A stretch of DNA of 64,000 nt, from contig JAWRJF010000096.1 in assembly GCA_040307645.1 (NCBI GenBank), positions 8,054-72,053 of the forward strand. The letters run 5' to 3'. Shown in pieces: positions 1-64,000 of the stretch; position 1 is the first letter of the stretch, and the number at the start of each line of letters is the position of its first letter. The notes beneath the pieces were generated by a model. That model had not been told where the DNA came from, searched no databases, and saw only the letters and a program-made list of their open reading frames with translations. This DNA is from Anaerovoracaceae bacterium. Its GTDB lineage: Bacteria > Bacillota > Clostridia > Peptostreptococcales > Anaerovoracaceae. Both the position numbers and the translations under genes were made by a program.

Positions 1-679
1 CAAGTACTTTTATTTCTCCATCATAACATCTTGACTCCATTGAATCATATAATGCATTGGACCTTTTCATTGCTCTTATAAAGAGTACTGATACCATAGC
101 TCCAAAGGATTTTATGGAGGTTTTAAAATCTTTATGACCTAATCTTGACTTTTGAGAAGTTGATATATAGTAAGCTATATCTAGCAAAACGAATATATAT
201 CTGTATATCAAAAGCATAAGTTCTACAATAAGTGCTGGACATTTCAGTTTTCTAAGCACAGTTAAAATATCCGTCATCGGTGTATTCAAAGACAGAAAAT
301 ACAAAGAGGATACAGCCGCCAATGCCGTAAGTATTAGCTGAACACCATGAATAATCGATGTCCACCCTCCTGTTATATAAAAACTCCCAATCGGTATTGC
401 AAAAGCATCCAAAGGGTTTTGGGAAATATTTACGATTATAGCTACTGTGCTAAGAATTAAAAATGCCAATGGAATTAACATCAGATTATTATATCTTTTA
501 TACGGGATCCCCCCAAATTTAATTGTGAGAATCCCATTAACTAATAAAACCAATATTGCCATTACAATGGAACGACTTACTATGCAAAATATTAACGTAA
601 GCATTGCAAAGGCGAACTTTTCCAAGGGATTTACATATCTTAGTTTTGACAAGTAGCATAGCTTGTCAATTAAAATCAT
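1..679 (-). CDS. cbiQ: Cobalt ECF transporter transmembrane component CbiQ (3' end runs off the left window edge)
   Basis: My own translation from the ATG at 677-679: MILIDKLCYLSKLRYVNPLEKFAFAMLT...SMESRCYDGEIKVL. It is open to position 1 and multi-TM hydrophobic. It follows cbiM-cbiN directly. It is absent from the ORF track because no stop codon lies inside the window. Confidence 0.7.
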   Translation of the reverse strand, partial: MILIDKLCYLSKLRYVNPLEKFAFAMLTLIFCIVSRSIVMAILVLLVNGILTIKFGGIPYKRYNNLMLIPLAFLILSTVAIIVNISQNPLDAFAIPIGSFYITGGWTSIIHGVQLILTALAAVSSLYFLSLNTPMTDILTVLRKLKCPALIVELMLLIYRYIFVLLDIAYYISTSQKSRLGHKDFKTSIKSFGAMVSVLFIRAMKRSNALYDSMESRCYDGEIKVL

Positions 680-685
680 ATGTTA

Positions 686-1024
686 TTATTCCTTATCTTC
701 TTCGTTTTCTTTTTTAGTCCATTTGCTTCTTTCATAAAAACGACCCATGAAAAAAGCTAAAATACCTACTCCGATTCCAGTCTGTACACAGAAAATCAAA
801 CTCTCTATTTCTCCAGGGAGTTCACCTCCAAGATACTGTTCTAATACAGGAGTAAACCAAGGTTCATAAGCTTCTCCCTGAATTTCTTCAACTACAACAC
901 TTCCTGCGTCGTCAGAACCTCCAAATTCAGCTCCTTTTAAAGCAAATAGCGGAACTATCGCCATTAATACTGCTACAACTAACAGTATTATAACAAGCTT
1001 TTTATTACTTTTTTTATTACTCAT
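686..1024 (-). CDS. cbiN: Cobalt transport protein CbiN
   Basis: 112 aa with two TM segments flanking an acidic loop. It overlaps the end of cbiM by 8 nt, in the usual cbiM-cbiN-cbiQ order. Confidence 0.8.
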
Positions 1025-1772
1025 TTTTGCCCTCCTTTATAAAACCAATAGCTTTTAATTCTGGTCTTGCAAAGGACTCTAGTCCAATTATTATTAACAC
1101 TGTCAATATACCTTCAATGATTGCAAGAGGAAGCTGTGTCGGTGCAAATACTGCTAAGAATTTGCCAAAGGATGCCATAATACCGCCAACTTCTGAAGGA
1201 TGCGCTAAAGCAAGTTGCAAACTTGTAACACAATATGTAAAGATATCACCTATCATTGCAGCTAAAAATATTGACACTTTTTTATTTACTTTTAAACCTG
1301 TACAAAGTTTATAAATACCGTATGATACGAAAGGTCCAGCAATTGCCATAGAAAAAGTATTAGCTCCAAGAGTAGTAAGGCCTCCGTGGGCAAGTAAAAT
1401 TGCCTGGAAAAGCAGTACTATTATACCAAGAATACTTACAGCAGCCGGTCCAAATAAAATCGCCCCAAGGCCAGTTCCTGTCATATGTGAACAACTACCT
1501 GTTACTGACGGAATCTTTAGGGAGGATATTACAAAAATAAATGCTCCCGCCATTGCTAAAACTGTTATTACTTTTTTGTGCTCGTTTAAAGTCTTCTTTA
1601 TAGAAAAAAAACCTGCAACTAAAAACGGTAAGCTTATAGCTGCCCAGCCTATGCAATATGTTGGTGGTAAATATCCCTCCATAATATGCATTCCGCTAGC
1701 AGTAGGCACAATTCCAAATACCAAAGCTAATGCTGCAGTCAGCATTACAATTCTTTTCTGCCATTTTGTCAT
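1017..1772 (-). CDS. cbiM: Cobalt/nickel ECF transporter substrate component CbiM
   Basis: 251 aa. After the signal peptide it has the CbiM-type [10 protein letters not shown]-terminus, and it is a polytopic membrane protein. It sits immediately downstream of a cobalamin riboswitch. Confidence 0.9.
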
Positions 1773-1805
1773 TAGTTATACTCCTCTCTTTTTTTCATAA
1801 TAACA

Positions 1806-2075
1806 AAATACGCCTCATTCACTCTACTTGTGAATAGGCGTCTTACATGTAACCTTCATAAAAAAGGGCTACACGAATACACCTAGTCATCGTTCGTAAC
1901 TATGTGTAAATCGGCTGTAACAAGGTAGTTCTTCTGACTTCGACCTTAACGCAAAACACCTCGCCTTCCCAGTTTCCCAGTGGCTTATATGAGGGTTGCT
2001 ATGTCTTCACAGCGGCGCGACCGTGCAAGCTTTTACTTGCTTATCTTTTAACCCGAGTGGGACCTTCTCACATTC
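1806..2075 (-). promoter_or_regulatory. Cobalamin (B12) riboswitch with terminator-type expression platform
   Basis: Minus strand reads ...GAAGGTCCCACTCGGGTTAAAAG...GCACGGTCGCGCCGCTGTGAAG...AGCCACTGGGAAACTGGGAAGGCG. The GCCACTG B12-box lies at 1977-1984. A hairpin ACGCCTATTCAC/GTGAATGAGGCGT plus ATTTTGTT follows at about 1808-1845, just before cbiM. Confidence 0.75.
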
Positions 2076-2090
2076 AATTGTATAATAATT

Positions 2091-3890
2091 TTATACGGCT
2101 TTGCTAACTTTGTCAAGAGTTGCAACCATTACTGTTAAATCATCCCTTTCTTTAAGCTGATATTTCTCTGCAGCCTTATTTACAATCAGTTCAGCAATTG
2201 TCTCAGGGTCCTTGGTTGTCATCTCTTTTAACCTGCTGATAAGCCATTTACACCCTGGATCTTCTCTATCACAATCTGTTACACCATCTGATACCATTAC
2301 TAATAAATCGCCTTTTTTTAGTTTTACATCTATATACTCAAGTTTAAGTCCTCCTATTATGCCAATAGGTAGGGCTGGTGTCTTTACCATTTCCACCTGG
2401 TCACCATGCTTTATAAAGGAAGTCGCTGCCCCCATTTTAAATAGCTTTGCTCTTCCCGTCTTGTGGCTGATTATTGCAAGGTCTACGGTAGCAAAAATCT
2501 CTGATTGGGTTTTTGTAAGCATTATACCATTAATTGTTTTCATCGCCAGATCTACATCAAATCCGGCATCAAGTAGTTTTCCTAAGGTAGTTACAACTAG
2601 CTTGCTCTCAACCGCTGCTTTTTCGCCTTTGCCCATCCCATCACTTAGTATCAATGCCGTCTTATTATTTGACAAAGTCATAGTTAGACAACTGTCTCCT
2701 GATACGCCCTCCAAGGAATATTTTGCAATACCGGTTTCCGTTTTGTAGCTTGGCCCACATGGTGTCAATGTAGAATTTTTATCTAATATGGATATTATTT
2801 TATCTGCAACTTTCTCCATTCCTTTAAACTGATAAGAAATAATCTGTCTATCATCAGTAGCCATGCTGTAAAGTTGTCCTAGACTATTAAAATTTTCTTT
2901 TTGCCTTTCAATATCACATCTTAAACCTTCTAATCTTAGATCCATGTATGTAGTCTCTGTAGGCATAATTTTTTCTTTTGCCTTGAGGTATAATCTACTC
3001 AAAAATTGAGAGGGCACAGCTATTAAAACTGCGCTTGCTATGGCTACAATATAAAATTCTTCAGCATCAGCAAGGAAGAACACTCCACTTTGTGCAACAG
3101 CAAAAATAGTTTTCTGATATTGCCCTTTTGTCATTTTTCCTAAAAAATCGCCTGCAAGAAGACCTGTAGCTAAAAGCACTGCAAGGGTTTCCGGATGTTC
3201 AAAGGTATTTGTGATAATGCCTAGGGCAGAAAAACCGATGGGAACAATAATAGCACTACTAATACCTCTCTCGCTTTGCAAACCCACTGCAAAAAAAATA
3301 GTAAAGCCTAAGATTAAATCCTTTTGTCCTATGCCAAAAATACACAGGCACATGGCCAATACTATGCAAAGAGTTATTTCCTCAGCCGAAAATTCATTTT
3401 TATCGTGTTCTTTTGACAAAATAACTTTTGCCCCTACTTCGAATATATTTATAAGGACTGCAATTACAATAAGCTCTTTTATTAAAATCTCCGGTTTTAA
3501 TAAGTAGATCATATTACTTAAAATGAAATACATTGAATTGGTAGCCGCTGTTACGGCCAAGGTAATTGCCACTCTTTGAGCCGTGGTTAATTTGACGGTA
3601 TGCAAAAACAAGTAGAGTAAGCTGCAGACAACTATTGCTGCCAGATCGCCGTAGCAAAGAAGAGCCTTGTCATAATAGGTCATCATTGATAGCCATAATA
3701 CCGGCACTAAGTATATGTTTACTGTATTTATAGAAAGCATCACGGTAATCAAGGCTATGGCGCAAGGAAATGTGTTACCAAAAACAACTACTCTACCAAT
3801 CAAAAATGTTATAAGAATTGTAGAAAATATGACTTTGCCATTAATCTCTATACCACTTCGATGTAATTTTTTCTTCTGTATGTATTCCAT
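2091..3890 (-). CDS. spoIIE: Stage II sporulation protein E-like membrane PP2C phosphatase
   Basis: 599 aa. The N-terminal ~300 aa are polytopic membrane. The C-terminus is PP2C-like (GVSGDSC...ILSDGMGKGEKAA...MVSDGVTD). It is shorter than the ~800-aa canonical SpoIIE. Confidence 0.75.
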   Translation of the reverse strand: MEYIQKKKLHRSGIEINGKVIFSTILITFLIGRVVVFGNTFPCAIALITVMLSINTVNIYLVPVLWLSMMTYYDKALLCYGDLAAIVVCSLLYLFLHTVKLTTAQRVAITLAVTAATNSMYFILSNMIYLLKPEILIKELIVIAVLINIFEVGAKVILSKEHDKNEFSAEEITLCIVLAMCLCIFGIGQKDLILGFTIFFAVGLQSERGISSAIIVPIGFSALGIITNTFEHPETLAVLLATGLLAGDFLGKMTKGQYQKTIFAVAQSGVFFLADAEEFYIVAIASAVLIAVPSQFLSRLYLKAKEKIMPTETTYMDLRLEGLRCDIERQKENFNSLGQLYSMATDDRQIISYQFKGMEKVADKIISILDKNSTLTPCGPSYKTETGIAKYSLEGVSGDSCLTMTLSNNKTALILSDGMGKGEKAAVESKLVVTTLGKLLDAGFDVDLAMKTINGIMLTKTQSEIFATVDLAIISHKTGRAKLFKMGAATSFIKHGDQVEMVKTPALPIGIIGGLKLEYIDVKLKKGDLLVMVSDGVTDCDREDPGCKWLISRLKEMTTKDPETIAELIVNKAAEKYQLKERDDLTVMVATLDKVSKAV

Positions 3891-3956
3891 TTTTTATCTC
3901 CTCTCAACACTGTTTTACCTTCTCTGTCTATTTTACTCTTTCTACCTAAGCCTTTT

Positions 3957-3976
3957 TGTCGAATAGGGTTGTCGAA
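3957..3976. promoter_or_regulatory. Two perfect Spo0A 0A-boxes (TGTCGAA) upstream of spoIIE
   Basis: TGTCGAA occurs at 3957-3963 and 3970-3976, which is 67-86 nt upstream of the spoIIE ATG. On the gene strand each reads TTCGACA. Confidence 0.45.
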
Positions 3977-4039
3977 GTAAAATAATTTACATTCAATGGA
4001 AAAGAGGGTAAAAATATATAAGAGTTGACAAATGTCAAA

Positions 4040-4086
4040 AAACACAAAAAGTGGAGTTTTGAGATAAATTCTCTCAATAACTCCAC
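4040..4086 (-). terminator. Rho-independent terminator after tatD
   Basis: Stem AGTGGAGTT(TTGAGA)...(TCTCAA)AACTCCACT, followed on the minus strand by CTTTTTGTGTTTTTT. Confidence 0.7.
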
Positions 4087-4116
4087 TATAAACTCACGGG
4101 CTCTTTCCAATTGTGT

Positions 4117-4953
4117 TTATTTTATATCAAAAAACACTTTTGCGTTTTCAAGTGTTCTCTTAGCAGCCTCTTCAAAAGTAATCCCTTTTATTTCGGCAAC
4201 TTTTTCCAGTGTAAATCGGACATATGGAGATTTGTTTCTTTTTCCCCTATATGGCACTGGTGTCAGATATGGCATATCCGTTTCAACTAGAAGAAACTCA
4301 ATTGGTGTATGCTCCACAACCTCTACTGTTTTCCTGTTATTTTTATAGGTAACAGGTCCTGCAATTGATATAGTTGCTCCTAACTTAACATATTGTCTTG
4401 CCAGTTCCTTGCTGCCGGAAAAACAATGCAAAAGCACCCTGCTGTCACTTAGCTCCTCACCGCCTGGTCCCTTTCTTACCGGGAACCAGCTCTGACGTTC
4501 CTTAGAAAAGGCGCCCTCTTCCTTTAAGATTCTCAAGGTATCATCGTTGGCCTCTCTATCATGGATTACAATAGGCATCTTAAGCTGATTAGCCAGCTGA
4601 ATCTGCCTTCTGAACCAAAACTGCTGAGACTCTTTCTCTGTGTCTTCGTAATGATAATCAAGACCGATTTCTCCAATAGCCTTTACTTTATCTTTTTTCG
4701 CAAGACCCTTTATCAGCTCTAATATCATCTCATCCATTTCTTTAGTGTCGCTTGGGTGTACCCCAACTGCAGCATAACACCAGGAATTTTTTTCAGCATC
4801 TTTCGTTGCCTGAAGTGAGCTCTCAAGATCAAAACCGATATCCATTACATAAGATAAATCAGAAGCCTCAATTTCTTTAATCAAGGCTTCTCGTTGTTCA
4901 TCTGTAAAGGTATCGTTATTTATATGCGCATGTGAATCAAATAACATCTTCAA
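4117..4953 (-). CDS. tatD: TatD-family metal-dependent hydrolase/DNase
   Basis: 278 aa. MLFDSHAHIN start and later HCFSG and ETDMPYL motifs typical of TatD/YabD. Directly downstream of metG, as in Bacillus. Confidence 0.9.
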   Translation of the reverse strand: MKMLFDSHAHINNDTFTDEQREALIKEIEASDLSYVMDIGFDLESSLQATKDAEKNSWCYAAVGVHPSDTKEMDEMILELIKGLAKKDKVKAIGEIGLDYHYEDTEKESQQFWFRRQIQLANQLKMPIVIHDREANDDTLRILKEEGAFSKERQSWFPVRKGPGGEELSDSRVLLHCFSGSKELARQYVKLGATISIAGPVTYKNNRKTVEVVEHTPIEFLLVETDMPYLTPVPYRGKRNKSPYVRFTLEKVAEIKGITFEEAAKRTLENAKVFFDIK

Positions 4954-4970
4954 TACCTCTTTTATATATT

Positions 4971-6899
4971 TTAGCTTACTACTTCACCATCTGGGGCCTC
5001 AGTAGTTACAATTTCACATCTCTTACCATTTTCCGCAAAGAGAAGCATACCCTTTGATTCTAACCCTCTAAGCTTTCTTGGTTTTAGGTTTGCCACTACA
5101 ATTACCTTTTTACCAACCATTTCTTCCGGAGTGAAATCTTCCGCAACACCAGAGATAATCTGTCGCTTCTCGGTTCCCATCTTCACCTGGAATACTAATA
5201 GCTTATCAGCTTTAGGATGTTTCTCTGCACTTAGAATTGTACCGACTCTGAAATCTATTTTGTCGAAATCATCATATTCTATTTCCGGTTTCAATTCTAA
5301 TGGAATATTCTCTTCTTCAGGATTTTTACCTGCATTTTGCATTTCTTCAAGTTCTGCCAATTCTTTCTCAATATCCAGTCTAGGGAAGATTGGATTTCCC
5401 TTTTTAACCTGTTCTTGATACATCATTTCGAAATCAAAAGCGTCTTCCCACACAACATCTGCATACCAAAGTCCCATTTGCTTTCTGATTTCAGCAGAAG
5501 TAGTATGCATAAATGGATGGATTAAAATCGAAATGATTCTCAGCGATTCAGCTAAGTTATGAAGCACTGTATCTAACTCCGGTTTTTTAGCCTCATCCTT
5601 AGCAAGTACCCAAGGGGCCTTCTCGTCTATATATTTATTAGCTCTTCTAACTACGATCCAAATTTCTTCAAGTGCCATGTTAAAGGCAAATTTATCCATC
5701 TGTTCCTCAACCTTTGATGCTGCACCGGTTGCAATTGATTTTAGATCTTTATCTATATCATCCTCACCATGTGAATCAGGAACAACGCCTCCGTTATACT
5801 TTTCAATCATTGAAACAGTTCTTGAAACAAGATTTCCAAGGTCATTGGCAAGGTCGTAGTTCATTCTTTTTAGCATTACCTCATTGGTAAACACTCCATC
5901 TTGTCCAAAGGTATATTCTCTAAGCAAAAAGTATTTTAATGCGTCAATTCCATATCTTTCTATTAGCTTAACCGGATCTACAACGTTGCCTTTTGATTTA
6001 GACATTTTACCGCCTTCTAAAAGCAGCCATCCGTGACCTAAAACTTGTTTTGGAAGTGGAAGCTCCATTGACATCAACATTGCCGGCCAGATTATTGTGT
6101 GAAATCTTACTATTTCTTTTCCTACTAAATGAACGTTTACCGGCCAGTATTTTTCATATAGTTCAGGAGAATCCGGATATCCCAAAGCAGTGATATAGTT
6201 TGTAAGAGCATCAAGCCATACATATATTACATGCTTTTCATCAATTGGAACTGGAATACCCCAATCAAAGGTTGATCTTGATATACATAGGTCATCAAGG
6301 CCTTGTTTTACAAAAGCAAGCATTTCGTTTCTTCTTGATTCTGGCTGTAAAAATTGTGGATTGTTTTCGAATAAGTCTATTAATCTATCCTGATATTCAG
6401 ACAGTTTAAAGAAATAAGCCTCTTCTTTAGCTTTCTTTACCGGTCTGCCACAATCAGGGCAACATCCATCTACAAGTTGGCTTTCTGTCCAGAATGATTC
6501 GCAAGGAGTGCAGTACATTCCTTCATATTCACCTTTATATATATCGCCTTTTTCATATAATTTCATGAAGATTTTCTGTACTCTTTCTACATGTCTAGGT
6601 TCTGTAGTCCTAATAAAATCATCGTATGAAATCTCCATAGTTTTCCATAAGTCTTTAATTCCAGAAACTACACCATCTACATATTCCTGTGGTGATACGC
6701 CTTTTTCCTCTGCGATTGTCTGGATTTTCTGTCCATGCTCATCAGTACCGGTTAAAAATCTAACATCATACCCACACAGTCTCTTAAATCTAGCCATAGC
6801 ATCTGCCATAACTGTACAATAGGTGTGTCCTATATGAAGGTTTGAGCTTGGGTAGTAAATTGGGGTTGTAATATAATATTTTCCCTTTTTCTCTGTCAT
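4971..6899 (-). CDS. metG: Methionyl-tRNA synthetase
   Basis: 642 aa. HIGH motif (NLHIGH), KMSKS motif (KMSKSKGN), a zinc knuckle (CTPCESF...CPDCGR) and a C-terminal tRNA-binding (EMAP-like) domain. Confidence 0.95.
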
Positions 6900-6986
6900 T
6901 TTTAAATCTTCCTTTCGTCTCCCTATCGAATGAGATAGGGTAGTTATTACCTTTTAGGATACCATATTCTAGCTAAAAATAAAAGG

Positions 6987-7378
6987 GCCATATGCCCGAC
7001 TTTTTAAAGGCTCTATAATAAATGCTGAGTCCTTGGTTTTTTTGGTTCCCTGAGCCGCAGTTTTTCTTCGATTTGAATTTCACAAGAGCTGGCTTTTATA
7101 GTTAATTTTTAGGGATTTAAGGGCTTTAAGGGATTTAAGAGATTTATCACAAAGCTCTACTTTCACGGTTTTTTGAGCTGTCTGGGATAAAAATTTATCC
7201 CCGATTTTCGTCAGATTGCTACTTTGTGATAAACCGAATAATATAACATCATTTATTTGACTTAGATCAAGTAACAAAACTGGACGCATGAAAATGCGTC
7301 CAGAAAGTCATTTTTTTATTAAATTGTTTGTCACCCCACCATTTGGTAACGAGACTTTTTAAAAGTCTGGCATATGGC
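6987..7378. repeat. ORF-less 392-bp segment bounded by ~24-nt imperfect inverted repeats (MITE-like), containing a 4 x 9-bp tandem repeat
   Basis: Left end GCCATATGCCCGACTTTTTAAAGG (6987-7010). The reverse complement of the right end (7351-7378) reads GCCATATGCCAGACTTTTAAAAAG. Tandem GGGATTTAA/GGGCTTTAA/GGGATTTAA/GAGATTTAT at 7112-7147. Confidence 0.35.
7272..7303 (-). terminator. Rho-independent terminator after the 74-aa gene; member of a dispersed ~55-nt repeat
   Basis: CTGGACGC-ATTTTCAT-GCGTCCAG followed by TTTTGTT on the minus strand. The same stem and trailing sequence recur at 35961-36013 on the plus strand. Confidence 0.7.
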
Positions 7379-7397
7379 TTCTACAGTTAACAATTAA

Positions 7398-7622
7398 TTA
7401 GTCTATATCTTCCTCTGACAAGTCTTCTCCTGCCCATTCTTCATCAGGCCAATCTTCATTAATAAAGATTTTTTTCATGATTCTGTCCATCCCAACCACT
7501 ACAGTTGTTCCAGCAACAAATCCAATTCCAAGGATTGCTAAAGCCGCCTTTGCTGCCTTAGAAGGTTTCTTTCTTCCAGTATCAGCCTTGTTTGGGTTTA
7601 GTTCAAATTTACTCTTTTTCAT
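7398..7622 (-). CDS. Small single-pass membrane protein, hypothetical
   Basis: 74 aa. Basic N-terminus, one TM segment (AALAILGIGFVAGTTVVVG), acidic tail. A GGAGG RBS precedes the ATG and its own terminator follows. Confidence 0.55.
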   Translation of the reverse strand: MKKSKFELNPNKADTGRKKPSKAAKAALAILGIGFVAGTTVVVGMDRIMKKIFINEDWPDEEWAGEDLSEEDID

Positions 7623-7646
7623 AAGTTCCTCCTTATCTTCACACTA

Positions 7647-8261
7647 TTATCTATATGACCTATTTTTTATGTAGCTGGCAATTAATGTTGCCGCTTCCTC
7701 CTCATTAATATAGCTAGAGTTAATAGCAATATTATAATTATGGTAATCGCCCCACTTCTGGCATGTATGATAATTATAATAATTCTGCCTTGCCTTGTCG
7801 TAGTCCCCTACAACCTCTTTAGCCTTTTTAGAATCTTCCCCATAAACATCAATGGCTCTTTTAATTCTATCTTCTATCTCACCATAGATGAAGACGTTTG
7901 TAACACCAGGCATATCATTTAGTACATAATCTGCACATCGTCCAACAATCACCCCTTCACCGGTTTCACCAATCTGCTTAATCACTTCAAACTGCGCTAA
8001 AAACAGCCTTTCATTCATGGACAAAGCATCCCTTGTAATCCCATCTCCGAAATTGATTGCAGAAGAAAGGCTATAAGAAAAACTACTCTTTGCCCTTAGC
8101 TCTGCACCTTCAACAATTTCTCTAGCTAGACCGCTTTTTTTAACAGCCATCTCTATTATCTCTCTATCATAAAATGGTACTCCCAGCTTTTCAGCTAGCA
8201 ACTTACCAATAATTCTTCCACCACTGCCATATTCTCTACTTATTGTAACCAGTTTCTTCAT
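7647..8261 (-). CDS. Cytidylate kinase-like family protein (P-loop)
   Basis: 204 aa. The N-terminal ISREYGSGGRIIG glycine-rich loop is typical of the cytidylate-kinase-like AAA family common in Clostridia. Confidence 0.7.
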   Translation of the reverse strand: MKKLVTISREYGSGGRIIGKLLAEKLGVPFYDREIIEMAVKKSGLAREIVEGAELRAKSSFSYSLSSAINFGDGITRDALSMNERLFLAQFEVIKQIGETGEGVIVGRCADYVLNDMPGVTNVFIYGEIEDRIKRAIDVYGEDSKKAKEVVGDYDKARQNYYNYHTCQKWGDYHNYNIAINSSYINEEEAATLIASYIKNRSYR

Positions 8262-8416
8262 AACAGCTTCCTCCTAAGATTCTTTTATACTATTATATAC
8301 CTTTTATGGTTGAAAGAAAACCTAAATATTTTGTCAACTTTTTATGGTGCGTTATCTTCATTATGTATGTTAATGTTGAAGTGTAAAACCATGCCCGCTA
8401 ATTGAAATTATCATTG

Positions 8417-8488
8417 GATTTGCGACTGACTTTTTGAAAATACGGAAAACCAGTCGCAATTTCTTCTTTCTAGAGATAAAACGGACAG
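8417..8488. repeat. Hairpin-containing direct repeat, copy A
   Basis: GATTTGCGACTGACTTTTTGAAAATACGGAAAACCAGTCGCAATTTCTTC... The stem is TTGCGACTG (8420-8428) paired with CAGTCGCAA (8451-8459). Confidence 0.6.
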
Positions 8489-8653
8489 TTTTTTGCCTTT
8501 TAATGGAAGTTTATGTAAGAAAAGAGTAACAAACAAGGCCTTTATGTAAGTTAAAGCAATTTATGTAAAATATATACTGTGAATTTATGTCAATAACAAC
8601 CAATTAAGGAGTAAAAGACCTTAAAACTTACCCACAAAATGTTTTTACCATAC

Positions 8654-8734
8654 GATTTGCGACTGACTTTTTGAAAATATGGAAACCGAGTAAATCCAGT
8701 CGCAATTCCCTCTCTCGAAAAAGAAAGTGGGCAG
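8654..8734. repeat. Hairpin-containing direct repeat, copy B
   Basis: GATTTGCGACTGACTTTTTGAAAATATGGAAACCGAGTAAATCCAGTCGCAATTCCCTC... The 9-bp stem (8657-8665 / 8697-8705) is identical to copy A. The loop carries an indel relative to copy A. Confidence 0.6.
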
Positions 8735-8777
8735 ATCTAAAGTAGTTGACAACGCTAAAATATTTTCTATAAATATT

Positions 8778-8817
8778 TTAGTTGTTTTTGCAACTAATTA
8801 GTTGACAATGCAACTAA
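8778..8817. promoter_or_regulatory. Two abutting 20-bp palindromes TTAGTTG-N6-CAACTAA (probable MarR operators) overlapping a TTGACA-N17-TATACT promoter
   Basis: TTAGTTGTTTTTGCAACTAA at 8778-8797 and TTAGTTGACAATGCAACTAA at 8798-8817. The -35 TTGACA is at 8802-8807 and the -10 TATACT at 8825-8830, immediately upstream of marR. Confidence 0.5.
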
Positions 8818-8868
8818 TTGGGTTTATACTCTCACCTATGTAAAAAAAAAGAAAGGGATGAAATTAAA

Positions 8869-9342
8869 ATGGATAATTGGTTAAGGTTATTTCCTGAAAT
8901 CAATAAATTGACTTTTGCAGCTTTTCATAAAGAGTTGAAAGATAGCGGAATTTCAAGTACACAAGCACCCTATTTAATGTGTGTTGCACATTTTGAAGGC
9001 TGTTCGCAAGATAAATTAGTTAAAGTTTTACGAATTGATAAAGGCTGTGTAGCTAAGACTATAAAGCAGATGGAAGAACGTGGTTATATTGAAAGAAAGC
9101 CTGACCCTAAAGATAAAAGAGGGAATATGCTTTACCTTACAGACCAAAGTCGTCAACTGGTTACAAAATTAAAGGAAACCGAGAAAAAGTTAAAAGACAC
9201 TTTGACAAAAGGGATGACCACTGAAGAAGTAGATCAGATGATTGACTTGTTAAAAAGGGCAGCTGCAAATCTTTATTATGCTATTGACTGGGATTATCCA
9301 CCAATGTTTTGCCATTCTAAATTTGAAAAAGGGGAGATTTAA
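8869..9342 (+). CDS. MarR-family transcriptional regulator
   Basis: Winged-helix region (SSTQAPYLMCVAHFEGCSQDKLVKVLRIDKGCVAKTIKQMEERGYIERKPDPKDKRG). I chose the start at the ATG at 8869, because the track start at 8818 lies inside the promoter/operator. Confidence 0.85.
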   Translation: MDNWLRLFPEINKLTFAAFHKELKDSGISSTQAPYLMCVAHFEGCSQDKLVKVLRIDKGCVAKTIKQMEERGYIERKPDPKDKRGNMLYLTDQSRQLVTKLKETEKKLKDTLTKGMTTEEVDQMIDLLKRAAANLYYAIDWDYPPMFCHSKFEKGEI

Positions 9343-9345
9343 TAT

Positions 9346-11088
9346 ATGAAAGAAGTTTTAAAATTCTATAAGCCGTATATCGGCCTTATTATAATGTCGA
9401 TCGTTCTGTTGTTTGGCCAGGCAATGCTTGAATTAGAACTGCCAACTTATATGGCTAATATCATTAACCAAGGAATTGTAAAAGGTGACATGAATTATAT
9501 TTACAAAACCGGGGCATTAATGTTAGGCATAGCCGCTGCAATTTGCATTTTGGCTATAGGCGTAAGCTTTTTTGCCGCTAAGGTTTCATCAAAAGCCAGC
9601 AAAGGAATTAGGAGTGCTGTTTTCCATAAGGTTTCTTCCTTCTCTCCAGCAGAAATGGAATCCTTTTCCACAGCATCATTAATTACCCGTTCAACCAACG
9701 ATATTCAGCAGGTTCAAGGAGCCACTGTTATGGTTTTAAGACTAGCTGCTTTTGCTCCAGTAATGGGAATAGGTGCTTTGGTAAAAGCCTTAAATTCTAA
9801 TCTTAAGCTTTCATGGACTATTGGTCTTGCACTATTAGCCGTTGTTTGTGTACTAATATTTATGTTTATTAACACAATGCCGAAATTTAAAATAGTTCAA
9901 AAAATGATAGACAGAATTAACCTGGTGGTTAACGAAAGACTATCTGGTAATTTAGTTATCAGGGCTTTCAATACAGAGAAATACGAAGAGCAAAGATTTG
10001 AAAAGGCTAATAAAGACTATATGAAACTTAACCTTTTTATTAATAGAGCTATGGCATTTATGATGCCGGTAATGTTTCTAATTATGAACTTAACCTCTGT
10101 CCTGGTTGTGTGGGTGGGAGCAAAATACATCGACTTAGGAACAATGATGATAGGTGATGTTCTTGCCTTTATTCAGTACGCTATGATACTTATAATGTCT
10201 TTCCTTGTAATTACTATGATGTTTATTATGATTCCAAGGGCAATTGTATCTATGAATCGTATTGGTGAAGTTTTAAAAACAGATCTATCAATTACTGATC
10301 CTGATAATCCACAGGCTCTTTCTGATGAAGGCAAAGGACAACTGGTATTTAACAACGTGTATTTTAAATATCCCGATGCCGAAGATTATGTGTTAGAAGA
10401 CGTTAGCTTTACTGCAAATCCAGGCCAGACAACAGCTTTTATCGGTTCTACTGGCAGCGGTAAATCAACTTTAGTTAACTTGATTCCACGTTTTTTCGAT
10501 ACCACAGATGGTAATATCCTCTTAGACGGTGTTAATGTTAAAAACGTCAGTACCCATGCTTTGAGAGAAAAAATTGGTTACGTTCCCCAAAAAGCTTTGC
10601 TTTTTTCTGGAACTATAGGTTCAAATATCTCATATTCCGATGAGAGTATGTCCGAAGAAAGAATAGAAAAAGCAGCTTTTGTTGCTCAGGCCCAAGATTT
10701 CATATCAGAAAAAGAAAAAGGTTTTGAAGAGTACATTTCACAGGGTGGAAGCAATGTCTCCGGTGGTCAGAAGCAAAGGCTTTCTATTGCAAGAGCCTTA
10801 GCAAAAGATGCTCAGATTTTAATCTTTGACGATAGTTTTTCAGCATTAGACTTCGCCACAGATGCAGCTCTAAGAAAGTCCCTTAAACAATACTTTAGTG
10901 ACAAAAATATTTTGATTGTAGCCCAAAGAATTAATACTATTATGGATGCTGACCAGATTATAGTATTAGACGAGGGCAAGGTTGTAGGTTCGGGAACCCA
11001 TAACCAGCTACTAAAATCATGTTCCGTATATAGAGAAATTGCAGCATCACAGCTGGATTTAGATAAGCTGTCAGGAGGTGAATGCTAA
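9346..11088 (+). CDS. ABC exporter permease/ATPase fusion, subunit with degenerate catalytic site
   Basis: 580 aa. Six-TM domain plus NBD: Walker A GSTGSGKST, signature VSGGQKQR. Its Walker B is ILIFDDS, with Asp in place of the catalytic Glu. Confidence 0.9.
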   Translation: MKEVLKFYKPYIGLIIMSIVLLFGQAMLELELPTYMANIINQGIVKGDMNYIYKTGALMLGIAAAICILAIGVSFFAAKVSSKASKGIRSAVFHKVSSFSPAEMESFSTASLITRSTNDIQQVQGATVMVLRLAAFAPVMGIGALVKALNSNLKLSWTIGLALLAVVCVLIFMFINTMPKFKIVQKMIDRINLVVNERLSGNLVIRAFNTEKYEEQRFEKANKDYMKLNLFINRAMAFMMPVMFLIMNLTSVLVVWVGAKYIDLGTMMIGDVLAFIQYAMILIMSFLVITMMFIMIPRAIVSMNRIGEVLKTDLSITDPDNPQALSDEGKGQLVFNNVYFKYPDAEDYVLEDVSFTANPGQTTAFIGSTGSGKSTLVNLIPRFFDTTDGNILLDGVNVKNVSTHALREKIGYVPQKALLFSGTIGSNISYSDESMSEERIEKAAFVAQAQDFISEKEKGFEEYISQGGSNVSGGQKQRLSIARALAKDAQILIFDDSFSALDFATDAALRKSLKQYFSDKNILIVAQRINTIMDADQIIVLDEGKVVGSGTHNQLLKSCSVYREIAASQLDLDKLSGGEC

Positions 11089-12923
11089 TGGATAATAAGA
11101 ATAAACCAATAAGAAGAAACGGTCCTGGCTCAGGTCATGGCCCAATGGGGATGATGCCAGGTGAAAAAGCTAAGGATTTTAAAGGTACAATGAAAACCTT
11201 ATATAGCTATTTAAAGCCTTTTCGTTTCAGGATTGCAGTTGTATTTATTTTTTCAATTGTAAGTACTGTATTCTCTATTGTATCACCTAAAATACTTGGT
11301 AAAGCTACCGATAAGATTTTTGAGGGACTTATGTCCCCTCTTGGCATAGATTTCAAAGCTCTAGGTTTAATAGTCTTATTTTTAGTAGGGCTTTACCTTA
11401 TAAGTTTTGGCTTTAGTTTTGCGCAAGGGTTTATTATGGCCACTGTATCCCAAAAAATCACATATAATTTAAGGGAAGCCATGTCTGCTAAAATTGACAG
11501 ACTCCCTCTAAAATATTTCGATTCTCGCACTAATGGGGAAATACAAAGCCGCTTTACCAACGATATCGAAACACTAAACCAGTCTCTTTCACAGAGTATA
11601 ACTCAAATTATTACCAGTACAGTGACTATTATAGGTATTATCATAATGATGTTTTCCATAAATTTCTTTATGACTTTAGTTGCCCTATTATCACTGCCGA
11701 TTTCTATGATTTTAATTAAAGTAATTATAGGTCATTCTCAAAAACACTTTAAAAATCAGCAAAAGTATTTAGGAGATGCTAATAGCCATGTGGAAGAAAT
11801 GTATAATGGGCACATTATAGTGCAGGCCTTTAACAGACAGGAGCAATCAACTGAAGCCTTTGATGATATTAATGATAAGCTCTGTGAGTCTGCTTTTAAA
11901 TCACAGTTCTTCTCAGGAATGATGCAACCTCTCTCTGGACTTGTGGGAAATCTATCCTATGTACTAATATGTATATTAGGTGGTAAGCTTGCTCTTAGCG
12001 GAAAAGTAACTATTGGTAATATACAATCATTTATCCAATATATTCGTTCTTTCAATCAGCCTATAACAATGCTTGCTAATGTTGCAAATGTATTGCAATC
12101 CACAGCAGCTGCCGCTGAAAGAATTTTTGAGCTCTTAGATGAAGAAGAGGAAGTAGAGACTTATACTGAAGAGACTCGCGCTACCATTGATTTTAATAAT
12201 TTTAAAGGTGATATTACTTTTGAAAAGGTCTCCTTTGGTTATGGAGATACACCGGTTATCAAGGATTTTAATTTTTCTGTTAAGGCAGGTCAACGTATTG
12301 CAATCGTTGGTCCTACAGGAGCCGGCAAAACAACCATAGTGAAGCTACTTCTTCGTTTCTATGAGCTACACTCAGGACGCATTCTAATTGATGGGGTAGA
12401 TATTAAGAATTATTCTAGAAAAGATCTTCGTGATTTGTTTGGCATGGTTTTACAAGACACTTGGCTATACAGTGGCAGTGTAATGGATAATATCAGATAC
12501 GGAAACATGAATGCCAGCGATGAAGAAGTAAAGAAAGCTGCAAAAGCTGCTCATATACACCATTTTATAAAAACACAGCCAAAGGGCTATGATATGGAAA
12601 TAAATGAAGAATCTTCTAATATATCACAAGGTCAAAAGCAGCTACTCACCATTGCTCGTGCTATATTAGCTGATAACCCTATTATGATCTTAGATGAAGC
12701 AACTAGCTCCGTAGATACTAGAACCGAAACATTGATTCAAAAAGCTATGGCAAACCTAATGGAAAACCGTACTAGTTTTATTATTGCACACCGACTGTCA
12801 ACAATTAAAGATGCCGATGAAATTCTAGTAATAGACAATGGAAACATCGTAGAACACGGTTCCCATACCCAGCTTCTAGAAAAAGGCGGGGCATATGCAA
12901 AACTTTATAATAGTCAATTTTAA
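11088..12923 (+). CDS. ABC exporter permease/ATPase fusion, canonical-site subunit
   Basis: TMD plus NBD: Walker A GPTGAGKTT, Walker B IMILDEATS, deviant signature ISQGQKQ. I moved the start to the ATG at 11088 because it is 9 nt from GGAGG; the track ATG at 11082 is only 3 nt away. Confidence 0.9.
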   Translation: MDNKNKPIRRNGPGSGHGPMGMMPGEKAKDFKGTMKTLYSYLKPFRFRIAVVFIFSIVSTVFSIVSPKILGKATDKIFEGLMSPLGIDFKALGLIVLFLVGLYLISFGFSFAQGFIMATVSQKITYNLREAMSAKIDRLPLKYFDSRTNGEIQSRFTNDIETLNQSLSQSITQIITSTVTIIGIIIMMFSINFFMTLVALLSLPISMILIKVIIGHSQKHFKNQQKYLGDANSHVEEMYNGHIIVQAFNRQEQSTEAFDDINDKLCESAFKSQFFSGMMQPLSGLVGNLSYVLICILGGKLALSGKVTIGNIQSFIQYIRSFNQPITMLANVANVLQSTAAAAERIFELLDEEEEVETYTEETRATIDFNNFKGDITFEKVSFGYGDTPVIKDFNFSVKAGQRIAIVGPTGAGKTTIVKLLLRFYELHSGRILIDGVDIKNYSRKDLRDLFGMVLQDTWLYSGSVMDNIRYGNMNASDEEVKKAAKAAHIHHFIKTQPKGYDMEINEESSNISQGQKQLLTIARAILADNPIMILDEATSSVDTRTETLIQKAMANLMENRTSFIIAHRLSTIKDADEILVIDNGNIVEHGSHTQLLEKGGAYAKLYNSQF

Positions 12924-12970
12924 CACTGAGCTAGACCCGCTCCTTAGAAAACTGAAATATAACATAAAAA

Positions 12971-12999
12971 CTGAGCACTTTTCATGTGCTCAGTTTTTT
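12971..12999. terminator. Bidirectional rho-independent terminator
   Basis: CTGAGCAC-TTTTCAT-GTGCTCAG flanked by an A-run and TTTTTT. It sits between the convergent ABC and aspartate kinase genes. Confidence 0.75.
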
Positions 13000-13001
13000 A
13001 A

Positions 13002-14318
13002 TTACTTATCTTCAAAAGCCTCATATATTGCTTTTATAGCTCTCTCAAATTCTGTGTTCTCTACTCCAACGATAATATTCATTTCGCTTGATCCTTGATC
13101 TATCATCCTGATATTTACATCTGCATTTGCAAGAGCTGTAAACAAGGTTGCTGATACACCTTTTCTTCTATTCATACCACAACCTACTGTAGCAATTAAC
13201 GCCATATTATCGAAAACCTCCATAGTATCAGGATCCAGCTGCCTTTGGAAAGCTTCAAGAAGTTCATCAAGCCTGCCATCAACACTTTTTTTAGATACAA
13301 CAACAGATACAGTGTCTATTCCACTTGGAAGATGTTCAAAAGAAATGTCAAAGTCCTCTAAGATTGCAAGAATTCTTCTTACAAAACCTCTTTCTGTACT
13401 CATCATATTCTTATATATTGCAATTACAGTGAAATCCTTATTTCCTGCGATGCCTGTAATAATCTGATTATTACTTTCGTCATGCTCAGCTGTAATAAAT
13501 GTTCCCAGATCTTCAGGGTCATTAGTATTTCTTATATTAATTGGGATATTAGCAACCCTTGCAGGGTAAATAGCATCTTCATGTAAAACAGATGCCCCCA
13601 TATAAGATAACTCCCTTAATTCCTTGTAAGATATTGTATGAATTGGTTTTGGATTCTTTACAATTCTAGGATCTGCCATTAAAAATCCTGAAACATCAGT
13701 CCAGTTTTCATATACATCAGCACCTACAGCTCTAGCAACAAGTGATCCTGTAATATCAGAGCCGCCTCTTGAAAATGTTTTTACATCCCCATCCGGTGTA
13801 CTTCCATAAAAACCAGGCAAAACGGCCCTTTCATGTTTAGAAAGTTCTGCACGCAAAGCCTCATCCGTTTCTTCCATTAGAAACTTCCCTTTTTCATCAA
13901 ATTTAATTAGCCCCTGAGTATCAACAAAGTCATATCCTAAGAACGCTGCAATTAATACTGCATTTAAATACTCTCCACGGCTTGCAATATAATCTGCTGA
14001 AGCACCCTTTCGCAAATTATCTTTAATTTCTTCGAAATGCTTTAATAAATCTACCTTAATTCCTAAATTTATTTCAACAGCCATATATCTGTCTGCAACA
14101 ACTTGAAATACCTGATCATAAGGAAGGTTGTGTTCCATATGGGTCTTGCATAAGTATAAAAGATCGGTTATCTTATTATCTCCTTCATATCTTTTGCCCG
14201 GCGCAGAAACAACAATATACTTTCTTTCAGGGTCGGCTTCAATTATCTGTTTGGTCTTGGTTAGCTGGATACCGTCCGCTACTGATGATCCGCCAAATTT
14301 TGCTACTTTTATTCCCAT
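13002..14318 (-). CDS. Aspartate kinase
   Basis: 438 aa. MGIKVAKFGGSSV amino-acid-kinase N-terminus and C-terminal ACT-like repeats. Confidence 0.9.
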   Translation of the reverse strand: MGIKVAKFGGSSVADGIQLTKTKQIIEADPERKYIVVSAPGKRYEGDNKITDLLYLCKTHMEHNLPYDQVFQVVADRYMAVEINLGIKVDLLKHFEEIKDNLRKGASADYIASRGEYLNAVLIAAFLGYDFVDTQGLIKFDEKGKFLMEETDEALRAELSKHERAVLPGFYGSTPDGDVKTFSRGGSDITGSLVARAVGADVYENWTDVSGFLMADPRIVKNPKPIHTISYKELRELSYMGASVLHEDAIYPARVANIPINIRNTNDPEDLGTFITAEHDESNNQIITGIAGNKDFTVIAIYKNMMSTERGFVRRILAILEDFDISFEHLPSGIDTVSVVVSKKSVDGRLDELLEAFQRQLDPDTMEVFDNMALIATVGCGMNRRKGVSATLFTALANADVNIRMIDQGSSEMNIIVGVENTEFERAIKAIYEAFEDK

Positions 14319-14396
14319 TTAGATTTTACCTCCTATAAAACAATATAAGCAATTATATTACAAAGGTGCATGGGAATGCAATAGTTTTAAATGAGT

Positions 14397-15305
14397 TTAT
14401 CTGAGGCTCACATATATTACGAAAAGTATATAAAGCAAAACAGCAATTATTCCGTCTGCTCTATTAGTAGCTTTATGATTCCATGCAAAGAAACACATAA
14501 TGCCAGTTGCAATCAACATTATTCCCACATCTGCTATAGCATACATGGTACATTGTATCGGATTAATAATTGAAGCTGCTCCTAATACAACTAAAATATT
14601 AAAAATATTTGATCCTAAAACATTTCCCACAGCTATATCGTACTCCCCTTTTTTAGCCGCAATGAAAGATGTCATAAGTTCGGGAAGCGACGTTCCAATG
14701 GCTAAAACTGTAAGAGCCATAAGGCCTTGTGTCATTCCCAATTCCTTTGCGATAACAGAACCACTGTCAACTACGAATCTCCCTCCAACAACTACAAAAG
14801 CAAGTCCTATGATTAAAAAAGCTCCACTCTTAAAAGTTGGTTTATAGCTATGCTTTTCTCTTACTTCAGACATGTCTTTAGCCATCATATATGCGTACAC
14901 TAAGAAAAATAGTATCATAATAATACCTTCTACTCTAACCAAATTGTGATTACTTAGCATTATTAAAAACACCATTATAGTAGACATCTGCCAAGGAAAA
15001 TCTCTCTTTAGAATGTCTTCGTGAGTCGGCATATTTTTCATAAATGCACATACACCAATAATAAATAAAATATTGAAGATATTAGTACCAATAATCGTCC
15101 CGATAGCAATTTCGTTATTTCGTTCAATAGCTGCAGTAATAGTTACAGCTGCCTCTGGTATGCTAGTTCCAATGGCAACGATAGATAAACCAATTACAAT
15201 TTTAGGTACTTTAATTATAGTTGCAACTGTAGCCGCTCCATCAACCAGCCAGATACCTCCTGCAACAAGCATTGCGAGTCCCACTAACAAATATACATAT
15301 TCCAT
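14397..15305 (-). CDS. CaCA-family sodium/calcium exchanger membrane protein (YrbG-like)
   Basis: 302 aa with duplicated alpha-repeat motifs GTSIPEAAVT and GTSLPELMTS. Confidence 0.85.
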   Translation of the reverse strand: MEYVYLLVGLAMLVAGGIWLVDGAATVATIIKVPKIVIGLSIVAIGTSIPEAAVTITAAIERNNEIAIGTIIGTNIFNILFIIGVCAFMKNMPTHEDILKRDFPWQMSTIMVFLIMLSNHNLVRVEGIIMILFFLVYAYMMAKDMSEVREKHSYKPTFKSGAFLIIGLAFVVVGGRFVVDSGSVIAKELGMTQGLMALTVLAIGTSLPELMTSFIAAKKGEYDIAVGNVLGSNIFNILVVLGAASIINPIQCTMYAIADVGIMLIATGIMCFFAWNHKATNRADGIIAVLLYILFVIYVSLR

Positions 15306-15365
15306 ATCTACACCCTCTTAAAAGTAACAATAATTATAGTAATAATAATATTAATACTACCATTA

Positions 15366-15413
15366 TAAAATAAAAAGACTCCTAAAGTAAATATATTTAC
15401 TAAAAGAAGTCTT
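15366..15413 (-). terminator. Probable terminator after metK
   Basis: Imperfect long hairpin AAGACTTCTTTTAGTAAAT/ATTTACTTTAGGAGTCTT, followed by TTTTATTTTA on the minus strand. Confidence 0.5.
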
Positions 15414-15428
15414 AATTATTTAATATGT

Positions 15429-16613
15429 TTATAGTTTAGCGTCCTTTTTTAGGATTTCAGCCTTATCTGTATGCTCCCAAGGGATGTCAATATCTGTTCT
15501 TCCAAAATGACCATATGCTGCAACCTGTCTGTAGATAGGTCTTCTTAGTTCTAAATCTCTGATAATTGCAGCTGGACGAAGGTCAAAGTGTTTTTCTATA
15601 AGCTCTACGATTTTTTCGTCTTCTATCTTACCTGTACCAAAGGTTTCAACCATAATTGAAACAGGTTTTGCAACACCAATAGCGTATGCAAGCTCAATTT
15701 CGCATTTGTCTGCGATACCGGCTGCAACAATATTTTTTGCTACGTATCTTGCCGCATATGTGGCTGAACGGTCAACCTTAGTAGGGTCTTTTCCTGAGAA
15801 AGCTCCGCCGCCATGTCTAGCATATCCACCATAAGTGTCTACAATAATCTTTCTTCCTGTCAACCCAGAGTCTCCATTAGGACCACCTATTACAAATCTT
15901 CCTGTTGGATTAACATAATACTTTGTTTCGTCATCAAGAAGTTCTACCGGTATAATAGGTTTTATTACATATTCGATCAAATCTTTTCTGATCTGTTCCT
16001 GAGTCACGTCTGGGTCATGCTGTGTAGAAACAAGTACTGTATCTATTCTCTTTACAGCATCACCATCATATTCAACAGTAACCTGAGTTTTACCATCAGG
16101 TCTTAGGTACTTAAGTGTACCGTCTTTTCTGATTTTTGTAAGTTGCATTGCAAGTTTGTGAGCAAGTGCAATTGGCATTGGCATTAATTCTGGAGTTTCA
16201 TTGCAAGCATATCCAAACATAATTCCCTGGTCTCCTGCACCAATAGTGTCAATCTTGTCATCTAAAGTACCTTCCTTGTACTCTAAGGCCTTATCAACTC
16301 CCATTGCAATGTCACCCGACTGCTCATCGATAGCAGTTAGAATAGCACAAGTATTTCCATCAAAGCCATACTCACTTCTATCGTATCCGATATCAGTGAT
16401 AACATTTCTAACGATTCTTGGAATGTCTATATAACAATCGGTACTGATTTCTCCCATTACCATTGCGTATCCTGTATTTGTTGTTGTTTCTGCAGCTACT
16501 CTTCCATAAGGATCCTTTTCAAAAATTGCATCTAAGATTGCATCTGAAATCTGGTCGCACATTTTATCTGGATGTCCTTCAGTAACTGATTCTGATGTGA
16601 ATAATTTCTTCAT
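15429..16613 (-). CDS. metK: S-adenosylmethionine synthetase
   Basis: 394 aa. [19 protein letters not shown] and GGGAFSGKD signature motifs. Confidence 0.97.
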
Positions 16614-16668
16614 CTTCTTACCTCCCTAGTTTTTACATTTAAACCCTTATCCCAAATATCTATAAATC

Positions 16669-16835
16669 AAAAACCTCTCCTGATAAAGAAGAGGTGATAT
16701 TTGTGTTATCATTCCTCATCTTTCAGAATAAGATATTCTGTAGGATTTAGCACCTTTTCTGTCTATATATAACACATATAACACCTAGGTTGCTGGGCGT
16801 CTTCGGGCCTATTCCCTCAGCCACTCTTGATAAGG
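16669..16835 (-). promoter_or_regulatory. SAM-I (S-box) riboswitch with terminator
   Basis: Minus strand reads CCTTATCAAGAGTGGCTGAGGGAATAGGCCCGAAGACGCCCAGCAACC...AAGGTGCTAAATCCTACAG...GAAAGATGAGG. P1 is CCTTATC/GATGAGG. The terminator CCTCTTCTTTATCAGGAGAGG plus TTTTT follows at 16669-16694. Confidence 0.9.
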
Positions 16836-16947
16836 ATTCTATTTACTTACCCTAATTATAAGCTTTATTGAGTTTCTTTGTCAATGGCATATTGTATTTT
16901 TACAGAAATAGGATATACTCTATTTAGACATTAAAGAGAGGTATTAG

Positions 16948-18129
16948 ATGAAAAATAACAAACTAACCGTAATTAGAGGCGGTCTTGCTGAAACCGCAAT
17001 AAAAAGTTCTAAAATTTTTGAATCAGCGTACATTACAGATACTCGCCTGATGGGAGTATTAAGCATGTATGTCCACTGGAAGCTTCCTGACAATCCAACA
17101 ATGAAGGATCTCCATCAATTTTTTTATTTTGATGCAGAGGAATATGGATTTGAAAGTTACAAAAGTGTACTGGGCAATAATATTGACGAAATAGAAGCCA
17201 TAGAATACGCTTTGATTGGTGGCCTTGGTGGACAAAAAATTAATATCAACGAAAGAGAAGCCAGATACTTACTTCAAGAATATGTATCTTACAATAAAAC
17301 TGCTGACATTCCACTTCCAGATGAAATTAAAGAATACGATTTCATGTTAGAGCCAAAAATTAAACTTAGTCAACCTGAGGAATATATTTTGATGTCCAAA
17401 GAATGTAAAAAAATTCAGTCTGAATATGAGCTTGTCAATTACTTTATGATGAGATGTATTGGAAGAGATTTTGTGGCCGCTAAATTTTTGATTAACAATA
17501 GTTTTAATTTAGATCTGTATCCGGAATTTGGTCCTGCCACTTTATGCAAAAACACCTTAGATCCTGCGCCTCAAGAAAATGCATTAATAAGTGAATCTTT
17601 AATAGATTATAACGATACATATTATATCGTAATCTCTCATATCACTTTTAATGGACTTTCAATTGAGAAATATGAACGTGTATCTACATTTAAAATCACC
17701 CCTCAAGAGGCCTCTATGATGCTTTCCAGACCGGAATATATATCCGTATATGAGTTTATTGGCGACACAGAAGACTTTGATTCTCAAACTACTAAACACA
17801 CAGAAAAGGCTATGATCACTGTTCATGATTCAGGGAAATTATTTATGATCTTTCATCAAAATAACCAGCATGTTGACCAGCGAATATATAGGCTTAATGA
17901 AGATGTGTATGGTGTGTATTTTATTTCAGATTATGGTCAGCTCCTAGTTGCAGCTTATAGTTTAGAAGAGATCAATGTTTTAGAAAAGGAACTTAGGTAT
18001 TCTAAGGTAGCGCCTTATTTAATACCCAGCTCTAAATATGAATTCAAAGAGCCGGTACTATATGAATTTGTCAACAGTGGAATGGAAGATTTCGAAGATT
18101 TTGTCGAATTAATTTCAGATGATTTCTAA
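16948..18129 (+). CDS. Hypothetical protein, no recognisable motif
   Basis: 393-aa acidic soluble ORF with AGAGAGG-type RBS context. It is divergent from the metK leader. I recognise no catalytic or binding motif. Confidence 0.6.
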   Translation: MKNNKLTVIRGGLAETAIKSSKIFESAYITDTRLMGVLSMYVHWKLPDNPTMKDLHQFFYFDAEEYGFESYKSVLGNNIDEIEAIEYALIGGLGGQKININEREARYLLQEYVSYNKTADIPLPDEIKEYDFMLEPKIKLSQPEEYILMSKECKKIQSEYELVNYFMMRCIGRDFVAAKFLINNSFNLDLYPEFGPATLCKNTLDPAPQENALISESLIDYNDTYYIVISHITFNGLSIEKYERVSTFKITPQEASMMLSRPEYISVYEFIGDTEDFDSQTTKHTEKAMITVHDSGKLFMIFHQNNQHVDQRIYRLNEDVYGVYFISDYGQLLVAAYSLEEINVLEKELRYSKVAPYLIPSSKYEFKEPVLYEFVNSGMEDFEDFVELISDDF

Positions 18130-18214
18130 CCAGTATTATGTAAACCCTTGTTCGCTACTTTGCAAACGTTTTTCAACAATGGCCAAGACCTTAATTTTTA
18201 GAGGATTACAGTGT

Positions 18215-18347
18215 TTATCCACAAGTAAACCTAAAATTGTATACAATTAATTCCACATGAGTATGAGGATAACTTTACAGTCTATAAACTTTTATATTCC
18301 AATGTTTATCGACTTCCTTATCAATCTTTTATATAAAGTTATCCACA
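18215..18347. promoter_or_regulatory. Cluster of DnaA boxes in a convergent intergenic region
   Basis: Perfect TTATCCACA at 18215-18223 and 18339-18347. TTATCCTCA (one mismatch, opposite strand) at 18264-18272. TTATCGACT (two mismatches) at 18306-18314. Confidence 0.4.
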
Positions 18348-18367
18348 TACTTTTCATTATATTATTT

Positions 18368-19129
18368 TCAACTTTTTCTCTGTTCACCGCTATCGATAAC
18401 TTTCAATCTTTTTTGAATATTTATACCGTAGTATTTTGCAATTCCACCCATGATACTCCTTGCAATTTTTTGTTGGAATGCTGGGGCTTTCAAGTTCTTT
18501 TCATCGTCAAAATTCGACAAAAATCCACACTCTACAAGAATAATTGGTGTATATACATCTTTAAATAAATATATATCATTTTTTGCCATGGCAAAACGCT
18601 CTTTCCCATCGTCAATACTTGCTTCTAAAGCTTTTTGCACTGACTCTGCAATGGCCTTTCCAGATGCTGCAACCATTTGTTCGTCTGCATATTTTGGATA
18701 AAACACCTGTGCGCCCCTTACCCTTTTGTCTTCTTTAAAGCTGTTCAGGTGTATGCTAACGGTCAAGTCCGGTTTTACTTCATCTATTATTTTTTTCCGT
18801 CCTTTTAGATCCTGTATTTTTTTACTGCGTATTACACTGTTATTTTCATCGTAGAGGCCTATATCCTCTTCCCTGGTCATTACTACTCTAAAGCCATACT
18901 TCTCAGCTTCCTTGCGCAATTCCTTAGCTATTTCAAGGTTTATATTCTTTTCTTGAATTCCCGACTCTGAGCTTGCGCCTCCATCCATTCCTCCATGTCC
19001 TGGGTCAATAACCATTACTTTCTGATTCCTCATTTCATTTGAAATCAAAACAAAGCTTTTATAAGATGGTGTCATAAATATTATGCCTATTATCAGTGCC
19101 CCTATAAGTACCCTTTTAATTTTCATCAA
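18368..19129 (-). CDS. cwlD: N-acetylmuramoyl-L-alanine amidase, CwlD-like (Amidase_3)
   Basis: 253 aa. N-terminal TM anchor, VIDPGHGGMDGGA motif and later SIHLNS and ILVECGFLSN motifs. Confidence 0.8.
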   Translation of the reverse strand: MMKIKRVLIGALIIGIIFMTPSYKSFVLISNEMRNQKVMVIDPGHGGMDGGASSESGIQEKNINLEIAKELRKEAEKYGFRVVMTREEDIGLYDENNSVIRSKKIQDLKGRKKIIDEVKPDLTVSIHLNSFKEDKRVRGAQVFYPKYADEQMVAASGKAIAESVQKALEASIDDGKERFAMAKNDIYLFKDVYTPIILVECGFLSNFDDEKNLKAPAFQQKIARSIMGGIAKYYGINIQKRLKVIDSGEQRKS

Positions 19130-19187
19130 AATCCCCCTTAAATCAATTAATATGATATAATTCTTATACGTTGGAGGTGCTTATGTT

Positions 19188-20399
19188 ATGAAAACAAAAA
19201 AATTATTTAAAGATGATGTCTATTTAAAAGAGACTTCGGCTACAATTACTGATATATTAAAAAAAGAGGATAAAATCTACGTTTTACTGGATCAAACAGT
19301 TTTTTTCCCCACCGGTGGTGGTCAAAGCTGTGATACCGGTTATATTGGAAGTTGCCAAGTTATTGATGTCTTCGAAGAGGATGATATGGTGCTTCACCAG
19401 ATTGTAAATGATAATCTTCCTAATATTGGTGATAAAGTAGATATCTCTATTAATTGGGAAAGACGTTTTGACAATATGCAACGTCATTGTGGTGAACATA
19501 TTTTGTCTGGAATGTTTTACAGAGAGTATGGCGGAGTAAACCGTGGTTTTCACATGGGAGACGATTACATGACAATCGATATAAGTCTTGAGGAAAATCC
19601 TGAGTTTACTAAAATCACCTGGGATATGGCAAAGCACGCGGAACTTTGCACAAATCAAGCTATTTGGAATAATGCTCCGGTGATTACAAGACATTTTGAC
19701 CATCGAGAAGATGCAGAGAATTTACCTCTTAGAAAAGCCCTTTCCTTGGAAAATGATATTACTATTGTTTGTGTGGGGGATATAAATAATCCGGAGGACT
19801 GTGTGGCATGCTGTGGAACTCACCCTTCTACTGCAGGTCAAGTAGGCTTAGTAAAAATATATAAAGTAGAGAGCAATAAAGGGATGTTCCGAATTTATTT
19901 TGAAGCAGGAAAACGCGCTTTCCTTGATTACCAAAACAAGTTTGACATTTTGACCACTATGGAAAACAATTTATCTGCAGGGAATAACGATCTGCTTTCT
20001 AAATATGCAGCACAACAAGAGAAAAATAAATCTATTAAGAACGAATTGTACCAATTAAAGAAATCCGTAATTTCTAATGAAGTCCAAAGGTTAACTCAAG
20101 TCATATGCGAGAAAAATGTTGAAATATACGACAATTTGTCTATTGACGATATACTATCTATCGGTCGCCCTCTTATTGGTAAGATCCCTACTATTCTTTT
20201 TTTAGTTCATAAGCCTTCTAATACATTGCTTCTATTTTCAAACGGCGACAAAAAATATGATTGCGGCATGCTGGTAAAAGAAAATGCAAGTATTTATAAT
20301 GGAAAAGGTGGTGGAAATAATACTTCTGCAAGGGCAATTTTCCCTAAATATGATTATATTGAAACATTTATTGACTTAATTGAAAAACATTTATTATAA
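19188..20399 (+). CDS. alaX: Alanyl-tRNA editing protein AlaX-L-like (Thr/Ala-tRNA synthetase second additional domain)
   Basis: 403 aa. Zinc motifs HCGEHILSG (HxxxH) and CCGTH (CxxxH). Confidence 0.75.
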   Translation: MKTKKLFKDDVYLKETSATITDILKKEDKIYVLLDQTVFFPTGGGQSCDTGYIGSCQVIDVFEEDDMVLHQIVNDNLPNIGDKVDISINWERRFDNMQRHCGEHILSGMFYREYGGVNRGFHMGDDYMTIDISLEENPEFTKITWDMAKHAELCTNQAIWNNAPVITRHFDHREDAENLPLRKALSLENDITIVCVGDINNPEDCVACCGTHPSTAGQVGLVKIYKVESNKGMFRIYFEAGKRAFLDYQNKFDILTTMENNLSAGNNDLLSKYAAQQEKNKSIKNELYQLKKSVISNEVQRLTQVICEKNVEIYDNLSIDDILSIGRPLIGKIPTILFLVHKPSNTLLLFSNGDKKYDCGMLVKENASIYNGKGGGNNTSARAIFPKYDYIETFIDLIEKHLL

Positions 20400-20564
20400 A
20401 ATCTGTCCAATTATTTCTAGTACTTTATTATTAGAGTTCACTTTTTTTCACGCTAATACGAAAGTCTGAATATTTTAAATAGTTGATTAAATAAGTTGAC
20501 TTTTCCTGTATATAGGCATAGTATAATTATAGCAATTATATTATTTCTATAAGGAGGAATAAAA

Positions 20565-22031
20565 ATGGAAGAGAAAGCAAAGAAGACTAGAACGGTTAAA
20601 CAGTCCAGAGTATACCATTCACTTATCACTTTCGGCATTTTAATAGGTATAATGGCAATCGGTATTATTGTTTATGGCTCTAACGTTCACATTCCAATGT
20701 TTATTGGCGTTATTGCTGCCGCAGCCATGGCTCTCTATTTAGGTTATGACTGGGATACTATTGAAACTGCTATGAAGGATGGAATTTATAACGCTCTTCA
20801 AGCAATTATGATTTTGGCAATCGTCGGCGTACTAATTGGAATATGGCTCCTTGGAGGTGTAGTTCCTGCAATGATCTACTATGGATTGAAACTACTCTCG
20901 CCATCAATTTTCTTAATAGCTGCGCTATTGATTTGCTCTATTACATCATTGGCCACAGGTACTTCTTGGGGAACAATGGGAACTATGGGACTAGCTCTTA
21001 TGGGTATTGCAACAGGACTTGGAATTCCTGCTCCAATGGCTGCAGGTGCAATTATTTCCGGATCATATTTCGGTGATAAAATGTCTCCACTTTCCGACAC
21101 CACTAACTTAGCTCCTGCAATGGCAGGTACAGATGTTTTTACTCACGTAAAATTCATGACTTTCCCAACTGTTATTGCTTATACTATATGTATTGTTGCT
21201 TTCGGTATTATGGGAATATCTTATGCGAAGAGCGGAAACACTGCTGACATGAGTGCTGTTTCAGAAATGAGTAATGCAATAGCTAGTGAATTTACAATTA
21301 ATCCAATTTTATTATTGCCACCAGTAATCGTTATTGTGGCAGTTGCTATGAAAGTTCCGGCAATTCCTGGTATTACATTAGGTATTATAACTGGTGCTAT
21401 TTTAGGCCCTATTATTCAAGGTGGAATTAATATTGGAGAATTATTAGAAGCAGGAATGACTGGATACGAAAGCCACACAGGTATTGAAGCTATCGATTCC
21501 CTATTAACTTCTGGCGGACTTACTCAGATGCTTTCATCAATTTCACTTACTATTATAGCTATGATGTTTGGTGGAATAATGGAAAAAACCCATCAACTTG
21601 ATATATTGGTAGAAAAGATTGTAAGAATTGCTAAGAAACCTGCATCTTTAGTTTTGACTACAGAGTTAACTTGTTTCCTAAGTAATGCTACAATGCCAGA
21701 GCAGTATATCTCTATTGTTGTACCTGGAAGAATGTATGCTGAAACTTACAAAGACATGGGACTTCATCCAAAAGTTCTTTCAAACGCTCTTGAGAGTTCA
21801 GGTACAGTAACATCAGCATTAATTCCATGGAATACATGCGGTGTATACATTCTAGGCGTATTAGGTGTTTCTGCATTTGAATACCTTCCATATGCTCTAT
21901 TTAATATCTTAATGCCGATTACAACCGTTATACTAGCATATTTAGGTATTACCTTAGCAGATAAGGATGGATATAGAATGACTAAGCGTGCACAAGCTAA
22001 GAAAGCTGAAGAAATGAAACAAACTGCATAA
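20565..22031 (+). CDS. nhaC: NhaC-family Na+/H+ antiporter
   Basis: 488-aa polytopic membrane protein with NhaC-like length and composition. GGAGG RBS. Confidence 0.8.
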   Translation: MEEKAKKTRTVKQSRVYHSLITFGILIGIMAIGIIVYGSNVHIPMFIGVIAAAAMALYLGYDWDTIETAMKDGIYNALQAIMILAIVGVLIGIWLLGGVVPAMIYYGLKLLSPSIFLIAALLICSITSLATGTSWGTMGTMGLALMGIATGLGIPAPMAAGAIISGSYFGDKMSPLSDTTNLAPAMAGTDVFTHVKFMTFPTVIAYTICIVAFGIMGISYAKSGNTADMSAVSEMSNAIASEFTINPILLLPPVIVIVAVAMKVPAIPGITLGIITGAILGPIIQGGINIGELLEAGMTGYESHTGIEAIDSLLTSGGLTQMLSSISLTIIAMMFGGIMEKTHQLDILVEKIVRIAKKPASLVLTTELTCFLSNATMPEQYISIVVPGRMYAETYKDMGLHPKVLSNALESSGTVTSALIPWNTCGVYILGVLGVSAFEYLPYALFNILMPITTVILAYLGITLADKDGYRMTKRAQAKKAEEMKQTA

Positions 22032-22043
22032 GCTTACATATAT

Positions 22044-22075
22044 AAAAACTGGATGCAATCTGCATCCAGTTTTTT
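22044..22075. terminator. Bidirectional terminator between nhaC and atoA
   Basis: AAAAA-CTGGATGCA-ATC-TGCATCCAG-TTTTTT. Confidence 0.8.
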
Positions 22076-22100
22076 AGTGTATTTGTATTTGTGTTTATTC

Positions 22101-22757
22101 TTATTCTTCTTCCATTGGCTTTAAGTCTGGGCTGAAAATCAATTTGCAGCCAGTAGCAGCCTGGATGTCTTCTTTAGTGTAATCAGGATGTAATTCTGTA
22201 ACTACAATTCCTTCCTCAGTAACTTTCATAACTCCCATTTCAGTTACGATTAAGTCTACACATTTTTCTGCTGTTAAAGGTAATGAACACTTTTCTAGGA
22301 TTTTATGGTTTCCTTTTTGAGTGTGAGTCATAGCAATGATAACTTCCTTAGCACCAACTACTAAGTCCATAGCACCGCCCATTCCAGCTACCTTTTTACC
22401 TGGGATAATCCAGTTAGCAAGGTCTCCGTTTTCTGCTACTTCCATTGCTCCTAAAACTGTTGCATCTACGTGTCCACCTCTTACAATTCCGAAACCTGTT
22501 GCTGTATCAAAGAAGTTTACTCTTGGAAGAACTGTTACATATGCACCACCTGAGTTGATAATATCTGTATCTTCTTTTCCTTCTTCTGCAACTGCATCAA
22601 GTCCTACGAATCCATTCTCTGAGTGAAGAGTTACTACAATATCATCTGAAAGATAATTTGCACACATAGTAGGAAGGCCAATTCCAAGATTTACAACGTC
22701 GCCATCTTTAAATTCTTTTGCTACTCTTCTAGCAATTCTTTCTTTTATATCTGCCAT
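22101..22757 (-). CDS. atoA: 3-oxoacid (acetoacetate:butyrate/acetate) CoA-transferase subunit B
   Basis: 218 aa with the SENG catalytic-Glu motif (LHSENGFVG). It overlaps the subunit A gene by 13 nt. Confidence 0.85.
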   Translation of the reverse strand: MADIKERIARRVAKEFKDGDVVNLGIGLPTMCANYLSDDIVVTLHSENGFVGLDAVAEEGKEDTDIINSGGAYVTVLPRVNFFDTATGFGIVRGGHVDATVLGAMEVAENGDLANWIIPGKKVAGMGGAMDLVVGAKEVIIAMTHTQKGNHKILEKCSLPLTAEKCVDLIVTEMGVMKVTEEGIVVTELHPDYTKEDIQAATGCKLIFSPDLKPMEEE

Positions 22758-23458
22758 TTTTTCTCTCCTTCCACAACTGCATCAACCATAACTCCTGCGA
22801 TTGCATATGTATCTGGGTCTAATTCACCGATTTCAACAACTTTTTCACCAGCTAAGATAACATGGTCAGCTGCGCCAGCCATTACATAGTTAAAGTTTTT
22901 AGTTGCTTTTGCACACATGAAGTTACCGAATTTATCACATACTGTTGCTCTACAAAAAGCATAATCAGCACGAAGAGGTCTTTCAAGTAAGTATTTCTTA
23001 CCATCAATTGTTAATACTTCTTTTTTTCTGCCTAATTCATCTAGTTCTTCTTCCATTAGAGTACCAACTCCTGTTGGTGTTAAAACTCCACCAAGACCAT
23101 AGTTATAAGCTCTGATCTTTTCTGCTAAAGTTCCCTGTGGAACTAAAGTATATTTTAAAGTACCTGCAGATATTTGTTCGTTAATTTTAGGATTTACGCC
23201 AATATGTGAAGCAATTAAATGGTCAACCATATGGTTTTCTAATAGTTTACCAATACCTCTTGCTGTTTTAGCTCCATACTGACCGATGTCTAATCCACCG
23301 TCATTACCGATAACTGTTAAGTGCTTTACACCTTTTCTTACTAAAGCGTCCATTAAGATTTCTGGTGAACCTGTTCCTAAGAATCCACCGACCATAATGG
23401 TCATTCCGTCTTTAACGCCTGCAACTGCTTCATCTGCAGTTATTACTTTGTTAATCAT
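22745..23458 (-). CDS. atoD: 3-oxoacid CoA-transferase subunit A
   Basis: 237 aa with the AtoD/ScoA-type N-terminus MINKVITADEAVAGVKDGMTIMVGGF. Confidence 0.85.
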   Translation of the reverse strand: MINKVITADEAVAGVKDGMTIMVGGFLGTGSPEILMDALVRKGVKHLTVIGNDGGLDIGQYGAKTARGIGKLLENHMVDHLIASHIGVNPKINEQISAGTLKYTLVPQGTLAEKIRAYNYGLGGVLTPTGVGTLMEEELDELGRKKEVLTIDGKKYLLERPLRADYAFCRATVCDKFGNFMCAKATKNFNYVMAGAADHVILAGEKVVEIGELDPDTYAIAGVMVDAVVEGEKKWQI

Positions 23459-23498
23459 TTTAACGTCACCTTTCTATTTCATATTTTAATTAAACAAA

Positions 23499-24854
23499 TT
23501 AAACTAAACCAACTATTAGGAAACCACCACAAACAACAATTCCTACAAAGAATAACGTAACTAAACAATACCCCATAATGTCTCTCGCTGAGAGCCCTGC
23601 AATACCAAGTGCTGGTAATGCCCAGAATGGCTGAATCATATTAGTCCACGCATCTCCCCATGCAATAGCCATTCCGGTAATTGATGGGTCAACTCCTAAT
23701 GTTTGCCCTGCCGGCATCATAATCGGACCTTGTACAGCCCATTGTCCTCCGCCAGAAGGAACAAAGAAGTTTACGATACCTGCTGAAAGGAATGTAAATA
23801 GTGGGAATGTTGACTGATTAGATATTGATACAAAACCATTACTAATTACTGCTGCAAGAGATTCACTAGCCTCCGGAGCATATGTCATCATACCCATAAT
23901 TCCTGCATAAAAAGGGAACTGAAGTATTATTCCAGCTGCGCCTTTAGTAGCATCGGAAATTGCTCTTACGTAATTAATTGGTGTTTTATGGCAAATTATA
24001 CCTAACACTAGGAATATAAAATTAACGATATTTAAAGTAATATTAAATCCGTTATTCATAAAATAATATATTAAATAAACTACACCTGCTATTGATATAA
24101 CACCAGATGCAATTGCACTGTTCTCGATTTTTTCTGCCGGTGTAACCGGAGCTTTATACTCTATAGCTTCGTCTATCAACAAGTTAGGATCAACTACAAC
24201 TACTTGATCGTGACTTGGATGCATTTTCGCATTAATAAATGGTAGACAAACTAGTATTACTAAAATCATAATTATATTGTATGGAGCGAATATTGTCATA
24301 GAAGTTGATATAGCTTCAGTAACTGCTCCACCTGTAGCTGCAGCCAAAGCTTCTTCGCCTGGCGTTGCTAAGGCTAATGGAATAGAACCAGAAAATCCTG
24401 CATGCCAGATTACGAAACCCGAATATGCAGATGCGATAAGTAAACGATAGTCAATACCTTTTACCTGTCTTGCAATTTCTTTAGCTAAAATAGCTCCTAC
24501 TACTAGTCCAAACCCCCAGTTAATCCAACATGCAATAAGCGAAAAGAAAGTCACTACTATAATCCCCTGTACCGGTGATTTCGCTAATGATGCAATCTTT
24601 GCCACAACTTTTTTTATTACTGGTGCATTAGCAAAGGCGTTACCTAATACTAATACTAAGGCCATCTGCATTGAGAATGCTAGAAGATTCCATACTCCTC
24701 CACCCCAAGCATTAACCAATTCAATTGGACCTGCCCCTGTTGCTGGGATAGCAGCCACGAATACAATAACAGTTAAAATGATGCAGAAAATAAATGGATC
24801 TGGCAAATACCTATTTACCAAATGTACGCATCCGTTGGACAATTTTTTAAACAT
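23499..24854 (-). CDS. atoE: Short-chain fatty acid transporter (AtoE family)
   Basis: Polytopic membrane protein upstream of atoDA. I moved the start to the ATG at 24854 (MFKKLSNG...), which has a GAGGTG RBS. The track's 41-aa extension covers the promoter. Confidence 0.8.
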   Translation of the reverse strand: MFKKLSNGCVHLVNRYLPDPFIFCIILTVIVFVAAIPATGAGPIELVNAWGGGVWNLLAFSMQMALVLVLGNAFANAPVIKKVVAKIASLAKSPVQGIIVVTFFSLIACWINWGFGLVVGAILAKEIARQVKGIDYRLLIASAYSGFVIWHAGFSGSIPLALATPGEEALAAATGGAVTEAISTSMTIFAPYNIIMILVILVCLPFINAKMHPSHDQVVVVDPNLLIDEAIEYKAPVTPAEKIENSAIASGVISIAGVVYLIYYFMNNGFNITLNIVNFIFLVLGIICHKTPINYVRAISDATKGAAGIILQFPFYAGIMGMMTYAPEASESLAAVISNGFVSISNQSTFPLFTFLSAGIVNFFVPSGGGQWAVQGPIMMPAGQTLGVDPSITGMAIAWGDAWTNMIQPFWALPALGIAGLSARDIMGYCLVTLFFVGIVVCGGFLIVGLV

Positions 24855-24915
24855 TTTACACCTCTCAATATAATTATAATTTTGCATAGTTAAAAATTTA
24901 ACCATGTTCGCCATC

Positions 24916-24944
24916 ATTATAATCCCGAAATGTAAAATTGTCAA
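24916..24944 (-). promoter_or_regulatory. Consensus sigma-A promoter for atoE-atoD-atoA
   Basis: Minus strand reads TTGACA (24944-24939), a 17-nt spacer, then TATAAT (24921-24916). Confidence 0.55.
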
Positions 24945-24986
24945 ACTTTTGTCACAATTAATACAATTTAAATTCATTTAATGATA

Positions 24987-25014
24987 AGGGCAATAGCTAA
25001 ATAGCTACCGCCCT
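24987..25014 (-). terminator. 12-bp-stem hairpin after the kamDE remnant (possible end of the sigma-54 operon)
   Basis: AGGGCGGTAGCT-ATTT-AGCTATTGCCCT on the minus strand. The trailing U-tract is weak (TATCATT). Confidence 0.4.
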
Positions 25015-25049
25015 CCAATTAACTTTTATTGCAAAGGCTAAGATTTTTC

Positions 25050-25261
25050 TTAGATTCTGCCTCTCTTAACAATTTCAGTCGCAATGTATGACATTACGTG
25101 TTCTGCATATGTGTGAGGACCGAATCCAACATCATATCCTATTTCCTGTGCTAATTCATATAAGAATCCGTTTTCAATTTCTGGATCCATTTCAAATGCG
25201 TGAGCAAGTCCCATCTGTTCTTCTTTAATGTTAGCAAGTACTGCGAACTGTTCATTACCTT
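25050..25261 (-). pseudogene. In-frame chimeric remnant: an internal KamD-like segment fused to a KamE-like C-terminus
   Basis: My translation is ...NEQFAVLANIKEEQMGLAHAFEMDPEIENGFLYELAQEIGYDVGFGPHTYAEHVMSYIATEIVKRGRI*. The first half matches KamD (NEQFAVLANIPEEQMGLGHAFEMDPNTEDGFLLEL). The second half matches the KamE tail (HELAQELGYDAGFGPGKYAEHVMSYIMQEVEKRG). There is no usable start codon. Confidence 0.7.
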
Positions 25262-26056
25262 TTAGCGATCAGAAATGTTAGCTTTATCCTTCCAACCTCT
25301 CTTTTCAACTTCTTGCATGATGTAGGACATTACGTGCTCAGCATATTTTCCTGGGCCGAAACCTGCATCGTAACCTAATTCTTGTGCAAGTTCGTGAGAA
25401 ATACGAGGACCACCACAAATTAAAACAACCTTTTCTCTAAGACCTTCAGCTTCAAGAAGTTCAACCATCTTAGTTAAGTTCATGATATGAATATCTTTTT
25501 GTGTTACTGTTTGTGATACTAATATTGCATCAGCATTAACTTCCTTAGCCTTTGCGATAAGTTTTTCGCAAGGAACCTGTGAACCCATGTTATATGGGAC
25601 TACATGCTTAAATCTTTCAAGACCGAAGTGTCCGTGGAATCCTTTCATTTGAATGATAGCATCGATACCTACTGTATGTGCGTCAGATTCAATTGATGCT
25701 CCAACTACTACAATATCTCTACCGATATTTTCACCAATCCATTCTCCACATTCAACTCTGTCTAACACATTACCCTCAACCTTAGGTACTTTGATAGCTG
25801 TGTAATCGATTGTTTGTTGAGCTGCTCCGTAAGCTACAAAGAAAGTAAATCCAGGAGCTAATTCGTGATAATATGTTATGCTTGGTTCATCAAAACCAAG
25901 TTTCTTTATATATTGCTTAGCACATTCTTCTGCTTCTTCACCATAAGGAACAGGAAGTGTGAAAGCCATTTCTACTTTACCGTCGTTTAATGTGTCACCA
26001 TAAGGTTTTACACATGTTAAGTCAGCTTTTGTTACTGCTGTTTTATTTTCTGACAT
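25262..26056 (-). CDS. kamE: Beta-lysine (D-lysine) 5,6-aminomutase beta subunit, B12- and PLP-binding
   Basis: 264 aa. DxHxxG cobalamin-binding motif (ESDAHTVGID), Rossmann-like B12 domain, adjacent to kamD. Confidence 0.9.
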   Translation of the reverse strand: MSENKTAVTKADLTCVKPYGDTLNDGKVEMAFTLPVPYGEEAEECAKQYIKKLGFDEPSITYYHELAPGFTFFVAYGAAQQTIDYTAIKVPKVEGNVLDRVECGEWIGENIGRDIVVVGASIESDAHTVGIDAIIQMKGFHGHFGLERFKHVVPYNMGSQVPCEKLIAKAKEVNADAILVSQTVTQKDIHIMNLTKMVELLEAEGLREKVVLICGGPRISHELAQELGYDAGFGPGKYAEHVMSYIMQEVEKRGWKDKANISDR

Positions 26057-26069
26057 TTAAGCCACCTCC

Positions 26070-27623
26070 TTATTTATGTTCCATGAATCTTTTTGTGAAT
26101 GGGTTGAAGTAATTTTCGCCTCTTGCGCATACGCCTTCAAGACCGTGTCCACCGTCTTTTGGACGCTTAACTCCACCGAACTTACCTTTTTCGATAGTTG
26201 AGAAAAGTCCTTCTTCTTCAACTTCTGCAAGCAGTGCGTCAGCTTTTTTAAGAACGTCTTGTGCACGGCTTTGGATGATACCATCCTTCTTAAATTCAAC
26301 TTCTTCACCGATATGCTTACAGTTGTTGAAAATGTATTGAGCATTTTCAATTGAAAGATATCTATCATGCATATGAGGTGTGTGGATAGCTTCTGTAAGC
26401 ATACCCTGTAATAATAATGACTGTTGTGACCAAATTGCTACTAAGTTAAATAAAGCATCTTGGATATGTCCTTTAAAGATGTTACCAGTCATGAACTTTG
26501 TAGGTGGCATGTATTTTAATCTTGCCTTAGGGAAGATTTCTCTTGCCATAATAGCCTGTGATAATTCAAGTAAGAATCCGTCTTCAGTGTTAGGATCCAT
26601 TTCGAAAGCGTGGCCTAGACCCATTTGTTCTTCCGGAATGTTAGCTAATACTGCGAACTGTTCGTTGATAAACTGAGATGCTGTAACTGTATGAGCTGCT
26701 TCTACAGCGTCGTCAGTTGTTAAGTAGTTATCTTCACCTGAGTTGAAGATAATACCACAGTATCCGATGATAACTCTTGACATGAACTGGTCAACAAGAG
26801 TTCTCTGCATGTTGATATCTCTGAATAGGATTCCGTAGATAGCGTCATTAAGCATAACGTCTAATCTTTCTAATGCTCCCATTGCAGCGATTTCTGGCAT
26901 ACACATTCCTGAAGAGTAGTTACATAATCTGATGTATCTTCCAACTTCTTCACCAACTTCGTCAAGAGCTTTTCTCATGATTCTAAAGTTTTCCTGTGTA
27001 GCATATGTTCCACCGAAACCTTCTGTTGTAGCACCGTAAGGTACATAGTCTAATAGAGACTGAGCTGTTGTTCTGATTACAGCAATAATATCAGCACCCT
27101 GACGAGCTGCAGCCTGAGCCTGAACAACGTCTTCATATATGTTACCAGTAGCTACGATAACATATAGATAAGGTTCTGGACCTGATCCAATTCTATCAAG
27201 ATATTCTTGACGTTTTGCCTTTTGCATATCAATCTTTTTGAAAGTTTCATTGATTGCAGGCTGTAAAGCTTCTTCTGCTTCTTCTTTAGTGCATGTTGGA
27301 AGTTTGGTAATCTCTAACTTTCCTTGTGCAATATCCTCTGCGATTTCCTGTGGTGTTTTGCCAGTTTGAACGATGGCATTACCAATCCAGTAAGCAACTC
27401 CAGTAGAAAGAGCGCCAGCTTCTTTGATGTGGTCAACTACTACGTTTGGAAGTGGGTTATCAACGTCATCCACTCCGTCTACACCCAATAACCTTAAGAT
27501 TGTTCTTTCAGTAGAAACTGTAGTGTGTCTTGCTATGAAATCTTGCATATCCTTAGCGATATTCTTTGCATGATTACGAGCACTGTCAACAACCTTAAAG
27601 TCAAGATTTAATTTGCTTTTCAT
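26070..27623 (-). CDS. kamD: Beta-lysine (D-lysine) 5,6-aminomutase alpha subunit (TIM barrel)
   Basis: 517 aa. Size and position next to kamE, within a kamA/kdd/kal cluster. Confidence 0.88.
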   Translation of the reverse strand: MKSKLNLDFKVVDSARNHAKNIAKDMQDFIARHTTVSTERTILRLLGVDGVDDVDNPLPNVVVDHIKEAGALSTGVAYWIGNAIVQTGKTPQEIAEDIAQGKLEITKLPTCTKEEAEEALQPAINETFKKIDMQKAKRQEYLDRIGSGPEPYLYVIVATGNIYEDVVQAQAAARQGADIIAVIRTTAQSLLDYVPYGATTEGFGGTYATQENFRIMRKALDEVGEEVGRYIRLCNYSSGMCMPEIAAMGALERLDVMLNDAIYGILFRDINMQRTLVDQFMSRVIIGYCGIIFNSGEDNYLTTDDAVEAAHTVTASQFINEQFAVLANIPEEQMGLGHAFEMDPNTEDGFLLELSQAIMAREIFPKARLKYMPPTKFMTGNIFKGHIQDALFNLVAIWSQQSLLLQGMLTEAIHTPHMHDRYLSIENAQYIFNNCKHIGEEVEFKKDGIIQSRAQDVLKKADALLAEVEEEGLFSTIEKGKFGGVKRPKDGGHGLEGVCARGENYFNPFTKRFMEHK

Positions 27624-27634
27624 CCTTTTTCTCC

Positions 27635-29398
27635 TTATTTAATATATTTTTTCGCCCCATCAATTATCTCAGAGCTTATACCAAGCATCTTTGCAATATT
27701 AAGGGCATCCTTAGGTACTTCACCTTTTTGTTCTACTCTACATAGCCTATAATCCATGTATTTGGAAATTATATTTATCCTATCACGACGGTTAGCATAT
27801 TTGATTTCTCTGTCCAAAAGTGTAAAATCTGCATTCGCTAAACCTATAACTTGCATATTTACTACGCCTTCTTTCTCAGTTACAGTCTCAAAATGTGTCG
27901 TAATTAAGGAAATATACGGTTTTAACATGAGATAATCTACAATGGATTTTGTCAAAGCTAAACCTTCAACAGGGTTAGTTCCACTTGCAATCTCATCTAC
28001 TAAAATAACAGAACGGTCTCTGCCATTATCTAAAATTTCTTTTAGCTCTTCCATTTCTGAACCAAAAGAGGATAGACCACGTTCAACGGACTGGCTGTCA
28101 CCTATTAAAATCTGCATGTAGTTGGATAAACCAATCTTTGCCTTTTTAGCAGGAACGAAAAATCCGTATTGTGCCATAATTGCTATCTGTCCTGCGAGCT
28201 TAAGGGAAATCGTCTTACCTCCCATATTCGCTCCTGTGATACAAGTAACTCCATCCTTTAATGCAATGGAAATCGGGCAAAATTCCTTGCCCTTAGACTT
28301 AAGAATTCCTTCTACCTGAAGGTTTCTACCATCTTCATATTCTATAATATGTTCCTGAACAATCTCAGGCTTAGATAAATTTCTATTTATTGCATAAATT
28401 CCACGGGCCATGGCTAACTCCAATTGGCCGATGGTTTCACAGTTCTTTAAAAGCTTATCCCTGTGTTTTGAAATCTTCTGTGAAAGAACTTCTCTTATTC
28501 TATCTTCTTCAGACTCTATTTCCATATTCAACTTTTCCATTGTCTCAGTGAACTTATGAACTTCTTCCGAAGGCTTAAGCTGGAATGTCACACTCATGTA
28601 GTCTTGATCTTTTTCTTCTAATTCACTTAGAGCTTTTATCTTTTCAAAATCCGGATGAGATCTTGCAACTACAATGTCAAACTTAGGTGTCAACTGAACT
28701 CCATGTTGTCTTCTAAGCTCTTCCCTTGCTTTCTTTTGAACACGCCTAATCTCAAGCTCATATTCTCTTTTTTTCTTTCTATAATCACCTAACAGTGAAC
28801 TGAATTCATCATATATATAGAAAGTATTCAATCTATCTTTTCTCGGATCAAGTTCATCTAATAAGTCCTCTGTATCTTCGAGAATATACATTTCAGGAAC
28901 ATAATGAACTCCATTCTTTTCATTTTCTTTTAAGAAATTGACTTCTTCCTCTAAAGAATCTTCATCATCTGAAGTACTGCTGTCCTTAACCTGCTTAATG
29001 CAGTGACAGCTTACATAGTCTCCTACTTCCTTGAATTTTGTCAACTTTAAAAGTTGTCTCATTTGTAGTAACAGAGATTTTATCTCATAAATTTCAACAA
29101 CTGAAAGCACAGAGTTTTCGCTTCTTGAAATAGTATTAGAAGAATCCTTAATCTCCATGAATACCTCTTGAATTTTATCCTTTAAAATCGGGTTTTCCTT
29201 GACAAAGCCAATCATTTCGTCGATACGATTAAGTTCGTCTCTTAGAGCATCTTCTTCTCCTGGGAAAAAAGGTCTCATTTCCTTTAAGGCTTTCTTACCA
29301 AAGGGTGAAATCACATCCATCTTCAGCATAACATAATCCAAGCCGGTCTCTCGTCTTGTCTTAACATTAGATAATCTTCTGTTTGCACCGTCTAACAT
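27635..29398 (-). CDS. MutS-domain-V ATPase lacking a mismatch-binding domain; putative aminomutase reactivase component
   Basis: 587 aa. MutS-type ATPase motifs: Walker A GANMGGKTISLK, Walker B VILVDEIASGTNP, ITTHF. The N-terminal half is coiled-coil-like with no MutS domain I. It sits between kamA and kamD. Confidence 0.75.
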   Translation of the reverse strand: MLDGANRRLSNVKTRRETGLDYVMLKMDVISPFGKKALKEMRPFFPGEEDALRDELNRIDEMIGFVKENPILKDKIQEVFMEIKDSSNTISRSENSVLSVVEIYEIKSLLLQMRQLLKLTKFKEVGDYVSCHCIKQVKDSSTSDDEDSLEEEVNFLKENEKNGVHYVPEMYILEDTEDLLDELDPRKDRLNTFYIYDEFSSLLGDYRKKKREYELEIRRVQKKAREELRRQHGVQLTPKFDIVVARSHPDFEKIKALSELEEKDQDYMSVTFQLKPSEEVHKFTETMEKLNMEIESEEDRIREVLSQKISKHRDKLLKNCETIGQLELAMARGIYAINRNLSKPEIVQEHIIEYEDGRNLQVEGILKSKGKEFCPISIALKDGVTCITGANMGGKTISLKLAGQIAIMAQYGFFVPAKKAKIGLSNYMQILIGDSQSVERGLSSFGSEMEELKEILDNGRDRSVILVDEIASGTNPVEGLALTKSIVDYLMLKPYISLITTHFETVTEKEGVVNMQVIGLANADFTLLDREIKYANRRDRINIISKYMDYRLCRVEQKGEVPKDALNIAKMLGISSEIIDGAKKYIK

Positions 29399-29400
29399 AA

Positions 29401-30420
29401 TTACATCCTTACATCAATTACTGGGATATCCGGAATTGCTTTTTCCATCTCCTCTAATAAAAGTCGATTATCAAAAGTATATCCTAAAGGCGCCCAAGGG
29501 TTTACAGTTATTAATGCAATCTCAATTTTCTTGAGAACTCTTGGTTTAAAACCTTTTTTTCTAAATTTACCCCAGTCCATAGGGTTAATAAATATTTTTG
29601 TAGGGTCCTTTAAAACAAACTGTACTTGTTTAAGTTTTTTAGGACTTATATCTGAAATTACACTGTTAGTAAATGCCCCCGGAATATATACATGAGTAGT
29701 ATCTTCAGTAATTGCTTCATCAATATCTCTCGCTGCTCCTAATCCGGTTACAAGGTCAAGTTTCTTAAATTCTCCCTTAGCATTTATTATCATAATCTTA
29801 TCGTCAAAATTATTATTTTCAATTGCAATTCTTTGCGGCCCATCTTCTAATTCATCTGTGCCATAAAGATGCACTACATGTGCTGTTTCTTCCACCACTT
29901 TACTTATTTTACGGGAAAGTACAGCTCCTGTTGCAAGTATGATTGCATCTGATGTATCCGGTGATGCTATTGTTTTTCTATCTATGGCACCATCTATCAT
30001 GACTAAATCACATCCTGCTTCTAGCATTTCATCACAAAGAAGCTTCTGCTCCTTATTAATTACAGGGCCTGCAACTTGTACATAGCCTGCTTCTCTAACT
30101 CTACATATAAGTAGGGTTCCTATTGCCGTAGAGTAATTTGTCCTCTTTACAATTTCTAAACCTGCGTCAGATAGTTCATACAACAGAGAGGGAACCGCCA
30201 CTAATGTGTCTACATCTAAGTAAACTCTTGGCTTTTCTGTACCTGTAACTAAATCCTGTGTTTCTCCATCTCTACCTGTTGAAGTAATACCTAATCGAAC
30301 GCCTTCATCCATTGCTTCTTCTATGAGGTAATTTAGCGCAGTTGTCTTACCTGCATTTTTCGCCATTCCAACTATAGACAAGGTTTTGTATTTTTTTGCC
30401 AATTCTGACATTGTTGCCAT
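29401..30420 (-). CDS. P-loop NTPase of unknown function; putative partner of the MutS-like protein
   Basis: 339 aa. Walker A GMAKNAGKTT near the N-terminus and DGAIDR downstream. It is separated by 2 nt from the MutS-like gene. Confidence 0.6.
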   Translation of the reverse strand: MATMSELAKKYKTLSIVGMAKNAGKTTALNYLIEEAMDEGVRLGITSTGRDGETQDLVTGTEKPRVYLDVDTLVAVPSLLYELSDAGLEIVKRTNYSTAIGTLLICRVREAGYVQVAGPVINKEQKLLCDEMLEAGCDLVMIDGAIDRKTIASPDTSDAIILATGAVLSRKISKVVEETAHVVHLYGTDELEDGPQRIAIENNNFDDKIMIINAKGEFKKLDLVTGLGAARDIDEAITEDTTHVYIPGAFTNSVISDISPKKLKQVQFVLKDPTKIFINPMDWGKFRKKGFKPRVLKKIEIALITVNPWAPLGYTFDNRLLLEEMEKAIPDIPVIDVRM

Positions 30421-30478
30421 AATATGCTCCTTTTAAACATTCCTTGACTTACGTATAAATCTTGCAGTTATTTTAAAG

Positions 30479-30506
30479 TTTGGAAGGCTATTTGCAGCCT
30501 CCCAAA
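30479..30506 (-). terminator. Intercistronic 11-bp-stem hairpin after kamA (possible partial terminator or processing site)
   Basis: Minus strand reads TTTGGGAGGCT-GCAAAT-AGCCTTCCAAA followed by CTTTAAAAT. Confidence 0.3.
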
Positions 30507-30536
30507 CATAAATTTATTTTTCTAGGAACTTACAAA

Positions 30537-31796
30537 TTAGTGAGTGTTTCTTTCATGTCTAGCTAAGTTTGAAGGTTCCATTGATTTGATTTCTAAACCT
30601 TCACCTAAAGCAGAAACTCCCTGGTATTTGTAAGTCTTCTTGCCTGTGCAGTAGTCACAGTTACATTCTAATTCTGGAAGATGTGGTTCTGTATAAGTAG
30701 TAATTACACCTTCGTAGTTTCTCAAGATTACCTTGTTAGGAGTCTGAGAAATGATATACTGTGGCATTACTGGAGTCTTACCACCACCACCAGGAGCGTC
30801 AACTACGAATGTAGGTACTGCATATCCTGATGTATGTCCTCTTAGACCTTCAATGATTTCGATACCTTTAGCAACTGAAGTTCTAAAGTGTTCGATACCA
30901 ATTGATAAGTCACAGATGTAGATGTAGTAAGGTCTTACTCTGTTCTTAACTAATTTCTGAACTAATTCTCTCATGATATGTTTACAGTCATTAACTCCTC
31001 TTAAAAGTACTGACTGGTTTCCAAGAGGAACACCTGCATCTGCAAGCTTTCTGCAAGCTTCAGCAGCTTCTTCAGTTAATTCGTTTGGATGGTTGAAGTG
31101 AGTGTTTAACCAGATTGGATGATATTTCTTTAACATTGCGCAAAGATCATCTGTAATTCTCTGAGGCATTACAACTGGTGTTCTTGAACCGATTCTAACG
31201 ATTTCTACATGAGGAATCTTTCTTAGTTCGCTGATGATGTATTCTAATGTTTCATCTTCAACACAAAGAGCATCTCCACCTGAAAGAAGAACGTCTCTTA
31301 CAACTGGTGTTCTTCTGATGTAATCGATACATGCATCGATATCTTCTCTTGATCTAGCTCCGTCAGTTTCTCCTGCAAGTCTTCTTCTTGTACAATGTCT
31401 GCAGTACATTGAGCACTGGTCAGTGATTAAGAATAAAACTCTGTCTGGATATCTATGAGTTAAGCCAGGAGCTGGAGAGTCAGCGTCTTCGTGAAGTGGG
31501 TCTGCATCATCTGCTTCTGATCTGTGCATTTCAGCTAATGTAGGAACTGCCTGCATTCTTACTGGATCTCTTGGATCGTCTGGATCCATTAATGATGCAT
31601 AGTAAGGAGTAATACCTACTCTGAAACCGCCCATAACTTTTTCAATATCAGCTTTTTCTTTTTCTGTAAGGTTAACAACTGCACAGATATCTTCTACTGT
31701 TGAAAGTCTGTGAGAAACCTGCCAATGCCAGTCGTTCCACTGTTCATCTGTAACATCCTTGAATAAAGGAATGTCTTTCCAATTTCTTCTTGCCAT
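30537..31796 (-). CDS. kamA: L-lysine 2,3-aminomutase (radical SAM)
   Basis: 419 aa. CSMYCRHCTRRR radical-SAM motif and the KamA-type N-terminus (WKDIPLFKDVTDEQWNDWHWQ). Confidence 0.95.
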   Translation of the reverse strand: MARRNWKDIPLFKDVTDEQWNDWHWQVSHRLSTVEDICAVVNLTEKEKADIEKVMGGFRVGITPYYASLMDPDDPRDPVRMQAVPTLAEMHRSEADDADPLHEDADSPAPGLTHRYPDRVLFLITDQCSMYCRHCTRRRLAGETDGARSREDIDACIDYIRRTPVVRDVLLSGGDALCVEDETLEYIISELRKIPHVEIVRIGSRTPVVMPQRITDDLCAMLKKYHPIWLNTHFNHPNELTEEAAEACRKLADAGVPLGNQSVLLRGVNDCKHIMRELVQKLVKNRVRPYYIYICDLSIGIEHFRTSVAKGIEIIEGLRGHTSGYAVPTFVVDAPGGGGKTPVMPQYIISQTPNKVILRNYEGVITTYTEPHLPELECNCDYCTGKKTYKYQGVSALGEGLEIKSMEPSNLARHERNTH

Positions 31797-31835
31797 AATA
31801 ATTCTCCTTTTTATTATTAATTATTACAATAATTA

Positions 31836-32867
31836 TTAAGCATATAACTCAGAGAATAAGTTTCTTAACTTATCATTTTCTCTTAAGCACTGTAATGTGA
31901 TTTCTGCATGGCCTTTAGTGTATCCGTTACCGATAACCATATCGATATCTTTACCAACACCTTCAGCACCAAGAGCTGCTTTAGTGAAGCTTGTAGCCAT
32001 TGAGAAGAAGTATACAATACCTTCATCTTTACAGCAAAGGATTGATGACATTTCTGTGTTTTCGATGTTTACTACGTTAATTACTAGGTCTGCTAATTTT
32101 CCGTCTGTAGCTTCCATGATTTTATTGTATAGGCCAACTGCATCTGTTGCGTCTGCAATCATGTATTCGTCAGCAACGTCAACGCTCTTAGCTCTGTTAA
32201 TTGATCTTTCGAAACCGTCTACGCAGATTACTTTACCAGTAACTCCAGCTCTCTTCTTTGCTTCATATAGGCAAAGGATACCAGCTTTTCCGCCGCCACC
32301 GATTACAACTACAGTGTCGCCAGGCTTTACTAATTTAGCAGTCTGAGCAGGAGCTCCTGCAACGTCTAATGCTGATAATGCAAGACCTTCTGGAATATCA
32401 TCTGGAAGAACTGCATAAAGTCCACTCTGGAATAAGATAGCCTGTCCTTTTACGTCAACCTGGTCAATTTCTGGTCTAACGTCAGTGATTTCTTCTACCT
32501 TTAGTGGAGTAAGTGATAAAGATACTAATGTAGCAACCTTATCTCCAACTTTTAATTCACCTTCAAAGTTAGGTCCGATTTCTTTAACAGTACCGATTAA
32601 CATTCCGCCGGATCCTGTCCATGGGTTTTTATGTTTACCTGTTTTTTCGATAATGTCAAGAATAGTAGCTTTGATTTTTTCAACATCTCCGTCTGCTCTT
32701 CTTGAGATTTCAGTAAATGATGCTGAGTCAATATTTAAAGTCTGAACATCAATAAGAACCTCATTATCGTAAATTTCCATAGTGTTGTCAATAACATCTG
32801 CTGGTTGTGGTAATACTCCCTTTGGAGAAATTACTCTGTGTGTACCATAAGGGCATCCTTTTTTCAT
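31836..32867 (-). CDS. kdd: L-erythro-3,5-diaminohexanoate dehydrogenase
   Basis: 343 aa. Rossmann loop VVVIGGGGKAGI. First gene of the kamA/kamDE operon. AGGAGG RBS. Confidence 0.85.
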   Translation of the reverse strand: MKKGCPYGTHRVISPKGVLPQPADVIDNTMEIYDNEVLIDVQTLNIDSASFTEISRRADGDVEKIKATILDIIEKTGKHKNPWTGSGGMLIGTVKEIGPNFEGELKVGDKVATLVSLSLTPLKVEEITDVRPEIDQVDVKGQAILFQSGLYAVLPDDIPEGLALSALDVAGAPAQTAKLVKPGDTVVVIGGGGKAGILCLYEAKKRAGVTGKVICVDGFERSINRAKSVDVADEYMIADATDAVGLYNKIMEATDGKLADLVINVVNIENTEMSSILCCKDEGIVYFFSMATSFTKAALGAEGVGKDIDMVIGNGYTKGHAEITLQCLRENDKLRNLFSELYA

Positions 32868-33011
32868 AATTACATCCTCCTAAAAATCATTTAAATATAT
32901 GTAAACTTATGCTTTAGCATAACTCTAACCAAATACATTATATAGCAAATAGTTTTTTGTGTCCACTCTCAAGACGGTCTCCGAACCCAATCACCGAAAA
33001 AATATTTAGGC

Positions 33012-33059
33012 GAACCGTTTTGTGTTCGAACGGTAAATTGCTCGAACCAGTTATGGTTC
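33012..33059. promoter_or_regulatory. Two GAAC-N8-GTTC palindromes inside the kdd leader
   Basis: GAACCGTTTTGTGTTC at 33012-33027 and GAACCAGTTATGGTTC at 33044-33059. The second sits within the perfect 9-bp-arm palindrome CTCGAACCA/TGGTTCGAG. Confidence 0.55.
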
Positions 33060-33139
33060 GAGCATTAAATAGAGGTTTATTACGCTTTTATGCGCGAAAA
33101 GATTTTATGATATTTTTTCATTATCATGTATCTTAACAA

Positions 33140-33155
33140 TGCAAAGGCCGTGCCA
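33140..33155 (-). promoter_or_regulatory. Sigma-54 (-24/-12) promoter of the kdd-kamA...kamE operon
   Basis: The minus strand reads TGGCAC-GGCCT-TTGCA, a perfect match to the TGGCAC-N5-TTGCA consensus. Confidence 0.8.
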
Positions 33156-33207
33156 ACTTGTCTGTCTACATTTTCAGCCTTTTGCAGGCCTTCCCCTCTT
33201 ATGCCTC

Positions 33208-33254
33208 GAACCGTTTTGTGTTCATGTCAGATTTTGGCGAACTGTTTTGTGTTC
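33208..33254. promoter_or_regulatory. Two GAAC-N8-GTTC palindromes upstream of the sigma-54 promoter (probable activator binding sites)
   Basis: GAACCGTTTTGTGTTC at 33208-33223 and GAACTGTTTTGTGTTC at 33239-33254. They are spaced 31 bp apart and centred roughly 90 and 120 bp upstream of the expected start site. Confidence 0.6.
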
Positions 33255-33261
33255 AAAACTA

Positions 33262-35334
33262 TTAAAGTTGATATTTTTTCTTTTTTCTTACTAGTTGAGT
33301 CTGACTAATTCCTACGGCCTTTGCGGCTTTTCTTGTGCTTCCATATTTTTCGCAAGCATACTTTAATATATTTTTTTCGAAGTTTTCCACCATGCTTTCA
33401 AGATTTATGTTTTGTTCCTCATCACCAGGATCCATAGAGTCAGAGCTGGTAGTCTCGAATATCTCTGCGTGCAATTCCTTCATAACGTCAAATAATGTTA
33501 TGTTTTCTCCTTTTGCAGCAATTATTAATCTTTGGACTATATTTTCAAGCTCTCGTATATTACCCGGCCAGTCACATTGTTTCAAGTAGTCGATAGCATC
33601 TTCATCAATTCCTCTTTTTATGGAGAATTTTTCACTGTAAATCTTAAGGAAGTGTCGAACAAGTGCCGGTATGTCGCCTGTTCTCTCACTTAAGCTAGGC
33701 ACTCTTATTCTCACCACGTTTAGTCTGTAATACAAGTCTCGTCTAAAGCTTCCCTCTTCAATAATATCTTCTAAATCCCTGTTGGTTGCAGAAATTATTC
33801 TTACATTTGTTTTTACAGGTTTTACTCCCCCAACTCTAAAAAATTCACCGTCTTGAATAACTCTTAACAGTTTAGCCTGCATGTCCAGGGAAAGTTCCCC
33901 TATTTCGTCTAGAAATATTACACCATTATCGGCAAGCTCAAAGTATCCTTTTTTACCATTAGGGCTAGCACCTGTAAAGGCTCCTTTCTCATATCCAAAA
34001 AACTCCGATTCCAGTAAAGATGGTGAGATAGACGCGCAGTTTACTTTTATAAACGGAGCGACTTTCCTGCTACTGTTTTTCTGAATTATATTAGCAACCT
34101 TTTCTTTTCCGACTCCCGTTTCCCCCGTAATCAGGACATTGCAGTCATATTTTGATACCGACAGCATTTCATCAAGAACTGCCGCCATAGCTCGGCTTTC
34201 ACAAACAAAGTCTTCCAACATGGTCTGCCTCTGCCCCGACGCCTCAATCAGCCTAGTCTCACGGTTAATAGGATAGGCAGGGTCGTCATATATGGTAAGG
34301 TTAGAAGATGTTGCCCCTTTTATATAAGGGTCAAGTTCCCTTACCAAATCAATGTCGAATTCGTCGTAAGCTTCAAGATACCCGTCTGCGCATCTTATAT
34401 CCAGCTGCCTCGAAATTGATTCCGTTATGTAAAGCGCAATGTTATAGTTGTTTATAAGATTTGCAAAGACAACGGTACCTCCTGACTTAGTAGCCAGGAT
34501 ATTTATAGTTTCCGCCCCCGGAATATCAGCACAGTTAACAGAAACATCAAAAAGAGAATCCGCATTAAGTTTTTCAATACAATCCATAGGTTTTAGAATA
34601 TCCAAATAGTGTATTTCGCTAAAGGTAGAAGATAATAATTCGTCTATTGTTTTTCCTTTTACAACCAGATCGGTTTTTTTATCTAACAAGCAAACGATTT
34701 CCGCTCCATGTTTAGCTACTTTTCGTATTGCATATCCAAATAGAAGGTTACTCATCAAGTTGTTTCCAACAATCAAAAACTTCTTTTTACCAACGGCAAT
34801 ATTACTTATTCTATAAAGCGTCCCCGACTCATTTAAGGTAAACAACAGCAAGTCGGTAGGAACTCCCTGGGGTTTTCTTACCAGAGGTACCTCGGAATAT
34901 AAAACCGCATAACCCTCCACTTCTATTTGGCCAAAAGCCTTATCAATAGATGTTATTTTCGATATATATATTGGAACAGATGCCAAAGATGCGTTACAAA
35001 CTACTTCTTCTCCAGGCTTTAGATTTTTTTTATTATCAAATTTACTGCCCACTTCGTCAACAACGCCGTAAAACAATCCTCCTGTATCCGTTACAGGGTT
35101 ATGTAATTTCCCCCTCTTTATTACAATATCTATTATCTTTTGTTTTATTTTTTCTTCATTATTATTTACTTCCAGACAAATTTGTTTAAAGCTTGTTCCT
35201 TCCAAGTGTATCCTTTTTATATTTACTTTTATTTCTTCAGGTGTTATCACTCTGCTATTATCTAAGCGCCACGCAGATGTCGGTAACACATGCTGAGGCT
35301 CTAATACTCTATTAGTACCATAATTGTGGGTCAT
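33262..35334 (-). CDS. Sigma-54-dependent transcriptional activator with a Kdd-like N-terminal domain
   Basis: 690 aa. AAA+ sigma-54 interaction module (GETGVGKE, FFGYEKGAFTGA, IISATNRDL) and a C-terminal Fis-type HTH (GSTRKAAKAVGISQTQLVRK). The N-terminal ~345 aa are colinear with the adjacent Kdd. Confidence 0.9.
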   Translation of the reverse strand: MTHNYGTNRVLEPQHVLPTSAWRLDNSRVITPEEIKVNIKRIHLEGTSFKQICLEVNNNEEKIKQKIIDIVIKRGKLHNPVTDTGGLFYGVVDEVGSKFDNKKNLKPGEEVVCNASLASVPIYISKITSIDKAFGQIEVEGYAVLYSEVPLVRKPQGVPTDLLLFTLNESGTLYRISNIAVGKKKFLIVGNNLMSNLLFGYAIRKVAKHGAEIVCLLDKKTDLVVKGKTIDELLSSTFSEIHYLDILKPMDCIEKLNADSLFDVSVNCADIPGAETINILATKSGGTVVFANLINNYNIALYITESISRQLDIRCADGYLEAYDEFDIDLVRELDPYIKGATSSNLTIYDDPAYPINRETRLIEASGQRQTMLEDFVCESRAMAAVLDEMLSVSKYDCNVLITGETGVGKEKVANIIQKNSSRKVAPFIKVNCASISPSLLESEFFGYEKGAFTGASPNGKKGYFELADNGVIFLDEIGELSLDMQAKLLRVIQDGEFFRVGGVKPVKTNVRIISATNRDLEDIIEEGSFRRDLYYRLNVVRIRVPSLSERTGDIPALVRHFLKIYSEKFSIKRGIDEDAIDYLKQCDWPGNIRELENIVQRLIIAAKGENITLFDVMKELHAEIFETTSSDSMDPGDEEQNINLESMVENFEKNILKYACEKYGSTRKAAKAVGISQTQLVRKKKKYQL

Positions 35335-35358
35335 TTTCTGTTCGCTCCTTTTTTATCT

Positions 35359-35374
35359 GAACATAATTCGGTTC
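35359..35374. promoter_or_regulatory. GAAC-N8-GTTC palindrome upstream of the kal sigma-54 promoter
   Basis: GAACATAATTCGGTTC, ending 30 nt upstream of the -24 element. Confidence 0.5.
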
Positions 35375-35404
35375 ACATTTTTCGTCATTTCAATGATAAC
35401 CCAT

Positions 35405-35420
35405 TGGCACATATTTTGCA
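35405..35420 (+). promoter_or_regulatory. Sigma-54 (-24/-12) promoter of kal
   Basis: TGGCAC-ATATT-TTGCA, a perfect consensus match, about 90 nt upstream of the kal ATG. Confidence 0.8.
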
Positions 35421-35512
35421 ATATTAATTATAGGTGTTTACAATCATAAAGAATACTTATATAATAATTGTTGACACAAGTTTATAATAATTAATTTAAG
35501 GAGATTTATAAA

Positions 35513-35905
35513 ATGGAAGAAAAAGTAACATCATTAATCAGAGTTAGAATGTCAGCTAAAGACGCTCATTACGGTGGAGAATTAGTAGATGGAGCTCATA
35601 TGGTACATCTTTTCGGAGACGTAGCTACTGAACTATTAATTAAATTAGACGGAGACGAAGGTTTATTCTGTGCTTATGACAACGTAGAATTCTTAGCTCC
35701 TACTTATGCTGGAGACTACATTGAAGCTTACGGAGAAATTACAAAGATCGGTAATTCTTCAAGAAAAATGAAGTTTGAAGCAAGAAAAGTTATCGTTTCA
35801 AGAAAAGACATCAACGCATCAGCTGCTGATTTCTTAGAAGAACCAATTGTAGTTGCTAGAGCAACTGGTACTTGCGTAACTCCAAAAGAATCAAAGAGAA
35901 AATAG
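35513..35905 (+). CDS. kal: 3-aminobutyryl-CoA ammonia-lyase (hotdog fold)
   Basis: 130 aa. Size and composition fit the small hotdog-fold Kal of the lysine fermentation pathway. It is co-localised with kdd/kamADE and has its own sigma-54 promoter. Confidence 0.7.
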
Positions 35906-35964
35906 TTTCTCAATGACCCATATTGAAAATATGGAACAATTGGACAAACTAAAAAAATAACTTT

Positions 35965-35992
35965 CTGGACGCTAAAATGCGTCCAGTTTTGC
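35965..35992 (+). terminator. Rho-independent terminator after kal; second copy of the dispersed terminator module
   Basis: CTGGACGC-TAAAAT-GCGTCCAG-TTTTGCT. Confidence 0.75.
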
Positions 35993-36069
35993 TATTTAAT
36001 CTCAGTGAAATAAGCCAGCTATACACTCTAGCTCTGGTAAAAATTATTTCACCCACCAAACATTTATTA

Positions 36070-36774
36070 TTAACAGTTCTTTAAGTATTCAACTTCTTCA
36101 CGAGTTAACTTTCTATAATGGCCTACTCTTAAATGTCCTAATTTTAGATCACCAATAGCAATCCTTTCCAGTTCTTGAACAGGGTTGCCCACAGCACTAA
36201 ACATCTTGCGCACCTGCCTATTCTTGCCCTCTGTAATAGAAATTTCAACAATAGTTGAACGTTGTGTACCTTTTATAATATTAACTATGGCCTTAGAGGT
36301 AACGAAACCTCCAATATCTACACCTTTTCGAAGCTTTACAACTTTTTCGTTTGATAAAACACCAGCCACCCTTGCTCTATAAGTCTTAAAGACATGATGC
36401 TTTGGATGGGTCAATCTGTATGCCAGATCACCATCATTGGTCATTATCAAGAGCCCGGAAGTGTTGTAATCAAGCCTCCCCACAGGGAACAGTCTGGCAT
36501 CAATGTCCGAAACAAGTTCCATAACCGTAGGTCTTTCCTTCTCATCAGAAGAAGTAGTAATGTAGCCAAGAGGCTTATTTATAATTACGTACTCCTTCTT
36601 TTCTTTATATTCAATTAGCTTCCCGTTAACCTCAACAGTATCTTTTTCTAAAACGTCATAACCGGGAGACTTCATCACTACACCGTTTACCCTAACATTT
36701 CCATTTTCTATTAACTCATCAGCTTTTCTTCTGCTGGCAATCCCTGCCTGCGCAATGTATTTATTAATTCTCAT
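36070..36774 (-). CDS. rluB: 23S rRNA pseudouridine synthase RluB (S4 domain plus RsuA/RluB catalytic domain)
   Basis: 234 aa. MRINKYIAQAGIASRRKADELI S4 motif and the GRLDYNTSGLL catalytic Asp motif. Confidence 0.9.
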   Translation of the reverse strand: MRINKYIAQAGIASRRKADELIENGNVRVNGVVMKSPGYDVLEKDTVEVNGKLIEYKEKKEYVIINKPLGYITTSSDEKERPTVMELVSDIDARLFPVGRLDYNTSGLLIMTNDGDLAYRLTHPKHHVFKTYRARVAGVLSNEKVVKLRKGVDIGGFVTSKAIVNIIKGTQRSTIVEISITEGKNRQVRKMFSAVGNPVQELERIAIGDLKLGHLRVGHYRKLTREEVEYLKNC

Positions 36775-36821
36775 AACATCTCCATCATCTGTAAAAAATT
36801 CTTATACTAATACTACCATTA

Positions 36822-38102
36822 CTAAATGCTATTGTAAATATTAGCAAGACCACTTTCTGCAATTCTCTTTTCAATTACTCCTTTATCAGTTGTGTAAAGA
36901 TTCTTCTCCTTCATATAATCAAAAAATTCATCTCCGGCAAAAGTAAATCTTTTAAACAATCCCTCTTCAGTTTCTATTTTCTCATTGTTATACTTTATTA
37001 TACTGCCAATTGCCGTGGTCTCCGGTAACTCTAATAGTTTTATATCCTTTGCCATTCTTGCGGCATTATGGCCGGCTAGGCTTCCCGTGGAAATAGCCTC
37101 TGTATGTCCTACGAATAAACCACATTTTTCACCACCACAAAAAAGATTTTCAACGCCCTTTACCTTAAGGTAATCATCACGCTCTGCCACAGCCATGTAT
37201 CTTATTGAATTCCCTTTGCCTCCAGCATATGGATCAGCAAATCTTACATTCTCAAAACCCTCCACCTTCCTCAAAGCTTCAAGTTCAAAGAAAGGTGTCA
37301 TCATCTTAGCAAACCCTGTATCTATCAATATGATATTTTCCGCATAAGGGTCTAAAGCATACTGTTTGCAGACCTTGACGTTGAGTTTCTTCCTGTTTAT
37401 CATTTCTTCAGGCAATGGCACCACTGCAAAACCCTTCTTTTTTAGTTGGTTCTGAATACTCTTCGATAAAGTCTTCTTCTCAAGTTTAGATGAACCGCTA
37501 AAGGCCCCTAGCTTGCCATCTTTTCTCATTCCGGCAAAATCAGTACCTCCAGCTCTTTCGGATATGCTTACTCTAGGGCCAAATGCCGGACACCTAAGTA
37601 TACACATGCTGCAACCATTTCCATTTTCAAGGCAATTTCCCATAGGCCCTGTGGTTCCTGTACAGTCAACAAAGACATCTCCTTTTATGATTTCACCATC
37701 TTCTAAAACTAAAGCCTCTATTATGCTACCCTTGTCAGATTTCATTACATCTATTACTCTTTTACATAATCTACACTGGATACCCATACCATGTAAAAGC
37801 CTCCTGACTTCAGGCTCCACCTTCAGTACATCATAGAAACTAGCATGCTTGTGTCCAGGGAAATCCACGTTTTTGTGAGTAGCAAAAGAGTCAGTTATAT
37901 TAAATAACTCCGATGCCCCCATGAAAACATTTTCCTCAGTGGCAGTATACCTTCCATTATTTCTCATAATGCCACCTACATTACCTAGACCAAGTAATAA
38001 ATCCGTCCTCTCTAGAAGAATTACCTCTTCTCCACTTTTCCTTGCGGATATTGCAGCTGCACATCCTGCCCAACCTCCACCGACTATAATAATTTTACAC
38101 AT
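36822..38102 (-). CDS. FAD-dependent oxidoreductase (GidA/TrmFO-like fold) with a Cys-rich insert
   Basis: 426 aa. IIIVGGGWAGCAAA dinucleotide loop, CLENGNGCSMCILRC cysteine cluster, and a C-terminal FCGGEKCGLFVGHTEAISTGSLAGHNAA segment resembling the GidA/TrmFO family. Confidence 0.65.
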   Translation of the reverse strand: MCKIIIVGGGWAGCAAAISARKSGEEVILLERTDLLLGLGNVGGIMRNNGRYTATEENVFMGASELFNITDSFATHKNVDFPGHKHASFYDVLKVEPEVRRLLHGMGIQCRLCKRVIDVMKSDKGSIIEALVLEDGEIIKGDVFVDCTGTTGPMGNCLENGNGCSMCILRCPAFGPRVSISERAGGTDFAGMRKDGKLGAFSGSSKLEKKTLSKSIQNQLKKKGFAVVPLPEEMINRKKLNVKVCKQYALDPYAENIILIDTGFAKMMTPFFELEALRKVEGFENVRFADPYAGGKGNSIRYMAVAERDDYLKVKGVENLFCGGEKCGLFVGHTEAISTGSLAGHNAARMAKDIKLLELPETTAIGSIIKYNNEKIETEEGLFKRFTFAGDEFFDYMKEKNLYTTDKGVIEKRIAESGLANIYNSI

Positions 38103-38163
38103 AAAAATACCTCCCTATGATACCTATATAAAGATATTCTCAAAGGGAGGAAATCTTTCCACT

Positions 38164-39537
38164 TTATTTTTCCATTTGGGCAATTTGCATCATAATAGCA
38201 CATTCGATTCTTTTTTTGAACAATTTACAGCCATATTCATAAACGCCCTGGACTGAACCTGTTGCATGGTATGCATTGGCTGCACATCCACCGCTGCAAT
38301 ATAGTCTAGCCCAACAATCTCTGCACTCTTCTCTTGAATAAACGTTACACATCTTAAATGCGTCTCTTGTTTCTTCGTTGGTCACACCTTCCCAGATGTC
38401 ACCCATTTTATATCTGTCATCTCCAACAAATTGATGACATGGATATAAGTCACCCCATGGAGTAACAGCAAAATACTCAGTTCCGGAACCACAACCTGAT
38501 ATTCTCTTATAAATACATGGCCCATGGGTAAGGTCTATCATATAGTGATAAAAGGTAAAGCCTTTGCCCTCGGACTTTCTTTTTATCATTTCTTTGGCTA
38601 ATATCTCATATTGCTCAAAAATTTTAGGCAGATCCTCTTCCGTTAAGGCATAGGGATCATTTGGTTCGCATACAACAGGTTCCATGGATAGTTCAGTGAA
38701 TCCCATATCTGCCATATGGAAAATATCCTCAGTGAAATCTACATTATTATGAGTAAAGGTTCCACGCATATAATAATCTTTTCCGCCTCTTGATTCTACC
38801 ATTTTTTTAAATTTAGGCAAAATAATATCGTAGCTTCCTTCGCCATTTACTGTTTTTCTAAGGTGATCATGTATTTCTTTTCTGCCGTCAAGACTTAATA
38901 CAACATTATGCATTTCTTTATTGGCAAATTCTATTACATCATCGTCTATTCCAACACCATTGGTTGTAAGTGTAAATCTAAAATTTTTATTATGTTTTTT
39001 TTCTAAACTTCTTCCGTACTTTACGGTTTCTTTTACAACCTGCCAGTTCATTAGAGGTTCTCCTCCAAAAAAGTCAACCTCAAGATTTACTCTATCCCCG
39101 GAATTTTCTACCAGGAAATCCAATGATCTTTTGGCAGTTTCAATACTCATCAACCCTCGCTGGCCATTGAAGTTGCCCTGGCTGGCAAAACAGTAACTGC
39201 AGTTTAGATTACAAGTATGTGCCACATGAAGGCAAAGAGCTTTAACCTCCGTGTGTCTATTCTTAAGATCGTATGCGTTAGGCTCATAGATATCTTCAGT
39301 AAACAGTTTTCTCTGGGCTTTTAACTCCTCAATATCGTCAAATACTTCTAAGAGTTCTTCTCGGTTAATCTCTTCTAAATCTTTATACTTGTCCAACATT
39401 TTTGAAATAATCGTTTCTTTTTTTTCTTCACAAAAAAGTTGGATGATGTCATATGCCACATCATCCACACAATGTACTGAACCACTATAAACGTCTAACA
39501 CTATATTAAATCCATTTAATTTATACTGATGTATCAT
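38164..39537 (-). CDS. scfB: SCIFF radical SAM maturase (SPASM domain)
   Basis: 457 aa. CNLNCSYCFA radical-SAM motif and a C-terminal Cys-rich SPASM region (CRDCWARLYCSGGCAANAY). Its start abuts the scfA stop codon. Confidence 0.9.
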   Translation of the reverse strand: MIHQYKLNGFNIVLDVYSGSVHCVDDVAYDIIQLFCEEKKETIISKMLDKYKDLEEINREELLEVFDDIEELKAQRKLFTEDIYEPNAYDLKNRHTEVKALCLHVAHTCNLNCSYCFASQGNFNGQRGLMSIETAKRSLDFLVENSGDRVNLEVDFFGGEPLMNWQVVKETVKYGRSLEKKHNKNFRFTLTTNGVGIDDDVIEFANKEMHNVVLSLDGRKEIHDHLRKTVNGEGSYDIILPKFKKMVESRGGKDYYMRGTFTHNNVDFTEDIFHMADMGFTELSMEPVVCEPNDPYALTEEDLPKIFEQYEILAKEMIKRKSEGKGFTFYHYMIDLTHGPCIYKRISGCGSGTEYFAVTPWGDLYPCHQFVGDDRYKMGDIWEGVTNEETRDAFKMCNVYSREECRDCWARLYCSGGCAANAYHATGSVQGVYEYGCKLFKKRIECAIMMQIAQMEK

Positions 39538-39687
39538 TTAGTTCGCTCTGCTGTTCTCGCATTCCTGGTTTGCAACTCCACATGAAGTCTTGCAAGCTGA
39601 CTGGCATGATGTCTGGCATTCTCCGCATCCGCCGTTTTTAATGCTCTTTTCTAAGTTTCTTGTTTCTATTGTCTTAATTCTTTTCAT
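39538..39687 (-). CDS. scfA: SCIFF peptide (six cysteines in forty-five residues), ribosomal natural-product precursor
   Basis: Not in the ORF track because it is below 60 aa. My translation is MKRIKTIETRNLEKSIKNGGCGECQTSCQSACKTSCGVANQECENSRAN*. It has the hallmark GGCGECQTSCQSACKTSC core. Confidence 0.9.
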   Translation of the reverse strand: MKRIKTIETRNLEKSIKNGGCGECQTSCQSACKTSCGVANQECENSRAN

Positions 39688-39729
39688 ATCTTTCATCTGC
39701 CTTTCTGTATAATTAATTACAATACAAAC

Positions 39730-39758
39730 ATCTTACATATTTTCTTTTAAATTGTCAA
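39730..39758 (-). promoter_or_regulatory. Sigma-A-type promoter for scfA-scfB
   Basis: Minus strand reads TTGACA (39758-39753), a 17-nt spacer, then TAAGAT (39735-39730). It overlaps the stop codon of the upstream gene. Confidence 0.45.
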
Positions 39759-40687
39759 GTAGGGCTTTTGCAGCTATGTACGGTCCTTCCAAAAGCATCC
39801 ACAAAAGTGCAAGCACCACAAATACCCTCACCGCAGCACATATTTGCATGATTAGGTTTTACTACCCTTCCTCCTGCGGCGTCTTCAATAATCTCACTAT
39901 AATATGGCGATGCTAGTGCAAAAAAGTTAGTTCTATTATCTTTTTCCTGACGGATTAAGGTTTCAATTAATGACTGGTGTTTTCTGAAATCAATATAATA
40001 AAGGTTTTCTACGGGGAGTTTCCCAAAATAATCCTTCATGAAGTCTAAGGTTATTTTTTCTGTATCAATAAAAGAATATAGATTATTACGCTCATCTCTA
40101 CTCATTCTTTCTAAAATACTATAAAACGGTGCAATAGCAATGCCTTTTGCCAATAAGACTGTCTTGCCTGCATCTTCGTAAAGTCGCGATAAACCAACTA
40201 ATCCACTGCGGTAAACACCTCTTATGCTAAGAGCCTTTGTTGCCTTAAATATATCGTCTGACTTAGGCCCACTCTTATTTACAGCAATATGTATCTGTCC
40301 TTTAGAAATATCTGTTTTTAAAACCGATATAGGCATATCGAAATCTCTAGAAGCACCAACGCACCTTGCAAATACAAATGAACCTACGGCCTTAGCTCTC
40401 TGCGCCAGGCTTCTCCCAACCTCTAGAACGAAAACTATAAAATTTTCATCATATATTATTTTATCCACTATTGGTGCTACAATTTCTTTTCTTACAGTAA
40501 ACACACGCCCTTGATTTTGAGATAGCTCATTATATATACAAACACCGCTCCACTTACATTGATTACAATCTTTACCTTGTAGTTTTGCACATTCAATGCA
40601 CGCGCTGCACGTAGCCAATCTGCAAGGGCAGTTCCCAGTTCCTACATCCACACAATTGTACTCATTTTTCATCGCCATTTTTTTCAC
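39755..40687 (-). CDS. PyrK/NfnA-like flavoprotein with C-terminal 2Fe-2S motif and a 9-Cys N-terminal extension
   Basis: 310 aa. The C-terminal MCCGEGICGAC...HSC matches the PyrK-type 2Fe-2S motif, and there is an MPISVL FAD-site-like segment. The N-terminus is CVDVGTGNCPCRLATCSACIECAKLQGKDCNQCKWSGVC. The start is uncertain: GTG at 40687, or ATG at 40678 or 40672. Confidence 0.6.
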   Translation of the reverse strand: MKKMAMKNEYNCVDVGTGNCPCRLATCSACIECAKLQGKDCNQCKWSGVCIYNELSQNQGRVFTVRKEIVAPIVDKIIYDENFIVFVLEVGRSLAQRAKAVGSFVFARCVGASRDFDMPISVLKTDISKGQIHIAVNKSGPKSDDIFKATKALSIRGVYRSGLVGLSRLYEDAGKTVLLAKGIAIAPFYSILERMSRDERNNLYSFIDTEKITLDFMKDYFGKLPVENLYYIDFRKHQSLIETLIRQEKDNRTNFFALASPYYSEIIEDAAGGRVVKPNHANMCCGEGICGACTFVDAFGRTVHSCKSPT

Positions 40688-41507
40688 ACCCCATCATTTC
40701 AAATCCATAATCCATGAGCCTATATGCATCATTAAACCAGTCCCCATCAGATAGGACTACGCATATCAGCTCTACATCCTGACGTTTTGCAGAAGCTACT
40801 AGGGTCCTCCCTGATTTTTTTGTAAATCCAATTTTTATGCCTGTAGCTCCATCATATTGATAAACCGTCTTATTTTTATTGCTATAATTTTTCCAACTTT
40901 TGGCTCTTACTATTTTTCTAAAATTACGGTTTCTCATGGCAATCTGTGATATCTTGCAAAGGTCTTCTGCGGTTGTATAGTGTTCTTCATCAAACAGCCC
41001 TGTAGGGTTCATAAAATGTGTGTTTCTTAGTCCAAGTTCTTTTGCGGTTTCGTTCATTTTATCTACGAAATTCTCTAAAGTTCCCCCGAGAGTTATGGCT
41101 ATTGTTGTTGCTGCATCGTTTCCCGACCTTAACATCATGCCATACAGAAGTTCTCTTATAGTAATCTTTTCTCCAGCCTTAAGATATATAGACGATCCCT
41201 CAATGTTGGTTCCCTCTTTTGGAATAACAACCTGTTGATCTAAGTTTGCGCCAAGATCTTTACATATGTTTAACGCAACCAAAGCTGTCATTATTTTAGT
41301 GGTACTTGCAGGATAAGCCTTCTCTGCTGATCTTTTTTCATAAAGAATTTCTCCGGTTTTCCCGTCAGCCAATATGGCTTCTCCTGCTGAAACGGCAGGA
41401 ATCGATGCCGAAGTCTGGTTAACATCCGGTTCTTCTAACAGTAATACATAGATAAAAAAGCCTAATAATAAGCCTATTATTATGGGTATAATATATCTTT
41501 TTTTCAT
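40662..41507 (-). CDS. dacB: D-alanyl-D-alanine carboxypeptidase (S11 family, DacB-like)
   Basis: 281 aa. N-terminal anchor plus SxxK (ASTTKIMT), SGN (RSGND) and KTG-like (KIGFT) motifs. Confidence 0.8.
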   Translation of the reverse strand: MKKRYIIPIIIGLLLGFFIYVLLLEEPDVNQTSASIPAVSAGEAILADGKTGEILYEKRSAEKAYPASTTKIMTALVALNICKDLGANLDQQVVIPKEGTNIEGSSIYLKAGEKITIRELLYGMMLRSGNDAATTIAITLGGTLENFVDKMNETAKELGLRNTHFMNPTGLFDEEHYTTAEDLCKISQIAMRNRNFRKIVRAKSWKNYSNKNKTVYQYDGATGIKIGFTKKSGRTLVASAKRQDVELICVVLSDGDWFNDAYRLMDYGFEMMGCEKNGDEK

Positions 41508-41562
41508 AATAAAACTCCTATGAACATTTTACTGTTTCATAGGAGAAGTATTACAACTTTTT

Positions 41563-42042
41563 TTATTTTATTATTTTATATCCTGCATCTATATATTTTT
41601 TCTGAGAATATAGCTTATATTGTTCTTCTATGGCTCTCACCGGCTGATTTAAATCTTCTACTACGATTAAATGGCATTCTATATCTGTAGTAATAATATT
41701 AAACAGATCTTTCACCTCAGGTAGACTATAATACTTTAAGGTTTCATCATAAGAAGTTTTATCATCATAAAACTCATACTGCCATGTGACCAGCCTGCCT
41801 TTATATTTTTTAGTTACTAATACATCCTTAACAAAATTATAATTTGTATAACCACAGTCAACTATTATCTGTTCTTTATCGCTTTTGCCTAAAGACTCAA
41901 TTTTTTCCTGTACCTTTTCAACTAAGTGAGGGCTACCACTATAATAATTTTTATCAATTTTGTATTCAGCTTGTTGCTTCTCACAAGAATAAAAACACGA
42001 TACAAGCAAGAAAGTGAAGCATAACATTATTATCTTTTTCAT
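41563..42042 (-). CDS. Lipoprotein, hypothetical
   Basis: 159 aa with a lipobox-like signal (FLLVSC). It overlaps the upstream kinase gene by 4 nt. Confidence 0.55.
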   Translation of the reverse strand: MKKIIMLCFTFLLVSCFYSCEKQQAEYKIDKNYYSGSPHLVEKVQEKIESLGKSDKEQIIVDCGYTNYNFVKDVLVTKKYKGRLVTWQYEFYDDKTSYDETLKYYSLPEVKDLFNIITTDIECHLIVVEDLNQPVRAIEEQYKLYSQKKYIDAGYKIIK

Positions 42043-44195
42043 TGCTGCTCCTCCTCAATCACTTCCAGAGCATCTTCCGGCATATGTTTTATTATTATTC
42101 TTTCTAGCATTCTAGTATCTACCGGCTTAGATAAGTAATCGGAAAAGCCCTTTTCCAGGTACTCTTCTTTAGCTCCTTTTACTGCATTTGCAGTTATTGC
42201 TATTACTGTGGAACTCCCGTTATCTCTGTAAAGTTCTTTGTTTTCCAATATGCAATTCAATGTTTCAATTCCGTCCATTCCCGGCATCATATGGTCCATA
42301 AAGATCATATGGTATTTCTTCTCTTTGCATTTTTCAAGAGCTTCTTCACCACTTAAAGCCACATCAACCTTTATCTCTGTAGGCTCTAATAGTTTTTTTA
42401 ATATCTTGCAGTTTATCTCTTTATCATCTACAACCAGAACATTTAATCCCGGTGCCTTTATAGTGTTTTTATATCTTGGTTTAAAAAGAGCCTTATTGCC
42501 CGTTTTGTTTACTTTAATCGGTGTTGCATCAATTACTTTTTGAAGAACTGAGAAATACACCTCTGTTCCTTCTCCATATTTACTTTTTATTTCCAGCTTG
42601 CCGTCCATTAGCGCAAGTAAATTTGAAACTATACTCATTCCAAGGCCTGTTCCTTCGACATATCTATTTTTTGCTATGTCTACTCTCTCAAATGCCTTAG
42701 TTATTTTTGCTATGTCTTGTTCTTTAATACCTATTCCTGTGTCTGTTACACTACAGAAAAACTTTATAGTTTCACTGCTTATAATTTCACATCCTACATT
42801 AACAGTTACACTGCCCTCTTTAGTATACTTTATAGCATTTGAAATAACATTATTGAAAATCTCTTTTATTCGTAAATCATCACCATATAGACTAGACGGT
42901 AATCTTTTATCTACATTTACAAAAAAGGAAAGACCTTTAGCTTTTGCAACGGTTGAATGAGTATTCTTTATGTCTTCGATTATTTCTTCTACGGAATAAG
43001 GATGGTTTTCTATGGCCATTTTCCCTGCTTCTATTTTAGACATGTCCAAAATATCACTGATTAATCCAAGCAATGTCTTCCCTGCCGTACTTATATTTTC
43101 TGCATATTCCGTTATGTTTTCCGATGTGCTCTCCCTTAGTATTAATTCGTTCATACCAAGAATTGCATTTATCGGTGTTCTTATTTCATGAGACATAGAT
43201 GATAAAAATTGTGACTTGGCCTTTGAAGCAACCTCTGCTTTATGTACTGGTTTAATTAATTCTTTTGTAAAAACATTGACATTTATTATACCTATAATAA
43301 GAGAAAGCAGCGACATTGCGCCAATATAAAACCTAATCAAATCGTAATATTCTCGATTCCATTGTTTTTCATCGATTCCTATTATTACATAATAATCCCC
43401 ACTGTTTACTTTTGCTTTAAAAAATATTCTCTTATTATTATCATAATCTAGATTCCAAGTGTAGTTATCACCAGGTTTCTTAACAAGCTGCATCAACGGT
43501 AAATAAACTTGATTTTCAAACATATCCAATTTAGTATATTTACCATTTCTATACAGATATTTTTCATTAGGGTGGGTTACAATACCAAGGTTACTGTCAA
43601 TTAACATAGCATAGCTGTTTTTCGGTAATGAAATGGAATCCATAACCGAGGTTATCTGGTTGGCATATAAATCAGCTGCAAGGACTCCCTTTAGTTTTCC
43701 ATCTACAACTATAGCCTTTGAAACCGTTACTATATAATTTTTAGTATCCAAATCCAAATAAGGTGACTCGTAGTGAACTTCACCTGAAAGTACAGCTTTT
43801 TTATACCATGGACGTTGAACAAACTGAATCGTGCCATCGGGGACAAACCCATTAGTACATGCCATTTTATTATCAGGGTAAGTGAAATATAAGTCGCAAA
43901 AAACCTCATCGTCAAAAGCTTTCTTCATCTCGGTTAAATAATTTCTCAATAAATCTATATCAAAATCATTTTTAATAACAAGAGTCCGCGAAACACTTTC
44001 TACTATGGCACCCTTTTCACCCATCCAAGCGCTAATTTTTTCTGCATTAGTTGCTGCAATTTGCTGATAATTATTTATGCTTCTAGTTTCGATTTGTTTC
44101 TTGGAAAAAATAAAACCTATAATAGCCGTAGTAGATATACAGGCTATACAAATCAAACTTATTATTTTTATGAACTTTCTCTTGGTTTCCTTCAC
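42039..44195 (-). CDS. Hybrid sensor histidine kinase/response regulator with extracellular Cache-like domain
   Basis: 718 aa. TM, ~270-aa periplasmic-type domain, TM, then H-box SHEIRTPIN, an HATPase domain (GTGLGMSI) and a C-terminal receiver (DHMMPGMDG). Confidence 0.9.
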   Translation of the reverse strand: MKETKRKFIKIISLICIACISTTAIIGFIFSKKQIETRSINNYQQIAATNAEKISAWMGEKGAIVESVSRTLVIKNDFDIDLLRNYLTEMKKAFDDEVFCDLYFTYPDNKMACTNGFVPDGTIQFVQRPWYKKAVLSGEVHYESPYLDLDTKNYIVTVSKAIVVDGKLKGVLAADLYANQITSVMDSISLPKNSYAMLIDSNLGIVTHPNEKYLYRNGKYTKLDMFENQVYLPLMQLVKKPGDNYTWNLDYDNNKRIFFKAKVNSGDYYVIIGIDEKQWNREYYDLIRFYIGAMSLLSLIIGIINVNVFTKELIKPVHKAEVASKAKSQFLSSMSHEIRTPINAILGMNELILRESTSENITEYAENISTAGKTLLGLISDILDMSKIEAGKMAIENHPYSVEEIIEDIKNTHSTVAKAKGLSFFVNVDKRLPSSLYGDDLRIKEIFNNVISNAIKYTKEGSVTVNVGCEIISSETIKFFCSVTDTGIGIKEQDIAKITKAFERVDIAKNRYVEGTGLGMSIVSNLLALMDGKLEIKSKYGEGTEVYFSVLQKVIDATPIKVNKTGNKALFKPRYKNTIKAPGLNVLVVDDKEINCKILKKLLEPTEIKVDVALSGEEALEKCKEKKYHMIFMDHMMPGMDGIETLNCILENKELYRDNGSSTVIAITANAVKGAKEEYLEKGFSDYLSKPVDTRMLERIIIKHMPEDALEVIEEEQQ

Positions 44196-44221
44196 TACTA
44201 TATCTCACTTCCTTTGTACGA

Positions 44222-45802
44222 TTATTTTTCTAAATATTCGTCATAAGTACAAAGCTTATCAACCATTCCTTCTGGGGTAATGTCTATTATTCTATTTGCT
44301 ACTGTTTGGATAAACTCATGGTCATGAGATGCAAAAAGAATATTTCCTTTAAAACTTATTAGGCCATTATTTACTGCTGTAATAGATTCCAAGTCTAAAT
44401 GGTTGGTTGGTTGATCCAAAACCAATACATTAGACCCATAAAGCATCATCTTAGATAACATACATCTTACTTTCTCTCCTCCAGATAAAACCTTCACCTG
44501 CTTAAATACGTCGTCACCTGAGAATAACATTCTTCCAAGAAATCCTCTCATAAAAGTTTCTGTAGTTTCCGCTGTATACTGTGAAAGCCATTGGATTAAG
44601 TTATAATCACATTCATTAAAGAATTTAGAGTTGTCCATTGGGAAATATGATGTTGAAATGGTTGTTCCCCATTTGTAGGTTCCCTCATCCGCCTCCATTT
44701 CTCCCATTATTATCTTGAATAAGGTTGTATTTGCAATTTCATTTTCTGATACAAAGGCAATCTTGTCATCTTTATTTACTCTAAAAGACACATTGTCAAG
44801 AACCTTAACACCATCTATTGTTTTGGATATACCTTCTACTGTCAGTATCTCCTTTCCAGGTTCTCTCTCCATGTTAAATCCAACAAAAGGGTATCTTCTA
44901 GAAGATGCAGGCATCTCCTCTATTGTAAGCTTATCTAGAAGCTTTCTTCTCGATGTTGCCTGTTTTGACTTGGATTTATTAGCTGAGAATCTCTGAATAA
45001 AGCCCTGTAATTCCTTTATTTTTTCTTCGTTCTTTTTGTTTTGATCTCTTAACATTTTTTGTATTAATTGGCTGGATTCATACCAGAATTCATAGTTACC
45101 TACGTACATTTTTATTTTGCCATAGTCAATATCTACAATATTGGTACATACTGTATTTAAAAAATGTCTGTCATGAGAAACAACAATAACTGTTCCTTCA
45201 TAATCCATTAAGAATTCTTCTAGCCAGTTTATTGCCATTACATCTAGATGGTTAGTAGGCTCGTCTAAAAGGATTATCCCTGGTTTTCCGAATAAAGCCT
45301 GAGCAAGTAGAACCTTAACCTTTTCTTTACCTGTAAGGCTTTCCATCTGGTTGTATAAAATATCGTTTGAAAGGCCTAATCCCTGGATTAGTCTACTTAC
45401 ATCTGATTCTGCTTCCCAGCCGTCCATCTCGGCAAACTCGCCTTCAAGCTCTGACGCTCTTATTCCATCTTCATCAGAAAAATCTTCCTTTGCATAGAGA
45501 GCTTCTTTTTCTTGCATTACTTTATAAAGACGCTGATTTCCCATTATCACAGTATCTAAAACAGTAAAGTCATCAAAGGCGAAGTGATCCTGCTTCAAAA
45601 CAGACATCCTAACTCCTGGCTTTACCGATACAGTTCCCGTAGAAGGCTCTAAATCACCGGATAGAATTCTAAGGAATGTGGATTTTCCAGCACCATTAGC
45701 TCCAATTACACCATAACAATTTCCCGGTCCGAATTTTAAATCTACATCTTTAAACAAAAACTGACCACCAAAGTTTAAACTTAAGTTATTTACATTAATC
45801 AT
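44222..45802 (-). CDS. ABC-F family ATPase (two NBDs, no TMD)
   Basis: 526 aa. Two Walker A motifs (GANGAGKST and a second NBD), signature motifs LTGKEKVK and LSGGEKVR, and an inter-domain basic linker. Confidence 0.88.
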   Translation of the reverse strand: MINVNNLSLNFGGQFLFKDVDLKFGPGNCYGVIGANGAGKSTFLRILSGDLEPSTGTVSVKPGVRMSVLKQDHFAFDDFTVLDTVIMGNQRLYKVMQEKEALYAKEDFSDEDGIRASELEGEFAEMDGWEAESDVSRLIQGLGLSNDILYNQMESLTGKEKVKVLLAQALFGKPGIILLDEPTNHLDVMAINWLEEFLMDYEGTVIVVSHDRHFLNTVCTNIVDIDYGKIKMYVGNYEFWYESSQLIQKMLRDQNKKNEEKIKELQGFIQRFSANKSKSKQATSRRKLLDKLTIEEMPASSRRYPFVGFNMEREPGKEILTVEGISKTIDGVKVLDNVSFRVNKDDKIAFVSENEIANTTLFKIIMGEMEADEGTYKWGTTISTSYFPMDNSKFFNECDYNLIQWLSQYTAETTETFMRGFLGRMLFSGDDVFKQVKVLSGGEKVRCMLSKMMLYGSNVLVLDQPTNHLDLESITAVNNGLISFKGNILFASHDHEFIQTVANRIIDITPEGMVDKLCTYDEYLEK

Positions 45803-46300
45803 TTATATCTCCATTTTCTCTATTATTTTTTCTATTATTTCTTCTATTTTTAATCCCTCTGCATCGATTATGACATCTGCATTTTTTTCATATAAGGGAA
45901 TTCTATAATTATATAAATCCTCTATAGTCTGTCCCTCACCTAAAGTAACTCCTCGAGTCTTTATATTATTCAATCTTTCTAAAATAGTATCTAGGGACAC
46001 TTTCAGGTATATCACCTTGCCATTTTGCTTCATTTTATTTATAGCGTTCTCAAAGTAAATTGCACTTCCTCCCGTAGCCACTACACAGTTTTCACCTTGA
46101 AAAGTATTAAGTACATTTTCTTCCACATGATGAAAGTAATCATTTCCTTTTTCATTGATGATTTCCTGAAGCTTCTTACCTTCTGTCTCTTGAATTAAAA
46201 TATCTGTATCCACAAAACCTTTATTAATAGTTTTCGCCAAAACAACACCTACAGTGCTTTTACCGCAGGCTGGCATTCCAACTAGTATTATGTTTGACAT
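45803..46300 (-). CDS. aroK: Shikimate kinase
   Basis: 165 aa. Walker A GMPACGKST and the DTD motif (FVDTDILIQ). Confidence 0.85.
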   Translation of the reverse strand: MSNIILVGMPACGKSTVGVVLAKTINKGFVDTDILIQETEGKKLQEIINEKGNDYFHHVEENVLNTFQGENCVVATGGSAIYFENAINKMKQNGKVIYLKVSLDTILERLNNIKTRGVTLGEGQTIEDLYNYRIPLYEKNADVIIDAEGLKIEEIIEKIIEKMEI

Positions 46301-46349
46301 TGTCCTTCTCCTTGTTTTAGTCTTATCTTTTTAGAAGTTTTTCTTACAA

Positions 46350-46946
46350 TTATTTAAAATCCAAGGTGATTTGTTCTGCACCACCTTCATATCCATTAAG
46401 ATCACTTTCTTCATCTCCATTTATAGCACTTTCTATATCTTCAATTTCAGGAAGTTCCTTTATACTTTTAAAACCAAATTGTTTTAGGAAAGTGTCTGTG
46501 GTGCCATATAAAATAGGCCTGCCAATGGCATTGGAGCGCCCCTTCTCTTCAATAAGATCTTTCTTTCCAAGTCCCTCGATTACTCTATCGCACTTTACAC
46601 CTCTAATTGACTCAATCTCACCTTTTGTCACAGGCTGCTTATACGCAACGATAGCTAATACCTCTAAAGCGGATTGGGATAGCTTTTTTATCTTTACAGG
46701 CGTGCACAGTCTCTCAATATATTCAGCATTTTCAGCCCTTGTTACGAACTGAAAAGTTTTATTTATCTCTCTTATTACGATTCCTCTGCCTTCTTGCTCA
46801 TACTCTTGTTGCAACTCTAAAAAATAATCATAGGCATCGGCTTTACTAATATTAAAAATATCTGCAACAGTTTTTACGTCTAAAGGCTCTCCCCAAACAT
46901 ACATCATAGATTCGAAAGCGGATTTTATAGTTTTTTTACTGTTCAT
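46350..46946 (-). CDS. scpB: Segregation and condensation protein B
   Basis: 198 aa with tandem winged-helix pattern (ALEVLAIVAYKQPVTKGEIESIRGV). It overlaps scpA. Confidence 0.9.
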   Translation of the reverse strand: MNSKKTIKSAFESMMYVWGEPLDVKTVADIFNISKADAYDYFLELQQEYEQEGRGIVIREINKTFQFVTRAENAEYIERLCTPVKIKKLSQSALEVLAIVAYKQPVTKGEIESIRGVKCDRVIEGLGKKDLIEEKGRSNAIGRPILYGTTDTFLKQFGFKSIKELPEIEDIESAINGDEESDLNGYEGGAEQITLDFK

Positions 46947-47703
46947 CCCTTAAAGTCTCCTCATCATATTCTTTCACCATAATATCTCCATAAATTGATT
47001 TCTGATCAGCATCTAATACTCTATCCCTCATCATCTGTAGAACAGAAACAAAGGTGACTACAATATCGTAACGATCTTTTTTCTCAGGAATCAACTCTTT
47101 AATATTAAAAGTTTTCTTTATCCCTCCCAAAGCTGTTTTAAACATACTTTTTATATAGCGCATTCGATCTTCAATTGTAGCTTTCTGTCTTTCAACTCTG
47201 GTGTAGTGACGCTTTACTTCATCCATTCTTTTTTTCTTACTCAAGAAAAGCTCAAAAGCATTTGCAAATTGTTTTAAATCAAGAGACAAATATTCATCAG
47301 GCTCGTTGAGATATTGAGAAATATCTTCTTTAGGTTTTTCATATATTAAGGTCATATAATCCTCTCTCTCAGAAAGAATATTAGCCCCTTTCTTAAACTT
47401 CTTATATTCAATTAATCGCTGAACCAGTTCACTTCTAGGATCATCCTCAACAATGTTCTCACCCTCTTTGGTCATCCTTGGCAAAATCATCTTTGATTTT
47501 ATTTCAATAAGTGATGCTGCCAGCACCATAAATTCTGTAGCTACGACGATATCCATTCGTTTCATGTTTTCTATGTACTCTAAATACTGGCTTGTGATTT
47601 CCGAAACCTGAATATCATAAATACTCATCTCTGCATTTTCAATCAAATATACAAGCAAGTCAAAAGGTCCCTCAAAAGATTCAAGTTTTACCTTATAGCT
47701 CAT
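46936..47703 (-). CDS. scpA: Segregation and condensation protein A (kleisin)
   Basis: 255 aa with the FEGPFDLLVYLI N-terminal motif. Confidence 0.9.
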   Translation of the reverse strand: MSYKVKLESFEGPFDLLVYLIENAEMSIYDIQVSEITSQYLEYIENMKRMDIVVATEFMVLAASLIEIKSKMILPRMTKEGENIVEDDPRSELVQRLIEYKKFKKGANILSEREDYMTLIYEKPKEDISQYLNEPDEYLSLDLKQFANAFELFLSKKKRMDEVKRHYTRVERQKATIEDRMRYIKSMFKTALGGIKKTFNIKELIPEKKDRYDIVVTFVSVLQMMRDRVLDADQKSIYGDIMVKEYDEETLRDEQ

Positions 47704-48620
47704 ACTTTCTCCTTTTCCTCCATGGCAATATTATAATTATAATATAGTAAACCAATTACAACTATTACTGCGCCAAAATATTCCCATGATGTAGGCACTT
47801 GTCCCAAAAAAATAATACCCATAATTATTGCAAAAACAGATTCTCCTGATTCCCATGTAGAAACATATAGAGAGTCAACATAGCCAAAGCACCAGTTAAA
47901 TACTGCATGGGCACCAATTTGGCATACAAATGTCATTGCAACGATATAACCATAGTCTGAAGTGCTGTATCCAAGGGCCGGCGTTCCAGTTACTATCATA
48001 CCTGCTACAAAACATATCCAGCAACTTCCAAAAACTAAAAACACATAAGTACTAGCGGGAACTCTTTGTCTTACTTCATTTCCGATTGCAAAGTATAATC
48101 CCATAAACACAGCCGCCAAGAATGCCAGTACATCTCCAGCAAAATGTCCTTGCGTCAACTGGTTATAATCAAGCCCCGCAATTAAAGTTCCTCCCAGAAG
48201 TGCCAAGACAATACCCATAATAGGTCTAATCCCTACTTTTTTTCTAAATACAAAAATTGTAACTAGCAGCACCACCAATGGATGCAATGCAGCCAAAACT
48301 GAAGCACTAGTTATGTTAGTAAGCTTCACAGCGTTAAACCAAGTAAAAAAGTGCCCGAACAAAAATGCCCCCGCAACAAAAGTAAGAATATAATCTTTTT
48401 TTGTTATTTTACTAAAATTATTTTTATATTTTGTCAAAGCCGGAATAGCAAAAAATGGCAAACCCATGGTCAATCTCCAAAAGCCTATGGCCATAGACGG
48501 AGCTTCAATGACTGACCCAAAGATTCCAGATGTAGAACCTGCCATAACTGCCATTACAACTATTATTTTTACATTTCGGGCAAAAAAGCCCTTTCTCTGA
48601 TTTTCCGTTATTTCTCCCAT
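47700..48620 (-). CDS. EamA/DMT-family transporter
   Basis: 306 aa with a ten-TM duplicated EamA-like architecture. Confidence 0.75.
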   Translation of the reverse strand: MGEITENQRKGFFARNVKIIVVMAVMAGSTSGIFGSVIEAPSMAIGFWRLTMGLPFFAIPALTKYKNNFSKITKKDYILTFVAGAFLFGHFFTWFNAVKLTNITSASVLAALHPLVVLLVTIFVFRKKVGIRPIMGIVLALLGGTLIAGLDYNQLTQGHFAGDVLAFLAAVFMGLYFAIGNEVRQRVPASTYVFLVFGSCWICFVAGMIVTGTPALGYSTSDYGYIVAMTFVCQIGAHAVFNWCFGYVDSLYVSTWESGESVFAIIMGIIFLGQVPTSWEYFGAVIVVIGLLYYNYNIAMEEKEKV

Positions 48621-48633
48621 TCATTACCTCATA

Positions 48634-49686
48634 CTATTTATTAAAAAGTTTTGCTAAATTTTCTTTATATGGTGGTTTTACAATTCCCTTTTCCGTTATA
48701 ACAGCAGTGATATATTGGGCCGGTGTAACGTCAAATGAAGGGTTATATGTCTTAACTCCCCTAGGTGCCATGTCCTTTTCATACCACATTTTGTATATTT
48801 CTTCACCTTCTCTTAATTCTATATGTATGTCATCTCCTGTTTCTGTTTCCATATCTATAGTAGACGTCGGTACAAACATATAAAAAGGTATATTATACTC
48901 TTTAGCTAAAATAGCTACTCCCGATGTTCCTATTTTATTGGCCCCATCCCCATTGGCAGCCATTCTATCACAGCCAACTACTACTGCATCTATCCATCCA
49001 TTTTTCATAACAATAGATGCCATATTATCGCAAATTAAGGTTACATCTACTCCCGACTTATGTAATTCCCAAGAAGTAAGTCTGGCTCCTTGTAGCAGGG
49101 GCCTTGTCTCATCAGCAAAAACTCTAAAATCGTACCCTCTTTGTTGACCTAAATATATTGGAGCAAGGCATGTTCCGTATTTTGCCGTGGCAATTGTTCC
49201 AGCATTACAATGTGTTAAAATTCCCATACCTTTAGAAAGCAATGTCAGCCCATGTTCTCCCATAGCATAACAAGCCTCTTCATCTTCTTTTCTTATTTTT
49301 TCCGCTTCTTCTAAAAGTAATTTTTTCCCATCAGAAACAGAATTACAGCCTGATTCTTTTAATACATTCCAAGCCCTTTTTACTGCCCATGAAAGATTTA
49401 CAGCAGTAGGTCTTGCTGTTATTAAATAATCCTTTACAGCTTCCACGTCCGCCATAAAAGTTTCCAGGTCTTTATATTCCCTGTTTTTTACAGAAATGTA
49501 TAAACCATATGCCGCTGCAACTCCAATAGCTGGGGCTCCTCTTACTTTTAATTTATATATGGCATCCCAAACATCTTCTTTTGTAATCATCTCCTCATAT
49601 ACCTCTTCGCCGGGTAATCTGGTCTGATCCAAAACAAAAAACCTGCCATCGTAATATTTAATTGGTGATATATCAAAAACGTTCAT
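48634..49686 (-). CDS. mtnA: S-methyl-5-thioribose-1-phosphate isomerase (eIF-2B alpha/beta/delta family)
   Basis: 350 aa. LKVRGAPAIGVAAAYG and GCDRMAANGD motifs. Confidence 0.85.
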   Translation of the reverse strand: MNVFDISPIKYYDGRFFVLDQTRLPGEEVYEEMITKEDVWDAIYKLKVRGAPAIGVAAAYGLYISVKNREYKDLETFMADVEAVKDYLITARPTAVNLSWAVKRAWNVLKESGCNSVSDGKKLLLEEAEKIRKEDEEACYAMGEHGLTLLSKGMGILTHCNAGTIATAKYGTCLAPIYLGQQRGYDFRVFADETRPLLQGARLTSWELHKSGVDVTLICDNMASIVMKNGWIDAVVVGCDRMAANGDGANKIGTSGVAILAKEYNIPFYMFVPTSTIDMETETGDDIHIELREGEEIYKMWYEKDMAPRGVKTYNPSFDVTPAQYITAVITEKGIVKPPYKENLAKLFNK

Positions 49687-49744
49687 AAAGCCTCCTTTTA
49701 GTAAATCATATTATATCATATTTTTCTTTTTTTAAAAACAAAAA

Positions 49745-49776
49745 GAACTACTTAGCCTATTTTAGGTAAGTAGTTC
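49745..49776 (-). terminator. Terminator after the distal SLT paralog
   Basis: Perfect 10-bp stem GAACTACTTA/TAAGTAGTTC, followed by TTTTTGTTTTT on the minus strand. Confidence 0.75.
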
Positions 49777-49808
49777 TCGTTTCTCTGGTTTCTATTAATA
49801 TGCTATTA

Positions 49809-50486
49809 TTAAATATATCCCCTATTTTTTAAGTATGATCTAATGTTTTTTCGTTCTTTTAGTATTTTATTTTGGAATCCTTTTCTATAACATCCCTTTC
49901 TAACTGCATACTCACCGTATCCGTATGCAGAAATCCCTTTAGATACGCTATTTAGTCTTTTTACCATGCCTCCCAGGTAGCGTGCACCAACGTTAATACT
50001 AACATTGGCCTTAAGTAATGAGGATGGTTTATATCCATATTTTCTTGCAACTGCATTACTTGTTTGCATTAGTCCCTTATATCCTGCCGGATTTTTAGCT
50101 TTACTGTAAAACGTGCTTTCATTTTTAGCTATTGCCATAAGTATCTTCTCATCAACGTTATACTTATTCCCTGCCTTAATGAAATATCCTGCCATATTGT
50201 TAGATTCTTTTTTACCCACTCTTGGATTTACGTGTCTTATATAAGCTGCTAATCCTTTTTTGTATCTTTCTTGTTTTTTTACTTTTTCCCCTTTAGAATT
50301 TTTGTCAGCAAGTTTAGTTAAGATTTTTTCCCCAGAATCCTTGGTGACAATTTCTTCCGCGCGGCTTTCATTTTCTGAAATTGCACTGACATCTCCAGTG
50401 CTTATGTCTGTAGCATAACAAATAGAAATTGATGAGAAAGTGACCATGGTAATCGTCAGCCACACTAATACTAGCTTCTTTGCCAT
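49809..50486 (-). CDS. Secreted lytic transglycosylase (SLT) domain protein, paralog 1
   Basis: 225 aa. Signal peptide plus the SLT catalytic region (AIAKNESTFYS...GLMQ). Confidence 0.8.
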   Translation of the reverse strand: MAKKLVLVWLTITMVTFSSISICYATDISTGDVSAISENESRAEEIVTKDSGEKILTKLADKNSKGEKVKKQERYKKGLAAYIRHVNPRVGKKESNNMAGYFIKAGNKYNVDEKILMAIAKNESTFYSKAKNPAGYKGLMQTSNAVARKYGYKPSSLLKANVSINVGARYLGGMVKRLNSVSKGISAYGYGEYAVRKGCYRKGFQNKILKERKNIRSYLKNRGYI

Positions 50487-50586
50487 TTTGCTTCTCCTCT
50501 TTTTCTTTTTTTCATCTTTTCTTGGTCAAGATGACTATTACATTATATTTTAAAGACAAAACTAAATCACCCTTAGTAATATATCT

Positions 50587-50603
50587 TTCACAATACTTTC
50601 ACA
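50587..50603 (-). promoter_or_regulatory. Direct repeat TGTGAA-N5-TGTGAA upstream of SLT paralog 1
   Basis: The minus strand reads TGTGAAAGTATTGTGAA, 101-117 nt upstream of the ATG, with an 11-bp period. Confidence 0.4.
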
Positions 50604-50777
50604 GCTTTTTTGCTGTATTGTTTTTATGAATAAATAATTATAATATTTTTTGTTTATATGGCATAAATTAATGCAATTACCAATAAAAAAGCTGCCCTCT
50701 TGAACCTATAATTTAAGAGCACAGCTTCTTTTTTTCTATTTACACTTTTTTGTCGATTAGATTTTTTATCCTCTGTG

Positions 50778-51512
50778 TCAGTTGCTATCTACGTAATTAT
50801 TTATATCCTGGATATATGAAGTTATCATTTCAGCATATCTAGTTGAATAATTACCAGAATGAACTGAACCGGAACCTTGATTATATGCTGTTAGTGCCAA
50901 AGTTCTGTCTCCGAACTCCTTGAATTTGTCTTTCAAATATTTTGCACCAACTTTTATACTTACATTTGGATTATATAAATCTCCTGGTTCATATCCTGCT
51001 GTTCTTGCAATACCATCTCCAGTTTGCATTAGACCTTTAAAATCTTCAGAGCTAGTAGCATCACTATAAAATGTGCTTTCCTTCTGGGCAAGTGCCATAA
51101 TTAATTTTTCATCTAAATTGTATTTTTTAGCAGCGTCCATAAAATATTCTACATATTTTAAAGATTGCTCATGTGTTACATTTCTATTGACTTTGCGAAT
51201 ATAAGCAGCTAAACCCTGGCGATATTCCCTAGCTTGTTCTTCCTTCTGTCGTTTTATTTTTTCTTTTTCTATTTTCTCTTTTAGCCAAGCTTCTTGGCTT
51301 TTCCTCACCTCAGTAGAGGCGATCAATGTGCGGCTTTCTTCTTCCTCATCTGCGTCTAAAACGCGTTCAAGCTCTAAGACACGTGCAGCCTCATCTAAGC
51401 TTGATTTTGGAATAAAAAAATCTCCCTGTGTGTTTTCATCTGCATAAATAGAAATTGATGAGAAAGTTATCATGGTAATTGACAGCCACACAATTCTTAG
51501 CTTCTTTGCCAT
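50778..51512 (-). CDS. Secreted lytic transglycosylase (SLT) domain protein, paralog 2
   Basis: 244 aa. Near-identical signal peptide to paralog 1, a Glu/Lys-rich linker, and an SLT region (ALAQKESTFYS...GLMQ). Confidence 0.8.
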   Translation of the reverse strand: MAKKLRIVWLSITMITFSSISIYADENTQGDFFIPKSSLDEAARVLELERVLDADEEEESRTLIASTEVRKSQEAWLKEKIEKEKIKRQKEEQAREYRQGLAAYIRKVNRNVTHEQSLKYVEYFMDAAKKYNLDEKLIMALAQKESTFYSDATSSEDFKGLMQTGDGIARTAGYEPGDLYNPNVSIKVGAKYLKDKFKEFGDRTLALTAYNQGSGSVHSGNYSTRYAEMITSYIQDINNYVDSN

Positions 51513-51616
51513 ATTTTTTCTCCTCTTTTTCTTTTACCTTCCAAAAAAATATTATTAATGAAAGACTTTACTATTATAAACATGAGTAATATTTTTTACA
51601 CACTTCAACGGTATAA

Positions 51617-51633
51617 TTCACGCGTATTTCACA
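51617..51633 (-). promoter_or_regulatory. Direct repeat TGTGAA-N5-CGTGAA upstream of SLT paralog 2
   Basis: The minus strand reads TGTGAAATACGCGTGAA, 105-121 nt upstream of the ATG. The period and position match paralog 1. Confidence 0.4.
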
Positions 51634-51787
51634 ATAGTTCCATATTATTATATGTAAAAAACAATTTTTGGGTGTTTTTTTATCGAGAAATTACAATGTT
51701 TTCAAATAAAATACAATCTTGATATATCATGGTTTATGCCATATACTAAAAGAATAAAATTATTAAAAGAAAAAGGATTTATTATAT

Positions 51788-52033
51788 ATGAAGTTAAGTG
51801 AATTAGAAACAGGTAAAAAGTGTACCATTATATCTGTTGGTGGAAAAGGTGCCTTGAGAAGAAGATTACTTGATTTAGGCTTGACGCCAAAAACAACCCT
51901 TATGGTTCGTAAAGTAGCTCCTCTTGGTGACCCTATCGAAGTTTTTCTAAGAGGCTATGAGCTTACCCTTAGAAAAGATGAAGCCTTTGAGCTTGAAGTA
52001 GAAGAAATAACTGACCAGGAGGTAAAACCTTGA
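51788..52033 (+). CDS. feoA: Ferrous iron transport protein A (FeoA, SH3-like)
   Basis: 81 aa with LSELETGKKCTIISV...LLDLGLTP motifs. It overlaps feoB by 4 nt. Confidence 0.85.
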   Translation: MKLSELETGKKCTIISVGGKGALRRRLLDLGLTPKTTLMVRKVAPLGDPIEVFLRGYELTLRKDEAFELEVEEITDQEVKP

Positions 52034-54051
52034 CCACATCAATAAATATAGCACTAGCAGGAAACCCTAATTCCGGATTAACAACTTTGTTCAATCAAAT
52101 GACAGATGGTATTCAGCATAACGGTTTCTTTTCAACCCAAAATAACAAGACTAAAGAAGGTCCGGTCAAGTATCACAAAGGTGTAAATGTCATCGAACTT
52201 CCCGGCATGTATTCTCTTTCAGAATACACCGTAGATGACATTGCCAACCGCCATATTTTACTAAAAGGGCGTCCTGATGTAATTATCAATGTGGTTGACG
52301 CGACTAATTTTGAGCGGAATCTCTATTTAACACTCCAGCTTATGGAACTAGGTATTCCAATGGTTTTAGCCTTAAATATGATGGATGAAGTTCATGGCAA
52401 TAAAATTTCTATAGACCTGATGAAACTTTCATCCCGGTTGACAATACCGGTTCTTCCTATTTCTGCAAGTAAGAATAAAGGAATTCATGATTTGATCCAT
52501 TATGCCATAGAAGCTGCAAAAAATATGGTTGTTCCTGAAAGAATTGACTTTTGTAAAGGTCATGTTCACACAGCAATTCATTCGATTAGTCACATCATCG
52601 AAGAAAATGCAGCTGCCGCCAGCTTGCCCTTAAGATTTTCCACAACGAAAATCGTAGAAGGTGATAAGCCGATTATTAACGAGCTAAACATCGACCATGA
52701 TGATCTAGTCATTATAAACCATATTATTAAAGATATGGAACACCATCTAGATACCGACAGAGAGGCGGCCATAGCCGATATGCGCTACGCCTTTATTGAA
52801 GATATATGCAGAGATGTCATAAAAAAACCTACACAAAGCACTAAAGAGCACCAACGTTCATTGAAAATCGATAGAATTCTCACCCACAGATTCTTTGCAA
52901 TACCCATATTTCTTGGAATAATGTTCATCGTATTCTTCTTGACTTTTGGAAGCGTAGGAACATGGTTAAGTGATATTTTATCAATCGGCGTAAATTTTGT
53001 AATAGAAAAAATCGGTGATGCCCTTGTTGTGGCAGGTGTTAGTGATGTTCTCTATTCCCTAGTAATTGACGGAATATGCGCAGGTGTTGGCAGCGTTATT
53101 TCATTCTTACCTATAATAGCTGTACTCTTTTTCCTTCTTTCTATTTTGGAAGACAGTGGATATATGCCCAGAGTTGCTTTTGTAATGGACAAACTCCTAG
53201 GTAAATTAGGTCTTTCTGGACGTTCAATAGTCCCAATGCTTATTGGCTTTGGCTGTTCTGTTCCTGCTATTATGGCAACTAGATCTCTACCTAGCAAAAG
53301 AGACAGAAGCCTTACAATTACTTTGATTCCATTTATGTCATGCAGCGCAAAGCTTCCACTATATGCAATGATAACAGCTGCTTTTTTTGCTGAAAGAAGC
53401 GGTCTTGTAATGATTGCACTATATTTGACAGGTATTATTGTTTCTATAATTATTGCGTTAATTTTTAATAAAACATTATTTAAAGGCGATCCCGTTCCAT
53501 TTATTATGGTATTGCCGCCTTATCGAGTTCCGGCATACAAAAGCGTAATGCTCAGGGTATGGGAGAACGTAAAAGGATTTATAAAAAAAGCTTTTACTGT
53601 AATCTTTCTGGCAACTATTGTTATTTGGTTCTTGCAAAGCTTTGATTTTAAGTTAAATATGGTAGCTACCGCAGAAGACAGTATTTTAGCATCCATAGGA
53701 AAGTTTGTATCGCCAATTTTCCAGCCTCTAGGCTTCGGTGACTGGCGTGCAGCAACTGCACTTATTACCGGCCTCTCTGCAAAAGAAGCTGTAGTAAGTA
53801 CAATGGCAGTTCTTACAGGAGCTACAGGTGGTAGGACTTTATCTGCTATGCTTTCCCAAATGTTCACACCACTGTCGGCCTTTTGCTTCCTGGTATTCTG
53901 TCTTCTTTATATGCCTTGTATCGCCACTCTAGCCACAATAAGGAGAGAAATGGGGGGTTGGAGATATGCTTTTGGTGTAGTACTTTTTCAAACTACAGTA
54001 GCATGGATTGTTTCGTTTATTATTTATAATATAGGAGGGTTATTTATATGA
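52030..54051 (+). CDS. feoB: Ferrous iron transporter FeoB homolog with a degenerate G-domain
   Basis: 673 aa. The FeoB-type N-terminal G-domain and C-terminal permease are clear. However G1 reads GNPNSGLT (Leu where the P-loop Lys is expected), and the switch-I region lacks the GVTVE threonine. Confidence 0.85.
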   Translation: MTTSINIALAGNPNSGLTTLFNQMTDGIQHNGFFSTQNNKTKEGPVKYHKGVNVIELPGMYSLSEYTVDDIANRHILLKGRPDVIINVVDATNFERNLYLTLQLMELGIPMVLALNMMDEVHGNKISIDLMKLSSRLTIPVLPISASKNKGIHDLIHYAIEAAKNMVVPERIDFCKGHVHTAIHSISHIIEENAAAASLPLRFSTTKIVEGDKPIINELNIDHDDLVIINHIIKDMEHHLDTDREAAIADMRYAFIEDICRDVIKKPTQSTKEHQRSLKIDRILTHRFFAIPIFLGIMFIVFFLTFGSVGTWLSDILSIGVNFVIEKIGDALVVAGVSDVLYSLVIDGICAGVGSVISFLPIIAVLFFLLSILEDSGYMPRVAFVMDKLLGKLGLSGRSIVPMLIGFGCSVPAIMATRSLPSKRDRSLTITLIPFMSCSAKLPLYAMITAAFFAERSGLVMIALYLTGIIVSIIIALIFNKTLFKGDPVPFIMVLPPYRVPAYKSVMLRVWENVKGFIKKAFTVIFLATIVIWFLQSFDFKLNMVATAEDSILASIGKFVSPIFQPLGFGDWRAATALITGLSAKEAVVSTMAVLTGATGGRTLSAMLSQMFTPLSAFCFLVFCLLYMPCIATLATIRREMGGWRYAFGVVLFQTTVAWIVSFIIYNIGGLFI

Positions 54052-54947
54052 AATTTCTAATTGTTGATGCCTTTACCGATACTCTTTTTGGTGGTAATCC
54101 TGCCGGGGTTGTCATTATTCCAGCTGGACAGGATTTTCCTAAAGAAGAAATCATGATAAAAACTGCAGCTGAGCTTAGATATTCAGAAACAGCTTTTATT
54201 AAGCAGCTAGGTGAACGAGAATTTAATATCCGTTATTTCACTCCCGCTGCAGAAGTTGAACTTTGTGGCCATGCAACCATCGCTTCGTTTTCCGCGCTCT
54301 TACACCTTGGTATGATAGCAGATAACGCCACCTACGTAAACCATACTTTAGCGGAAACTATTAATGTAAAAGTTGAAAATGGTTTTGTCATGATGGATAT
54401 GGCAACACCAATGGAAATTAACACTATCTCCCAGGAGGCTGCACTGAAAGAGTTGTACGAGATCATGGGGATTGAGTATATTCCTCAATCTGCAAAGCAG
54501 CTTAATGGCCATCAAGCAACACTTTTGCCAAAGTTAATTTCTACAGGTCTTCCAGATATAATGATGCCTGTTAGGACTAAAAAAGATTTAGAAAAGCTGG
54601 CACCAAATATGAGTGCACTTTCCGATCTATCGAAAAAGTATAACGTGGTAGGAGTTCATGCCTTTACCCTTGATACTTGCGGTGATGAAACAGTAAACTG
54701 CCGAAATTTTGCTCCTCTTTACGATATCGATGAAGAAGCTGCAACAGGTACTTCCAACGGAGCTCTTACTTATTACCTATATTTAAATGGTCTTTTAAAA
54801 GATACAGATAAATGCAAGGTTATTCAAGGTGAAGCTATGTCAAGGCCTTCAGTGATACTAACCTCAATAGAAGCTACTAAAGAAAAATGTGCTATAAAGG
54901 TAGGCGGCAGCGCAGTAATCCTGGCCCAGGGAGAAATTTTTATATAA
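54048..54947 (+). CDS. PhzF-family isomerase-like protein
   Basis: 299 aa with the FLIVDAFTDTLFGGNPAGVV N-terminus and ELCGHATIA motif. Confidence 0.85.
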   Translation: MKFLIVDAFTDTLFGGNPAGVVIIPAGQDFPKEEIMIKTAAELRYSETAFIKQLGEREFNIRYFTPAAEVELCGHATIASFSALLHLGMIADNATYVNHTLAETINVKVENGFVMMDMATPMEINTISQEAALKELYEIMGIEYIPQSAKQLNGHQATLLPKLISTGLPDIMMPVRTKKDLEKLAPNMSALSDLSKKYNVVGVHAFTLDTCGDETVNCRNFAPLYDIDEEAATGTSNGALTYYLYLNGLLKDTDKCKVIQGEAMSRPSVILTSIEATKEKCAIKVGGSAVILAQGEIFI

Positions 54948-55002
54948 ACACAAAAATAATGGCATTCCTAAAATGGAGTGCCATTATTTTGTTTAATCTT
55001 TT

Positions 55003-56385
55003 TTATAATCCATGAATTACATTGTTAAGCCACTTTTTAGAAATAAACCTCTTAGTAAGAATAACTGCTTTGATAATTTCTTCAGACTTTAATAGCAAAA
55101 CAACTAAATAAATCGGCAGTTCAAGATACATGGCGCCAATAAATGCAAGTGGTACGGATATAAACCAAACCGAACCACATTCTGCAAACATGGCAAACCT
55201 AGTATCTCCACCACCTCTTAAAACTCCAGTAACATTAATTCCATTATAGAGGTTTAAACCCATAGTCAATCCATATATTAGCAGGATTATTATTGCATAT
55301 TGTTTACCTAATTCTGTTAAAGCAAATAGCCCAACTAATGGTTTTGCCATAACAATCAATACTATTCCCGCCACGACACCAACAATAGTTCCTATTTTCA
55401 AAAGACTTTTTGCCATGCTGTAAGTATAGTCATTTTTTCTTTCTCCGATTTTTTGTCCTATTAGAATAAGGGCCGCATCACCTACGCTAAATGCCGCGTA
55501 GGTAAAAATACTGTTTATTGCCGCTGCAGACTGATATGCAGCATAAGCAGTTATTCCGATTCTTGCAAACGCTGCAACATACATAGCTTGCCCCATTGAC
55601 CATAGAGCCTCGTTTGCAGTAGTTGGCAAAGCATTTTTAAAGATTCTAAAGACAAAAGCCTTTTTCCATCCGATAAAGTCCTTTATAGGACCAGCTAGAC
55701 TATTTTTTCTCACAAAGACAACAACCATAACCAAAACTAATTCTAAAGCTCTAGCAATAGCTGTTGCCAGAGCAGCCCCGTTAACGCCCATTTCAGGTGC
55801 GCCTAATTTTCCAAAAATCAGCACATAATTTAAAATTGTATTTGTACCAAAAACTGCAATGCTGATATATAAAGGCTTTGTGGTCTGCTGTGTCGCCTTT
55901 AAAGCGGACTCAAATGGAACGGAAAAGCCTAGAAAAAAGAATGTGATTTTAGCAGTCTTTATATATCCTGAAGCTAATGGTATTAAATTTTCATCATCAG
56001 AAAAAAGCCTTATAATACTTTCGGAAAAAAATGTTCCTCCAATAAAAAATATACTTCCTATGCAAAGGGCCACAAAAACAGCAAAGCCAATGGTCTTTCT
56101 GATATTTTTCATATCATTTGCACCAAAAAACTGAGCCATAAAGGTGGCAGACCCGCTGGTAAATCCATAAAGTAACATCCAGTGAATGAAGTATATTTGT
56201 GTAGCTATTCCCACTGCTGCAAGGTGTATTTCCCCTAGGGAACCTACCATTAAATTGTCCACCAGTCCTAAAGTAGCAGAAATAACTCCCTGTATTGCAA
56301 TTGGAATTGCAATTGAAGCTAAATTTTTGTATAAAGCTTTATTATCTATTTTTATTCTATTTATTTTTGTTTCTCCTCTATGCAC
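55003..56385 (-). CDS. MATE-family efflux transporter
   Basis: 460 aa, twelve TM segments, MATE-like N-terminal motif (IAIPIAIQGVISATLGLVDNLMVG). Confidence 0.85.
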   Translation of the reverse strand: MHRGETKINRIKIDNKALYKNLASIAIPIAIQGVISATLGLVDNLMVGSLGEIHLAAVGIATQIYFIHWMLLYGFTSGSATFMAQFFGANDMKNIRKTIGFAVFVALCIGSIFFIGGTFFSESIIRLFSDDENLIPLASGYIKTAKITFFFLGFSVPFESALKATQQTTKPLYISIAVFGTNTILNYVLIFGKLGAPEMGVNGAALATAIARALELVLVMVVVFVRKNSLAGPIKDFIGWKKAFVFRIFKNALPTTANEALWSMGQAMYVAAFARIGITAYAAYQSAAAINSIFTYAAFSVGDAALILIGQKIGERKNDYTYSMAKSLLKIGTIVGVVAGIVLIVMAKPLVGLFALTELGKQYAIIILLIYGLTMGLNLYNGINVTGVLRGGGDTRFAMFAECGSVWFISVPLAFIGAMYLELPIYLVVLLLKSEEIIKAVILTKRFISKKWLNNVIHGL

Positions 56386-57446
56386 TTCTCTTTTTTCTCT
56401 TCTTTTTCAATATTAATAGCCTTTAGATGTGGCATAAGGTGATTGGAATCTGTAAGAAATACATAAAGGTAAATTCCTGCTATCCCCATTAAGCCTATGG
56501 TCTCTACATATAGATTCCTGCTGATTAAAACTGCTGCGATTCCCATAATTCCACTGATTCCATATAACATAAGCACTGCCCGCCTCTGTCCATATCCCGA
56601 GGCCATAAGTCTATGATGAAGATGCCCTTTATCAGCCTCCATAATTGGCTTTTTGTTTGCAATTCTTCGTAAAATTGCAAAAGCAGTATCAAAAATAGGG
56701 ATTCCAAGAACTATAACAGGTACGACAACCGCAATTACAGTAGCGCCTTTTACAGGCCCTAAAATAGAAAGTGTGGACAGTGTAAATCCTAAAAACAAGG
56801 ACCCACCATCACCCATGAAAATTTTTGCAGGATAAAAATTAAAAGGTAAAAAGCCTAGTGCTCCTCCTGCAATGGCCAGCATAGCACATGAGACAAGGTA
56901 CATCCCATGAATATAAGCTACATACGCAATACAAAGTGAAGCTATTGCTGAAATGCCTGCAGCTAAGCCATCAAGACCATCTATTAAATTAACGGTATTC
57001 GTTATGCCAACTATCCAAAGTATAGTCACAATAAAGCATACTGTAGTTCCAAAATGGTTAAGTCCTTCTCCAAAATAATTAGTTATAAATTCTATCCTTA
57101 TGTTGAAGGCATACATTATGCAAGCAACTATTGTTTGTCCTAAAAATTTCACTTTAGCCGGCAGATTCTTTAGGTCATCGATTATTCCAAGAAGATAAAT
57201 TAATATTCCTCCTATTATCACGCCCACCACTCTGCTGTCATAAGACATGTACATTACCATTGATGCCGTAGTACCCACAAAAATTGCAAGGCCTCCAAAC
57301 CTTGGCATTGCTTTACTATGCATACGTCTTTCATCTTTAGGTATATCTATCGCTCCGATTTTTGGTGCTATTTTCATTGCTATTGGTGTAAATATCAATG
57401 CAAGAACAAAAGCAGTCAAAAATGATGCCCATAATTTTGTAAACAT
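56361..57446 (-). CDS. Undecaprenyl-phosphate N-acetylhexosamine-1-phosphate transferase (GT4 MraY/WecA/TagO family)
   Basis: 361 aa with IIDDL, NLIDGLDGLA and MGDGGS motifs. Confidence 0.85.
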   Translation of the reverse strand: MFTKLWASFLTAFVLALIFTPIAMKIAPKIGAIDIPKDERRMHSKAMPRFGGLAIFVGTTASMVMYMSYDSRVVGVIIGGILIYLLGIIDDLKNLPAKVKFLGQTIVACIMYAFNIRIEFITNYFGEGLNHFGTTVCFIVTILWIVGITNTVNLIDGLDGLAAGISAIASLCIAYVAYIHGMYLVSCAMLAIAGGALGFLPFNFYPAKIFMGDGGSLFLGFTLSTLSILGPVKGATVIAVVVPVIVLGIPIFDTAFAILRRIANKKPIMEADKGHLHHRLMASGYGQRRAVLMLYGISGIMGIAAVLISRNLYVETIGLMGIAGIYLYVFLTDSNHLMPHLKAINIEKEEKKEKCIEEKQK

Positions 57447-57466
57447 TATAATCTCCTAGCTAATTC

Positions 57467-57919
57467 CTATTTATTTTCAAGCATTACAATCTTAAGTCCT
57501 GCCTCGGCAAGAATTTCAACTGATAAATCATCAGGATACCCTTCTGCCACGACAATCCTACTAATCCCTGCATTAATGATCATTTTCGCGCAGATTACGC
57601 ATGGCTGGTGAGTTATGTAAATGGTGCCCCCTTCAACACTTTGTCCTAGTGTTGCCGCCTGAATTATAGCGTTTTGTTCTGCATGAAGGGCCCTGCAAAG
57701 TTCATGTCTCTGTCCTGAAGGTATTTTCATCTGTTCTCTTAGACAGCCACCTCTCTCGTCACAATGGGCTATACCTCTAGGTGCTCCATTATATCCAGTG
57801 GAAATAATATGTTTGTCTTTTACAATCACAGCACCTACATTACGCCTAAGGCAAGTAGATCTTCCTGCTGTAAGCTTTGCCATATCCATAAAATACTGAT
57901 CCCAACTAGGTCTATTCAT
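57467..57919 (-). CDS. comEB: dCMP deaminase (ComEB-like)
   Basis: HAEQNAI and PCVICAKMI zinc motifs. I moved the start to the ATG at 57919 ([10 protein letters not shown]), which has an RBS and removes the overlap with truA. Confidence 0.85.
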
Positions 57920-58721
57920 AGTACATACCTTCTCTTTCATTAATTTCTGTATAAAATACTTTTACTAAGTAAAGGCCTTGGGGAGGTGCTGTATGCCCGG
58001 CTTTCTGTCTGTCTCCCCCCAGTATTATTCTTTCCACGTCCTGCCATTTTATTTTGCCAAGGCCCACATCTACCAGTGTTCCGACTATTATTCTTACCAT
58101 ATTATACAAGAATCCATCACCTGTAACTTCTATGATTAGGTCATCTTTCTTGTCTAAAATATCTAATGAATAAATCGTCCTAAAAGTGGTTTCTCTTGGC
58201 GTTCCACCTGCTGACTGGAAGCACTTGAAGTCATGTCCCCCTACAATCAGCTTAGCAGCCTTTCGCATAGACGCCCTATCTAATTTTTCTTTTATCTGAT
58301 AACAATAATTTCTACGAAATGTATTAAATTCACCATGGTTTGAAACTACATATCTATATGTTTTCCCTTTACTATCAAATCTGGCATGAAAATCTAAGGG
58401 CATTTCCTCAGCTTTGATAATCCTCACATCTGCCACTTTTCCTCTAAAGTTTTGTCCTCCAGCCAGCATATTGTTTGCCGCAAGCTGGATTCTATCTACA
58501 GGTATATTGGATTTGCATAAAAATGAGGCACGCTGACCTAGAGCATGTACGCCTGAGTCGGTCCTACTAGTTCCATTTAACATAACCTGATGATTACAAA
58601 GGAGAGTCAAAACTCTTTCAAGTTCTCCCTGGACAGTTCTCTTGTCAGGTTGCTTTTGCCATCCATAAAAGTCTGTCCCATCGTATTCTATTGTTAAAAG
58701 TATATTTCTCTCCATATTCAT
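57912..58721 (-). CDS. truA: tRNA pseudouridine(38-40) synthase TruA
   Basis: 269 aa. [16 protein letters not shown] and [14 protein letters not shown] (catalytic Asp) motifs. Confidence 0.92.
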
Positions 58722-59017
58722 TACTTTCTAGGCAATTCTATTTGTTTATTATCCTTTGATTCCCTGTAAAGTGTGAACTTCTTCCCGATGGCTTGTACGA
58801 ACTCAGCCTCCAGTGTTTCAGAAATTTTATTTGCTGTTTCCTTTGGATCTAAAATGCATCCATCCTGTATTTTTACCTTTACAAGCTCTCTACATTCTAA
58901 ACCTGTTTCTATTTCTTTTATTATATTTTCAGTAAGACCCTGCTTACCAATATAAACTGTCGGATCAAGGTCATGAGCCAAACTCCTTAAAAAACTTCTC
59001 TGTTTACTTGATATCAT
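58721..59017 (-). CDS. yhbY: Ribosome assembly RNA-binding protein YhbY (CRM domain)
   Basis: 98 aa. LSSKQRSFLRSLAHDLDPTVYIGKQGLT motif. Confidence 0.88.
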   Translation of the reverse strand: MISSKQRSFLRSLAHDLDPTVYIGKQGLTENIIKEIETGLECRELVKVKIQDGCILDPKETANKISETLEAEFVQAIGKKFTLYRESKDNKQIELPRK

Positions 59018-59098
59018 AAATTTCCCTCTTTCTATTATTATCGTAATATTATACCAAATTTTTTTATTTTTCGCTAGGGTTACAATGCAAAGACGATC

Positions 59099-59806
59099 TC
59101 ATAAATAAAGTATTTGCCCCAGCTGCCATAAAAATACCATATATATTACACTACTTATTGCAATGTATGGCACCATAGGCTTTAAGTCATTCTTTTTCGC
59201 TCTCTTTGTAGCAAGTTGCCATACAAAATGACCTGCACTGATCAAAGTTGTCAAGACAAATATTATTAGTATTCCCACTGAGCCTGTTACTAGTCCAAGA
59301 CTAGCAAAAAGCTTAATATCACCGCCTCCAATAGAATCTCTCTTATACATTATTTTAGAAATTATTGCAATGAAGAGCATTATTCCAAATCCAATTAGAC
59401 CTCCATAAAGTGACTCTTTCCAGTCGTAATGAAAAGAAATAAATCCTATAGAGATTAATGCCAAAAAAACTGTCATCTGATCGGGTATTATCATGTATTT
59501 TATATCTGCAATAGACATCTCTAGCAAAACCCATGACGCTATCATTACCGCTATTCCATATCTCATATCTTCCCTAAAAAGGAAAAGTCCCATAGTTACA
59601 AAAACTATGGTAAATGCCATCTTCCACGGTGTACTTTTTATCCTTTGACATGTAGGATGCAGAAGCTCTTCCGAAGGTTTTTCTCCATAATCACACAACC
59701 AGCTCCCCGGCATTTTATTAAAGAAATAAACCGCACCATTTCCAAGAATAATCCCCATAAAAATAGCTACGACTGATTTAATTAAAATTGTAACTATATA
59801 TGTCAT
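59099..59806 (-). CDS. Prepilin peptidase (A24 family), peptidase domain only
   Basis: 235 aa polytopic membrane protein with the two Asp motifs (IIPDQ and GGGDIKL). Confidence 0.8.
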   Translation of the reverse strand: MTYIVTILIKSVVAIFMGIILGNGAVYFFNKMPGSWLCDYGEKPSEELLHPTCQRIKSTPWKMAFTIVFVTMGLFLFREDMRYGIAVMIASWVLLEMSIADIKYMIIPDQMTVFLALISIGFISFHYDWKESLYGGLIGFGIMLFIAIISKIMYKRDSIGGGDIKLFASLGLVTGSVGILIIFVLTTLISAGHFVWQLATKRAKKNDLKPMVPYIAISSVIYMVFLWQLGQILYL

Positions 59807-59906
59807 TTATCTCTCCTTGATATTATTTGGTTTATTATAACATATTCCATAGTCATTATACAGTCTCATGTTAAAAGGAGCTAGACTTAAAGCCCAGCTC
59901 CTTTTT

Positions 59907-62900
59907 TTATTTAGCAATTCTATAAGTTAGTTTTGAAGATTTGGTATATACTTTCTTGCCGTCTACGGTTCTATAGCCGCGCACCTTATAATAGTATATC
60001 TGGCCTTTCTTTACTGCTGTATTTTTATAAGTTCTCTTGGCTGTTGTCCTAACCACCTTGTATTTTCCATTCTTCTTTGTTGCACGGTATACTTTATAGC
60101 CATCTACCTTATAGCCTTTTGACTTTGTCCATCTTACTATGATAGCACCTTTTTTAGCCTTTGATTTGACTGAGATTTTTGTTGCCTTAATGCCTTTAAT
60201 TATCTTGGCATTTTTTTCAGATGCTATCTGCTCATCTGTCTTAAGTCCAAGAGCATCTGCATCTACTAATGCAAACCAACTGAAGTGTGTTGTATCAAAC
60301 TGATAGTAGTCTTTATTCCCTGATTTTATCACTTTCCCTTCCATCTGTGTCAGTTTATTATCTGCATCGATGTAAACCACTGCAACATTCTTGTCTTTCA
60401 GTGCTGAAGGTATAGGGAGTTCAGCTGTTACCTTACCATTGAAGTTGGTGATTTTATCAGTTCCTGATTTTACGATTAGGTTATATAGTAATGCATTGTC
60501 ACCAATAAGTTTCTTCTGGTCGTCTGTCAGCTTAGTTTCCTTGGTTACTTGGATTATTACTGTTGAACCTTTGCCTTCTTCACTAATCTGTTTCAAAGTA
60601 GTCTGATCTATTGTGATATCGCCGTTTTCTGTCTTAAGCGTTACTGCTGCTGCAGTATCCTTAGCAATACTTCCGATGGTTGCCTTTGGTAGTTCAAGAA
60701 CAACATTTTCAACTCCCTTGGTATCAGTTGCTGCCACATTAAGCACTATTTTTGATGCTTTGTTTGCTACTGCCTGTTTAATTGCTTCTGCTGCAATTTT
60801 ATCATCAACTGTAACCTTTGCATATGCACCATTTACATTAACCTTGGTTGGAGCCGTTGTGATTGCTGAACCAACATTTCCCGAAGTGTTAACCATTGTC
60901 TTATCTTCAGTTGGCTTACTCCACGCATCTGAGCCTTGCTCAACTGTGTAGTCATCAGTGAAGTGGAATATGATATCGTCTCCATCATTTACAAATTTGG
61001 AGGCCACTCCTACTTCAGGATGAAGTCCATTAACCGTATACATCCAGCCCGAGTTAGAACTTTCATTCCCAAACTCACCAAGTTCTATTCCGTTATGTGT
61101 AACTGAATAAATATATGTTCCGTATTGCGATCCCCTGCTGTTAAATCTTACCTCACTGTGTTTTGCCTGAACTGCCTGCATAACATCCCATACTGTTGCA
61201 TTCACATCAACAATACAAGATTCACGAGGGAGCCATGTTTGAAGGTTGTTTGCTTTAAGTGTATGAATTATTGCACCATCCTTTGAACAGTCATGTATTT
61301 CATCACCTAATAAAGTGAAATACACTGTAACTTTGTTTGGATCTGATTCAACAGGACGAATCTTAACAGCAACTTCAAGTTCAAGCTTTGCTGCACCGTA
61401 TGAAAGCATAACCTTTTGTATCTCATGTTTACCACTGTGATAACCTGTTATTTTTACATTGTCCTTGCCTGTTCCTATCGTTGGATGTGTTTCGGTTCCA
61501 TCTGTCCACTTTGCTGAAAGCGTAACACCTTCCGGCAGTTTGAACGGATCGCCTACATAAAATTCTTTATTGTTCCACTCACCATTTATGGTTAGTTCAT
61601 AGCAAATTTTATCTGGTACATCAGCTGTCCCCTTTGCCAGATTGTCCTTATCCTTCCCAATTGGGTCATCCACACGATTATACTGTGCTTTCCAACCACA
61701 ACCATAAACTTCAGGGCAATCAGAAACGCCTTTTTCAGTGTTTATATATGTAGTTCCCTCTGTTCTTGTAGGTTTTGCATAGTTAGTATCTATATACTTC
61801 ACTGCACCAATGCCACTTTTTGCACCACAGTCAGTCTTGTAAAAATTCCCTGCAATATTATCATATTTATTTAAGCTATCGTAAAATCCAATAATGCCTC
61901 CTACATTTGACTTTCCGGAAACCTTTCCGGTGAAAACATTTCCTACAATTGAATGTGGATCCCATGACTGGGCAACATATAAGTCTCCACCTGTGATTCC
62001 CCCTACATTATTGGCTCCGTTAATATTACCATCTGATGAACAATTAATAATAGTAGGTCGCAATCCATTTGGCGCAGATGCATTCTGGTATCCTCCGCCA
62101 ATGATTCCTCCAACGTTATTTCCTGTTGCTTCTACAGTTCCATGAAACTTACTGCTTTTTACTGTGCATTCACCCAAAGCATTATCCATTGTTCCTACTA
62201 TTCCACCAACGTAGTTAACACCTTTAACCGTTGCGTAGCTCTCACAATTTTCAATTTTACAGATAGCACGCCCGGCAAATGTACCTATCTCACTTTGAGT
62301 TCCATCATACCCGATTATAACCCCTTCTTCGGCAGTACAGTTACGTATTGTTACTTCAAATCCTGCACTGCAGCCTGCAAATCCATTTATGGAAATATCT
62401 ATACATGTTCCGATAAGACCAGATTTCAAAGTCTTTGTCCCACTTAAAAGCCTTACGTTATCAATTACTATTGCACTTCCTTGAAGTTTTACGCCCTTAT
62501 AGTTATTTACAAGGCCATATCCATTGATTTCTTCGCCATATATTTTCAGATTTTTCACGGTTGCGCCCTTGATGTAGCCCAATAACGGTTGTTCGCCCTT
62601 AGGTACGGTTAAGGTGTGTCCGTCACCATCAATAATGCCGGAGAAAGCATTTAGATTTGCATCACCTTCAACAAAACTGGTTCCGTTCTTGGTGCATCCA
62701 ATAGGCTTCCAATTATTAGGTAAGGTTATATCGTCAGTTAATTTAAAGTATTTGCCATTGAAGTTCTCACCACTTGCAGTATATGCAGAAAGCTGATTGA
62801 GGTCGTCACCTGTCTTCAGTAAATAAGGGCTAGTTTCTGTTCCAGAGCCTTCTAATCCTGTTCCATTATCAACAACCTGGATCGAAGACACTGCAGAATT

Positions 62901-64000
62901 AACTGATCCCACCTTGCCATCTTTTATGCTTTGAATCTGACAATAATACTTGTAAATAGTTGTTTTATCTTGTGTAGGGGTTAAGGTTGATGTGCACCCA
63001 TCGGTATTGGTTATTATTGTTGACGGTACACGCTTATATCCTGTTCCATCATCATAGTACCAACTGAATACAAGTTGCATATTTTTATCTTCTTTTACAG
63101 TGACAGAAATGTCCTTTGCAGTCTGTCCCTTGATTACAGTACCGCTCTGCGGCTGAGTTGTGATTTCAGCAGGAGTACCTGCGCCATCCTGATAATTATA
63201 TATAATTATCGTACCAGCATCAGACCATATCTTTTTTGTCTGATCATTTATATTAATGCGCTCCCACTGTTCTTGAGTTCCTCTAAATCCAATCCATTTT
63301 GGCTTTACGCTCATTGACACGTCCTGATAGCTTTCCAAGCAAGCAGGCAAAATTAGTTCTCTAATAGAACTTGGTCCATTATTAAATGTATTATTAACTA
63401 TGGTTTTTGTGCCCTTAAACTCAACAGACTCTAGATTAGAGCATCCTCTAAACATCATACTCTGGGTTTTAGAATAATTTTCCGGAAATTCTATATTTCT
63501 AATTCCCTGCATCCCGCTTATAGCAGACTTCATAATCCCACCAACAGACGTTAATTCTTTAGGGAGATTAATTTCCTCGATTGCGATACAGTTATCTAAC
63601 ATTTTATCCGGCAATATTTTCAAACTGTCAGGCAGTGATATTTTTTTCAAATTAGAGCATCCAGAGAACAAGAACATTCCATATTTTACATCTGAATCCT
63701 TTTCCAGTACAACTTCTTCAAGTGATTTACAACCATTAAACGCACTGGACCCCAAATTTGTAACTGTTGCAGGGATTGTAATTTTTCCGGAAATAGCAGT
63801 ATCTGAGAAGGCAGCAATTCCAATTGAGGTCAATGATGCCGGAAATGAAACACCTGTTATATTGCTATATTTAAAAGCTGAATCAGCAACAGATGTTATT
63901 CCCTCAGGAATACAATATTCCCCACTTACTGTTGGCAAAACGAGAACAATTTCTTTACCAATATCCGTATTTTTGTATACAGTTCCTTTATCTATGTAAC
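59907..64000 (-). CDS. Giant secreted/cell-surface protein (N-terminus beyond the window): BspA-type LRRs, GLUG-motif repeats, DUF4430-like domain, C-terminal Fn3-like basic domain
   Basis: The frame stays open upstream of the track start, through ...YIDKGTVYKNTDIGKEIVLVLPTVSGEYCIP to position 64000. LRR-type repeats (IPEGITSVADSAF..., LPDSLKILPDKMLDNC). Repeated NVGGIIGG/NVGGITGG/YVGGIVG motifs. A TVYFTLLGD...GWMYTVNG segment. Confidence 0.8.
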   Translation of the reverse strand, partial: YIDKGTVYKNTDIGKEIVLVLPTVSGEYCIPEGITSVADSAFKYSNITGVSFPASLTSIGIAAFSDTAISGKITIPATVTNLGSSAFNGCKSLEEVVLEKDSDVKYGMFLFSGCSNLKKISLPDSLKILPDKMLDNCIAIEEINLPKELTSVGGIMKSAISGMQGIRNIEFPENYSKTQSMMFRGCSNLESVEFKGTKTIVNNTFNNGPSSIRELILPACLESYQDVSMSVKPKWIGFRGTQEQWERININDQTKKIWSDAGTIIIYNYQDGAGTPAEITTQPQSGTVIKGQTAKDISVTVKEDKNMQLVFSWYYDDGTGYKRVPSTIITNTDGCTSTLTPTQDKTTIYKYYCQIQSIKDGKVGSVNSAVSSIQVVDNGTGLEGSGTETSPYLLKTGDDLNQLSAYTASGENFNGKYFKLTDDITLPNNWKPIGCTKNGTSFVEGDANLNAFSGIIDGDGHTLTVPKGEQPLLGYIKGATVKNLKIYGEEINGYGLVNNYKGVKLQGSAIVIDNVRLLSGTKTLKSGLIGTCIDISINGFAGCSAGFEVTIRNCTAEEGVIIGYDGTQSEIGTFAGRAICKIENCESYATVKGVNYVGGIVGTMDNALGECTVKSSKFHGTVEATGNNVGGIIGGGYQNASAPNGLRPTIINCSSDGNINGANNVGGITGGDLYVAQSWDPHSIVGNVFTGKVSGKSNVGGIIGFYDSLNKYDNIAGNFYKTDCGAKSGIGAVKYIDTNYAKPTRTEGTTYINTEKGVSDCPEVYGCGWKAQYNRVDDPIGKDKDNLAKGTADVPDKICYELTINGEWNNKEFYVGDPFKLPEGVTLSAKWTDGTETHPTIGTGKDNVKITGYHSGKHEIQKVMLSYGAAKLELEVAVKIRPVESDPNKVTVYFTLLGDEIHDCSKDGAIIHTLKANNLQTWLPRESCIVDVNATVWDVMQAVQAKHSEVRFNSRGSQYGTYIYSVTHNGIELGEFGNESSNSGWMYTVNGLHPEVGVASKFVNDGDDIIFHFTDDYTVEQGSDAWSKPTEDKTMVNTSGNVGSAITTAPTKVNVNGAYAKVTVDDKIAAEAIKQAVANKASKIVLNVAATDTKGVENVVLELPKATIGSIAKDTAAAVTLKTENGDITIDQTTLKQISEEGKGSTVIIQVTKETKLTDDQKKLIGDNALLYNLIVKSGTDKITNFNGKVTAELPIPSALKDKNVAVVYIDADNKLTQMEGKVIKSGNKDYYQFDTTHFSWFALVDADALGLKTDEQIASEKNAKIIKGIKATKISVKSKAKKGAIIVRWTKSKGYKVDGYKVYRATKKNGKYKVVRTTAKRTYKNTAVKKGQIYYYKVRGYRTVDGKKVYTKSSKLTYRIAK

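Follow-up and report, generated by a model that had tools for sequence, protein, structure and literature searches.

How is lysine fermentation switched on in Anaerovoracaceae, and why does the first gene of its main operon appear to carry two regulator sites inside its own transcribed leader? Gut and oral members of this family ferment lysine to butyrate and acetate, and in the literature searched we found no description of the transcriptional control of this pathway. The DNA considered here belongs to Anaerovoracaceae bacterium (GCA_040307645.1, contig JAWRJF010000096.1, positions 8,054-72,053 of the forward strand); this entire stretch of 64,000 nt is referred to as the window, and genome-wide searches covered 2.16 Mb. 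Based on NCBIfam assignments, the minus strand carries kdd (31836-32867; NF052381, 264 bits) as the first gene of a kdd-kamABCDE operon, together with kamA, kamB, kamC, kamD, kamE and a TIGR00366 transporter gene, and the plus strand carries the monocistronic gene kal for 3-aminobutyryl-CoA ammonia lyase (35513-35905; NF052388, 190 bits). Between kdd and kal lies a gene for an enhancer-binding protein (EBP). This layout, kal<-EBP->kdd(kdd)-kamA, is common to 80 related Anaerovoracaceae loci, which also have palindromes and promoters at orthologous positions.

Exactly five copies of the palindrome GAAC-N8-GTTC are present in the window, starting at the positions named in the original prediction (33012, 33044, 33208, 33239 and 35359). 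The chance expectation for the window is 0.39, five copies were reached in 0/100 shuffles, and the 2.16-Mb genome contains only 25 in total. On a weight matrix built from the sites of relatives, the locus palindromes are the top five matches genome-wide (25.5, 24.4, 22.2, 18.0 and 16.8, the sixth match scoring 14.9), and the motif is confined to the EBP locus in the source genome as well as in four relatives. Three copies, described earlier as nearly identical, indeed have CGAACYGTTTTGTGTTC in common, and four of the five form pairs with the claimed spacings of 31 and 32 bp. A distant kce gene had also been considered as a possible member of the regulon, but it is located on another contig (C79:10390-11220) between rapZ-like and whiA-like genes, with no site nearby and no promoter within two mismatches, and was rejected.

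The sequence TGGCAC-N5-TTGCA, claimed to be perfect at two places, occurs exactly twice in the window against 0.02 expected by chance: at 33140-33155 on the minus strand (P1, TGGCACGGCCTTTGCA) and at 35405-35420 on the plus strand (kal promoter, TGGCACATATTTTGCA). Both elements match 16/16 positions of TGGCAC-N5-TTGCW with a GG-GC spacing of exactly 10 nt. Counting 26 nt from the TGGCAC T to reach +1, transcription is predicted to start near 33129 and 35431, respectively. The kal promoter is orthologous in 49 loci, and promoters orthologous to P1 are found downstream of the EBP gene in relatives, where P1 drives a paralog of kdd, kdd2. Sigma-54 matrix scores are 25.9 and 27.2 bits, and P1 ranks second genome-wide in this partly circular scoring. 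An apparent second copy of the kal promoter, an identical 16-mer on contig C14, was set aside as an unrelated sigma-54 promoter before an amidinotransferase-like gene, without a palindrome. The rpoN gene, on which a sigma-54 reading depends, was found on contig C48 (TIGR02395, 464 bits; cut-off 277) and in 10/10 relatives tested. Upstream of P1, the distal (33239-33254) and proximal (33208-33223) palindromes of pair 1 are centred at -118 and -86, close to the -120 and -90 originally estimated. The distal site belongs to orthologous pairs upstream of P1 in relatives (spacing 30-32 bp); the proximal site is backed by its motif score and by the sites of relatives. Pair 1 and P1 would together form a first control module, module A.

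The EBP (33262-35334, minus strand; 690 aa) combines a Kdd-like N-terminal region (residues 6-171 match the Kdd model NF052381 with 142 bits), a sigma-54 AAA+ domain (PF00158, 224 bits) with GAFTGA, GETGVGKE and IFLDEIGE all intact, and a C-terminal HTH_50 domain (PF18024); no PAS domain was found by Pfam. The best-scoring model for its AAA+ and HTH parts is that of PrdR (NF041552), although the match is limited to residues 372-689 and its 336 bits lie below the cut-off of 795 bits. Across the related loci, sigma-54 promoters are present in 63/67 loci with a G[AS]FTGA EBP and in 0/14 loci without (Fisher p = 1.7e-12, counting loci as independent of phylogeny), and the 14 EBPs lacking GAFTGA represent at least five independent losses. 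This co-occurrence supports the link between the EBP and these promoters. Loss of rpoN was considered as the cause of missing sigma-54 promoters in some relatives and rejected given its presence in every genome tested; GAFTGA loss explains their absence instead. Most likely, the 16-bp operator is bound by the adjacent Kdd-like EBP. The proposal that the palindromes and the two -24/-12 promoters belong to one local regulon tied to this protein held up, with orthologous positions kept in about 80 species.

Pair 2 is more puzzling. Its proximal palindrome (33012-33027) has the best motif score of the genome (25.5), and the distal one (core 33044-33059) extends at 33040-33063 to a dyad of 9-11 bp, GCTCGAACC-N6-GGTTCGAGC. 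Relative to P1 these sites are centred at +78 and +110, within a leader of 262 nt between P1 and the kdd ATG. The original prediction had thus located them correctly, but their role as a leader feature did not stand, since the pair is conserved upstream of another promoter. This candidate, P2 (TGGACA-N17-TATAAT, 32937-32965, minus strand), is of sigma-A type with a predicted start near 32930, and its 11/12 consensus match is equalled but not exceeded elsewhere in the region. As this DNA of 35% GC is rich in sigma-70-like matches (17 found, 9.9 expected), such a match would not suffice by itself, and the case for P2 is built on conservation: T[AG]GACA-N17-TATAAT shows no variation among 22 aligned relatives and is present in 28 loci in all. 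The distance between pair 2 and the -35 box of P2, compared in the window and 27 other loci, is 46 nt in 19, 47 nt in 7 and 48 nt in 2, and it is kept in five loci whose regulators lack GAFTGA and which contain no sigma-54 promoter. In the window, the proximal palindrome lies 46 nt (its centre at about -90 of P2) and the distal one 78 nt upstream of the -35 box. Pair 2 would therefore be better described as a conserved pair of sites upstream of a sigma-A-type promoter than as a leader feature, and the putative promoter module B would consist of pair 2, a T-rich tract and P2, directly before kdd-kamABCDE. A further palindrome, TTATGC-N4-GCATAA (32907-32922, about +8 to +23 of the predicted P2 transcript), is conserved across the Emergencia-like clade and pairs into a hairpin when the RNA is folded; it may act as a 5' hairpin or as the operator of a different factor.

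The odd position of pair 2 downstream of P1 can be traced to a gene deletion that pushed two promoter modules together. Two tandem kdd genes are present in 25 loci, including that of a congener of the source genome (L007, from genome G001), and in this congener and the 24 other relatives kdd2 lies between P1 and pair 2. In the window, the same place holds a relic of the kdd2 3' end (33069-33125, minus strand). It comprises the last ~44 nt, the stop codon and a further 11 nt behind it, and has been degraded by substitutions and by the loss of 2 nt. Compared with the kdd2 3' end and downstream flank of L081, 44/54 aligned positions of 33125-33069 are identical (81%); the alignment score was reached by 0/300 shuffles for each of L006, L081 and L007, and the relic is collinear with the end of kdd2 in the multiple alignment. 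These values come from local alignment with shuffles, global alignment with cheap gap extension having given scattered blocks. In the ancestor of the genus, P1 would have driven the tandem paralog kdd2, with module B behind it. A deletion of ~1 kb, reaching from shortly past the P1 start to ~44 nt before the kdd2 stop codon, would then have moved module B to about 80-110 nt downstream of P1, giving rise to what looks like a 260-nt leader with two sites. The deletion occurred within the genus, as the congener retains kdd2. A similar loss in L012 removed P1 altogether. A simple history in which kdd1 was kept and kdd2 lost was ruled out: the Kdd of the window is a mosaic of first- and second-copy diagnostic residues (pattern SFFSSSSSFFFFSxSSF), and in the tree it branches at the base of the first-copy clade, with the N-terminus and the upstream region being of second-copy type. 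The history of the gene must therefore have been more complex.

Other readings of pair 2 have to be weighed against module B. It might serve P1, by acting as an enhancer from downstream, by looping together with pair 1 or as a roadblock, with P2 being constitutive and independent of the EBP. The enhancer sites of NtrC-type activators work from either side and at a distance, which fits an action of pair 2 on P1; in L064 and L068, P1 has no upstream palindrome and the nearest sites are a pair 1.1 kb downstream, and several relatives with two kdd genes combine degenerate sites upstream of P1 with a perfect proximal site downstream. However, the distance of 46-48 nt to P2 is invariant in 28 loci and persists in five lineages without GAFTGA or a sigma-54 promoter, as well as in L012, which lacks P1. 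We thus regard this reading as unlikely, though it fares best among the alternatives.

An action of the pair 2 palindromes mainly at the RNA level, as hairpins of the P1 transcript (attenuator, terminator or stabiliser), is improbable. Conservation concerns the GAAC/GTTC half-sites and leaves the spacer free, as is typical of sites bound by a protein, whereas a conserved stem would show compensatory changes, and the proximal site offers a stem of only 4-6 bp. The P1 leader does have a better fold than its shuffled versions (z = -3.9), including a hairpin of 11 bp at 33040-33063, and in L007, L077, L011 and L019-L023 an equivalent hairpin is followed by a T-run, resembling a terminator for kdd2. 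In the window, however, this hairpin is followed by the tail AAUUUACCGUU and was not called by the terminator scan; with the stem present and the U-tract absent, a terminator or attenuator at this position was rejected. A riboswitch or known leader RNA was likewise discarded, as no Rfam model matched within 32700-35700 at E <= 1. Similarly improbable is the idea that a recent deletion left pair 2, and possibly P1, behind without a function. The timing within the genus would suit such a view, as would the loss in L012 that took P1 as well; yet P1 and both sites of pair 2 are perfect next to a kdd2 relic that has fallen to 81% identity and carries an indel, and the pair 2/P2 module is conserved family-wide.

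Binding of the palindromes by some regulator different from the adjacent EBP is, in our view, very unlikely. They also adjoin sigma-A promoters, which would suit such a regulator, but the motif occurs only around the EBP gene in five genomes, every lineage with the EBP has retained the palindrome (also in the 5' leader of the EBP gene itself), a dyad of 16 bp would suit a dimeric HTH protein, and no other regulator gene is conserved in the locus. Least probable of all is that pair 2 forms the upstream sites of a weak second sigma-54 promoter, as originally suggested for TTGGTTAGAGTTATGCT. This candidate has the GG-N10-GC spacing described, 90-135 bp downstream of pair 2, but it lies on the minus strand at 32916-32932 and not at 32911-32933; the kdd next to kamA has a perfect sigma-54 promoter with a pair at -86/-118 in the deep-branching L064 and L068, and a sigma-54 element with one mismatch in L007. 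The candidate was rejected as background, because it has GG/GC only and scores -4.5 bits (rank about 983, with about 980 of the 6,922 genomic GG-N10-GC sites scoring as well), its GG is present in 0/21 aligned relatives, its GC belongs to the conserved TTATGC-N4-GCATAA palindrome, and the elements of L064, L068 and L007 lie ~30 nt further upstream, overlapping the P2 spacer, where the window has lost the GG (CAAAAAACTATTTGCT). The reading of pair 2 as the upstream pair of P2 is retained in the following.

On the other side of the EBP gene, the single palindrome at 35359-35374 would form module C, shared by kal and the divergently oriented EBP gene. Its centre lies at -64 relative to the kal sigma-54 promoter, as anticipated (-65); the view that this distance is unusually short was not confirmed, as it is exactly -64 in 42/49 loci and not peculiar to the source genome. 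The stretch between the site and the kal promoter contains a conserved TTATCAT, the -10 box of a predicted divergent sigma-A promoter of the EBP gene (TTGCAA-N17-TATCAT, 35393-35421, minus strand), whose -35 box is the kal -12 element read on the other strand. In this stretch TTATCATTGAAA is 90-100% conserved, TTGCAA is kept in lineages that lost the -24 GG, and the 35359 palindrome is retained in lineages that lost the sigma-54 promoter. The palindrome would occupy about +12 to +27 of the predicted EBP transcript, and this position inside the 5' leader suggests autoregulation. Probably, the module C palindrome thus both activates kal and autoregulates the EBP gene. A second kal promoter of sigma-A type may be present at 35437-35465 on the plus strand (TTTACA-N17-TATAAT, 11/12 match); similar elements occur in relatives, including those without the sigma-54 promoter.

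Altogether, both promoters and the recurring 16-bp sites were confirmed, and they mark a lysine-fermentation switch that is fairly ordinary, though not described before. The complete explanation, to which we assign a probability of roughly 0.7, is that the region comprises three control modules with one 16-bp operator in common (consensus GAACCG-N4-CGGTTC), including the kdd2 deletion and the tandem promoters. The kdd-kamABCDE operon is predicted to be read from both P1 and P2: P1 would be sigma-54-dependent and inducible via the EBP, whereas P2 would be sigma-A-dependent and helped by the EBP at about -90/-122 through a sigma-54-independent contact, as GAFTGA-less orthologues must make. The sequence elements with their conservation and spacing, the kdd2 relic and the joint occurrence of GAFTGA and sigma-54 promoters are direct observations, whereas we infer EBP binding, the start sites, the inducer and whether P2 and the EBP gene are regulated positively or negatively. 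To our knowledge, there is little precedent for an activator with intact GAFTGA working on a sigma-A promoter from -90/-122. It is a tentative suggestion that one activator uses two sigma factors from the same operator, by ATP-driven remodelling at P1 and kal and by the sigma-54-independent contact at P2. If true, such dual competence would explain the repeated loss (at least five times) of GAFTGA and sigma-54 promoters with operator, spacing and pathway control kept.

For lysine fermentation, the operator motif, the promoters and the boundary of the regulon (kdd-kamABCDE and kal in, kce out) are now defined. The GAFTGA losses are a natural experiment tying the regulator to sigma-54, and the locus illustrates that the deletion of a gene can make sites look, misleadingly, like part of a leader. 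With orthologous activators that appear to switch between sigma-54 and sigma-A promoters at unchanged operator geometry, the EBP family is a convenient system for studying the rewiring of enhancer-binding proteins.

Among known systems, KamR of Bacillus thuringiensis HD73 is encoded next to kamA, has a PAS sensor domain and activates the -24/-12 promoter of the lysine 2,3-aminomutase operon, and the kamA promoter region is also read by sigma-K, resulting in dual-sigma control (Zhang et al. 2014, as described in PMC4428206). An EBP next to kam genes with a -24/-12 promoter and a second sigma factor recurs here as a similarity in function. However, the EBP has a Kdd paralogue without PAS in place of the PAS sensor, the locus holds a full lysine-to-butyrate set (kdd, kamABCDE, kal) in contrast to the sporulation-linked kam locus, and operator motif and geometry are, as far as known, unrelated. 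Clostridiales EBPs (PrdR, OrdR, LeuR and others) are one-component regulators encoded next to one or two Stickland or fermentation target operons, usually with multiple dyad upstream sites; of the 39 EBP groups studied, none deals with lysine, kdd or kam (Nie et al. 2019, PMC6615313). The majority of their sites are found 100-250 bp upstream and many of their motifs are TGT-N10-12-ACA, compared with -64 and -86/-118 and GAAC-N8-GTTC here, and none of the sensor domains listed for them is enzyme-like as is the Kdd-like N-terminus (PMC6615313).

Members of the NtrC family without the sigma-54 contact loop, namely TyrR, VpsR (PMC6158489) and Rhodobacter NtrC, regulate sigma-70-type promoters. The 14 GAFTGA-less orthologues, whose targets have sigma-A-type promoters with the same operator, resemble them. 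In contrast to these cases, both GAFTGA states occur within one orthologous family, with at least five independent switches, and the EBP of the window keeps GAFTGA though one of its three modules is of sigma-A type.

In the glnAp1/glnAp2 region of enteric bacteria, tandem sigma-70 and sigma-54 promoters of one operon have activator sites in common, the sigma-70 promoter lying upstream and being repressed by overlapping NtrC sites. The tandem promoters with shared activator sites proposed for kdd-kamABCDE are similar in this respect, but here the sigma-54 promoter lies upstream, sites are found between both promoters, and the arrangement would have arisen from a gene deletion.

The lysine locus encodes an enhancer-binding protein (EBP; 33262–35334, minus strand) between kal (35513–35905, plus strand) and, on the minus strand, kdd (31836–32867), kamA, kamB, kamC, kamD, kamE and a TIGR00366 transporter gene, all assigned by NCBIfam. 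The EBP combines a Kdd-like N-terminus (NF052381, residues 6–171) with a sigma-54 AAA+ domain carrying the GAFTGA loop and with HTH_50; candidate ligands of the N-terminus would be 3,5-diaminohexanoate, beta-lysine, lysine and NAD(H). The two perfect -24/-12 promoters and the five palindromes of the original prediction are all present. TGGCAC-N5-TTGCA occurs twice in the window (0.02 expected by chance), at 33140–33155 on the minus strand (P1) and at 35405–35420 on the plus strand before kal. GAAC-N8-GTTC occurs five times (0.39 expected), starting at 33012, 33044, 33208, 33239 and 35359, out of 25 occurrences in the whole 2.16-Mb assembly (35% GC). With a weight matrix built from 155 sites of related loci, the top five genome-wide matches are exactly these palindromes (25.5 to 16.8; next 14.9). 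Written along the EBP coding strand, the predicted operator is tGAAC(C/A)(G/c)A(A/T)(A/T)(T/A)CGGTTC(G/a), a GAACCG-N4-CGGTTC dyad. The genome was also searched for rpoN, which it encodes.

For comparison, one genome per species was scanned, yielding 97 loci with an EBP relative, of which 80 were kept. These belong essentially all to the Anaerovoracaceae / Family XIII and include the genera Emergencia, Ihubacter, Senimuribacter, Aminicella and Hornefia as well as [Eubacterium] infirmum. The relatives share the gene order kal <- EBP -> kdd ... kamA, and the palindromes and -24/-12 promoters recur in both intergenic regions. Among cultivable relatives with these modules, Emergencia timonensis SN18 and Ihubacter have two kdd copies and an EBP with GAFTGA, whereas the EBP of Aminicella lysinilytica DSM 28287 lacks GAFTGA. 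This comparison upholds the core of the prediction, and a compact regulon of predicted EBP sites and sigma-54 promoters is well supported at the sequence level.

The matrix scan of the whole genome found no other palindrome scoring near the five. The lysine locus is likewise the only place where sites with AT-rich spacers cluster in four relatives; other matches to the pattern occur in these genomes at the frequency of a control pattern. The gene kce, proposed as a possible distant regulon member, is located on another contig with neither site nor promoter nearby and on this evidence lies outside the EBP regulon. The sole BKACE/kce gene of the genome (G000:C79:10390-11220) is situated between rapZ-like and whiA-like housekeeping genes. 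A sigma-54 promoter 16-mer identical to that of kal (TGGCACATATTTTGCA) was observed at the start of a further contig (G000:C14:55-70), preceding an amidinotransferase / arginine-deiminase-like gene. Since no palindrome was found at this promoter, it presumably belongs to another EBP.

The palindromes at 33012 and 33044 (pair 2) had been regarded as a feature of the P1 leader. Directly downstream of them lies a predicted sigma-A-type promoter, P2 (TGGACA-N17-TATAAT, 32965–32937, minus strand). It agrees with the consensus at 11/12 positions, a sigma-70-type match that is equalled but not exceeded elsewhere in the 3-kb region, and all 22 aligned sequences carry T[AG]GACA-N17-TATAAT without variation. 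Among the 28 loci with this motif before the kamA-adjacent kdd, the distance from the end of the proximal palindrome to the -35 box is 46 nt in 19, 47 nt in 7 and 48 nt in 2, and that of the distal palindrome is 78–79 nt; the corresponding values in the window are 46 and 78 nt. Because this spacing is shared across the 28 loci, we assign pair 2 to the predicted P2 module as its standard upstream pair, with centres near -90 and -122 relative to P2. In two deep-branching loci (L064 and L068), a perfect sigma-54 promoter occupies the P2 position, with the pair at -86/-118, and in L007 a one-mismatch sigma-54 element overlaps the sigma-A spacer. The promoter class at this position has therefore switched in evolution while the upstream sites were kept. 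The P2 -10 box is closely followed by a palindrome, TTATGC-N4-GCATAA (32907–32922), which is conserved across the Emergencia-like clade and may act as a hairpin at the mRNA 5' end or as the operator of a second regulator.

The position of pair 2 behind P1 has an ordinary cause, as judged from the relatives. In 25 of them, two tandem kdd genes are found downstream of the EBP gene, in the order EBP, site pair, sigma-54 promoter P1, kdd2, site pair, P2, kdd1 and kamA; these include L007, from a genome (G001) congeneric with the window. Between P1 and pair 2, the window matches the 3' end of kdd2 in L006, L081 and L007, namely ~44 nt of coding sequence, the stop codon and 11 nt beyond it. Against L081, 44/54 aligned positions agree and a single deletion of 2 nt is seen; the score was reached by 0/300 shuffles for each of the three comparators. 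Beyond this relic, the kdd2–kdd1 spacer of the relatives can be followed collinearly in the window as far as the kdd ATG. We therefore infer that a ~1-kb deletion removed kdd2, starting between about +5 and +15 of the P1 transcript and ending 44 nt short of the kdd2 stop codon. The sites described as having an unusual geometry are thus real, but the deletion of a tandem paralog explains their arrangement without a special cause. In an uncultured Senimuribacter (L012), kdd2 was lost independently with different end points, and the site pair before P1 (33208 and 33239 in the window) and P1 itself are also gone; before kdd, the pair 2 / sigma-A module alone is left (L012:6394-6670).

The surviving Kdd (31836–32867) is not a clean second-copy gene but a mosaic of both copies. 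Its N-terminus and upstream region are of the second-copy type, diagnostic residues along the protein alternate between first (F) and second copy (S) as SFFSSSSSFFFFSxSSF (x, neither), and in the tree the protein branches at the base of the first-copy clade. The mosaic may stem from gene conversion that preceded the loss of kdd2.

Alternatively, pair 2 might act at the RNA level. The leader between P1 and kdd has a good predicted fold (z = -3.9), in which the distal palindrome forms an 11-bp hairpin, yet this hairpin has no U-tract and was not called by the terminator scan, and no Rfam match was found in the leader; a minor RNA role in the window is still conceivable. Some relatives have a T-run after the equivalent hairpin, which may terminate kdd2 there. 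The proposed weak second sigma-54 promoter below pair 2 (32916–32932) is not real: it scores -4.5 bits versus 25.9 for P1 and 27.2 for the kal promoter (the matrix includes these two and their orthologues, which makes their top ranks, though not the candidate's low rank, partly circular), ~980/6,922 genomic GG-N10-GC sites score as high, its GG is found in this genome alone among aligned relatives, and its GC belongs to the conserved TTATGC-N4-GCATAA palindrome. In its place stands the conserved predicted sigma-A promoter P2.

A different conserved hairpin, AACCCAYTGGAAACAGTGGGTT with a T-run, was observed between the EBP stop codon and P1 in L003–L011, L015, L017 and L077 and resembles a terminator for the EBP gene. 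Its place in many relatives is between the site pair and P1. No such hairpin is present in the window, so transcription of the EBP gene may continue into the kdd operon there.

On the kal side, the palindrome (35359) is centred at exactly -64 in 42/49 loci with a kal sigma-54 promoter, and one locus (L074) carries a complete further site at -96. Site and promoter are separated by 30 nt that hold TTATCATTGAAA in the EBP direction (90–100% conserved). This sequence combines with TTGCAA, which is the kal -12 element read on the opposite strand, into a predicted promoter (TTGCAA-N17-TATCAT, 35421–35393, minus strand), which we read as the EBP gene's own sigma-A promoter. The palindrome would then lie at ~+12 to +27 of the EBP transcript, 24–26 nt before the ATG. 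TTGCAA and the palindrome persist in lineages that have lost the -24 GG, in keeping with a second role in autoregulation of the EBP gene. A half-site GAACAGAAAATGACCC (35328–35343), 31 bp from this palindrome as within pairs, overlaps the stretch from the EBP ribosome-binding site to the ATG, where CGAAC is conserved in relatives. Downstream of its sigma-54 promoter, kal has a conserved second predicted promoter of sigma-A type (TTTACA-N17-TATAAT, 35437–35465). Predicted transcription starts are near 33129 for P1, 32930 for P2, 35431 and about 35472 for kal, and about 35386 for the EBP gene.

The GAFTGA loop, which contacts sigma-54, is destroyed or deleted in 14/81 EBPs (L030, L035, L041–L043, L051, L054, L056, L059–L061, L063, L073 and L076), representing at least five independent events on the EBP tree; all 14 still have Walker A. 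Sigma-54 promoters at kal or downstream of the EBP gene were found in 0/14 of these loci versus 63/67 loci with G[AS]FTGA (Fisher p = 1.7e-12, not corrected for phylogeny), and of the four exceptions, three carry promoters with a single mismatch. rpoN is kept in 10/10 genomes tested, five of them with GAFTGA-less regulators. In the GAFTGA-less lineages, kal and kdd have sigma-A-type promoters only and the GAAC-N8-GTTC sites are retained, including the one in the kal/EBP region; in five lineages, a palindrome lies 46–48 nt from the sigma-A-type kdd promoter. The co-occurrence of loop and promoter, together with the retained palindromes, supports a function of the EBP as activator of sigma-54 promoters, and the palindromes kept beside sigma-A promoters support the idea that one operator serves both promoter classes.

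Full-text literature searches returned no paper that connects sigma-54 to kdd, kamD, lysine 5,6-aminomutase or lysine fermentation. A survey of Clostridiales describes 39 EBP groups, none for lysine, kdd or kam, with upstream sites mostly 100–250 bp from the promoter (PMC6615313). In Bacillus thuringiensis, the PAS-domain EBP KamR is described as exerting sigma-54 control of kamA (PMC4428206). The remaining interest of the locus lies in one operator that would serve two promoter classes, between which the family has switched repeatedly; TyrR- and VpsR-like relatives of EBPs also work with sigma-70-type promoters (PMC6158489).

Follow-up and report, generated by a model that had tools for sequence, protein, structure and literature searches.

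The window analysed here, a 64,000-nucleotide stretch of Anaerovoracaceae DNA, contains at 33262-35334 on the minus strand a single ORF for a 690-residue sigma-54 enhancer-binding protein (EBP) that stands between two sigma-54 promoters, one facing kdd-kamABCDE and the other facing kal, and whose N-terminal half resembles the product of kdd. The locus raises the question of what a regulator built in this way senses and which genes it controls. Anaerobes of the gut and mouth are notable for fermenting lysine, with butyrate, acetate and ammonia as products, and full-text literature searches found no description of a regulator for this fermentation. Nor did such searches on regulators of Kdd, kamA or kal and on pseudoenzyme EBPs return anything on this protein, in agreement with the first-pass annotation, which was aware of no earlier characterisation. 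An exact-sequence database look-up of the protein gave no match.

The output half of the protein is conventional, as initially described. Residues 378-543 (33706-34203, minus strand) form an AAA+ sigma-54 interaction domain (Pfam PF00158 Sigma54_activat, E=8e-67) that contains Walker A (GETGVGKE, residues 404-411; 34102-34125, minus strand), Walker B (FLDEIG) and GAFTGA (residues 451-456; 33967-33984, minus strand), and residues 644-690 (33265-33405, minus strand) form a C-terminal HTH (Pfam HTH_50, E=7e-13; HTH_8 weak). Pfam also matched AAA_lid_14 in this C-terminal half (378-690), for which PrdR was the top NCBIfam match. With these domains and with predicted -24/-12 target promoters on both sides of its gene, the protein has the sequence features of a bEBP. 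The linker before the AAA+ domain (residues 346-375; 34210-34299, minus strand) is variable in the orthologue alignment and gave no Pfam match and no recognisable domain.

Residues 1-345 (34300-35334, minus strand) had been described as a full-length copy of the 3,5-diaminohexanoate dehydrogenase Kdd encoded about 400 bp downstream (measured gap, 394 bp). Using BLASTP, they aligned with the adjoining 343-residue Kdd over 331 colinear residues with 27% identity and 5 gaps (E=8e-43). All of the regulator/Kdd peptide pairs quoted in the first-pass annotation, which gave no strand for the gene, are present in the sequence, and its alignment by eye proved statistically significant both in BLASTP and against the NCBIfam profile Lys_ferment_KDD (NF052381), which matched residues 6-171 (E=1.4e-41, 142.4 bits). 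This score is under the 200-bit equivalog cut-off of the profile, whereas that of the adjoining true Kdd is over it (264.2 bits). A phmmer search of the PDB matched the sensor only to 3,5-diaminohexanoate dehydrogenase (7DL0, 7DL1, 7DL3 and 7DL7; E=7.5e-31 for 7DL3), and Pfam ADH_zinc_N, which matches Kdd weakly, did not match the sensor. When the AF2 model of residues 1-345 (pLDDT 91.2, pTM 0.88) was submitted to Foldseek, the top 7 matches were all chains of the 7DL series, with TM no higher than 0.85 (7DL0_B), and other MDR dehydrogenases reached a TM of about 0.5. We infer that the N-terminal 345 residues are a Kdd paralogue that, in the predicted model, keeps the two-domain dehydrogenase fold. 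An automatic Pfam tag of the KDD_N-EBP architecture already exists through KDD_N (PF26370).

The former dinucleotide-binding loop comprises residues 186-198 (FLIVGNNLMSNLL; 34741-34779, minus strand) and reads FLIVGNNLMSNL in the regulator versus VVVIGGGGKAGI in Kdd; the enzyme motif G190-x-x-G193-K194-S195-G196 corresponds to G-N-N-L-M-S-N in the regulator. When 78 sensors were compared column by column with 135 enzymes, G193, K194 and G196 were 100% conserved in the enzymes; in essentially all 78 sequences of the sensor clade G193 is replaced by L, K194 by L or M, and G196 by N, and N192 and N196 are 100% conserved. The cofactor loop had been called degenerate, and this stood in part: the canonical Gly-rich loop is lost in all orthologues, but what replaces it is a near-invariant Asn-rich motif, which argues for re-purposing rather than decay. 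Among the 116 enzyme-conserved columns (each at least 90% conserved), 66 are replaced and 50 kept at the family level, the replaced ones including G193, K194, G196, Q21, N45, D47, D307, N314 and H320; the sensor in the window keeps 54 of these columns, and the adjoining Kdd keeps 114. Among the 78 sensors the substituted residues are in turn 92-100% conserved, and identity is 69% between sensors versus 27% between sensors and enzymes, which together argue for purifying selection on a new function. NAD(P) binding has likely been lost in the sensor, judging from these substitutions.

Conservation within the sensor is strongest in motifs of the active-site cleft, namely RGKLHNPVTDTGG (100% conserved), NESGT, VNCADIPGAET and FANLINNYNIALYITE, and the GK..NP.T motif and two glutamates, E275 and E305, are kept. 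Pocket residues were assigned from conservation and one review (E310 and G323 mapped) rather than from superposition. The retained E305 is the equivalent of enzyme E310, which in 7DL3 hydrogen-bonds the nicotinamide amide (PMC9902596). G318-Y319 is also retained, and D218, the Asp at the end of beta-2, is invariant in sensors; given E305, G318 and D218, some nucleotide binding by the sensor may persist. The C-terminal pocket segment (301-345) is heavily remodelled, being only 11% identical to the enzymes, and the position equivalent to A314 carries Arg, so the ligand may differ from the ancestral substrate. With the fold kept, the cofactor motifs lost and the replacements apparently under purifying selection, the domain has the sequence characteristics of a pseudoenzyme, and would act as a sensor without substrate turnover.

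The neighbouring genes were assigned by profile matches. On the minus strand, the regulator gene is adjoined by kdd (31836-32867; NF052381), followed by kamA (30537-31796), kamB (29401-30420), kamC (27635-29398), kamD (26070-27623) and kamE (25262-26056), each an NCBIfam equivalog match over cut-off; kamABCDE (25262-31796) encode the lysine 2,3- and 5,6-aminomutases with reactivase, and no intergenic terminator was found on the minus strand of this stretch. A TIGR00366 transporter-like gene and CoA-transferase subunits A and B (22101-24977, minus strand), with a 12/12 sigma-70 match ahead of them (24944-24916), may be co-transcribed with the kam genes or may have their own promoter. Divergently oriented is kal, encoding 3-aminobutyryl-CoA ammonia lyase (35513-35905, plus strand; NF052388, 190.6 bits, over cut-off), with a terminator-like hairpin after it (35965-35986). 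Neither kce nor rpoN was found within the 64-kb window.

Exact -24/-12 consensus matches face both transcription units. The promoter facing kdd (TGGCACGGCCTTTGCA; 33140-33155, minus strand) has an equivalent in most GAFTGA-bearing orthologous loci, and that facing kal (TGGCACATATTTTGCA; 35405-35420, plus strand) is likewise conserved in orthologous loci. Two GAAC-N8-GTTC palindromes spaced 31 nt apart (33239-33254 and 33208-33223, minus strand), which we predict to be activator sites, precede the kdd promoter by about 60-100 nt; a second pair (33044-33059 and 33012-33027, minus strand) is found downstream of this promoter and upstream of a kdd-proximal sigma-70-like promoter (TGGACA-17-TATAAT, 11/12; 32937-32965, minus strand) recognised as a consensus match only. 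The sigma-54 promoter of kal has a further palindrome (35359-35374, plus strand) 46 nt ahead of it and another sigma-70-like consensus match (TTTACA-17-TATAAT, 11/12; 35437-35465, plus strand) downstream, proximal to kal. The scan of the 64-kb window identified these five palindromes, with 0.39 expected, and all five fall in the two intergenic regions flanking the regulator gene. They are conserved in orthologous loci, where pairs are spaced 31-32 nt and the distance from site to promoter is 45-46 nt in 31 of 33 measured pairs. No other combination of palindrome and promoter was found in about 1.3 Mb of flanks, save at the rearranged kdd of one locus (L057), and an Rfam search of 32800-35600 at permissive E-values matched no RNA family, riboswitches and T-boxes included, in the 270-nt leader of kdd. 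A third exact -24/-12 match in the window (54515-54530, minus strand), which falls within a PhzF-like ORF and has no palindrome close to it, was rejected as a chance occurrence. EBP sites are typically 80-150 nt upstream of the promoter, and the kal-side site is closer than this to its -24 element.

The synteny of the locus recurs in about 70 Anaerovoracaceae species, with kdd directly following in 69 of 72 related loci, kal divergent in 72 of 75, kamA downstream in 59 of 67, and the regulator encoded by a single ORF of 677-704 residues in all 77 complete loci. These full-length orthologues were taken from genome loci, the protein homologue search having given proteins of at most 601 residues among the matches listed. 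The motif G[AS]FTGA is kept in 60 of the 77 orthologues and lost in 17, those of [Eubacterium] infirmum NCTC12940 and Aminicella lysinilytica DSM 28287 among them, through at least six independent losses, and -24/-12 promoters co-vary with it across 75 loci: at least one sigma-54 promoter is present in 55 of 58 testable GAFTGA loci and a -24/-12 match in either flanking region in 0 of 17 GAFTGA-less loci. On the kal side of the latter, the -24 element is gone in 16 of 16 sequences inspected; the palindromes persist, as does the kal-proximal sigma-70-like element. That the regulator controls the pathway in which its ancestor works, as originally proposed, agrees with the two sigma-54 promoters, the palindrome enrichment, the synteny and the joint loss of GAFTGA and -24 elements, and direct control of the lysine pathway is strongly supported by this pattern of sequence evidence.

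Each part of the first-pass interpretation that computation could address was supported. We therefore favor, with a probability of roughly 0.65, a one-component activator that acts through sigma-54 on the genes of lysine fermentation and has a non-catalytic, Kdd-derived ligand sensor. The most likely targets of the C-terminal HTH are the GAAC-N8-GTTC palindromes in both flanking intergenic regions, and the AAA+ ring would, through GAFTGA, remodel sigma-54 holoenzyme at the two -24/-12 promoters, one of which would drive kdd-kamABCDE, perhaps with the CoA-transferase genes, and the other kal. The sensor would bind a committed amino acid of the lysine pathway, whether 3,5-diaminohexanoate (the ancestral substrate), beta-lysine or lysine, and closure of its two lobes on this ligand would free the AAA+ domain from inhibition and permit hexamer assembly and activation. 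The basal level of enzyme needed to make an intermediate inducer could come from the proximal sigma-70-like promoters.

Three other explanations for the N-terminal domain were weighed. The domain could hetero-oligomerise with Kdd through the dehydrogenase subunit interface, reading the abundance or the substrate-bound state of the enzyme, a logic like that of DhaR, which reads DhaK/DhaL. The position of kdd immediately after the regulator gene in nearly all loci fits such docking, as does retention of the whole two-domain fold, with which the oligomer interface is potentially retained; we nevertheless regard it as unlikely, given that the highest conservation is in active-site-cleft motifs and not obviously in surface patches, and that the operons of one type of distant fusion (P0129) have no kdd called within about 8 kb downstream. 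Alternatively, the domain could bind NAD(P)(H) in a non-canonical manner and perhaps oxidise 3,5-diaminohexanoate, reporting substrate together with redox state or turnover. The retained E305 and G318-Y319, the invariant D218 and the intact loop of distant relatives (P0147, P0137 and P0144) are consistent with this, but the near-universal replacement of G193, K194 and G196, along with Q21, N45, D47, D307, N314 and H320, the sub-cut-off profile score and the missing ADH_zinc_N match speak against it; moreover, a true kdd is always encoded next door, often in two copies, so catalysis by the regulator is not needed, and we consider this explanation quite improbable. Least credible is that the domain is a dimerisation or stability scaffold without signal input, in a constitutive activator whose effect depends on how it is itself expressed or on a second regulator; control in trans does occur among EBPs, PspF being an example. 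Against this, the sensor is as conserved among orthologues as the AAA+ half (64-83% versus 50-81% identity), the sites that once held cofactor and substrate are occupied by invariant polar residues unexpected of a scaffold, and the domain survives the independent losses of sigma-54 dependence.

The regulator belongs to a wider family of KDD_N-EBP fusions found in about 300 species-level genomes, mostly Anaerovoracaceae, with hosts including Emergencia, Ihubacter, [Eubacterium] infirmum, Aminipila and Clostridium aminobutyricum. All 21 full-length fusion clusters keep K78, N81, T84 and E272, and 19 keep E302, which is Asp in P0151 and P0170. Some clusters have an intact Gly loop; P0147, P0137 and P0144 carry GxxGK/RxG with up to 87 of the 116 enzyme invariants, and P0147-like members combine an intact GxxGKxG with 87 of them, so cofactor-competent fusions probably exist or existed. 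Downstream of the distant fusions are kdd/kce or other operons of amino-acid fermentation, likewise with sigma-54 promoters. It is conceivable, though doubtful, that these lineages record a stepwise passage from a cofactor-binding, perhaps still catalytic dehydrogenase joined to a sigma-54 activator to a cofactor-free metabolite sensor, re-tuned to other amino-acid-fermentation operons and repeatedly moved from sigma-54 to sigma-70 promoters; if so, substrate and NAD(P)(H) would together control transcription in early-type members.

The analysis provides a concrete candidate regulon for lysine fermentation, comprising a regulator, two sigma-54 promoters, a GAAC-N8-GTTC operator and candidate inducers, and an uncharacterised example of an enzyme apparently turned sensor for its own pathway. 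The graded states of the cofactor loop offer a natural experiment on enzyme-to-sensor conversion, and the repeated co-loss of GAFTGA and -24 elements one on the re-wiring of a regulon from sigma-54 to sigma-70. Biosensors for beta- or diamino acids might also be built on the Kdd-like domain. Sensors of clostridial EBPs include PAS, GAF, ACT, PrpR_N, V4R, CBS, Fe-S and receiver modules; in the survey that lists them (Nie et al. 2019, PMC6615313), neither a regulon for lysine, kdd or kamA nor a sensor resembling Kdd appears. The domain thus falls outside the usual EBP modules, as the first reading of the sequence had held, and would represent a new sensor class in which an MDR-type dehydrogenase paralogue is drawn from the pathway under control.

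Compared with known systems, the sensor is closest to Kdd itself (EC 1.4.1.11; 7DL0, 7DL1, 7DL3, 7DL7; PF26370), with which it is colinear over its full length, shares the two-domain fold (TM 0.85) and has in common GK..NP.T..GG, E272/E275, E302/E305 and G315-Y316/G318-Y319 (Kdd/sensor). It differs in its low identity to Kdd proteins, the local and the actinobacterial alike (only about 27%), in its replaced Gly-rich loop and 66 changed columns of 116, in scoring under the NCBIfam cut-off, and in its fusion to AAA+ and HTH domains. PrdR, OrdR, LeuR and HiaR, among others, are, like the regulator, one-component EBPs with a GAFTGA-bearing AAA+ domain and a C-terminal HTH, and these EBPs of clostridial amino-acid catabolism likewise have as neighbour an operon for Stickland reactions or fermentation that is preceded by palindromes and a -24/-12 promoter. 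TyrR is a GAFTGA-less EBP homologue with sigma-70-type target promoters, and the 17 GAFTGA-less orthologues resemble it in keeping AAA+ and HTH domains, losing the sigma-54 contact loop and having sigma-70-type targets. Unlike TyrR, the regulator in the window keeps GAFTGA and has sigma-54 promoters, and the GAFTGA losses occurred recently and more than once in a single orthologue group. Trigger-enzyme systems such as PutA, or DhaR with DhaK/DhaL, also convey metabolic state to transcription through a pathway enzyme or its paralogue; in those systems the enzyme keeps its activity or works in trans, in contrast to the probably inactive paralogue of the regulator, which is joined to the output domains in cis. 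Effector domains with catalytically dead or altered enzyme folds are found in MocR/GabR (aminotransferase), the ROK repressors NagC/Mlc (sugar kinase) and SorC/CggR, in which, as in the regulator, a metabolite-binding enzyme fold joined to a DNA-binding output controls a related pathway. The regulator departs from these in its MDR-type fold, in an AAA+ sigma-54 output in place of a simple HTH, and in having its donor enzyme encoded next door in the regulated operon.

A single 690-codon ORF on the minus strand (33262-35334) encodes the regulator. The next gene downstream, also on the minus strand (32867->31836), encodes a 343-aa product that scores 264 bits against the NCBIfam Kdd model NF052381 (cut-off, 200 bits) and is, by this measure of sequence, a bona fide Kdd (3,5-diaminohexanoate dehydrogenase, 3,5-DAHDH). 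Residues 1-345 of the regulator, the sensor, align colinearly with this entire enzyme by BLASTP (E=8e-43; of 331 aligned residues, 27% are identical and 50% positive, with 5 gaps), bearing out what the first-pass annotation had proposed by eye from peptide pairs, all of which were found in the sequence. The profile search that it had suggested matched the N-terminus to NF052381 at 1.4e-41 with just 142 bits, under the cut-off, and the sole solved structures matched by sequence were those of Candidatus Cloacamonas 3,5-DAHDH (7DL0/1/3/7; E=7.5e-31, residues 4-333). The C-terminal half contains Sigma54_activat (E=8e-67), AAA_lid_14, and HTH_50 domains with GETGVGKE, GAFTGA, and FLDEIG motifs, and reads as the textbook enhancer-binding module that had been described. 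The protein has every testable attribute of a bacterial enhancer-binding protein (bEBP); as a Kdd enzyme it falls short on three counts (the curated cut-off, the glycine loop, and the residues invariant among enzymes) and therefore should not be filed as one. The feature is real, and its original interpretation is supported.

Residues 1-350 were modelled by AlphaFold2 from a 67-row alignment of sensors and enzymes, with a pLDDT of 91.2 and a pTM of 0.88. The best seven PDB matches identified by Foldseek were without exception 3,5-DAHDH chains (TM-score 0.70-0.85), headed by 7DL0_B with an rmsd of 3.0 over 345 columns, and ordinary zinc-type MDR dehydrogenases ranked next with a TM-score of ~0.5; the modelled sensor therefore keeps the complete two-domain Kdd fold.

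We aligned 78 sensor domains (the window and 77 genome loci) with 135 enzymes, comprising 105 from the same loci and the window and 30 distant, partly actinobacterial ones. Among 116 columns at least 90% conserved in the enzymes, 50 are kept and 66 replaced in the sensors. The enzyme loop G190-x-x-G193-K194-S195-G196, in which G193, K194, and G196 are 100% conserved, becomes G190-N191-N192-L193-L/M194-x-N196 in the sensors, in which N192 and N196 are likewise 100% conserved. The loop had been called degenerate; the canonical Gly loop is indeed gone, but the invariance of the two asparagines indicates that it was re-purposed under selection, not decayed. A Rossmann fold with Leu and Asn in place of its second and third loop glycines should no longer admit the pyrophosphate in the canonical way, and so NAD(P) binding has likely been lost. 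That the sensor retains residual cofactor binding or activity is less supported, given this replacement, with a small door left open by E305 and by D218, the Asp ending beta-2, which is invariant across sensors. E305 and G318 of the sensor correspond to E310 and G323 of the solved enzyme, of which the former, according to a review, hydrogen-bonds the NADPH carboxamide and the latter sits 3.8 Å from the same amide (PMC9902596). The sensors also keep G75-K76..N79-P80.T82..G85-G86, a region containing the 100% conserved block RGKLHNPVTDTGG, together with E275 and G318-Y319. Other enzyme invariants are exchanged for sensor near-invariants (Q21->T, N45->H, D47->E, G85-S86->D-T, V169->E, D307->Q, N314->D, H320->Y), and D168 is likewise replaced, by N in 77% of sensors. 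Sensor-enzyme identity is 34% for residues 1-180, 22-25% for the Rossmann part (181-300), and 11% for residues 301-345, versus 47%, 36%, and 50%, respectively, between enzymes across phyla; remodelling has thus gone furthest in the last segment, which lines the cleft. The sensors are 69% identical to one another and 27% identical to neighbouring and actinobacterial Kdds alike, and therefore either the split is old or divergence was fast afterwards.

A HMMER pass over 1.84 billion representatives gave 716 matches, and the best 150 of these included 21 distinct full-length (679-717 aa) clusters joining a Kdd-like domain, called KDD_N (PF26370) by Pfam, to an EBP, with 28-70% identity to the window sensor. 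The clusters grade by how many of the 116 enzyme-invariant columns they keep. At the top is P0147 with 87, an unbroken GAEGKIG loop, and Q21, N45, D307, H320, and R329; next come P0137 and P0144 (69-70), whose GAGGRSG and GASGRIG loops are likewise intact, and then P0164, P0165, and P0188 (59-67), whose loops are partial. In the remainder (40-57), among them the window protein with 54, the loop is gone. K78, N81, T84, and E272 are kept in all 21, and E302 in 19, with Asp in the other two. P0147 is followed by genes for Kdd, an amino-acid permease, BKACE (kce), and a 4HBT hotdog protein, P0137 by kdd, and P0165 by BKACE, an uncharacterised gene, and DctP. P0129 (locus L088, 8001-18109) precedes genes for CoA-transferase A/B, a thiolase, two class-III aminotransferases, an HpaB/AbfD-like protein, and an acetyl-CoA-hydrolase-type transferase; over the ~8 kb downstream no kdd was called. 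This is a different amino-acid fermentation operon, perhaps for the Kat variant of lysine fermentation or for a route via aminobutyrate or aminovalerate, and the sensor family has spread into a further pathway of this kind. In L083, L086, and L088 the regulator is followed by exact sigma-54 promoters (one at 10249 in L088). Two further Kdd fusions are P0204 (484 aa), an enzyme-like Kdd with 102/116 invariants and a C-terminal extension resembling the window Kal by eye, and P0243 (1063 aa), a Kdd-like domain followed by a ~650-aa extension.

Downstream of the regulator in the window, on the minus strand, are kdd, the genes kamA, kamB, kamC, kamD, and kamE for the lysine 2,3- and 5,6-aminomutases with reactivase, a TIGR00366 transporter-like gene, and CoA-transferase subunits A and B, all above NCBIfam cut-offs; kal (3-aminobutyryl-CoA ammonia lyase) lies upstream on the plus strand. 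A search for kce in the window found none. Only three exact matches to TGGCA-N6-TTGCW occur in 64 kb, and two flank the regulator: TGGCACGGCCTTTGCA facing kdd (33155-33140, minus strand) and TGGCACATATTTTGCA facing kal (35405-35420, plus strand). The third, TGGCAAAAGTGTTGCT (54515-54530, minus strand), lies inside a PhzF-like ORF with no palindrome near and is probably due to chance. All five GAAC-N8-GTTC palindromes of the window fall within the two intergenic regions flanking the regulator (0.39 expected; five reached in no shuffle). The region's best sigma-70-like matches (both 11/12) lie downstream of the respective sigma-54 promoters, proximal to kdd (32937-32965, minus strand) and kal (35437-35465, plus strand), and a second palindrome pair lies between the two kdd promoters (33012-33059), an arrangement that suggests dual-promoter control. 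No Rfam elements are present in the regulator region, and no minus-strand terminator was found between kdd and the CoA-transferase genes. A 12/12 sigma-70 match at 24944-24916 (minus strand) could be the transporter and CoA-transferase genes' own promoter; it falls within the first 60 nt (24916-24977, minus strand) of the annotated TIGR00366 ORF, whose family match begins only at residue 46, and the true start is probably further downstream. Between palindrome and -24 element (35375-35404, plus strand) is a conserved motif, TTTCAATGATAA(C/A)CCA, common to kal-side regions of loci L001-L078 and still present, though degraded, in GAFTGA-less loci, which may serve to bind a second protein or to bend the DNA. 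Elsewhere, a probable surface protein of 1343 aa, carrying BspA-type leucine-rich repeats and a DUF4430 domain, is encoded at 59907-63938 (minus strand).

A scan of one genome per GTDB species identified 297 encoded relatives; among the best 80, those with informative titles were mostly Anaerovoracaceae or Peptostreptococcales, including Emergencia timonensis, Ihubacter, [Eubacterium] infirmum, Aminipila, Clostridium aminobutyricum, Aminicella lysinilytica, and Sinanaerobacter. The fusion is a single ORF of 677-704 aa in 77/77 complete loci. In the survey of co-occurrence that the first-pass annotation had proposed, kdd is directly next on the same strand in 69/72 loci and kamA downstream in 59/67; kal is upstream and divergent in 72/75. 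The window has one kdd, versus a tandem pair in 32/69 loci, with enzyme-like copies straight after the regulator in L001, L003-L009, L011, L012, L014-L018, L020-L023, and others; tandem duplication beside the EBP gene could plausibly have given rise to the copy that was fused. The palindrome consensus across loci is T-GAAC-M-N-A-W-W-T-C-G-GTTC-R. On the kal side it lies 45-46 nt upstream of TGGCA in 31/33 measured site-promoter pairs, and on the kdd side it precedes the promoter by 68-184 nt (by 223 nt in one case), where the sites often come in pairs spaced by 31-32 nt. In ~1.3 Mb of flanks, just one further palindrome-plus-promoter pair occurs, at the rearranged kdd promoter of L057.

G[AS]FTGA is kept in 60 orthologues, and 55 of the 58 testable for promoters carry a -24/-12 promoter on at least one side (39 on both sides). 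In 17/77 orthologues GAFTGA is replaced by unrelated residues (L021, L026, L028, L031, L032, L038, L039, L041, L051, L053, L054, L056, L058, L059, L069, L077, and L078), and in all 17 a -24/-12 match is missing at kdd and kal alike; Walker B D->N also occurs in five. In 16 of the 17, the kal-side region was read by eye: the -24 TGGCAC is destroyed while the GAAC-N8-GTTC palindrome survives, and many of these regions still show a promoter of the TTTACA/TGGACA...TATAAT type. A neighbour-joining tree places GAFTGA loss in at least six independent events, which presumably follow rpoN loss, and these loci look like TyrR-style conversions to sigma-70 control. This joint loss is the strongest argument for direct pathway control.

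Together with the two exact sigma-54 promoters, the confinement of the palindromes, and the synteny, it upholds the proposal that the regulator controls its ancestor's own pathway. The sequence and comparative evidence supports a sigma-54 activator that binds, or at least co-evolves with, GAAC-N8-GTTC sites and drives the kdd-kam operon and kal. The Kdd-derived domain would act as a non-catalytic metabolite sensor, in which a ligand in the inter-lobe cleft may relieve inhibition of the AAA+ domain, with lobe closure as the signal. Lobe closure is drawn from MDR dehydrogenases in general, and the sole hint of lobe mobility here is the spread of TM-scores (0.70-0.85) among the 7DL* chains. The inducer would be a committed amino acid of the lysine pathway. 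On ancestry, 3,5-diaminohexanoate would be the most parsimonious candidate, but the remodelling of residues 301-345, where an Arg takes the place of the A314 equivalent, makes beta-lysine or lysine just as possible. Should a pathway intermediate serve as inducer, basal KamA and KamDE would be required, and these could come from the proximal sigma-70-like promoters. Docking of the sensor to the real Kdd and a purely structural role are both less supported than metabolite sensing.

The first-pass annotation knew of no characterisation of this regulator, and our literature search likewise found no description. Enzyme folds are well known as effector domains in MocR/GabR, ROK repressors, and trigger enzymes, a principle they have in common with the Kdd-like sensor. 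The reconstruction of clostridial sigma-54 regulons by Nie et al. (39 EBP groups, 11 sensor domain types) contains neither a lysine regulon nor a Kdd-like sensor, in agreement with the view that this is not one of the usual EBP modules, and it does contain hydrogenase-like modules (Fe_hyd_lg_C) (PMC6615313). The principle thus has precedents; the novelty lies in the Kdd-like sensor class, its descent from an enzyme of the regulated operon itself, the gradation of cofactor-loop states, and the repeated re-wiring from sigma-54 to sigma-70.
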